DNA of 32,000 nucleotides from Ktedonobacterales bacterium (GTDB taxonomy: Bacteria > Chloroflexota > Ktedonobacteria > Ktedonobacterales > JADMIN01): the NCBI GenBank assembly GCA_030167145.1, contig CP126532.1:30001-62000 (forward strand), given 5' to 3'. Made by a program: the position numbers and the translations under genes. Below are positions 1-32,000 of the stretch, piece by piece. The number at the start of each line of letters is the position of its first letter. Position 1 is the stretch's first letter. The notes under the pieces were generated by a model, which did no database searches, had not been told where the DNA came from, and saw only the letters and a list, made by a program, of their open reading frames with translations.

Positions 1-70
1 GCAGCGCCGCGATTCCAGCACCCATGATGCCCGCACCGATCACCGCCGCGCGTTGTATGCTGTAGCTCAT
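1..70 (-). CDS. 3-hydroxyacyl-CoA dehydrogenase, N-terminal fragment; the gene continues past the left window edge
   Basis: The reverse complement of 1-70 reads ATG AGC TAC... = MSYSIQRAAVIGAGIMGAGIAAL. This is the GxGxxGxG Rossmann NAD-binding start typical of Hbd/FadB/FadN-type dehydrogenases. A GGAGG (plus-strand cctcc, 77-81) sits 6 nt upstream of the ATG and directly after the thiolase stop. It is absent from the ORF track because the window truncates it. Confidence 0.7.
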   Translation of the reverse strand, partial: MSYSIQRAAVIGAGIMGAGIAAL

Positions 71-81
71 CGCGGACCTCC

Positions 82-1272
82 CTAGAGCCGCTCGACGATC
101 GTCGCGACGCCCTGACCGCCACCAACACAGAGCGTTGCCATGCCCAGGCGCCCGCCAATCGTTTCCAAATCGTTGAGCAGTGTGGCGATCAGCCGCGCTC
201 CAGAACAGCCGAGTGGATGGCCGAGTGCGATGGCGCCGCCATGTGGGTTCAGCTTTTCCTCATCAATACCCAACTCGCGGATAACCGCCAACGACTGCGC
301 GGCAAATGCCTCGTTCAGCTCGATGATGTCAATATCCGAGAGTTGTAGGTTTGCGCGCTTCAGCGCTTTATGCACTGCCTTCACAGGTCCTATGCCCATA
401 ATCTCTGGCGCAACACCCGTCACCGCCATCGAGAGTACACGCGCTATTGCTGGAATACCCAACTCGCGTGCCTTCTCTGCAGACATCAGGACAGTCGCCG
501 AAGCGCCATCGTTCAATGGGCTGCTGTTACCAGCCGTTACTGTGCCACCCGCAAGGAATGCCGGCTCTAGCGTTGCAAGTCGTTCAAGCGAGGTATCGCG
601 ACGCGGCCCCTCGTCGGTGGTGAAGGCTGTGCCGTCGGGCAACAGCACAGGCACAATTTCCTTCGCCATTACGCCGCTATCAATCGCGGCGATAGCACGC
701 TGGTGGCTGCGCAATGCGAACTTATCCTGCTCCTCACGCGTGATGCCATATTGGCGCGCCAGGTTTTCTGCTGTCATCCCCATCGGGATGTACGATTGCC
801 CAAACTCTGTTGAACGTTTTCCAGGCAAACCACAGATCTCAATGCCCTCGGCATTGTTGATCAGCTTTGGATTGAAACTCGGATTAAATCCGCCCATTGG
901 CACTCGCGACATACTCTCGACGCCGCCCGCGATTAACACGTCACCCTGGCCAAGCATCAACGCCTGCGCCGCCATGTTGAACGCTTGTAGGCTGCTTGCG
1001 CAGAAGCGATTGACGGTTGTGCCACCTGCGTCCACTGGCAGACCTGCCAGCGCCGTCACGATGCGGGCAAGGTTCATGCCCTGCTCGCCTTCAGGAAACG
1101 CGCAGCCGATGATCACATCCTCAAGTAGGGATACGTCGAGATTGGGCACGCGCTCTGCCGCACCACGCACTGCGACTGCCGCCAGGTCATCTCCGCGCAC
1201 GACACGAAGCGCACCTTTATTTGCCCGTCCGATTGGCGTTCGGACGGCGCTCACGATTACTGCATCAGGCAT
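82..1272 (-). CDS. acetyl-CoA C-acyltransferase / 3-ketoacyl-CoA thiolase
   Basis: 396 aa. Thiolase hallmarks are present: N-terminal VIVSAVRTPIGR, active-site Cys context NRFCASSLQA, NPHGGAIALGHPLGCSGAR, and C-terminal CVGGGQGVATIVE. Confidence 0.95.
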   Translation of the reverse strand: MPDAVIVSAVRTPIGRANKGALRVVRGDDLAAVAVRGAAERVPNLDVSLLEDVIIGCAFPEGEQGMNLARIVTALAGLPVDAGGTTVNRFCASSLQAFNMAAQALMLGQGDVLIAGGVESMSRVPMGGFNPSFNPKLINNAEGIEICGLPGKRSTEFGQSYIPMGMTAENLARQYGITREEQDKFALRSHQRAIAAIDSGVMAKEIVPVLLPDGTAFTTDEGPRRDTSLERLATLEPAFLAGGTVTAGNSSPLNDGASATVLMSAEKARELGIPAIARVLSMAVTGVAPEIMGIGPVKAVHKALKRANLQLSDIDIIELNEAFAAQSLAVIRELGIDEEKLNPHGGAIALGHPLGCSGARLIATLLNDLETIGGRLGMATLCVGGGQGVATIVERL

Positions 1273-1296
1273 GGTATTACTTCCTCTCGTTCTCGC

Positions 1297-1752
1297 TTAG
1301 ACTCCGGGTTGCAGCATAACCCAGGTTACTTCCAGCTCGGTTGTGACGGCCCCCTCACTGTTCACCAGTTGTACCGGCAGCGTGAAACGTGCGCGTGCAG
1401 TCTGGTGCAGTTCTATGCGGATGTGATCTTGTTCCTCGGCAGGAAGCCTCGCGATGGCTCGCAGATCGCCGCTGCTGGGCTTACGATAGTGAATCGCCGC
1501 ATCTGCTAGCACAGGCACATATCCCTGCGCCTGATACTCGGCGAATGCAGCAAGAATGAGTGCTCCCGCCGCCACTTCGCCCAGCCCGAACTGCGCTACC
1601 GCGTGGACCGTACCAACATGATTGAGCCGCTCAGGCGCTGCTGGAAGCAGCGCCTCTGCCTGCTCTGATCCCACCGATGTAACCCGCGCCCCGACCATAC
1701 GGCTGAACGGAACTGCTTCGTCTAGCAGGCGGTTGATGCTCTCGACATCCAT
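1297..1752 (-). CDS. hotdog-fold thioesterase (PaaI/DUF4442-like)
   Basis: 151 aa. Size and pattern fit the PaaI/YiiD_C-type hotdog fold (NHVGTVHAVAQFGLGEVAAG, followed by a beta-rich C-terminus). It is tightly packed between the acyl-CoA dehydrogenase (15-nt gap) and the thiolase (24-nt gap). Confidence 0.6.
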   Translation of the reverse strand: MDVESINRLLDEAVPFSRMVGARVTSVGSEQAEALLPAAPERLNHVGTVHAVAQFGLGEVAAGALILAAFAEYQAQGYVPVLADAAIHYRKPSSGDLRAIARLPAEEQDHIRIELHQTARARFTLPVQLVNSEGAVTTELEVTWVMLQPGV

Positions 1753-1767
1753 TCCAAGGGCCTTTCG

Positions 1768-3546
1768 CTACTTCAATGGATAGCCGTTGCGCTCAGAAAC
1801 GATACCCGCAAGCTCGCGCTGCAGTGGCACGATGTCTGTGTCGGCATCGCCCAGGTATCGCCGCACTTTGGCGATTTCTTCTCGCCGCTCATCGCCCTCG
1901 AAGGCCATGGTTAAAACGCCTTCCATCGCCATACGTGTCTCTGGCAGCAGTCGCAAGGTGGCTATTTGCGCCAACAGCTCATGCGTGTGGGCATCAACAC
2001 CTCCCGTGCCCACTGCGTCAAGCGCGCGAGCAATTGCGCTATCTATGGCGAAGATATTGATAATTTGGTTGGCGGCGTACTCCAGAAACTCCTGCTCTTC
2101 GCGGATGTTGGTCATGAACTTCATCGCGCCCTTCATGATGGAGTAGATTGCTGCGCGTTTGGCGCGCTCAACAAGGTTCACGCTCTCACGCAAGGCAGTG
2201 GGTGTCTCCGCTGATGCATACTCTGGCGCGCTTCCGCTGGTTACCTGCGCTTCCACCCCTGGGAAGATCGTGAATATATCAAGCTTGTTATCCATCGCGC
2301 GCTGGAAGAGCGTACCCGCAGTCACGAGCCTGTTTACTTCGTTGGTGCCCTCGAAAATGCGATTGATGCGCGCGTCGCGCCAGGCCCATGAAATAGGATA
2401 CTCCTCCATGAAGCCGTAGCCGCCGAATATTTGCACGCCTTCGTCCACGCAACGCGCAAGCGCCTCCGAACCAAAGACCTTCGCAATGGAGCATTCGATT
2501 GCATACTCCTCTATGGCCGCGAGTTGCGCCTGTCGGTCCTCGCCCGCCGCCCGCCGTGCTTCCTCAACTGCGCCAATGGTGCGGAAGACCAGCGATTCGG
2601 CGGCATAGACATCGGACGCCATATATGCGAGCTTCTTCTTGATCATGCCGAATCCTTGTAATGGCCGCCCGAATGCCTTGCGCTCATTCGCGTACTGCGC
2701 TGCCATATCAAGCGCGGCGTGCGCTCCACCTGTAGTACCAGCGCCCAACTTGAGCCGCCCAATGTTCAGAATGTTAAAAGCAATCTTGTATCCTTTGCCA
2801 ATCTCGCCCAACACGTTATTCACTGGCACCTTCACGTTATCAAAGTAGACGGTGCGGGTGGACGAACCCTTAATACCCACCTTTCGTTCTTCCGCGCCGG
2901 TGGATATACCTGGCCACGATCCCTCGACGATAAAGCCCGTATGTTTCGTATCGTCCACCTTCGCGAAGACTATGAAGACATCCGCGAAGCCCGCATTCGA
3001 TATCCATTGCTTCGCGCCGCTGAGAATGTAGTGTTGTCCGTCTTCCGAGAGCGTTGCGCGTGTGCGAATCGCCATCGCATCAGAGCCAACACCCGGCTCG
3101 GTCAGCGCGTAGGCGCCGATAAGTTCGCCCGTCGCGAGTTTTGGCAGGTAGGCCTGCTTTTGCTCATCAGTGCCATAGAACACGATTGGCAGCGTGCCAA
3201 TCGTGGTGTGTGCGCCATGAGCCACTGCGAATGAAGCGTCGCGCATCGAATGAGCAACGAGCGCACTGACAACCAAACCTAAATCCGCGCCGCCGTACTC
3301 TTCCGGCACGTCAATCATTAGCAGTCCTTGCTCACCGGCCTTCTTTAGTAGTGATGGCATCAGCCCTGGCTCCTGATGGCGGATCTCTTCTGCCTTCGGC
3401 AGCACTTCACGCTGGATGAAGGTTATCGCCGACTCTTGAATCTGTCGTTGCTCATCGTCAAACTTCTCGGGGGTCAGAAAATGCTCCTCAGTGACAGGAG
3501 TTGTCAGAAACGCCGCGCCAGTTTCAACCTTCGCATCAGTTGCCAT
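1768..3546 (-). CDS. acyl-CoA dehydrogenase, long form with a C-terminal extension (VLCAD/ACAD9-like architecture)
   Basis: 592 aa. Both ACAD signatures are present: YALTEPGVGSDAMA and QIFGGYGFMEEYPISWAWRDAR. About 180 extra C-terminal residues follow, as in very-long-chain-type ACADs. Confidence 0.9.
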   Translation of the reverse strand: MATDAKVETGAAFLTTPVTEEHFLTPEKFDDEQRQIQESAITFIQREVLPKAEEIRHQEPGLMPSLLKKAGEQGLLMIDVPEEYGGADLGLVVSALVAHSMRDASFAVAHGAHTTIGTLPIVFYGTDEQKQAYLPKLATGELIGAYALTEPGVGSDAMAIRTRATLSEDGQHYILSGAKQWISNAGFADVFIVFAKVDDTKHTGFIVEGSWPGISTGAEERKVGIKGSSTRTVYFDNVKVPVNNVLGEIGKGYKIAFNILNIGRLKLGAGTTGGAHAALDMAAQYANERKAFGRPLQGFGMIKKKLAYMASDVYAAESLVFRTIGAVEEARRAAGEDRQAQLAAIEEYAIECSIAKVFGSEALARCVDEGVQIFGGYGFMEEYPISWAWRDARINRIFEGTNEVNRLVTAGTLFQRAMDNKLDIFTIFPGVEAQVTSGSAPEYASAETPTALRESVNLVERAKRAAIYSIMKGAMKFMTNIREEQEFLEYAANQIINIFAIDSAIARALDAVGTGGVDAHTHELLAQIATLRLLPETRMAMEGVLTMAFEGDERREEIAKVRRYLGDADTDIVPLQRELAGIVSERNGYPLK

Positions 3547-3597
3547 GTTGTCTACCTCCTATGGGTATGAAACCGTACCAAACGTTGAGTGAGGATA

Positions 3598-5400
3598 TTA
3601 TGCTTCGTCGTTCGTAGCGCCTGGATTCTGCATCCTTTGCCGCGCAAGGTACTCATCGCGAAGCGTGCGGCGCAATACCTTGCCGACGAGTGTTTTTGGA
3701 AGTGAATCGCGGAACTCGAATTGCTTCGGTACCTTGTATGGAGCGAGCCGCTCGGCGAGGAATGCTCGTAGCTCATCTGCTGCCAGCTTCTCACCCGGCT
3801 TCACCACGACGAATGCGCGTACCGTCTCGCCTCGGTACTCATCAGGTACACCAACTGCGGCCGCTTCGAGCACTTTCGGATGCTGGTACAGTACCTCATC
3901 AACTTCGCGCGGGAAGATCTTGAGACCTCCTGCGATGATGAGATCCTTGGCGCGATCCTCGATGGTGAAATATCCATCGTCGCTCATATAGCCGAGGTCA
4001 CCTGTTCGTAGCCAGCCATCGCGCAATACATTCACCGACTCGTCAGGCCGTTGCCAATAGCCTCGCATCACTTGCGGGCCGCGGATGACGATCTCGCCGT
4101 GTTCACCTGGCGCTAGGAACTCCCAGGTTTCTGGATTGATGATCGCCGCATCTGTGCTGGACATTGGCAGGCCAATCGTACCGATACGCCGCTCGCCATA
4201 GACTGGGTTACAGTGCGTGACGGGTGAGGCTTCAGTCAGCCCATAGCCTTCAACTACTCGCGCGCCAGATACTTGTTCGAAGCGCTTCTGCACCTCCAAT
4301 GGCAGCGGCGCCGACCCACTAATGCAGACTTTAATAGAGCTGAGATCACGGCGTCGTTTCTCAGCCTCACGCGCCAGTGCAAGGTACATGGTCGGCACAC
4401 CAGGAAATAAATCTGGCTGATGCTTCTCAATTGCCTTCAGCGTATCCTTTACTGTAAAGCGCGGCAGCAGCAGCATAGTCGAGCCATTGAGCATGGTCAT
4501 GTTCATGCCAACCGTCAGACCATATACATGGAAGAATGGCGCGACACAGAGTGTCGTGTGACGCGAACCGTCTGGTTGCTCATTCCATGCCCATGCCTGC
4601 ATCGCATTCGCTAGCAGGTTACTATGTGTCAGCATTGCCCCTTTAGCGAGGCCAGTTGTGCCGCCTGTATACTGAAGCACCGCAAGATCGTTCGCTGAAG
4701 TACGCTCAGGCATAGGGAGTAACTCAAATCCTTGACGACTGTGGGCGTGTCCAAGCAACTCCTTAAACCGGTGTAACGTTGAATCGGTGCGCTGAGTTTT
4801 GTTCACCACTCTTGGCTTGCCACGCGATTCGGTAGCTTCTTTCAGTCGGAAGAGTGTGCCGAGTGCTGGGGGCAGATAATCGGCGGGGCTAGTCAGAATA
4901 ACCTGCTTTACGCCGGTATTTGCGCGGATCGCGGCTAATGTGGAGTAGAACTGGTCAAGGATAACCACCATGCGCACACCTGCGTCACGAAGTTGGTGCT
5001 CCATTTCCGGCTGCGTATAGAGCGGATTGGTTGGCACTACAACACCACCGGCCTTCAAAATGCCGTAGAACGCGATGGGAAACTGGGGCACATTTGGTAA
5101 GCAGAGTGAGACACGGTCGCCTCGCTGTAGACCAAGGCGCAAAAGTGCATGCGCAAACCGATCCACAAGTGATGCAAGTTGCAAATAGGTGATGCGCCTT
5201 CCAAAGTATTCGATAGCGACGTTAGCCCCATATCGGCGGCACGCCTCATCGAGTAGCCAGGTAAGATCGTGATTGGGAACGTCTATACTAGCAGGCACAC
5301 CTGAAGAATAATGCGCGAGCCAGGGCCTTTCCATCGAAGTGAAGGTGGACGGACGCGTCATTGGATCGGGCATCGGCGAGTTCTGCGAGAGGTCGGCCAT
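3598..5400 (-). CDS. long-chain-fatty-acid--CoA ligase (AMP-binding superfamily)
   Basis: 600 aa. It carries the AMP-binding signature LQYTGGTTGLAKGA, plus GYGLTE, TGDLGY..DGYFTIEDRAKD and a C-terminal PKTLVGKVLRR. GAGGAG lies 9 nt upstream of the ATG on the minus strand. Confidence 0.9.
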   Translation of the reverse strand: MADLSQNSPMPDPMTRPSTFTSMERPWLAHYSSGVPASIDVPNHDLTWLLDEACRRYGANVAIEYFGRRITYLQLASLVDRFAHALLRLGLQRGDRVSLCLPNVPQFPIAFYGILKAGGVVVPTNPLYTQPEMEHQLRDAGVRMVVILDQFYSTLAAIRANTGVKQVILTSPADYLPPALGTLFRLKEATESRGKPRVVNKTQRTDSTLHRFKELLGHAHSRQGFELLPMPERTSANDLAVLQYTGGTTGLAKGAMLTHSNLLANAMQAWAWNEQPDGSRHTTLCVAPFFHVYGLTVGMNMTMLNGSTMLLLPRFTVKDTLKAIEKHQPDLFPGVPTMYLALAREAEKRRRDLSSIKVCISGSAPLPLEVQKRFEQVSGARVVEGYGLTEASPVTHCNPVYGERRIGTIGLPMSSTDAAIINPETWEFLAPGEHGEIVIRGPQVMRGYWQRPDESVNVLRDGWLRTGDLGYMSDDGYFTIEDRAKDLIIAGGLKIFPREVDEVLYQHPKVLEAAAVGVPDEYRGETVRAFVVVKPGEKLAADELRAFLAERLAPYKVPKQFEFRDSLPKTLVGKVLRRTLRDEYLARQRMQNPGATNDEA

Positions 5401-5434
5401 GTGAGCACACTCCTCATCGAGCGCGACGGATCAT

Positions 5435-5447
5435 TGCCACATTGGCA
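5435..5447. promoter_or_regulatory. palindrome TGCCA-N3-TGGCA, candidate operator just downstream of the putative fad -10
   Basis: The sequence tgccacattggca has arms that are exact reverse complements. It lies at about +1 to +15 relative to the TATAAT at 5455-5450 on the minus strand. Confidence 0.3.
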
Positions 5448-5449
5448 GC

Positions 5450-5455
5450 ATTATA
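5450..5455 (-). promoter_or_regulatory. candidate -10 box (perfect TATAAT on the minus strand) for the beta-oxidation operon
   Basis: Plus-strand attata at 5450-5455 reads TATAAT on the minus strand, about 50 nt upstream of the ligase ATG (5400). I could not find a convincing -35. Confidence 0.35.
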
Positions 5456-5471
5456 CGTGGTACTTTTAGCC

Positions 5472-5538
5472 TCTGCTGTATAGCCAGCTAACAAATTCCT
5501 GCGATATACTTGATGCCAGCTAACAGAAGCATACAGCA
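5472..5538. repeat. composite repeat in the divergent promoter region: two 11-bp direct repeats bracketed by an 8-bp inverted repeat
   Basis: GCCAGCTAACA occurs at 5483-5493 and 5515-5525 (32-bp period). The outer arms TGCTGTAT (5472-5479) and ATACAGCA (5531-5538) are reverse complements. A TATACT -10-like hexamer (5505-5510) lies between the direct repeats. Confidence 0.5.
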
Positions 5539-5570
5539 TCCTGAAGTCAGAGGGAAGGGTAGCAACGACA

Positions 5571-6416
5571 GTGCCAACACGCTCAGAAAGGATCGCGGGA
5601 TCTGAACCACCCCAAGATGCAGGCTCGAATTTTGGCCAGCTTGTAGCATTCTTCCGCCAACGTTGCGGCCTCTCACAAGGCCAATTGGCGCGGGCGGCGA
5701 GGCTCTCGCGAACCTATGTCTATCATCTCGAGACTGCTCAGCGCCTTGCGCCATCGGCGCGTGTCGCTCGAACCCTGGCTCGTGCGCTGGAACTACATGG
5801 CAACGACCGAAGACAATTTGCTGATGCCTTCGCACGACTCACCGGCCAGCAAGTTGAGGAAGAGCCAGAAGCGCCCGACCTTCTCGATCAGCGTGAATTG
5901 GCGGCGCTCTTGGTGGATAGCACGGCCTTTCCCGCTCATAGCCTGGATCGCCTCTGGAACATTGTTTCCTGGAACACGCCTTCGATGCAACTATTCGAAG
6001 TAACGACGGATGCGCTCAACATCCATCGTAGCAATCTCCTTGTTTTTGTGTTTGATCTTGCATATCGCACCCGATTTCGGCCCTGGGAAGGGTTGGCACG
6101 CCGTCTCCTGGCCGATTTTAAGCATGCTACTCGTAGTCTGGCTTATCTACCAGAATATCGAGAATTATGGCGAACTCTGCGCGCTATGCCCGATTTTCGG
6201 CGTATCGCTGAATCGGCTGAGACTGGCGTGATGATGGCGCCCAGCTTTGTATTTCAAATGCGCCATTCACATCTCGGATCTTTGACATTGCGGACGAGCG
6301 CCACCGTCTTCAGTGGTGTCTCTGACTACTCCATTGTCACCTATATGCCAGGTGACCAGCGAACCCTTGCGATTTTTGCCGAGCACGGCTGGCAAAAGTT
6401 GGTTCGCAACATGTAA
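5571..6416 (+). CDS. MmyB-like transcriptional regulator (N-terminal XRE helix-turn-helix plus C-terminal MmyB-like ligand-binding domain)
   Basis: 281 aa with a GTG start. HTH: FGQLVAFFRQRCGLSQGQLARAARLSRTYVYHLETAQRLAPSARVARTLARAL. The C-terminal domain shows the family pattern FPAHSLDRLWNIVSWNTPSMQLF ... FRRIAES ... HSHLGSLTL. Confidence 0.8.
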   Translation: MPTRSERIAGSEPPQDAGSNFGQLVAFFRQRCGLSQGQLARAARLSRTYVYHLETAQRLAPSARVARTLARALELHGNDRRQFADAFARLTGQQVEEEPEAPDLLDQRELAALLVDSTAFPAHSLDRLWNIVSWNTPSMQLFEVTTDALNIHRSNLLVFVFDLAYRTRFRPWEGLARRLLADFKHATRSLAYLPEYRELWRTLRAMPDFRRIAESAETGVMMAPSFVFQMRHSHLGSLTLRTSATVFSGVSDYSIVTYMPGDQRTLAIFAEHGWQKLVRNM

Positions 6417-6435
6417 AAGCCCGCGACTTGAAGCG

Positions 6436-6444
6436 TGATACAAT
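6436..6444 (+). promoter_or_regulatory. candidate extended -10 promoter (TGaTACAAT) for the esterase/ABC gene string
   Basis: The sequence tgatacaat starts 20 nt after the regulator stop and lies 80 nt upstream of the esterase-1 ATG. TACAAT -10-like hexamers also lie upstream of hemQ (tggtacaat, TGn-extended, 15695-15703) and of the response regulator (27413-27418, no TG extension). Confidence 0.35.
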
Positions 6445-6523
6445 GCGGCAGCGGATTCCGGTGTATCGCCAGGACGTACTTCCGATGATGTAGAAATGGT
6501 TCTTCGGCTATCTTCGCTGTCCG

Positions 6524-7279
6524 ATGGATATCATGCCGACTCGGTTCACTCGCCACCGCGTGTTCCAACGCGGACACTACCTTCAAATCTGTTATGTCTA
6601 TATGGTGGCCATTGCCGCCATTCTCGCCGCTTGCACTTCTGCCAACACAACCCATTCCAGTTCCAGCGTCGGCCCAGCGCATCCATCTTGGCGCCTTACA
6701 TACGTTGCGATTGGCGCATCAGATAGCTTCGGTATTGGTACACAGGACCCGGACCGACAAAGCTGGCCAACCATTGTAGCAGACGAACTCGGACCCAATA
6801 CGCATCTGATCAACCTCGGAGTTCCTGAAGAGACCGTAGCGCGCGCGGTACAGAGTGAATTGCCAATTGCGTTGGATTCCGATCCTGACATGATCACCGT
6901 CTGGCTCGGCGTCAACGACTTCGTGGATGGTGTCGCGCTTGATGCATATGCGGGTCAATTGCAGTCGCTGCTAAGCGCATTGCACGAGGGAACACATGCG
7001 CGCATCGTCGTCGGCAATTTGCCGAACCTAACATTGCTTCCGCGTTTCTCTCAGAGTGATCCGACGAGTCTACGCAGCCAGGTCCAACGTTGGAATGCGG
7101 TCATTGCCTCTGTTTGCGCAGCGACGGGTGTAACCCTGGTTGACATCTACTCTGGTTGGGAAGAACTGTCTACCCACCCGGAATACATTAGTTCAGATGG
7201 ATTTCACCCGTCGGCGATTGGTGCGGAACGGCTCGCCGACATCTTTGCTGTCGCCCTCGATCAATCAGCAAGAACCTAG
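6524..7279 (+). CDS. SGNH/GDSL-family esterase/lipase, predicted lipoprotein (copy 1)
   Basis: 251 aa. SGNH blocks: I AIGASDSFGIG, II INLGVPEET, III WLGVNDF, V SSDGFHPS. The signal peptide has a lipobox ILAAC (Cys codon 6632-6634). Alternative starts exist at 6533 and 6602. Confidence 0.85.
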   Translation: MDIMPTRFTRHRVFQRGHYLQICYVYMVAIAAILAACTSANTTHSSSSVGPAHPSWRLTYVAIGASDSFGIGTQDPDRQSWPTIVADELGPNTHLINLGVPEETVARAVQSELPIALDSDPDMITVWLGVNDFVDGVALDAYAGQLQSLLSALHEGTHARIVVGNLPNLTLLPRFSQSDPTSLRSQVQRWNAVIASVCAATGVTLVDIYSGWEELSTHPEYISSDGFHPSAIGAERLADIFAVALDQSART

Positions 7280-7290
7280 AGGCGGGAGCT

Positions 7291-10200
7291 GTGGACAATA
7301 TCACCGGCATCTCTTCTTCAAATCTGCTCCGACCTCTGTTAATAGGGACACTCATCGTGTTGGTGCTGCTAGCATGGCTGGCGCAACGCTCGCCACATCT
7401 AGTGCGTATCGGACTACGGAGTGTAGGGAGGCGCCGTGCGCGCACGGTTCTGATTATCCTTGGCCTAATGCTCTCGACCACATTTGTTGCTTCAGCGTTT
7501 GCTGTGGACAACACCATCACAACAGCGGTCAAGTCTATTGCTGTCTTTAGCCTGGGCCGCATTGACGAAGATGTCGTCGGTAGTGGAAGTCTTCGCCTCT
7601 ATCCCGCGCATTATGGCCAGTTGGCTGCGAGCGCACTCGACGGCAATCCGCATGTCGCAGGTGTCGCACCATCGCTTGTGATCTCGAATCTGTTGGTAGC
7701 CGACGAAACGGCGCGTCAGGTACGTGGTGGGGTGACAGCCGTTGCGATGGATGGCTCCCAGGCAGGCACACTTGGAGCGTTGGAAGATGTTCACGGTCGT
7801 CTAGCATCTGTAAACGCGCTTGGATCAGAGGATGCTTATCTGAACGCGACCACTGGCGCACTGCTCAATGCACAGCCTGGTGATGTACTCTATCTCTACT
7901 CAACTAAATGGCCGGGGCATCGTTACCAATTCACATTACGGGCAATCGTCACTGGCGGCCCGCTCGGTGACAGTCCAGCAATTGTCCTCCCTTTGACGAC
8001 GCTGCAAAATCTGCTCGGCGCGCCGAATCATATTAACCATATCTACATTGCCAACACGGGTGATGGATTGACTGGCGTGAGCTACAGCGACGACATTGCA
8101 AATCAAGTGAACGCGAGCCTTCCCGCATATCTCTATGTACGAGAAGTCAAGGCAGATGGCGTCAAATTCGCACTGCGCGCCCAGGATATCTTCGGCCGGA
8201 TCTTAACACTCTACACGCTTTTCGCTCTCGCGCTTGGCCTTATGCTTATCTTCCTCATTTTTGTATTACTCGCGGCTGAGCGGCGATCTGAACTTGGCAT
8301 GGTGCGGGCACTGGGCATGCGGCGTAACCATATTGTAGGGATGTTACTCTTCGAAGGCGCTGCGTATGACACCGCTGCTGCTGCAATCGGTATGCTCTCT
8401 GGCTTGGGGTTGGGGGTACTCATTGTAATGATCGTCAGCCCAACGCTGACACAGATCGGCTTCCCGCTCAAAATAGCCATAGATCCAGAAAGTATGCTCG
8501 TCTCTTTCTGCCTGGGCGCGCTTTTCACCATGGTTACCATTTGGCTTGCTGCGTGGTCTGTGAGTCGCATGACCGTCGCAGCAGCGCTACGTGATCTGGA
8601 AGACCCTCCGAGACCAGACTTAGGGCTGGCGCACCTTCTCCGTGCGCTGATGCTTGCGCTCCGAGACATCTCGCGGTGGCCATTTGTCTCCCTCGACGCA
8701 CTAGGGCAGCTCGTTTGGGGAATCACGGTACGAGGTATCGTACCGCTAACACTTGGCTGGGTACTACTGCGTCTAGCAGAGGAACGGCACGACATCTTGC
8801 TGCTATCGCTCGGCGTGTCATGTGTGGTAGTTGGAGGCGTGCTGTTGCTTCGCTGGCTAGGTCTCTTTCTCGTATTGATCTGGATGCGTGTACCGACGGC
8901 CGCCTCCGCCACCCGCGTAATGTACCGCGCACATGTTGTGGCGGATAGGTTCGCCGCTCTCCTCATTGGTGGTGGGATTGCGTTGTATTGGTCACTTCCG
9001 TTTGACGTTTTCGGGCAATTCGGCGCCGAGCGCTTCACAGGTGGTATTGCGACCTTCTTTGTTGCAGGTGTGATGATGGTGTTCGGCGCGGTCTGGGCAA
9101 TTGCACCCAATCTTGATCTCCTGCTCATTCCGGTCCGCTGGCTCTTCGCTGTGCTGCGGCACAGCCATGTTACACGAATAGCGCTGGTCTATCCCTCGCA
9201 ACAGCGCTTCAGAACGGGTATTGGCCTTGCCCTATTCTCGTTAGTTTGCTTCACGATGGTTGTGATGGCATGTATTGCCGCTTCGACCACACATACATAT
9301 GATACCGTTCCGGCACAAGCTTCGGGCTACGATGTTGCTGGACAGCCGCTCTTTACACCAGTCGGTGATAGTAGCCACGTGCGCGCCGTTCTGGGGCGAT
9401 CCAATGCACTGAATAATTTGGCGACCATAAGCAGCGCGACGCCCTTGCCCCTCGGAATTTTGCAGCCCGGAGCACCAAATGCGCGTTGGTCATTATATCC
9501 AGTCTCGCAAGTTGATGGCGGTTTCCTTGATGGAGTGGGCTTGCCTCTCGTCGCGCGTGCGCTGGGATACACGAGTGATGCGGATGTCTGGCAGGCATTG
9601 CGCACGCACCCCGGCGATGTTGTCATAGACACAGGCGCGCTCAGCGGTATAGATGCTGCTAGGCTAAGTTTGACATTGCCCCCGTCGCTCAACGCGAGCA
9701 CATTTCTTGGCTCGCCCATTGCGTCTGGCCTGCCGGGGCTTTCGAGCCTTGAAGCAATCTCCAACCAAACGGCCAATGCTTCTGACATTCAACAAGCGTT
9801 GCCCGAAGCAGGCGCGGCCATCTCTGATCCTGATTTTCTGCGCGAAGTAACACTGCGTTTGCGAAATGTAGCGCTGAGTTCTGGTGTTATTGCGCCAACT
9901 CCGCTATGGGTCAGCGATTTGAGAGGAGGGAAGGCAATCAAGTTGACACTCATTGGCATTGTAGAAAATGTGCATGGCGAGCGGCAAGGAATGTTCGGCT
10001 CCGCTGCCACTTTTGCGCCAGTCGAGCAAGGGCTATCCGCTTTCGGCAACGAATATTTCTTTTTCAAAACCAAACCTGGCGTAGATGTCCACGCTGAGGC
10101 TCTTACACTCGGATCAGCTCTACTCGACCATGGCTTTGAGACGACCGTGCTACAGGACGTTCTGCTGGATGTGAACGGTCCGCAAGTCTTCATCAGCCGA

Positions 10201-10596
10201 GTGCTCGTGGGATTGGTGGGTCTGACACTTCTTGTGGGTACTGCGGCGCTCGCCGTTACCGGATCACGTGCAGTGGTAGAGCGTCGGCAGCAGATCGGGA
10301 TGATGCGCGCGTTAGGTTTTCGGCGAGCGCATGTGCAGGCGATTTTTCTTATCGAGTCGTTGCTGGTGGGTATGGCCGGAACAATTCTCGGATTGATATT
10401 GGGTCTGGCACTGTGTCGTAATCTCTTTGCCGTGAACTTCTTCGCACAATATAGATCGGGGTTGACGTTGATTGTGCCCAGCTTGGAACTTGCGGCAATT
10501 TGCGCCGCCGCCATATTTGCGTCCAGTGTGGCCGCGCTGCTGCCTGCTTGGCAAGCCGGGCGTATCGCTCCCGCCGACGCTCTGCGTTACGAGTGA
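7291..10596 (+). CDS. ABC transporter permease with two FtsX/MacB-type halves (copy 1)
   Basis: 1101 aa; GTG start 11 nt after the esterase stop, preceded by GGGAG. The first half has a RIGLRSVGRRRARTVLIILGLMLS-type TM1, a ~230-aa extracytoplasmic domain, and an FtsX bundle (LLAAERRSELGMVRALGMRR...). A hydrophobic linker block follows. The second half has TM1' (YPSQQRFRTGIGLALFSL), a ~300-aa extracytoplasmic domain, and a second FtsX bundle (VVERRQQIGMMRALGFRR ... LLPAWQAGRIAPADALRYE). Confidence 0.9.
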   Translation: MDNITGISSSNLLRPLLIGTLIVLVLLAWLAQRSPHLVRIGLRSVGRRRARTVLIILGLMLSTTFVASAFAVDNTITTAVKSIAVFSLGRIDEDVVGSGSLRLYPAHYGQLAASALDGNPHVAGVAPSLVISNLLVADETARQVRGGVTAVAMDGSQAGTLGALEDVHGRLASVNALGSEDAYLNATTGALLNAQPGDVLYLYSTKWPGHRYQFTLRAIVTGGPLGDSPAIVLPLTTLQNLLGAPNHINHIYIANTGDGLTGVSYSDDIANQVNASLPAYLYVREVKADGVKFALRAQDIFGRILTLYTLFALALGLMLIFLIFVLLAAERRSELGMVRALGMRRNHIVGMLLFEGAAYDTAAAAIGMLSGLGLGVLIVMIVSPTLTQIGFPLKIAIDPESMLVSFCLGALFTMVTIWLAAWSVSRMTVAAALRDLEDPPRPDLGLAHLLRALMLALRDISRWPFVSLDALGQLVWGITVRGIVPLTLGWVLLRLAEERHDILLLSLGVSCVVVGGVLLLRWLGLFLVLIWMRVPTAASATRVMYRAHVVADRFAALLIGGGIALYWSLPFDVFGQFGAERFTGGIATFFVAGVMMVFGAVWAIAPNLDLLLIPVRWLFAVLRHSHVTRIALVYPSQQRFRTGIGLALFSLVCFTMVVMACIAASTTHTYDTVPAQASGYDVAGQPLFTPVGDSSHVRAVLGRSNALNNLATISSATPLPLGILQPGAPNARWSLYPVSQVDGGFLDGVGLPLVARALGYTSDADVWQALRTHPGDVVIDTGALSGIDAARLSLTLPPSLNASTFLGSPIASGLPGLSSLEAISNQTANASDIQQALPEAGAAISDPDFLREVTLRLRNVALSSGVIAPTPLWVSDLRGGKAIKLTLIGIVENVHGERQGMFGSAATFAPVEQGLSAFGNEYFFFKTKPGVDVHAEALTLGSALLDHGFETTVLQDVLLDVNGPQVFISRVLVGLVGLTLLVGTAALAVTGSRAVVERRQQIGMMRALGFRRAHVQAIFLIESLLVGMAGTILGLILGLALCRNLFAVNFFAQYRSGLTLIVPSLELAAICAAAIFASSVAALLPAWQAGRIAPADALRYE

Positions 10597-10756
10597 CTGT
10601 TCCACTGTCTATAGTGAGCGCTCTGCATGTTACGAGCGTCAATTGGCATGTCACATGCTGATCCATTTGTATTCGGGAACGCAGGCAAAGACACAAGTGG
10701 AGAGTTCCGTGCGGCAGCGTATCCTACATCCAACACAAGTTCCCACCTTCGCCAAT

Positions 10757-11479
10757 ATGCTCCGTATTGCCGTGCTTGGGATAGTATTTTGTGGGATACT
10801 TAGTTCATGTTCGGGGACATCAAACTCAACACACACATCTCGGCCAACGGCGACGCCAACCGCTCTGCTCCCAACCCCTACACCTCTCGCCGACATTACC
10901 TACGCTGCTATCGGTGCGTCAGACTCATTTGGCACTGGCACCACCGACCCCGCTCATGATAGCTGGCCGGCAGTCCTTGCGCGTGGGTTGGGAAAGTCGG
11001 TGCATCTGCTCGATCTGGGCATTCCTGGTGCGACCGCTGAGTTGGCTCAGCGTGATGAGGTACCCATCGCGGTGGCGGCACAGCCGAAGATCATTACCGT
11101 GTTGCTCGGGGTGAATGATATAGATGACGGTATCTCGCTCAGTGCATTTCGCACCCAATTGGCATCTATTTTGGCCGTTCTGGAAAGCGAAACACCCGCT
11201 CGTGTGTTTGTTGCCAACCTCCCTGACTTGACGCTGTTTCCACATTTTGCTTCGCGCGACTCCTTAGCGCTCTTACAGGAGATCTTGCAATGGAACTCAA
11301 CAATAGCTCAAGTGGCTCGTGAGCAAGGCGCGATACTGGTAGACCTGTACTCAGATCGAGCCGAGCTTGCCCAACACCCCGAGTACATCGCCAGCGACGG
11401 ACTGCACCCCTCAACCTTGGGCGCTATGAGAGTTGCGGCGGTCTTCGCCGACGTCATCAATGCCAGTCAGACTACCTAG
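10757..11479 (+). CDS. SGNH/GDSL-family esterase/lipase, predicted lipoprotein (copy 2)
   Basis: I take the start at ATG 10757 (MLRIAVLGIVFCGILSSC, lipobox LSSC, Cys codon 10808-10810). The ORF-track start at 10472 would overlap permease 1 by 125 nt. The SGNH blocks are AIGASDSFGTG, LDLGIPGAT, LLGVNDI and ASDGLHPS. It aligns colinearly with copy 1, and roughly half the aligned positions are identical by eye. Confidence 0.85.
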   Translation: MLRIAVLGIVFCGILSSCSGTSNSTHTSRPTATPTALLPTPTPLADITYAAIGASDSFGTGTTDPAHDSWPAVLARGLGKSVHLLDLGIPGATAELAQRDEVPIAVAAQPKIITVLLGVNDIDDGISLSAFRTQLASILAVLESETPARVFVANLPDLTLFPHFASRDSLALLQEILQWNSTIAQVAREQGAILVDLYSDRAELAQHPEYIASDGLHPSTLGAMRVAAVFADVINASQTT

Positions 11480-11492
11480 AAATGGTCGCGCA

Positions 11493-14400
11493 ATGTTCAC
11501 TTCTGTAGGAAGCACTTCGAATAATTTGACTGTCCTGTTGCTAGCAATGGCCTTAATTGCCGCTCTTGCTGGAATGACCATTGCTGGAGTGCGCTCTCGC
11601 TATGCGGTACGAATCGCATTTCGTCAGGTGCGTCGTCGTCCCGGCCGCAATGCCCTAATTGTGTTTGGTTTGATGCTTGCCACAACGTTCATTGCCGGAG
11701 CGCTCATCCTGAATGACACCATTGTCCTTGCGGTTCAGCAAGTAGCAGTCTATAGCTTGGGGCGAGTAGACGAGGAAGTTGTAAGCGGGTCGGGGATTCT
11801 TGGCTTCTACCCCACTGCCACAACAGACGTTGTGCGCACTGCTGCCGCTGGAGATGCGCAGGTAGTGGACGTGACACCAGCCCTTGCCGTGCCAGATCTC
11901 TTGATTGTAGATGAAGCGTCACGGCAGGTACGTGGCAACGTCTTGGGCATCGGGATTGCGCCTGATGGCGGGCCACTGACGAATTTCACTTCGGTGGATA
12001 GCCGGCAGATGGCACCTGTAGACGACCTGGCTCCAGATGAAGTCTATTTGAACTCCAACGCCGCCCGACTCTTGAGTGCTCATCCTGGTGATTCACTGCT
12101 CATCTACTCGTCACTTACTCCAGGTAGCCAATATCATGTGCGAGTCCGCGCCATCGTGAGTGGTGGCGCACTCGCACGCCTGCCATCACTTGTGACCTCG
12201 CTTTCAACCCTTCAGGCATTCTTTGACGCTGATGGCCGCATCAATCGTATCTACATCGCGAACGCTGGAGATGGGCTTTCTGGCGTCGGCTTTAGTGACG
12301 CCATAGCCACACGCATCAATAAAGTTCTTCCCAGTGGACTATCTGTGCGTAAGGTAAAACAAGAAGGTGTGAATTATGCACTTCAAGCACAAGAGGTGTT
12401 CGGACGCATCCTGGTGCTCTACACTTTGTTTGCGCTTGCAATTAGCTTGCTTTTGATTTTCATCATTTTTGCACTCCTGGCGGCGGAACGGCGCGTTGAG
12501 ATCGGAATCGAGCGGGCGTTAGGTATGCATCGCTTCCAGGTTGTCGAAGTTCTGCTTTTTGAAGGTGCTTTTTACGCTACGGCGGCCAGTATCCCTGGCG
12601 TGCTTGCCGGAATTGGACTGGGCACAGTCATAGTTCGTATTGTCACGCCAACAATTGCGCAGTTCGGGCTGCCACTCACCGTGAGCATCCGCCCCGAAAG
12701 CATTCTCCTTGCGTTCTCACTCGGCCTTTTGTTCACCCTTGTGGCCACGGTGGCAGTCGTCTCGGTTGTCAGCGGTATGAACATTTCCGCAGCGATGCGG
12801 GGATTACCAGACCCTCCGATGGCGCCAAAGTCGCTTCGAAGTCTTGTACACGCCGTCTTCGCCAAACAATCAGGTCACTCAGCGTTTACCTCAATCATAT
12901 ACCTAGTCTGGGGATTAGCGAGACGCGGTATCATACCCTTGCTGCTGGGATGGGTATTGGTTCGGTACGCCGTGGAGGCCCGCAACGTGGTTGCACTCGC
13001 GCTCGGTATTCCCGGAGCACTTGCGGGGATGGTACTCATTATCCGTTGGCTGACGCTCGTGCTGATGTTCCGCTTGATGCGCCGTTCCGCCACACATACA
13101 CTTGATATGATTCAAAGTATTGCCAATCGCCTCAGTGCATTACTCATTGGTAGCACTTTGGTGCTCTACTGGTGGTTGCCATTCGCCACACTTCGTCAGC
13201 TTGGGTTGCCTCGCGTACCCGGCGGTATTGAGTTGCTTTTCATTGCTGGTGTGATGATGATCGCAGGTGCGGTATTGGGAATCGCGCCGAATCTCGATAT
13301 TCTGCTTGCTCCATTGCGATGGATGTCGAAGCGAACTGGCCAGCTTAGGCATGTGTCCTATGTTGCTTTCGTGTACCCTTCGCATCAGCGTGTACGCAGC
13401 GGACTGACCATTTCCATGTTTTCGCTCGTGACATTTACGATGGTGGTGATGGCCTGTGTCGCGGCGTCTACAGTGCAGCGATATGGCAACCTTGGAGTTC
13501 AGGCTGGCGGATATAATATCATTGGGCAACCGCTGTTTAGGCCGATAGGTTCTGCTGATCAGGTCGCGCAGTTGCTCGACCGTAGCGCACCTGCGACCAG
13601 CAATGATGTTAGCGCCATAAGTAGCGCTACACCATTACCACTGATAATGTTTCAGCCGGACGCAACTACGGCACGTTGGGCGGTCTACCCCGCTTCGGAA
13701 ATACAGGGGGCATTCTTGTATGGGCAGGGACTACCATTAGTAGCACGCGCCCCACAGTTTGCTTCTGATGCTGCTGTCTGGCAATCTGTGCGAACGCAGC
13801 CAGGAAATGTCGTGATAGATGTTGGTGCGCTGAGCGATGACGATGCAGGCATTCTTGGAATTAGCGCAGCGCCTGGCGTTGGGATAAAGGACTTCGTAGC
13901 GCCCCCCATCGCGTCGAGTCTACTTGGACTTGCGAGCCTGGAATCACTGCTCGGGCAATCATCGGTGCTAAACCTTCAGCGCGGTGTGCCACCAGACATT
14001 CGTCATCTCATTGAAGACCAGAGCACACTCGATCTCTACACCCTCCATCTTCAGAATATTGCGCTCGGTCAGGGGAGTATTGTCCCCACAACGATGTGGA
14101 TTGCTGATCCACGCGGTGGCGTACCAGCGAAAGTAACGATCATCGGTATCGTTGACAATGCTCATGGGCAAAGCTATGGTCTTCTCGGATCCCCGCAGAC
14201 CTTTGCTTCTGTTGAGCAAGGACAACCGCTGATCACCAGCGCCTACTACTTCTTCAAGTTGTACGCGGGTGCTAATGTCCATGCGGATGCTATTTCTATC
14301 GGCTCAGCACTGCTGAACTATGGATTTCAGACTACTGTCATCGAAGATGCCCTCGAAGACTTGAATGGACCGCAGGTCTTCGCCAGCCGAGTATTGATCG

Positions 14401-14786
14401 GACTCGTCGGCTTGACGCTGCTGATAGGCATGGTTGCGTTGGCCATCATTGGCTTGCGGGCGGTAGTAGAGCGACGGCAGCAGATCGGGATGCTACGCGC
14501 ATTGGGCTTTCGCAGGACTGCGGTTGGCACAATCTTTGTCCTGGAAGCCATACTGATCGCCATTGTGGGCGCAAGTCTTGGTCTGATACTTGGCCTTGCC
14601 CTGGCACGCAACGTCTTTGCCGTGAACTTCTTTGTTCGCATTCAATCAGGATTGACTTTAGTTATACCCTGGGCAGCACTAGCTGCCATTATAGGCACTG
14701 CCGTCGTCGTGGCCGTCGGCGCTGCGTTAGCTCCTGCACGCAAGGCGAGTCATGTCGCACCTGCCGAGGCGCTACGCTATGAATGA
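11493..14786 (+). CDS. ABC transporter permease with two FtsX/MacB-type halves (copy 2)
   Basis: I take the start at ATG 11493, 13 nt after the esterase-2 stop; the track start at 11433 overlaps esterase 2. It is colinear with copy 1 over its whole length, with the same TM1 motif, both extracytoplasmic domains, the linker block, both FtsX bundles and the terminal PAEALRYE. Confidence 0.9.
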   Translation: MFTSVGSTSNNLTVLLLAMALIAALAGMTIAGVRSRYAVRIAFRQVRRRPGRNALIVFGLMLATTFIAGALILNDTIVLAVQQVAVYSLGRVDEEVVSGSGILGFYPTATTDVVRTAAAGDAQVVDVTPALAVPDLLIVDEASRQVRGNVLGIGIAPDGGPLTNFTSVDSRQMAPVDDLAPDEVYLNSNAARLLSAHPGDSLLIYSSLTPGSQYHVRVRAIVSGGALARLPSLVTSLSTLQAFFDADGRINRIYIANAGDGLSGVGFSDAIATRINKVLPSGLSVRKVKQEGVNYALQAQEVFGRILVLYTLFALAISLLLIFIIFALLAAERRVEIGIERALGMHRFQVVEVLLFEGAFYATAASIPGVLAGIGLGTVIVRIVTPTIAQFGLPLTVSIRPESILLAFSLGLLFTLVATVAVVSVVSGMNISAAMRGLPDPPMAPKSLRSLVHAVFAKQSGHSAFTSIIYLVWGLARRGIIPLLLGWVLVRYAVEARNVVALALGIPGALAGMVLIIRWLTLVLMFRLMRRSATHTLDMIQSIANRLSALLIGSTLVLYWWLPFATLRQLGLPRVPGGIELLFIAGVMMIAGAVLGIAPNLDILLAPLRWMSKRTGQLRHVSYVAFVYPSHQRVRSGLTISMFSLVTFTMVVMACVAASTVQRYGNLGVQAGGYNIIGQPLFRPIGSADQVAQLLDRSAPATSNDVSAISSATPLPLIMFQPDATTARWAVYPASEIQGAFLYGQGLPLVARAPQFASDAAVWQSVRTQPGNVVIDVGALSDDDAGILGISAAPGVGIKDFVAPPIASSLLGLASLESLLGQSSVLNLQRGVPPDIRHLIEDQSTLDLYTLHLQNIALGQGSIVPTTMWIADPRGGVPAKVTIIGIVDNAHGQSYGLLGSPQTFASVEQGQPLITSAYYFFKLYAGANVHADAISIGSALLNYGFQTTVIEDALEDLNGPQVFASRVLIGLVGLTLLIGMVALAIIGLRAVVERRQQIGMLRALGFRRTAVGTIFVLEAILIAIVGASLGLILGLALARNVFAVNFFVRIQSGLTLVIPWAALAAIIGTAVVVAVGAALAPARKASHVAPAEALRYE

Positions 14787-14835
14787 AGCCTACACTCGCT
14801 CGTAAACATTCGTTTGCCGACGGTGATAGGAAACT

Positions 14836-15636
14836 ATGGAGGGAAGTAGTGCGATGAGAATTACTGACGCACGAGATCAAGATGCGGGGCAAGCTAACCA
14901 AGAAAACATTCAGGCGGAGAGTCCAATCGTCAAGGCCCTTCATATAGCCAAGGTCTACAAATCACATCACATTGAAATACCGGCCCTCACAGATATCAGC
15001 CTAGAAATTCGACACGGTGAAATGGTTTCGGTAATGGGGCCAAGTGGGTGCGGAAAGACCACATTATTGAATTGCCTGGCTGGCCTCGACACGGTGGATC
15101 ACGGCACTGTAGAGATTGCAGGTGTCGACATTGCAAAAATGAGCGATGCCAAACGCACAGATTTTCGTGCCCAGACCATGGGATTCATTTTCCAAAGCTT
15201 CAATCTGATTCCAGTTCTGACCGCCGTGGAAAATGTCGAGTTGCCTCTGTTGGTGCTTGGTAAACGCGCTGGAGTGGCGCGAAAACGTGCGCGAGAGTTG
15301 TTGGTTGCGGTTGGTTTGCGTGATCGCGAGAAGCACCGCCCATCAGAGTTGTCTGGCGGGCAACGCCAGCGCGTGGCAATTGCGCGAGCGCTTATCAATA
15401 ATCCAGCGATTGTGTGGGGTGACGAACCGACTGGCAATCTTGACAGCGAAGCAGCAGATGAAGTCATGGATCTGCTCACAACGCTCAATCGTACTCTCGG
15501 CCAAACTCTGGTCATTGTCACTCACGCCACAGACATCGCTGCACGCACTAATCGCGTCATTCGTATGCGTGACGGAGCAATTGTCTCTTCGCTGACGAGC
15601 ACGGATCCGACATACGACACCTCTCACCAATCATGA
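14836..15636 (+). CDS. ABC transporter ATP-binding protein, MacB/LolD/FtsE-like
   Basis: 266 aa. Walker [10 protein letters not shown], signature [15 protein letters not shown], Walker [14 protein letters not shown]-loop VIVTHA. About 30 N-terminal residues precede the usual start of the fold. An alternative ATG lies at 14854. Confidence 0.93.
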
Positions 15637-15694
15637 TCGTTGCGGTTTCCGTCCGTTATTTGTGCCCATCGAGTAGTGTGCCCGTCATGCGCCA

Positions 15695-15703
15695 TGGTAC
15701 AAT
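15695..15703 (+). promoter_or_regulatory. candidate extended -10 promoter (TGgTACAAT) upstream of the HemQ-family gene
   Basis: The sequence tggtacaat lies about 105 nt upstream of ATG 15808, which is preceded by AGGAGG. Direct repeats TGTGCCC(A/G)TC at 15661-15670 and 15677-15686 lie just upstream. Confidence 0.35.
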
Positions 15704-15807
15704 CTCGTCAGATATGCTCCATACGTCATGGCGAGAACCTTGCTGCGTGGCGCATGGCCCTATCTTTCAGGACGTTTGTTTGCTAGCGGCCCGTCAGGAG
15801 GCGTAAC

Positions 15808-16596
15808 ATGACGGCTGTTCCATCCCAGCCTAATATCTTTGTAGCATACTGGCTCTTTAGCCTTGACCCTGCATTCCACCGTCTCTCAGCTAGCGTGCAG
15901 AATCAGGGTAAAGAAGAGTTCCTTTCCAAATTAGATACGCGCCCGCAATCAATCACACTTCGAGGCACCTATTCTCTTGCTGGACTGCGATCTGACGCAG
16001 ATCTCATGCTCTGGATATACGCGCCAAATCTGGACGATATCCAAAATCTGGCAATATCACTTCGCCAGACCGGCTTGGGCGCTTACCTACGGCCCGTTGA
16101 GACGTATGTAGGAGTCGTAGCACCCGCACGTTATGATCCAGGTCACCAGCCCGCGTTCATGTCTGGCGCTGCACCCAAGAGTTACATAAGTGTATATCCG
16201 TTTGTGAAGACATCCGATTGGTATTTGTTGCCATTTGAGAAGCGCCGTGAGCTAATGGCAGAACACGGGCAGGTGGGTCGCCGATACGCGGTACCTCGCG
16301 ATCAACTGACAGGCGGAGAGGATAGCGTGACACATACATATGGCAATAACGCGACCACTCTCGCAGCTAGCAGCAAAGAGGTCGCGGAAGGCGGTGGTGT
16401 GCTCTCTAATACTGTGGACGCATTTGGCCTAGGCGACTACGAATTTATCCTGGCCAATGAGTCGGATGACCCTAGCGAGTTGTGTCGAATGATGGAGTCT
16501 CTACGTAAGGTCGAAGTACGCCGTTACACACAGTTAGACACCCCAATCTTCTTGGCACGACTTCGCACGCCAGCCGAAGCAATAGATGCACTCTAG
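15808..16596 (+). CDS. hemQ: chlorite-dismutase-family protein, most likely coproheme decarboxylase (HemQ/ChdC)
   Basis: 262 aa. The family pattern is present: YSLAGLRSDADLMLWIYAP, ISVYPFVKTSDWYLLPFEKRRELMAEHG, and FGLGDYEFILANESDDPSEL..LR. A strong AGGAGG sits 7 nt upstream of the ATG. Confidence 0.75.
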   Translation: MTAVPSQPNIFVAYWLFSLDPAFHRLSASVQNQGKEEFLSKLDTRPQSITLRGTYSLAGLRSDADLMLWIYAPNLDDIQNLAISLRQTGLGAYLRPVETYVGVVAPARYDPGHQPAFMSGAAPKSYISVYPFVKTSDWYLLPFEKRRELMAEHGQVGRRYAVPRDQLTGGEDSVTHTYGNNATTLAASSKEVAEGGGVLSNTVDAFGLGDYEFILANESDDPSELCRMMESLRKVEVRRYTQLDTPIFLARLRTPAEAIDAL

Positions 16597-16622
16597 CGTT
16601 CAAGGATATGCCCCCTGATTTG

Positions 16623-16652
16623 GGCGCAGTTCGCAGTTCATCGCACTGCGCC
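16623..16652. terminator. weak candidate hairpin between convergent genes
   Basis: GGCGCAGT (16623-16630) pairs with ACTGCGCC (16645-16652) around a 14-nt loop. There is no U-tract, and it overlaps the kinase stop codon. Confidence 0.2.
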
Positions 16653-17381
16653 ACTATCGTTCGGAAATAGCGGCAGGTCGAACCAGAAAATGCTGCCGCT
16701 ACCACGTCGTGCACGCACCCCGATCTGGCCGTGATGTAATCTAACAATTTCACGAGCGACGTAAAGTCCATTGCCAGCGCCTACTGCGTCATTTGCATTA
16801 CTTCCCGTCGTGTACGCCTCAAAGATTCGATTTCGCTCATTCGCGATCACCCCAATTCCGCGGTCGCTTATTGTGGTGTGGAGTATGCCGCCAGATGTTG
16901 CAAGCGACACCTTTACGTCCCCATCCTGACCATATTTGATCGCGTTTGCGAGTAAGGTAGAAAGCAGTTCTCCTAATCGCTTGCGATCCCACATGCCGAT
17001 AATCTCGTCCTCTTCACATTCTAGATGAATTATCTGGCTTCGCAACCCATCGGCATATATGCCAACGATACGACGAGCCACAGCCACAACGTCGCAGCGA
17101 GTTGGCTGAACAAGAAAGCGACCCTGGGCAAGATGTGTCACCGAGAGATACACATCAATCATATTGTTCATGCGCTCGACTTGATAGGCGATCTTATTAA
17201 TGTCCGAGATATCTACGGCATATGCCGTGTCTTTCCGAAACCGCCACTGCATAAGTTGCACCTGACCACTCAGCGCGCTGACTGGCGCACGCAATTCATG
17301 GCTTGCGATATCGAGAAAGTCGAATTGCATGTCGTCGCCACCCCGACGTGTAGGTTCGGGCCGCGTGGTATTTCGATCCAT
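16638..17381 (-). CDS. histidine kinase, core only (HisKA + HATPase_c, no sensor or TM domain)
   Basis: 247 aa. H-box DIASHELRAPVSAL, N-box LLANAIKYG, G1 DRGIGV, G2 GAGNGLYVARE. Only about 20 residues precede the H-box helix. Confidence 0.85.
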   Translation of the reverse strand: MDRNTTRPEPTRRGGDDMQFDFLDIASHELRAPVSALSGQVQLMQWRFRKDTAYAVDISDINKIAYQVERMNNMIDVYLSVTHLAQGRFLVQPTRCDVVAVARRIVGIYADGLRSQIIHLECEEDEIIGMWDRKRLGELLSTLLANAIKYGQDGDVKVSLATSGGILHTTISDRGIGVIANERNRIFEAYTTGSNANDAVGAGNGLYVAREIVRLHHGQIGVRARRGSGSIFWFDLPLFPNDSGAVR

Positions 17382-17440
17382 AGCTCTCTATTCATATCCT
17401 TTCTAGATGAGCGACATGGCCTCTCTAAACGTAGACTAAT

Positions 17441-19282
17441 TCACCGGTCACCAGCAATAGAGCGTAATAGAGGTATAGCAGTCTCCTTTGAGAGGCTAGG
17501 TGTCCAATCTATCAGCCCATCAAATACGTCTAGAGGCAGCCGATCCAGTTCTAATGCCATCCCGGTGGCAGGAGGCGTAATGTAGCGTCTCAGATAGCGT
17601 GCCACCTGCACAAGGCAGCGATAATTGCCATCCTCACGTGCCTGTATCTCAGCATCTTCAATCAGCAACACTGCGCAAACGACTCGTGCCATCTGCCGCG
17701 TCAATCGCTTCGTCATGAGTTCTGCTTCTTGGCGCTGACTGGCCTTGAGGAGTCCAATCGCGCGCTCTAAGTCAGCGAGGGCGGCCATGCCGATCTCGGC
17801 AGCCAGGCTAACCGCAGCATCGCGAACAGCCTGAAGCCGTGCGCGCAAGTCTGCTATGAGGGCAACTCCCGCATCTTCTCGTAAGATGGCACGTCCCACA
17901 TCCAGAGCCGAGATGTTCCCGGTGCCTTCCCAAAGTGCCTGCACCTGCACATCGCGCAGAAGCCGCGCATTTGGCCAGTCTTCAATGTAAGCGTTTCCCC
18001 CACGTACCTCCATTCCTTCCGCAACTACTCTTCGCGCCTCCTCTGAAATAAAGAATTTCGCGAGTGGCGTCAGTATACGGGCAAGCAGCCGTGCCTGAGC
18101 GGAACCGTGATCTGCCGCGTCGAGTTGCGCTGATCCTTCAAAGAACAATGCTGTGAGCGCTTCCACGTCCATCTGCATGTCAAGTAGTTGCTCACGCATG
18201 AGCGGAAGATCAGCCAATATAGCCCCAAAAGCCTCTCGCCCTCGCGCATGAACCAACGCTTCCAAGAATGACCGTCGTGCCAAAGCAACTGCCGCGTTTG
18301 CACAACCCAGGCGCGTAATATTGAGCATCTCCGTCATGTGGAGCCAGCCTGATCCTGGACCGCTGATTTCACGTGCCAGCGTTCCAGAGAAGGTCACTTC
18401 GCCGCTGGCAAACGAGCGCATACCCATTTTCTCCTTCAACCGTTCAATCTGAAAGGCGTTGCGCGTTCCATCTGGTAGGGTCCGTGGCACGAGATAGAGA
18501 CCCAACCCTCGTGTACCTGGGCCAGCATTCTCTGGGCGTGCAAGTGTCAGAATAAGATCCGCGCCTGCATTGCTACAGAACCACTTCTCGCCATTGAGCT
18601 CCCACCACCCTGCATGGGCAGAAGATAGCCGCGCTGTGGTTTCTATCATGCCCAAGTCTGATCCGCCTTGTTTCTCCGTCATAAACATCGCACCAGTCCA
18701 CAATCTATTCAGATCTGTGGCGATGAGACGAGGCACGTAGTCAGCAACTATGTCAGCAGGTGCGAATTTCAAGAGCGTGCGCGCCATTGCGCGTGTCATG
18801 CTGAGTGGACAGAAAAGTCCTGATTCACTCTGTGCAGCCAGATAGATAAGCGCATCATTCAGAACTAACGAGCTTGTTTTCGTTTCATCCACTACGCCAG
18901 GCCGCAAACTCATGGCATGCAGGCCATACTCACCATAGAGGATGCGCTCAAGCGCACGGTAGGCACGCGATGGGTGCACTTCATCTACGCGCTCGCCACG
19001 TTTGTCGCGCTGTTGTAATGTTGGTGTGTGTCGGTCCGCTTCCGCAGCTAGGTCTTCGATCTCATCGCCGACTCGTGCACCTAGAGCCATAAGCAATGGT
19101 TCTGCCTGCACTCGCTCTTCATTGGTGAGCCTACGGCGCAAAAGAAAACGCAAATGCGCGTCGGCCAAATAATAGTTGATCCCGCGAGTATCTGGCATGG
19201 CTCCATGGTGAGGTTCAGGCGGACTGTCACTCGCAATGAAAGGTGTCTTGTCATGTTGCACCGTCGTCATGCTGATCCTCAC
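17441..19282 (-). CDS. AidB-like acyl-CoA dehydrogenase family protein
   Basis: 613 aa. It has an AidB-type N-terminus (GINYYLADAHLRFLL), an ACAD core (FMTEKQGGSDL, EVRGGNAYIEDWP) and a long helical C-terminal domain. The GTG at 19282 overlaps the glgB stop by 4 nt (GTGA). An alternative ATG lies at 19270. Confidence 0.8.
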   Translation of the reverse strand: MRISMTTVQHDKTPFIASDSPPEPHHGAMPDTRGINYYLADAHLRFLLRRRLTNEERVQAEPLLMALGARVGDEIEDLAAEADRHTPTLQQRDKRGERVDEVHPSRAYRALERILYGEYGLHAMSLRPGVVDETKTSSLVLNDALIYLAAQSESGLFCPLSMTRAMARTLLKFAPADIVADYVPRLIATDLNRLWTGAMFMTEKQGGSDLGMIETTARLSSAHAGWWELNGEKWFCSNAGADLILTLARPENAGPGTRGLGLYLVPRTLPDGTRNAFQIERLKEKMGMRSFASGEVTFSGTLAREISGPGSGWLHMTEMLNITRLGCANAAVALARRSFLEALVHARGREAFGAILADLPLMREQLLDMQMDVEALTALFFEGSAQLDAADHGSAQARLLARILTPLAKFFISEEARRVVAEGMEVRGGNAYIEDWPNARLLRDVQVQALWEGTGNISALDVGRAILREDAGVALIADLRARLQAVRDAAVSLAAEIGMAALADLERAIGLLKASQRQEAELMTKRLTRQMARVVCAVLLIEDAEIQAREDGNYRCLVQVARYLRRYITPPATGMALELDRLPLDVFDGLIDWTPSLSKETAIPLLRSIAGDR

Positions 19283-21663
19283 TTCTCATCTACTGCGTCA
19301 TCTGGCATTACGACCACCGAATTCTTCTTGCTTACGTGCTTGTTCGCGCGTGTTGCAGATTTCACAGGTTTCGCCGGTTTCAGCGCAAGCACACCCAGCG
19401 GTGGCAATGTAAGCACGAGGGATTGTTTTTGCCCATGCTGTGCCACTCGCTCTGTTTTGAGGCTTGCATTGATAACATTACTACCGCCGTAGCGTTCCCC
19501 ATCGGAGTTCAGCACCTCCATATATCGTCCCGCCACAGGTGCGCCAATGCGATAGTTTGGCCGTGGAACAGGTGTAAAGTTGCAGACAAAGAGGAGTGGA
19601 TCTGCTTTCTCATAGCCATAGCGTACAAACGCAATGACGCTATTTTGCGTATCGGACCCATCAATCCACTCAAAGCCCTCTGGCAAAAAATCGCACTCAT
19701 GCAAGGCAACCTCCGTGCGCAACAAGGTATTCAGGTCGCGCACGAAATCACGCAACTTCCGATGGTACATGCCATTCTGAGTCTCTTCTTCTAGCACAAA
19801 CCAATCCAAAAAACCGGCGAAGTTCCACTCCGACCACTGCCCCATTTCGCCACCCATGAATAGGAGTTTTTTGCCAGGGTGGGCATACATGAATGCGTAT
19901 AACACCCGCAAATTGGCAAACTTCTGCCACAAGTCGCCTGGCATTTTGTTGAGCATAGAGCCCTTAATATGGACAACCTCATCGTGCGAGAGGGCGAGAA
20001 TAAACTTCTCAGAATGTGCGTATGCGAACGAGAAGGTCAACTCGTTGTGATGGTGGCTGCGATGCACAGGGTCATAGCGCATGTACTCCAATATGTCGTG
20101 CATCCAACCCATGTTCCACTTGAGCGAGAAGCCAAGCCCACCCTCAGCAACTGGCGCCGTCACCTTTGGCCAAGCTGTAGACTCCTCTGCAATCATGAGT
20201 ACGTGTGGATAGCGCGCTCGGACGTTCTCATTGCATTCGCGTAAGAACGCTATCGCTTCCAGATTTTCCCGCCCCCCATAACGATTGGGCAGCCACTCGC
20301 CATCCGTTCGCGAGTAATCCAGATACAACATGGACGCCACCGCATCCACTCGTAGTCCATCAATATGGTATGCGTCGAACCAAAACAGTGCGTTCGCTGT
20401 AAGGAAATTGCGAACCTCATTGCGTCCAAAATTGAAGACCTGAGTTCCCCACTCAGGATGTTCACCTCGCCGTGGGTCCGCATGCTCATACAGATGGCTG
20501 CCATCAAAATAGCGTAGGCCATGCTCATCTTTAGGAAAGTGCGCTGGCACCCAATCGAGCAGCACACCAATACCATGCTGATGGCACTGGTCCACAAAAT
20601 ACATAAAATCTTGCGGCGTTCCATAGCGGCTTGTTGGGGTGTAATACCCCGTCACTTGGTAGCCCCATGAGCCATCGAATGGGTGTTCAGCCACCGGCAG
20701 CAACTCAACATGGGTATACCCGAGATCCTTGATATAGGGCACTAGTTGATGCGCAAGGTCACGATACGTTACCTGGGTGGTGTCCGACGCAGACGGGTGC
20801 TTCCACGATCCGACATGCAACTCATACACGCTAATGGCCGCTGTCTCAGCATTGTGCTCAGTTCGTTTCTCTTCCCACTCTGCATCCCCCCACTGGTACC
20901 CCTCCAAATCCCAAACCTTTGAAGCAGTTCCGGGCCGTAACTCCGCAGCGAAAGCGAATGGGTCGGACTTGAGCACACGATAGTCGCCAGCCGCTGACAG
21001 TATGGCAAACTTGTACAATGTGCCAAGGGGCAAATTTGGCAGAAAGATTTCCCAAACGCCATTCGGATGTAACCGCATCGGATACGCACGTTCATCCCAG
21101 TTGTTGAAATCGCCAACAACGCTCACTCGCCTCGCATTGGGCGCCCACACTGCGAACGATATGCCCCGAACTCCACGCACTTCGCACGGATGAGCGCCCA
21201 GCCGCTTGTACAGTTCGAGGTGCGTACCTTCCCCGATCAGATGCAAATCATAATCGCTCAATATTGGCGGGAAAGAGTAGGGATCGGCTACCCGTTCGAT
21301 CTCGCCGACCTGACGTTGAACGTCGAGAACATATGGATACGGCTCAGCAGAGAGCACAATCATACTAAACAACCCAGCGGGGTGTATCATTTGCATCGGC
21401 AGGACATCCGTATTGATGCGACCATGCGACCTGGTGCGTGCTTCGAGCACAACCGAAGCGCTCAATGCTCCTGGAAGAAACGCGCGCACAATCCACACCG
21501 ACTGACCCTGCACTATTCCTGTATGGGATCCGAGTACATCAAACGGTGTCTTGTAGTTTCCCTGGGCGATGGCAGTCTTTGTGTTCCAATCCAAAGTATC
21601 GGTGACTGCCATCCGACCGGTCATGTGCGACTGCTTTCGCATTCTTTGGACCTCACGCGACAC
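19279..21663 (-). CDS. glgB: 1,4-alpha-glucan branching enzyme
   Basis: 794 aa. GH13 catalytic regions are present: GIGVLLDWVPAHFP, IDGLRVDAVASMLY, LMIAEESTAWP, ALSHDEV. The N-terminus is typical (FDVLGSH). The exact start is uncertain, with several in-frame Met codons in the first 18 codons. Confidence 0.93.
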   Translation of the reverse strand: MSREVQRMRKQSHMTGRMAVTDTLDWNTKTAIAQGNYKTPFDVLGSHTGIVQGQSVWIVRAFLPGALSASVVLEARTRSHGRINTDVLPMQMIHPAGLFSMIVLSAEPYPYVLDVQRQVGEIERVADPYSFPPILSDYDLHLIGEGTHLELYKRLGAHPCEVRGVRGISFAVWAPNARRVSVVGDFNNWDERAYPMRLHPNGVWEIFLPNLPLGTLYKFAILSAAGDYRVLKSDPFAFAAELRPGTASKVWDLEGYQWGDAEWEEKRTEHNAETAAISVYELHVGSWKHPSASDTTQVTYRDLAHQLVPYIKDLGYTHVELLPVAEHPFDGSWGYQVTGYYTPTSRYGTPQDFMYFVDQCHQHGIGVLLDWVPAHFPKDEHGLRYFDGSHLYEHADPRRGEHPEWGTQVFNFGRNEVRNFLTANALFWFDAYHIDGLRVDAVASMLYLDYSRTDGEWLPNRYGGRENLEAIAFLRECNENVRARYPHVLMIAEESTAWPKVTAPVAEGGLGFSLKWNMGWMHDILEYMRYDPVHRSHHHNELTFSFAYAHSEKFILALSHDEVVHIKGSMLNKMPGDLWQKFANLRVLYAFMYAHPGKKLLFMGGEMGQWSEWNFAGFLDWFVLEEETQNGMYHRKLRDFVRDLNTLLRTEVALHECDFLPEGFEWIDGSDTQNSVIAFVRYGYEKADPLLFVCNFTPVPRPNYRIGAPVAGRYMEVLNSDGERYGGSNVINASLKTERVAQHGQKQSLVLTLPPLGVLALKPAKPVKSATRANKHVSKKNSVVVMPDDAVDEK

Positions 21664-21693
21664 GTCGTTACCTCAGCATCGCACACCCCGATA

Positions 21694-22809
21694 TTACTCT
21701 GCTCCATTGTCTTCGATGGCCAGCAGTTCAGGATGATACTTGGTAAAGTATCTCACATATCCCAGCGCACTCATCATATTGTTTGACGCCAGTTCATATT
21801 GCCGGAGCATCTGTGTGCGATTGACATCTGCCATCTCATCTACTTCACGCTGCATACCTGCGGCAAGGCGTCCAGCAAGTTGCTCGGTGGATTCTCCCTT
21901 GCGCATCCCCGCTAACATCACTTGCCCCCAAACATCCAGCCGTTCTCGCAATAAGCTCAGATGTTCCGCGACATCGGCAAATTTGCCAAAGTGCGCCAGG
22001 TAAAGCGCCACTAGATCCATATCCAACAGCCGGTCAATACTGGCCGACCAATCCTCCAGGCTCAGATCAGGTGGTGGTGTTGGTGGCCGGACAGTATTTC
22101 CCTTATCCAACCGGACTCCTGCAACATCTCCCGCAAATACGGTATTTCGCTCTGGATCAAAGTAGGCGACGTGGTGTACCGCGTGACCGGGTGTGTATAG
22201 CGCTCGCAGCGTTCGCTCGCCAACGCGTAATTCAGATCCTTCTTCCACCACGACCAACCGCTCTTCAGGCACCGGCTCTATTGTCCCCCACAGCATTTGC
22301 ATGTCGGCGCCATAGATCCGCTTAGCACTAGCAAGCAGCTTTGCCGGATCCAGCAAATGAGGAGCACCTATACGATGTACATAGACCCGAGCATGCGGGA
22401 GAACGTTCGCTAGCGCCCCCGCTGCGCCCGCATGATCGAGATGAATATGTGTCAGGACAAGGTGCTCAATGTCCAGCGGATCATAGCCAGCCACTTTGAT
22501 GCTTGTCAGTAGCTGACTCATCGTTGCCGTAGGCCCAACGTCAACTAAGCCCAAACCCGCCTTGCCTGTAATGAGATAGCTAGCGATCACCCCTGGCTCA
22601 CCCTGATGCAGTGTGTCAAGCAACCAGAGATCATCTTCGATTTGGATTGGCATTCCGTCTCGTGCATTGGTGTTCATGAGGGTATTTGGCCTTCTTGAGA
22701 CTTGGCGCTCACACATGGGCACGACCTTCTCTTCAATACACGATACCATGTGCGGTGAAGGTGCGCTTTCCACGGTGCGAGCATTCCGGCTACTCATTTT
22801 GCGTCTCAT
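21694..22809 (-). CDS. MBL-fold metallo-hydrolase
   Basis: It carries the HxHxDH motif (LTHIHLDHAGAAG) and downstream His/Asp ligands (TPGHAVHH, LAHF). The coordinates give the maximal ORF. The fold begins near MNTNARDGMPIQIEDDLWLLD, so the real start may be ATG 22677. Confidence 0.85.
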   Translation of the reverse strand: MRRKMSSRNARTVESAPSPHMVSCIEEKVVPMCERQVSRRPNTLMNTNARDGMPIQIEDDLWLLDTLHQGEPGVIASYLITGKAGLGLVDVGPTATMSQLLTSIKVAGYDPLDIEHLVLTHIHLDHAGAAGALANVLPHARVYVHRIGAPHLLDPAKLLASAKRIYGADMQMLWGTIEPVPEERLVVVEEGSELRVGERTLRALYTPGHAVHHVAYFDPERNTVFAGDVAGVRLDKGNTVRPPTPPPDLSLEDWSASIDRLLDMDLVALYLAHFGKFADVAEHLSLLRERLDVWGQVMLAGMRKGESTEQLAGRLAAGMQREVDEMADVNRTQMLRQYELASNNMMSALGYVRYFTKYHPELLAIEDNGAE

Positions 22810-22864
22810 GTGTTTCGTATGGTATGCTCATCCGGTTGTGTCAGTATCATAGCTACGTGATGTC

Positions 22865-23332
22865 GTGTGCTATGAGAAGAGCTTTTGCCCACAATTGGGC
22901 GTACAGGAGGACAGTCTCGCCGTGATTCAGGCATCCGACACACCCACCTCGCAGCCAGCGGCCACCCGGTGGACATTCTATCGCCGGTTCGGTCTTTTAC
23001 TACGCACGTGCCTCGACGAAGAAGGCGCTACACTCTCGCTTAACGACGTAGCTGCCCGCACACACAACCGCGTGTCGCCTGATCAACTGCAACAGTTGCT
23101 CGCGCAAGATGCCCGCATACCGGTAGACCCGGTCATCTACGTGCTGCTGGCTCAGGCATTTGATGTTGACCCTGACTTTTTTGTGAGTGATGTCGCTGTC
23201 GCGGAGTACATTGACTCTATCCACAAGCGGTTCGTCGGCCTGAACATGGGCAACCATGACGTAACGCTCCAGGCTCAGGCGGTTGCTCTGCGCGAATCTC
23301 AGCGTCTGGCCCCAGGCATCACGGTGCGCTAA
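22865..23332 (+). CDS. small XRE-like helix-turn-helix protein (hypothetical)
   Basis: FGLLLRTCLDEEGATLSLNDVAARTHNRVSPDQLQQLLAQDARIPVDPVIYVLLAQAFDVDPDFF follows the XRE HTH spacing pattern. The start is uncertain: GTG 22865, or GTG 22922, which has AGGAGG 11 nt upstream. Confidence 0.5.
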   Translation: MCYEKSFCPQLGVQEDSLAVIQASDTPTSQPAATRWTFYRRFGLLLRTCLDEEGATLSLNDVAARTHNRVSPDQLQQLLAQDARIPVDPVIYVLLAQAFDVDPDFFVSDVAVAEYIDSIHKRFVGLNMGNHDVTLQAQAVALRESQRLAPGITVR

Positions 23333-23573
23333 CCCCGCTCAGATCTCCCAAAGCGGCAACATCTCTTACCCCTCATCTGTCACTCTCGCGTGCGCGGCGT
23401 TTCCAGGCTATTTCTTGGAATCACCGCGCTTCTCATTTTCCACAAAGTGTTGCTTTAGGTTACTTGTTTGCGGGTAATACGTTCGGTGAAAATAGGAAGC
23501 GGAACATAGGCGCCGACATCTCGTGATTCACGGGATCTGACATACACATTTCTCATCCACCGGAGACGTTACC

Positions 23574-25844
23574 GTGGCACGTCTGTCTTCAAAATCCCAA
23601 ACTACCTCGTATCGTGGGAGCCAGGTCATTTTTGCGTTGCTTACATTCCTGCTTGTTTTTCTTCTCATGTTTAGCCTAGCATCTGATCCTCTAGCTTCGG
23701 CGCTCCATGCGTTACGTCGCAATGCCAGCCCGATATTCTCTGGCAATCTCGTGTTCCTATCGATGTTTCTGCTCATTCCTCTGGTTTCATGTACCATAGT
23801 CTTGGTAGTGACGCCACTGGCTGTCCATGCTCTTCGTGTGCTTCTGTATGCTCATCGCTTACATCGGTACCTCGACCAGTACCTGCGAGTCTATGCTCCT
23901 CTCTGGCGTCTGGGCGTTGAGCCTTACGGTACTACATTTAGCGCATCAGGGCAGGCTCAAATTCGTGGTCAGGATGCATCGTCGAAGGCACTTAGCGACA
24001 TACTCAAGGCCTTGCCCTATGTTCAATTGATTGGCGATTCGGGAACAGGCAAATCTCTCTCGCTCTTGATCTATGCGCACCATTTGACTCGTCGCCGTTC
24101 CATAGCTTCGCTGATCTGGGGACGATCTCCACTGCCGCTGCTGCTTTCACTGAGCAATGGCGACTTTTCTGAACAATCCGGGCCGTCGCTCCTGACAAGG
24201 CTGCTAATGGAGCAGATAGCAGTATTTGGCACATCTGGGCTTGTTTCTGAAATGCCGAACGTACTGCGCCGAAGCCATATCGCCATCCTCTGTGATGGGC
24301 TGGACAAAATCCCTGTGCAAATGCGCCACTCGTTTTGTAAGGAACTCGCATCAATAGCTGCACAACCCGGTAAGCAACGAGTGGTAACGACTTGTCATCT
24401 TCAGAGCTACTTGGAGAATCCAACAAGCTGCCGAGCATTACATTCCTTTGAACGTGTGATGATTGGCGGCATGCCACTTCGCGCTGTGGATTCTGTTATG
24501 TGTTCACCCAAGACTGGTGGGGTGCGAGGTAAAGGCGGAGCAAGTGCCTTCGATGAGCAGCTGGTTGGCCATGCGCTCGACGCGGTGATTTCGGTTCCCG
24601 CATACCTCGATCAGGTGCGTCGGCTTCGACTAGCAGAGCAGGCATTGCCATACGGCCGAAATGAACTCAGTCAAATTTTTGTCGAAGCAGTCTCACACGA
24701 GATGGCTACCGACACAATGCCTGCTGAGCGAATACGTCACGTTCTTGCTGACTTTGCGATTACACTAATCGAAACGGGTGCAGATGGCATTCCACTTCTC
24801 CACTATACGTCGCCAGGTGTAGCCATCTGGATGTGGCTACGCGATCACGGTCCATCATCCCAAGAGGATGCATGCGCGGATTTAGATATGTCGGCGGCTG
24901 AAACTCTAGTCCAGCGTGCATACGCTGTTGGGGTATTCTGTTTGAGCGCGAGTGGTCTCCAAGTTGGTTTCGCGAACAGCGTGATTCAGGCTAGTTTTGC
25001 TGCACACTGGCTCGCTACCAATTTTGAGCACGCGAAATCTATTGACCCCAATTATATGCATGCTCGTTGGCACATGCCATTCGCTCTGTGGAGTGCTCTG
25101 CCGTCAGCGCCAGCAAATATCGCGAGCCTTGTGCTCGAATTGGCTAATGACCCGCTTACTGCTGCATTGTATGCTGACTTGCCCTCACAAGCGGATGTAT
25201 ATCCCACACTGCTCTCGGTCTCGCTCATGACCGGGATAGAGCGTATGACAAATTTCGCCGCGCGATCTGCAGCAGATCCAGCATTTCAACGTGGCGCTGA
25301 CATTGCTGAACAGCAGCTACGCGGCACTCTTGACCAAATGCAACGCTACATTTCCGATCAGGAACACGCTGAGCGGATGGTTGCCAACCTTCACATTGTC
25401 GAACGCGCCTCCGGCGTCAGTCTTCTCGCGGGTATAGATTTTCTCGTGTGTCGCTCTCAGATAAGCCGACTCGCTCGTGGTCAACTCATTATGTTGCTTG
25501 GTCTCATCGGTTCACGCGCTGCTCTTGGATCACTTATGGAACTAATGCGCGACCCTGACGTTGTTATTCGCCAAGCAATAGGCCAAGCGTTAGCCATAGT
25601 CGGCGACAAGGCCGAGCCTATGTTGCGGCGGGGCCTGAAGCATGTTGATGTACGTGTGCGTGTCCACTCTGCAGAGATATTGACATATCTTACTCCACCA
25701 TCTGGTCCTCATGATCCAGACGATGACGACACGAGCTATTTTCAAGATGACGTACCACTGCGAACTTCGCCATTGCGCACCTTAAGCACCACGCACGCGC
25801 TCTCAACATGCAACACCGACGCGCCTGAGCAGGAACATGCCTGA
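23574..25844 (+). CDS. membrane-anchored NACHT-type STAND NTPase with C-terminal HEAT repeats
   Basis: 756 aa, GTG start with GGAG 9 nt upstream. There are two hydrophobic segments (aa 18-36 and 54-85). Walker A is LIGDSGTGKS (nt 24033-24056) and Walker B is AILCDGLDK (nt 24294-24308), followed by RVVTTCH (the NACHT ...TSR position). A winged-helix-like VGFANSVIQASFAAHWLA is present. HEAT/PBS-lyase-like repeats span aa ~632-706 (nt ~25467-25691), followed by an acidic tail. Confidence 0.75.
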   Translation: MARLSSKSQTTSYRGSQVIFALLTFLLVFLLMFSLASDPLASALHALRRNASPIFSGNLVFLSMFLLIPLVSCTIVLVVTPLAVHALRVLLYAHRLHRYLDQYLRVYAPLWRLGVEPYGTTFSASGQAQIRGQDASSKALSDILKALPYVQLIGDSGTGKSLSLLIYAHHLTRRRSIASLIWGRSPLPLLLSLSNGDFSEQSGPSLLTRLLMEQIAVFGTSGLVSEMPNVLRRSHIAILCDGLDKIPVQMRHSFCKELASIAAQPGKQRVVTTCHLQSYLENPTSCRALHSFERVMIGGMPLRAVDSVMCSPKTGGVRGKGGASAFDEQLVGHALDAVISVPAYLDQVRRLRLAEQALPYGRNELSQIFVEAVSHEMATDTMPAERIRHVLADFAITLIETGADGIPLLHYTSPGVAIWMWLRDHGPSSQEDACADLDMSAAETLVQRAYAVGVFCLSASGLQVGFANSVIQASFAAHWLATNFEHAKSIDPNYMHARWHMPFALWSALPSAPANIASLVLELANDPLTAALYADLPSQADVYPTLLSVSLMTGIERMTNFAARSAADPAFQRGADIAEQQLRGTLDQMQRYISDQEHAERMVANLHIVERASGVSLLAGIDFLVCRSQISRLARGQLIMLLGLIGSRAALGSLMELMRDPDVVIRQAIGQALAIVGDKAEPMLRRGLKHVDVRVRVHSAEILTYLTPPSGPHDPDDDDTSYFQDDVPLRTSPLRTLSTTHALSTCNTDAPEQEHA

Positions 25845-25896
25845 TGCGAAGTCCTGAACAAAATGCCCCGTAGTCAGTATGTGCGCCGATAACTTG

Positions 25897-26715
25897 TTAG
25901 GTTTGAGGCAGAAGTAGGTGATGTGAACGCGCCCGCACAATCTGCGTGTCGCTCCTGTTGTGCAGAATATGCTGTTCCACGATAAGCCTACGCGATCCCG
26001 CGTGTGCAATCGCCGTCTCTATCCGAAGCTCATCCCCTGGCAATACCGGCTGCAAATATTCGATTGCATAGTACCGAGGCATGACGGTGCGCGTCGAAAA
26101 TATGGATGTCGCTGTCACTGTCTCATCTAGCGCCTCCGCCAGCCAGTCGCCGTAAACACAGTTATTAATATGTTGATTGGTATCCGCCTCATATTTTCGT
26201 GCTGTGAGGTACAGCTTGTTGTGAACCAGTGGACCGTCTCCAGGCGCAACAATGTCGAGCTTGCGAACTTGCATCGAATTGCCCATTGTATCGAAGCGTG
26301 TCAGCATTTCCTCCGGGACACGCTGCGGTGCTCCCTGATGCCGATCAATATAAGCCCACCGCCCTCGCGCGCGCGCCACCACTTGTCCATTCTGAGGATT
26401 CCAGACAATATACTCACGATGGGCTTGCACTCGCCGCCACTCCGACAGCCAGGTCGCCATTGCTAATTGCTTGTCAATTCCTGGCAAGGCGCCGAGCAGG
26501 ATAGACATCTCTCGGACGACCCACGCAGTTCCTTGGCGCTTATACCACTCGTGATCATAGCCACGCTCAGCCGAGGCATCGGTAGCCAAATATTCCAGAT
26601 AACGCAGCAATGTGCCTAGACTTATGCGGCCATTACTTCCTGCCTCATAACTGCGCACACGCGTGGCTGCGTGATAGGTATCCTCTAGCGTTAAGGATTC
26701 TGGCACGAGCCTCAT
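25897..26715 (-). CDS. acyl-ACP thioesterase-family protein (double hotdog)
   Basis: 272 aa. The N-terminal pattern YHAATRVRSYEAGSNGRISLGTLLRYLEYLATDASAERGYDHEWYKRQGTAWVVREMSI fits the acyl-ACP thioesterase/4HBT tandem-hotdog family. Its start overlaps the upstream gene's stop as ATGA. Confidence 0.7.
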   Translation of the reverse strand: MRLVPESLTLEDTYHAATRVRSYEAGSNGRISLGTLLRYLEYLATDASAERGYDHEWYKRQGTAWVVREMSILLGALPGIDKQLAMATWLSEWRRVQAHREYIVWNPQNGQVVARARGRWAYIDRHQGAPQRVPEEMLTRFDTMGNSMQVRKLDIVAPGDGPLVHNKLYLTARKYEADTNQHINNCVYGDWLAEALDETVTATSIFSTRTVMPRYYAIEYLQPVLPGDELRIETAIAHAGSRRLIVEQHILHNRSDTQIVRARSHHLLLPQT

Positions 26716-27260
26716 ATTCGCGCCTCTGTGCTACTACTGCCATACTTCGCTTCGAGATACCGCGCAAGAATAAACACCACGTCCGACAACCTATTGAGAT
26801 AACGCACGAGATCTGTATTGGAGGTGACATGCTCGTGCAATAGCCGTGCCGTCATCCGTTCCGCGCGCCGAATAATGGTGCGTGCTAAATCCAGAGCCGC
26901 CCCATCCACCGAGTCGCCAGGAATTATGAACTTGTTCGGAATCTCGACTTCAGCCTTGAGATCTTCCTCGATTTGCTCCAACCACGCCACGTGCGCTTCG
27001 GTGACTCGCATCCCCACCGCGTCCAGGTGTTCCGACGGTGTCGCGAGTTCTGCCATCAGAACATATAAGTCACGTTGCATATGCAGAATCACTTCGCGCG
27101 CTTTACTGTCGGAGGTAGTTGCGCGTGCCAGACCGAGTGCCGACGTTGCCTCATCCACCGTGCCAAATGTGTCAGGTCGTTCATCATACTTCGGCACGCG
27201 CTGTTCGCCAAGCAGACTTGTAAAGCCAGCATCACCCGTGCCAGTGGTGACTTTCGCCAT
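26712..27260 (-). CDS. ATP:cob(I)alamin adenosyltransferase, PduO type
   Basis: I take the start at ATG 27260 (MAKVTTGTGDAGFTSLLGEQRVPKYDERPDTFGTVDEATSALGLA), which has GAGG 6 nt upstream. The track ORF extends to 27323. The rest matches the PduO/MMAB-type helical bundle (LYVLMAELA, IIPG, ARTIIRRAER). Confidence 0.9.
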   Translation of the reverse strand: MAKVTTGTGDAGFTSLLGEQRVPKYDERPDTFGTVDEATSALGLARATTSDSKAREVILHMQRDLYVLMAELATPSEHLDAVGMRVTEAHVAWLEQIEEDLKAEVEIPNKFIIPGDSVDGAALDLARTIIRRAERMTARLLHEHVTSNTDLVRYLNRLSDVVFILARYLEAKYGSSSTEARI

Positions 27261-27434
27261 GATATACCTCTTCTCAGCTGTGATTGCTAAGGTCAGAATT
27301 GACCTCCCAAACCGCAGGTCCAAGAGTAAGTATAGCGCAGCCGCTCCGGCTGATCATTCCATAACTGTCCAAACCTATCCCATACACAACGCACGCTGGT
27401 TGACAATCAGAGTACAATACAAGCAAGACAATCG

Positions 27435-27450
27435 CCAGTGCATGCACTGG
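27435..27450. promoter_or_regulatory. perfect 16-bp palindrome CCAGTGCATGCACTGG abutting the response-regulator Shine-Dalgarno
   Basis: I read it directly and confirmed it equals its own reverse complement. GGAGGAG follows immediately (27449-27455), and the ATG is at 27466. Confidence 0.45.
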
Positions 27451-27465
27451 GAGGAGTGAGGATCC

Positions 27466-27834
27466 ATGGCTTCTCTCGTACCGATCCTGGCAGTGGATGA
27501 TAGCGCCTCCATACGTGAAATGATAGCTCTGGTTCTCGAACCGCATGGCTATCAGGTCATTACTGCCTCTAATGGTCAGGAAGCGTTGCGGAAATTGCAT
27601 GCCGCCACCGAGCCACATATCATCCTCTTAGACGTGGTCATGCCGCTCATGGACGGCATCGCGCTGTGCAACATCATCAAATCTGACCCACTACTGCGAA
27701 ACGCTGGGCACCATATCGTCCTCATGTCATCTACTAGTCGTTTGGCCGCACCCGACGTTCCCGGGGCCGTTAGCCATCTGGCCAAGCCCTTCTCGCGGCA
27801 AGATCTCATCACTACCGTCAATACGGTGCGGTAA
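27466..27834 (+). CDS. single-domain response regulator (CheY-like receiver only)
   Basis: 122 aa. It has the acidic pair AVDDS, the phospho-acceptor context IILLDVVMPLMDG, conserved LMSS, and the LAKPF lysine. There is no output domain. Confidence 0.9.
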   Translation: MASLVPILAVDDSASIREMIALVLEPHGYQVITASNGQEALRKLHAATEPHIILLDVVMPLMDGIALCNIIKSDPLLRNAGHHIVLMSSTSRLAAPDVPGAVSHLAKPFSRQDLITTVNTVR

Positions 27835-27890
27835 TTCCTACCGACGCGCTACAGATGTCGTGATATGCGCTGCCAAGAAAGCGTCTCCAT

Positions 27891-29510
27891 ATGACGGACA
27901 ATCCATCCACATCCCGCAAATCGCAAGATGCTAACAATTCTCTGCTCTCCCGTGGCGACGCCGATGACTATGGATGGAATAACGATAGTACGTGGGCCAA
28001 TACGTCCGCTCAGCCCCGCACTTGGCGCGACGAACTGCCCCGATGGCTTGCCACACTCAATCCTGGACGTACCCAACATGAGTACGAGAAGGCCGTCGGC
28101 TACTTTTTCTTGACAGTCGGCGTTCCACAAGAATTGCTCGCGCTCTCCTTCGACCTCTTGCTCGCCTATCGTGGCTCGCTTGCCATCCGGGCGATTCCAC
28201 GTGAGCGTGGGGCGGCACGCACCGTAGCTTCCGTAGATCCACTCCGCACGGCAATTCAGGCTCCTCAACACGCGCGAGTGGATGGTGCGTCGCAATCGGC
28301 CCCTGCGGACCACAACACACACGAGGCTTCTTCCGGGCGCGTGGGACCGCTCTCGCCCGCTACAGTAAATATTCGGCTTACCGCCTTATCGCGGTTCCTC
28401 ATCCATTGTGTTCAGGTGAGTACTTTACCCCAGCTATCTGTTGACCAGATTCATACTGCATTGAAGCGCTTGCACAACGACCGCCGCAGGCCCTATCAGA
28501 TACTTGCCGAATCCGAATGGAAGGACTTCTTAGCAGCAGCAATTCTTCCGATATCATTACCGTCGTCTGACAATTCAGGAGTGCGGAACGCTTTGCCCGA
28601 TTCGCCAGAACTTGCGGCGCTTCCTCACCAACGCAGCCCATGGGGCACTCCGCGTACTAGACGACGGGAAGCGCCATCAGGTTTAAATGACACAGATGAG
28701 GTCCACACTCGAATACCGAAATCGCGTGCTGGTTTGACTGGTGAGCACACCGCTCAGCGCGACTACGCATTGATTGCGCTCGCGCTTGCCACCGGCCTTC
28801 GCGCTATCGAATTGGCGTTGTTAGATGTAGGTGATCTTGTCCGCGAGTGGCATAATGGTCAGGAGGAGTGGTGGCTTGTACTGCCCGATCTAAAGACGAA
28901 AGGACAACATGGTGGCCGCACGTTGCCACTTGCCCCCGACCTCATACACACGCTATTCGCCTATGTTCGGGCGACTGGCCGCCGGTGGGAGCAGCCTGGA
29001 GACCATGCCACTCCGCTCTTTCTGTCAAGATCTACGCTTCGCGCTACGTCTTCCTCTGCTGAGAGTGCCGAGTTGCGCACAAGCAGCAGCAGCTTCTCGA
29101 CATATCGCCGCCTCTCTACACGCCAGATAGCCAGGATCGTTGACCGCATCGAATCACAATGGCTGGCGACTCGCCCAGATCTTGGGGGCAATGCAGGAAG
29201 CTATCGTATGGCAACAGGAGAGACGCGCGCGATCTCTCCACACGCGCTTCGTCATAGTGCAGCAATTGCACTGCTCGAAGGCAACGCTGCTGGTGGACGC
29301 CCGCCTGCCTCAGTAGAGCATGTACGCGGATGGCTGGGACATTTCGACATTCGCACGACGCAGGGTTATCTAGCACATCTGGAGTCACGCCAACACCGCC
29401 GTCCATTCACGATCTTGCCGCCAATTCAGCCGCAGAATGCCGAATCCGTCCCAAACGACCCCGGTTCTCAGCCCGGCACGAACGACAGTAGCGACGCCGG
29501 AACCGCATAA
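27891..29510 (+). CDS. tyrosine-type site-specific recombinase/integrase with low-complexity insertions
   Basis: 539 aa. The N-terminal SAM-like core-binding region includes HEYEKAVGYFF...LLAYRGSL and ATVNIRLTALSRFLIHC. Catalytic residues are in order: R (ATGLRAIEL), K (DLKTKGQHGGRTLPL), HxxR (HALRHSAA), H (WLGH), Y (TTQGYLAH). Confidence 0.85.
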   Translation: MTDNPSTSRKSQDANNSLLSRGDADDYGWNNDSTWANTSAQPRTWRDELPRWLATLNPGRTQHEYEKAVGYFFLTVGVPQELLALSFDLLLAYRGSLAIRAIPRERGAARTVASVDPLRTAIQAPQHARVDGASQSAPADHNTHEASSGRVGPLSPATVNIRLTALSRFLIHCVQVSTLPQLSVDQIHTALKRLHNDRRRPYQILAESEWKDFLAAAILPISLPSSDNSGVRNALPDSPELAALPHQRSPWGTPRTRRREAPSGLNDTDEVHTRIPKSRAGLTGEHTAQRDYALIALALATGLRAIELALLDVGDLVREWHNGQEEWWLVLPDLKTKGQHGGRTLPLAPDLIHTLFAYVRATGRRWEQPGDHATPLFLSRSTLRATSSSAESAELRTSSSSFSTYRRLSTRQIARIVDRIESQWLATRPDLGGNAGSYRMATGETRAISPHALRHSAAIALLEGNAAGGRPPASVEHVRGWLGHFDIRTTQGYLAHLESRQHRRPFTILPPIQPQNAESVPNDPGSQPGTNDSSDAGTA

Positions 29511-29520
29511 GCCGCTCCTG

Positions 29521-30501
29521 TCACACCCCCACATTGCGCTTGCGTATCCCGACGAGCGCTGGCGCAATCGTTGCGAATACAATGATGCACCCACCCAACA
29601 GTGTATGCGCAGTGGGTATTTCATGGAGAAACGCAAACGCGAAGATGATTCCCCATACAGGCTCTAGGCTAGCGACCAGACTCGCGAGTTGCGCTGTAAT
29701 ACTTTTGAGTCCTTCGATAAAAAGGGTATGCGCGAACGCTGTGCAGAACAAGCCAAGGCATATCAGCGCAACTAGTGCTTGGGGACGGAGTAATTGGACC
29801 GCAGGAAACCAAATCAGCGCGGGTAACAGGACAACAGCGGCGACAGTCTCTTGGTAAAGGCTGATGACGAGGCTTGAATAGTTGCGCGCCAACCAGCGAT
29901 TCAGCACCGAGAGCAGCGCAAAGGTCATGCCCGATACAAGTCCCCATAGCACGCCAACGGTGGTCGAATCCGTCACATCAAATACTGGTACCAGCAGATA
30001 AATACCTGGAATGATTGCCAGCGCCGCAAGCATCTGAGTCAAATTTGGCCGTTGTCGTAGCAAGATTGGCTCGAAGACAACGGTAAATAGCGGAAAACTC
30101 GAAAACGCGAGCAAACCAACCGCGACATTTGAAACATTGATGGCCTGGAAAAAGGTAGTCCAGTGTATAGCTAGCAATACGCCCTGAGAGAGCAGCACCG
30201 CAGCCTCACGAGTGGCATGCGGGCGAGTGTAGAGATGTAGCCAGCGAACCACAATCATAATGGCAAGTGAGGCAATCACGACACGGCCCAAGACAATAAG
30301 GGGGGCAGGCAAACCACTCAGTTTGCCTAATACGCCTGCGAATCCAAAAAGCATGACTGCCAGGTTGATATAGGCAAGCCTCCGCGCACGCGACCCCACC
30401 TCCATGCGATCAATCTGATTCACGTCAGACCCCACCGATAACTGCCCGCACGAGTTGAACTGCCTTCTACAAAGGGCGCTGATGTAGCGGCATGTTATCA
30501 C
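29521..30501 (-). CDS. DMT-superfamily (EamA-like) transporter
   Basis: It has about 10 hydrophobic helices in two EamA-like halves. The coordinates give the maximal ORF. A more likely start is ATG 30405 (MEVGSRARRLAYINLAVMLFG). Confidence 0.8.
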   Translation of the reverse strand: MITCRYISALCRRQFNSCGQLSVGSDVNQIDRMEVGSRARRLAYINLAVMLFGFAGVLGKLSGLPAPLIVLGRVVIASLAIMIVVRWLHLYTRPHATREAAVLLSQGVLLAIHWTTFFQAINVSNVAVGLLAFSSFPLFTVVFEPILLRQRPNLTQMLAALAIIPGIYLLVPVFDVTDSTTVGVLWGLVSGMTFALLSVLNRWLARNYSSLVISLYQETVAAVVLLPALIWFPAVQLLRPQALVALICLGLFCTAFAHTLFIEGLKSITAQLASLVASLEPVWGIIFAFAFLHEIPTAHTLLGGCIIVFATIAPALVGIRKRNVGV

Positions 30502-30600
30502 AATATCCAGTCCGAACCACCCGAAGCTAGCTTGTACTTTGCCACTGAAGGAGTTGGAAGGAGCGAAACAGTCATACGCCTCATACGGAACATCAACACA

Positions 30601-31938
30601 TTAGAAATTCAGGTGGCTGCGATGATACAGTAAATACAGCATTAGTGCCTGGCGATAGTCTTCCATCGTAGCGTCATGCGATGCGTTTACGCGGTCTGTA
30701 AGTGCGAGAATACCCTCAGCCAGCCGTAGATCGGCCTCATCCACAAATCCAGAGCGGCGGAGCGCATCAAGTACGGCATACGGATCGTCACCTTCAACTG
30801 GCACACCATAGCTGCGAGCAGCACGTCGCACATATGCTTCAAGCTGATATCGCAATTGCCAAAAGATGTGGCCGTCGGTCCGTTGCTCGGCTGGCGATGA
30901 TGCTGCACGCTGCGCTACAACTTGTGATGGTATGTCAGGCGTCAGTGCGGACGGCTGTGATCTGGCGCCAGGAGGCGGCCCAAAGCGAACCGGCTGATAG
31001 CTAGCGGCATTTTCACTTCCGAAAGGAAGCGGTGCAAAGTCGTTTTCATCTGGATGCATATCGCGAAGTACATCGCCATACAGATGATACAACTCTTCCG
31101 GGAGATCATGAGCCGATTGGCGCGAGGAGGCAGGAGGGCCAGCATATCGGTTGGAGTCGCCACGTATAATGGGTAGCGGACCGGTAGGTAGGTCAGTGAG
31201 AGGATGAACAGAGCCAGAGGCGGATGAACGCCCTCCTGTGTGCTGTCCAGTCCCCATGGGTAGGCCAGCTGCTGGAAGCGCTTGGTGCGCAGTGACAGGA
31301 ACGGTGGGATCGGCGATTCCATCTAACATATGCGACGGTCTACCACGTATCGAGGCGTCATTGCCCCCTCCCGCAGTCGCAGCCCGTGGCCCATGGTCGA
31401 ATCCATCACGTGCATTCGCGCTCCTCAATAGTGCAGCCTCGAGTACGCGCGTCTGATGACGTTCATCTTCTGGGTCATAGTGTGATCCGCGCTCGTGACT
31501 ACCCTGAGCATTGGTCCACGAAGCGGATTGTTGGCGCATTCCGAAATCAGATGCGCGCCCATTGACGAAAGCGATAAAATGGCGCTGAAACTCGCTGGCG
31601 ATACGAGGGATGCGCGTGCGTAATCCAGGCATGCGGCGTTGCATACGCGGATGTCGCAACACCGTATTGATCTCAAGATATCGTAGAAACAGGCGCTCGA
31701 TAAATCTGCGTAACTCAGGAGACGTGACATCAACACGCTGCAATTGCGTGAAGTTAACTGAAAGCAGAAACCGCTCTATTTCCTCTCCGGTAGCACGTGC
31801 GAGCGGACGTACACGAACAGCGTTAGATTGATAATCGTAGAATGCGGGATAGGCGCAGTGGAGGGCGAGATGAGTGGCTAATTCTGTGCGTAGCCGCTCC
31901 ATCTGGCGTGAATCCAGATCGCCAACACAAACCCCCAT
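30601..31938 (-). CDS. hypothetical protein: structured N- and C-terminal domains separated by a long Pro/Gly/Ser/Ala/Arg-rich disordered region
   Basis: 445-aa ORF with GAGGAG 10 nt upstream of the ATG. I recognise no motif. The coding call rests on ORF length, the SD, and non-shadow-like ordered termini. Confidence 0.55.
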   Translation of the reverse strand: MGVCVGDLDSRQMERLRTELATHLALHCAYPAFYDYQSNAVRVRPLARATGEEIERFLLSVNFTQLQRVDVTSPELRRFIERLFLRYLEINTVLRHPRMQRRMPGLRTRIPRIASEFQRHFIAFVNGRASDFGMRQQSASWTNAQGSHERGSHYDPEDERHQTRVLEAALLRSANARDGFDHGPRAATAGGGNDASIRGRPSHMLDGIADPTVPVTAHQALPAAGLPMGTGQHTGGRSSASGSVHPLTDLPTGPLPIIRGDSNRYAGPPASSRQSAHDLPEELYHLYGDVLRDMHPDENDFAPLPFGSENAASYQPVRFGPPPGARSQPSALTPDIPSQVVAQRAASSPAEQRTDGHIFWQLRYQLEAYVRRAARSYGVPVEGDDPYAVLDALRRSGFVDEADLRLAEGILALTDRVNASHDATMEDYRQALMLYLLYHRSHLNF

Positions 31939-32000
31939 CTGGCACGTGCTCCTCGACTCGTCGGACGGTCTCGCCCAAATGTGAACCGCTCACTGCCCTT

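Follow-up and report, generated by a model that had tools for sequence, protein, structure and literature searches.

Two lipoprotein esterase-permease pairs beside one ABC ATPase in a Ktedonobacterales genome look like a distant counterpart of YbbAP-TesA

In a 32-kb stretch of bacterial DNA (hereafter the window), two lipoprotein esterase genes each stand ahead of a gene for a very large permease, and a single ABC ATPase gene follows the second pair. What does a membrane-tethered esterase do beside a transporter of this kind, and what do the two pairs have in common? FtsEX-hydrolase control is an established precedent for such coupling. The window belongs to a Ktedonobacterales MAG, in which the first permease is 100% identical to the protein with locus tag OJF49_000033 on a 5.07-Mb contig; the ‘Chloroflexi-like’ host guessed in a first-pass annotation made from the letters alone is a soil Chloroflexota bacterium. 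The Ktedonobacteria in question are mycelial bacteria and are regarded as monoderm. The features of the locus are as follows.

82-5400, minus strand: divergent beta-oxidation-type operon (Pfam)
82-1272, minus strand: thiolase (Pfam)
1297-1752, minus strand: DUF4442 thioesterase-like protein (Pfam)
1768-3546, minus strand: acyl-CoA dehydrogenase (Pfam)
3598-5400, minus strand: acyl-CoA synthetase (Pfam)
5481-5530, no strand assigned: two copies of GCCAGCTAAC, a candidate operator, in the fadD/mmyB divergent promoter region
5571-6416, plus strand: MmyB-like HTH regulator, directly upstream of the modules on the same strand (Pfam MLTR_LBD, 4e-19, and HTH_31)
6524-7279, plus strand: est1, SGNH/GDSL-type esterase, predicted lipoprotein, 251 aa, lipobox LAAC (Pfam Lipase_GDSL_2, 2e-24)
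7291-10596, plus strand: perm1, fused double MacB/FtsX-type permease, 1,101 aa, GTG start (two FtsX domains, Pfam)
10597-10756, plus strand: inter-module spacer, 160 nt, without significant structure (fold z-score 0.75) or recognised RNA (no match in an Rfam search), holding a single weak terminator-like hairpin at 10642-10662
10757-11479, plus strand: est2, paralogous SGNH esterase, predicted lipoprotein, 240 aa, lipobox LSSC, Ser/Thr/Pro-rich tether (Pfam, 2e-23)
11493-14786, plus strand: perm2, paralogous double-FtsX permease, 1,097 aa from ATG 11493, which the family alignment favours over the TTG at 11433 where the mechanical ORF begins; 51% identical to perm1
14836-15636, plus strand: single MacB/LolD/YbbA-type ABC ATPase (ABC_tran, 8e-34), with an alternative start at ATG 14854 that has a stronger Shine-Dalgarno sequence

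ORF calling placed the two colinear modules, in which a gene for an SGNH lipoprotein esterase precedes one for a ~1,100-aa double-FtsX permease, and the LolD/YbbA-like ATPase behind them exactly where the first-pass annotation had drawn them. The Pfam searches that it recommended returned Lipase_GDSL_2 for both esterases, two FtsX domains for each permease and ABC_tran for the ATPase. Esterase stop and permease start are separated by 11 nt in module 1, where the spacer contains a GGGAG Shine-Dalgarno-like run, and by 13 nt in module 2.

The topology of perm1, derived from hydropathy and AF2 secondary structure, runs from an N-terminal helix (residues 9-33) through a first FtsX unit with extracytoplasmic domain ECD1 (about 73-309) and a four-helix TM linker (about 464-611) to a second FtsX unit with ECD2 (about 663-970), for a total of 12-13 TM helices (4 + 4 + 4 plus the N-terminal helix). 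The Pfam match to FtsX reached 6e-30. ECD1 matched MacB_PCD weakly (25.6 bits, just below the 27-bit cutoff), and no sequence similarity to ECD1 could be detected in ECD2 (about 305 aa). Both halves of both paralogues share invariant coupling-helix motifs (ERRxExG...RAxG). An FtsX TM domain, Porter/Sabre-type ECDs and a MacB/LolD-type NBD together place the system among the type VII (MacB/FtsX) ABC transporters.

Searching the PDB with the AF2 model of perm1 (pLDDT 84, pTM 0.79) using Foldseek returned E. coli YbbP as the top match and the sole full-length one (9ge7_A, E 6e-19, TM 0.57 normalised to YbbP; next 9ge6_A, E 2e-17, TM 0.56; alignments of ~1,100 columns), followed by MacB, LolE and BceB. 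Against LolE and MacB periplasmic domains the TM scores were 0.73 (5udf) and 0.57 (3ftj). Like YbbP, the modelled permease combines two FtsX units and two extracytoplasmic domains in one polypeptide, and on this model it is structurally YbbP-like, whereas its 12-13 helices depart from the 10-TM pattern (4 + 2 + 4) of YbbP. The parallel with E. coli tesA and ybbA-ybbP drawn in the first-pass annotation stands at the level of permease fold, while neither YbbP nor TesA is a sequence-level orthologue.

Several family assignments were tried for the permeases and rejected. Neither perm1 nor perm2 matched the YbbP model NF041854 at E <= 0.01 (cutoff 999 bits; E. coli YbbP scores 1458), and BLASTP (E 0.7) and hhalign (probability 2.6%) revealed nothing in common with YbbP except the generic FtsX domain. 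Scores also fell short for LolCDE (TIGR02212, 73 against a 362-bit cutoff), ADOP (TIGR03434, 65 against 622) and FtsX (NF038347, 18 against 225).

Of 69 evaluable Ktedonobacteria loci, taken from one genome per species, 68 have the esterase gene directly ahead of the permease gene and in the same orientation. In two of these, L029 and L041, the start and stop codons of the two genes overlap by 4 nt. Adjacency had been named at the outset as a comparison that could overturn the pairing; it proved near-invariant. The G-A-S-D family to which the esterases belong is also linked to more distant permease-family members in three further loci (L082, L083 and L096).

The paralogues are 45% identical between est1 and est2 and 51% identical between perm1 and perm2, the latter end to end over 1,076 aligned residues, in line with the ‘roughly half’ judged by eye. 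Neighbour-joining (NJ) trees group est1 and perm1 each with its counterpart at locus L018 as sisters (bootstrap 71 and 100, respectively), and est2 and perm2 likewise with those at L023 (59 and 97), L018 and L023 being two loci of the same MAG, the one most closely related to the window MAG. The type-2 permease clade has a bootstrap value of 100, subclades of the esterase and permease trees mirror one another, and pairwise identities of the two proteins are correlated (r = 0.70). As each copy in the window has its own orthologue in the closest MAG, duplication and inheritance acted on the pair as a whole. Judged from these sequences, the two pairs are products of an old en-bloc duplication in which each esterase stayed with its own permease, as had been proposed, and the congruence of the trees, also named beforehand as a test, bears this out. 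The two pairs probably differ in substrate or partner specificity.

The ATPase ranks nearest to LolD (248 bits), YbbA (222 bits) and MacB among the NCBIfam models, with the LolD and YbbA scores each below cutoff, and its identity with E. coli YbbA is 44%. It is the only ABC ATPase among ORFs of at least 150 aa in the 32-kb window, so the early reading of a single MacB-type ATPase after module 2 is upheld. Many esterase-permease units of Ktedonobacteraceae have no adjacent ATPase gene; trans-encoded or shared ATPases therefore appear normal for the family. No ATPase gene accompanies perm1, and we infer that it uses the same ATPase as perm2.

The gene order fadD (minus strand), mmyB (plus strand), esterase, permease, ATPase recurs in 15 related loci, and a sixteenth, L020, keeps the order and has lost the esterase. 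This conserved fadD/MmyB-like context had gone unremarked in the first-pass annotation. A TAGCCAGCTAAC-like motif occurs between fadD and mmyB in the window and in 10 of the 15 related loci examined, 11 of 16 regions in all. The context is found in only about half of the close clade and is absent from Ktedonobacteraceae loci, where the neighbours are housekeeping genes. The regulator matches MltR (3pxp), an MmyB-like regulator that was crystallised with myristic acid (PMC3406030). Subclade synteny with fadD, the beta-oxidation operon and the regulator points to lipid or ester substrates, and since the solved member of the regulator family bound a fatty acid and the divergent genes include fadD and beta-oxidation functions, released fatty acids plausibly enter catabolism.

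A working precedent exists in E. coli YbbAP-TesA, a type VII ABC transporter-lipid hydrolase complex (PDB 9GE6/9GE7/9GE8; McAndrew et al., PLoS Biol 2025; PMC12646458). It has been purified, solved and assayed as a 2:1:1 complex, with TesA seated on the two periplasmic domains and its active site toward the transporter (PMC12646458). The docking of each esterase on its permease, first put forward by analogy with FtsEX, need no longer lean on that analogy, because experiments have since established the paradigm of an esterase that docks on a mechanotransmitting permease of type VII (PMC12646458). For the same reason the system can be called uncharacterised, as it had been, only for its Chloroflexota variant, the concept being known.

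We consider it probable that both pairs work as functional units like YbbAP-TesA, each with a docked esterase, a shared ATPase and extraction of a lipid or ester. The SGNH esterase would be held by its lipid anchor and a flexible tether of 23-37 residues at the outer face of the cytoplasmic membrane, where it would work with, and most likely sit on, the two extracytoplasmic domains of its cognate permease. Binding and hydrolysis of ATP by a dimer of the single LolD/YbbA-like ATPase would drive mechanotransmission in either permease, both running off this one ATPase. The permease may then lift a hydrophobic ester from the outer leaflet and present it to the esterase, extraction being favoured here over gating, with a lysolipid, an acyl-lipid or a xenobiotic ester as candidate substrates. 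The operon would lie under, or beside, the MmyB-like regulator, and fatty acids salvaged from a lipid substrate could be passed to catabolism.

The same genes might instead serve detoxification or efflux, with a MacB/BceAB-like pump removing or sensing a membrane-active xenobiotic (a lipopeptide, depsipeptide or macrolide-like ester) and the co-transcribed esterase inactivating that compound independently, without stable docking. Permease relatives of ~30% identity outside Ktedonobacteria are TetR-ATPase-permease modules without an esterase, one of them adjoining a HisKA_3/LuxR two-component system, a layout typical of resistance pumps; the leading fold matches of perm1 include MacB and BceB, and MmyB-family regulators have also been linked to antibiotic clusters (PMC3406030). 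The Ktedonobacteria units, however, have no flanking TetR or two-component system, the best fold match is YbbP with two ECDs and not BceB with one, and the near-invariant, tight coupling of the two genes, down to 4-nt overlaps, together with their pairwise co-duplication fits a physical partnership better than loose co-regulation. We regard this explanation as unlikely.

What the esterases cleave bears on a second alternative. They match acetylxylan esterase and sialate O-acetylesterase-type SGNH proteins as well as or better than TesA, to which est1 is 21% identical; being only generically SGNH, they could therefore act on a carbohydrate O-acetyl substrate. TesA orthology was rejected for both (NF007819, 26.2 and 24.5 bits against a 270-bit cutoff). 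The permease could accordingly be imagined to switch an SGNH O-acetylesterase or deacylase on peptidoglycan or wall polysaccharide allosterically, with a role in growth or morphogenesis, as FtsEX does for its hydrolases, an established form of control (PMC12646458); GT2 glycosyltransferases adjoin the unit in L029 and L041. Yet the ECDs are of the MacB/LolE type (see the 5udf and 3ftj scores above), scores against FtsX models fall far short of their cutoffs, a coiled-coil adaptor gene is lacking and the lipid-catabolic context of the window clade points the other way, which leaves FtsEX-like control decidedly improbable.

Both esterases carry the hallmarks of the SGNH/GDSL superfamily, namely the Ser of block I, Gly of block II, Asn of block III and Asp-x-x-His of block V, beside a Pfam match above cutoff. 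The block I Ser, the predicted nucleophile (S66 in est1, within G-A-S-D), is conserved in 64 of 64 sequences of the cleaned esterase alignment; among 66 homologues, Gly is kept in 62, Asn in 63, Asp in 64 and His in 65. Block I is invariant and atypical, with the family motif G-A-S-D-[T/A/S]-[F/Y]-G-x-G, and the canonical G-D-S-(L), with Asp ahead of the nucleophile, is absent from the family alignment. In TesA this Asp precedes the Ser, and D35A inactivates the enzyme (PMC12646458). An atypical or inactive esterase that serves the transporter chiefly by binding substrate or as an adaptor would agree with an invariant G-A-S-D in place of G-D-S-x, given that the preceding Asp is essential in TesA (PMC12646458). 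But conservation is >= 94% at each of the five catalytic and oxyanion positions (Ser, Gly, Asn, Asp, His), which is not as expected of a dead enzyme, and the conserved Asp directly after the Ser may substitute, so that we give this reading very little credence.

LAAC in est1 and LSSC in est2 fit the lipobox pattern [LVI][ASTVI][GAS]C, whose Cys column is conserved in 62 of 66 homologues (57 of 66 match the full expression), and both proteins are predicted lipoproteins; the export signals on which the original proposal depended are thus conserved in relatives. That the esterase is cargo, extracted or released from the membrane by the permease in the manner of Lol, is barely credible even with a predicted lipoprotein, lolCE as the permease’s top NCBIfam match (73 bits, far below cutoff) and LolE as a good fold match for each permease half, since no LolA/LolB-like gene is present, a monoderm host has no outer membrane to target, a dedicated transporter duplicated along with its single cargo would be unprecedented, and at locus L083 the same esterase carries a signal anchor and lacks the lipobox Cys.

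Returning to the docked, YbbAP-TesA-type unit, we hold a bolder version of it only tentatively: that these units are a separately assembled or very deeply diverged monoderm esterase/type VII ABC machine, in which lipid-tethered G-A-S-D esterases dock specifically on their own 12-13-TM permeases, with two specificities and one shared ATPase, and, controlled by a fatty-acid-sensing MmyB-type regulator, supply beta-oxidation with acyl chains taken from lipids of the membrane or the environment. If true, type VII ABC transporters would be shown to serve hydrolase-coupled membrane extraction generally and repeatedly, and the locus would offer a natural two-pair system for dissecting partner specificity.

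Among known systems, FtsEX and its hydrolases (EnvC/amidases, PcsB, CwlO, RipC) likewise couple a type VII ABC machine to an extracytoplasmic hydrolase, but with another type of ECD, coiled-coil adaptors and peptidoglycan hydrolases rather than an SGNH esterase, and FtsX models give the window permeases 17-18 bits against cutoffs of 225-250. BceAB-type and ADOP permeases are also single-chain, duplicated FtsX proteins. BceB is a partial fold match, with a single ECD and the BceS kinase as partner; many Ktedonobacteraceae permease copies are, like ADOP, ‘orphans’ with no adjacent ATPase. We know of no BceAB-type or ADOP permease that pairs with an SGNH esterase. MacB and LolCDE share the FtsX transmembrane fold, the MacB_PCD-like ECD1, the coupling-helix motifs and the LolD-like ATPase. 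They are four-TM protomers that dimerise, whereas the window halves are fused through an extra TM linker, have no MacA/TolC or LolA partner and score far below the cutoffs of all these family models.

From YbbAP-TesA the window system differs in having no detectable sequence orthology (NF041854 and NF007819 both failed), in a permease of ~1,100 aa and ~12-13 TM against 804 aa and 10 TM in YbbP, the extra TM being the four-helix linker and the N-terminal helix, and in an ECD2 of ~305 aa without detectable sequence similarity to ECD1. Its esterase is a predicted lipoprotein with a Ser/Thr/Pro tether and a G-A-S-D block I, where TesA is soluble and periplasmic; esterase and permease genes are co-directional, in that order and tightly coupled, where those of E. 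coli form divergent operons; the pair is duplicated beside one ATPase, and the host is a monoderm Chloroflexota. In both systems, nevertheless, one chain joins two MacB/FtsX-type permease halves and bears two large extracytoplasmic domains of the Porter/Sabre type, the ATPase is of the LolD/MacB type (the window protein being 44% identical to YbbA) and an SGNH hydrolase gene adjoins the transporter genes, as in the 68 of 69 Ktedonobacteria loci and in L082, L083 and L096; the operon of the distant relative L082 even contains a short-chain dehydrogenase gene, which recalls tesA-ybbO. The window system thus looks like a distant, Gram-positive-style counterpart of YbbAP-TesA, and we see in it an interesting variant, not a system of a new kind.

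On the forward strand of the window, two colinear modules, each an SGNH/GDSL lipoprotein esterase gene (est1, est2) followed by a gene for a double-FtsX permease (perm1, perm2), are succeeded by a single ATPase gene. The open reading frame map, translations and Pfam matches agree on this arrangement, as the first-pass annotation had described it. A gene for an MmyB-like HTH regulator (mmyB) directly precedes the operon, and a second operon diverges from it:

82-5400, minus strand: divergent operon for acyl-CoA synthetase (fadD, 3598-5400), acyl-CoA dehydrogenase, a DUF4442 thioesterase-like protein and thiolase
5571-6416, plus strand: mmyB, MmyB-like regulator
6524-7279, plus strand: est1, 251 aa, Pfam Lipase_GDSL_2
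7291-10596, plus strand: perm1, 1,101 aa, GTG start, two FtsX domains (Pfam)
10757-11479, plus strand: est2, 240 aa, Pfam Lipase_GDSL_2
11493-14786, plus strand: perm2, ATG start at 11493, two FtsX domains (Pfam)
14836-15636, plus strand: ABC ATPase, single gene, Pfam ABC_tran

The esterase-to-permease spacers measure 11 nt in the first module and 13 nt in the second, as annotated, and a GGGAG run resembling a ribosome-binding site lies inside the first. Identity between paralogues, put at roughly half by eye, is 45% for the esterases and 51% for the permeases, the latter colinear across 1,076 residues. The start of perm2 was placed at ATG 11493, not at TTG 11433 of the mechanical ORF, because the family consensus N-terminus agrees with the former. 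The ATPase, closest to the LolD, YbbA and MacB models of NCBIfam, has a further in-frame ATG at 14854 with GGAGGGAAG ahead of it (window 14836-14860); since this is a better ribosome-binding site than that before ATG 14836, the true start may lie six codons later. Identity of 100% between perm1 and a protein of a Ktedonobacterales MAG bears out the earlier guess of a Chloroflexi-like host. A promoter and terminator scan of 5300-16700 was uninformative, with counts not above those of shuffled sequence, a search of the full window for Rfam families and tRNAs gave no match, and the spacer between the two modules contained no significant structure.

In each esterase, a lipobox (LAAC in est1, LSSC in est2) leads into a tether rich in Ser, Thr and Pro. 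The lipobox Cys is kept in 62/66 esterase homologues, in which the tether spans 23-37 residues, and the predicted export and lipidation signals are conserved. The block II Gly (62/66), block III Asn (63/66) and block V Asp (64/66) and His (65/66) are likewise retained, and block I reads G-A-S-D-[T/A/S]-[F/Y]-G-x-G without exception in a cleaned alignment of 64 sequences. BLAST and hhalign paired est1 S68 with TesA S36, but this column varies among Ala, Thr and Ser across the family while S66 is invariant; on alignment evidence, S66 is thus the predicted nucleophile, and S68 was rejected. The Asp that canonically precedes the nucleophile is Ala in these proteins, and an Asp comes right after the Ser instead. 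Given that the D35A substitution inactivates TesA (PMC12646458), the retained catalytic residues and the replaced Asp together make the esterases look competent but atypical.

An AlphaFold model of perm1 from a 128-sequence alignment (pLDDT 84, pTM 0.79), combined with hydropathy, gave 12-13 TM helices in total and the following layout:

residues 9-33: N-terminal helix
FtsX unit 1: TM helix, first extracytoplasmic domain (ECD1, ~73-309), three TM helices
residues ~464-611: linker of four TM helices
FtsX unit 2: TM helix, second extracytoplasmic domain (ECD2, ~663-970), three TM helices

An earlier AF2 model from 16 sequences had reached pLDDT 65, with ECD2 below 50, and its fold-search TM-scores are superseded by those of the 128-sequence model. 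Homology between the permease halves is recognisable only in the last ~100 ECD residues and TM2-4; profile comparison of ECD1 with ECD2 as wholes detected no similarity, and the Pfam MacB_PCD match of ECD1 is marginal. The coupling-helix motifs are invariant in both paralogues. An exhaustive profile search at E <= 1e-30 recovered 1,115 representatives of 50%-identity clusters, making this a large, uncharacterised permease family. Sequence searches showed some 2,000 permease homologues.

To follow the pair across genomes, we scanned one genome per species with the permease profile, which yielded 80 loci, 73 of them in Ktedonobacteria, and sought esterases at each by tblastn and by a six-frame search with an esterase HMM. 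A same-strand esterase lies directly upstream of the permease at 68 of the 73 Ktedonobacteria loci, or 68 of the 69 that can be evaluated, so the adjacency proposed earlier is kept almost throughout. Four of the five exceptions (L013, L045, L052, L072) are cut by a contig end. The fifth, L020, is a genuine loss; here (2206-7334) a regulator, ~300 nt, a type-2 (perm2-like) permease and an ATPase follow one another. In the cultured Ktedonosporobacter rubrisoli (L029) and Dictyobacter aurantiacus (L041), the esterase stop overlaps the permease start by 4 nt, amid unrelated housekeeping genes and with no adjoining ATPase, which identifies the esterase–permease pair itself as the conserved core. 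Extra esterase copies of the same family also occur away from any permease, at 18492-19319 in L029 (34% identity to est1, Pfam GDSL match) and at 5544-6303 in L060.

Neighbour-joining bootstrap trees place est1 and perm1 both as sisters of the L018 pair, and est2 and perm2 both as sisters of the L023 pair; a single MAG (SMAG_U2529) contains both L018 and L023, on separate contigs. Bootstrap support is 100 for the type-2 permease clade and 61 for the matching esterase clade, and the remaining subclades mirror each other. This agreement indicates that the unit duplicated once in this Ktedonobacterales clade with the partners kept together, in line with the first-pass view that each esterase stayed beside its own permease. 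Tandem or near-tandem units are also present in L001, L017 and L065, and both types occupy separate loci in two MAGs (L018/L023 and L021/L067). In a tree without bootstrap support, the window ATPase clusters with that beside the L023 type-2 unit; perm1 has no ATPase gene of its own in the window, nor does its counterpart in L018. From the invariant coupling-helix motifs and the many ‘orphan’ units, we infer that one ATPase is shared by both permeases.

The order fadD(-)/mmyB(+)/esterase/permease/ATPase recurs at 15 related loci, and a sixteenth, L020, has the same order minus the esterase. Two direct copies of GCCAGCTAAC lie in the divergent fadD/mmyB intergenic region (window 5481-5530), and a TAGCCAGCTAAC-like motif is found in 11 of 16 such regions (the window and 10 of 15 related loci) but not in the mmyB-to-est1 spacer. 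These repeats are a candidate operator for the mmyB product. Among MmyB-like regulators, only MltR of Chloroflexus has a solved structure, and its crystals contained a fatty acid bound in the ligand pocket (PMC3406030). The fadD/beta-oxidation neighbours, the mmyB linkage and the MltR ligand favour a lipid or acyl ester as substrate, with salvage of fatty acids, within this subclade, a reading that does not extend to Ktedonobacteraceae.

Genes of acyl-lipid metabolism abound in the window: besides the divergent operon, it encodes an AidB-like acyl-CoA dehydrogenase (17441-19282, minus strand) and an acyl-ACP thioesterase (25897-26715, minus strand) further downstream. A 247-aa histidine kinase core (16638-17381, minus strand; HisKA and HATPase_c) has no sensor, TM region or adjoining response regulator. 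A 756-aa ORF at 23574-25844 has a HEAT-repeat match only, and proteins of 155 aa (22865-23332, plus strand) and 445 aa (30601-31938, minus strand) have no Pfam match. A 539-aa phage-integrase-family protein (27891-29510, plus strand) coincides with raised GC (0.58 at 28-29 kb, ~0.54 around) and may mark a mobile-element edge.

Taken together, we consider the following reasonably probable. Each lipoprotein esterase would act jointly with its cognate permease, probably seated on it; mechanotransmission powered by an ATPase dimer would let the permease lift a hydrophobic ester out of the outer leaflet, where the esterase would hydrolyse it; and the two pairs would have diverged in specificity while sharing one ATPase. 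The analysis establishes the gene anatomy, the conservation and co-inheritance of the pair, the catalytic and lipidation residues and the permease fold; docking, extraction, a shared ATPase and the nature of the substrate are inferences.

More distant permease relatives bear on the main rival, a resistance or efflux module accompanied by a detoxifying esterase that is not docked. At seven loci with ~30% permease identity (Dehalococcoidia, Thermomicrobiales, Rubrobacterales), no esterase was found within the flanks, and L074 (8499-12967) and L078 (8054-15383), the two for which neighbouring genes were analysed, are TetR-ATPase-permease units with a layout resembling a resistance pump; in the one from a Rubrobacterales MAG, a HisKA_3/LuxR two-component system comes next. 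Several further distant or metagenomic representatives sampled also had no esterase, and esterase recruitment as a universal trait of the permease family was therefore rejected. The same sample of distant representatives contained the G-A-S-D esterase family in L082, L083 and L096, with the order esterase-ATPase-permease in L083 and esterase, ABC ATPase, small ORF, short-chain dehydrogenase (SDR), methyltransferase, permease in L082 (966-7309). With the near-constant pairing in Ktedonobacteria alongside, we judge an efflux module unlikely. Acyl metabolism is loosely linked once more in L089 (1429-7258; NCBI MAG GCA_040902555.1), where an AMP-binding, acyl-CoA ligase-like gene lies directly ahead of an ATPase-permease unit that belongs to this long double-FtsX family and lacks an esterase.

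A further rival, in which an O-acetylesterase that acts on wall polymers is under FtsEX-like control, appears less probable again. The esterases' resemblance to SGNH proteins of the acetylxylan or sialate esterase type, about as close as that to TesA, speaks for it, and the genomic neighbours, which point toward acyl lipids, speak against it. An adaptor-like role would suit the atypical block I, yet sits beside a retained catalytic set and is very improbable. Lol-like handling with the lipoprotein esterase as cargo is hardly credible.

The extraction and hydrolysis reading has a close precedent. Work on E. coli YbbAP-TesA, described in 2025, comprised its identification, co-purification, cryo-EM structures (9GE6/7/8) and assays. 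TesA rests on both periplasmic domains of YbbP, which has 10 TM helices, and turns its active site toward the transporter; the proposed role is to extract hydrophobic compounds such as lysophospholipids so that they can be hydrolysed (PMC12646458). The interpretation in the first-pass annotation is partly supported: it held in its checkable parts, while its central mechanism stands by analogy, an analogy already published for E. coli. In a Foldseek search of the PDB, the perm1 model matched YbbP first (9ge7_A, E 6e-19, TM 0.57, YbbP-normalised; 9ge6_A, E 2e-17) and as its only full-length match, followed by MacB, LolE/LolC and BceB. YbbA and the window ATPase are 44% identical, and the SDR near the L082 esterase recalls tesA-ybbO. 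In contrast to the 10 helices of YbbP, perm1 has 12-13; by sequence it gave only a generic FtsX match to YbbP, neither permease matched the YbbP equivalog model, and the esterases score 24-26 bits against the TesA cutoff of 270 bits. Direct orthology to YbbP or TesA was therefore rejected.

By architecture and gene linkage, the window system works like YbbAP-TesA, and it falls outside the YbbP and TesA families as now defined; the literature searched describes no other SGNH/type VII pair. What makes it a variant is the larger, non-orthologous permease, the G-A-S-D esterase on its lipid tether, the close coupling of two co-directional genes, the duplication of the pair with one ATPase and the monoderm host. 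The lipid-anchored esterase, the regulator of an MmyB-like family and the fadD/beta-oxidation neighbours add substrate clues beyond those from E. coli, all three pointing toward acyl lipids, and the presence of two paralogous pairs in one host, with one ATPase, makes a natural test of type VII partner recognition and NBD sharing. The close tie between an SGNH esterase and a YbbP-like permease, near-constant in a second, sequence-unrelated lineage of a monoderm phylum, argues that the hydrolase-on-extractor design seen in YbbAP-TesA is general and not a proteobacterial oddity.
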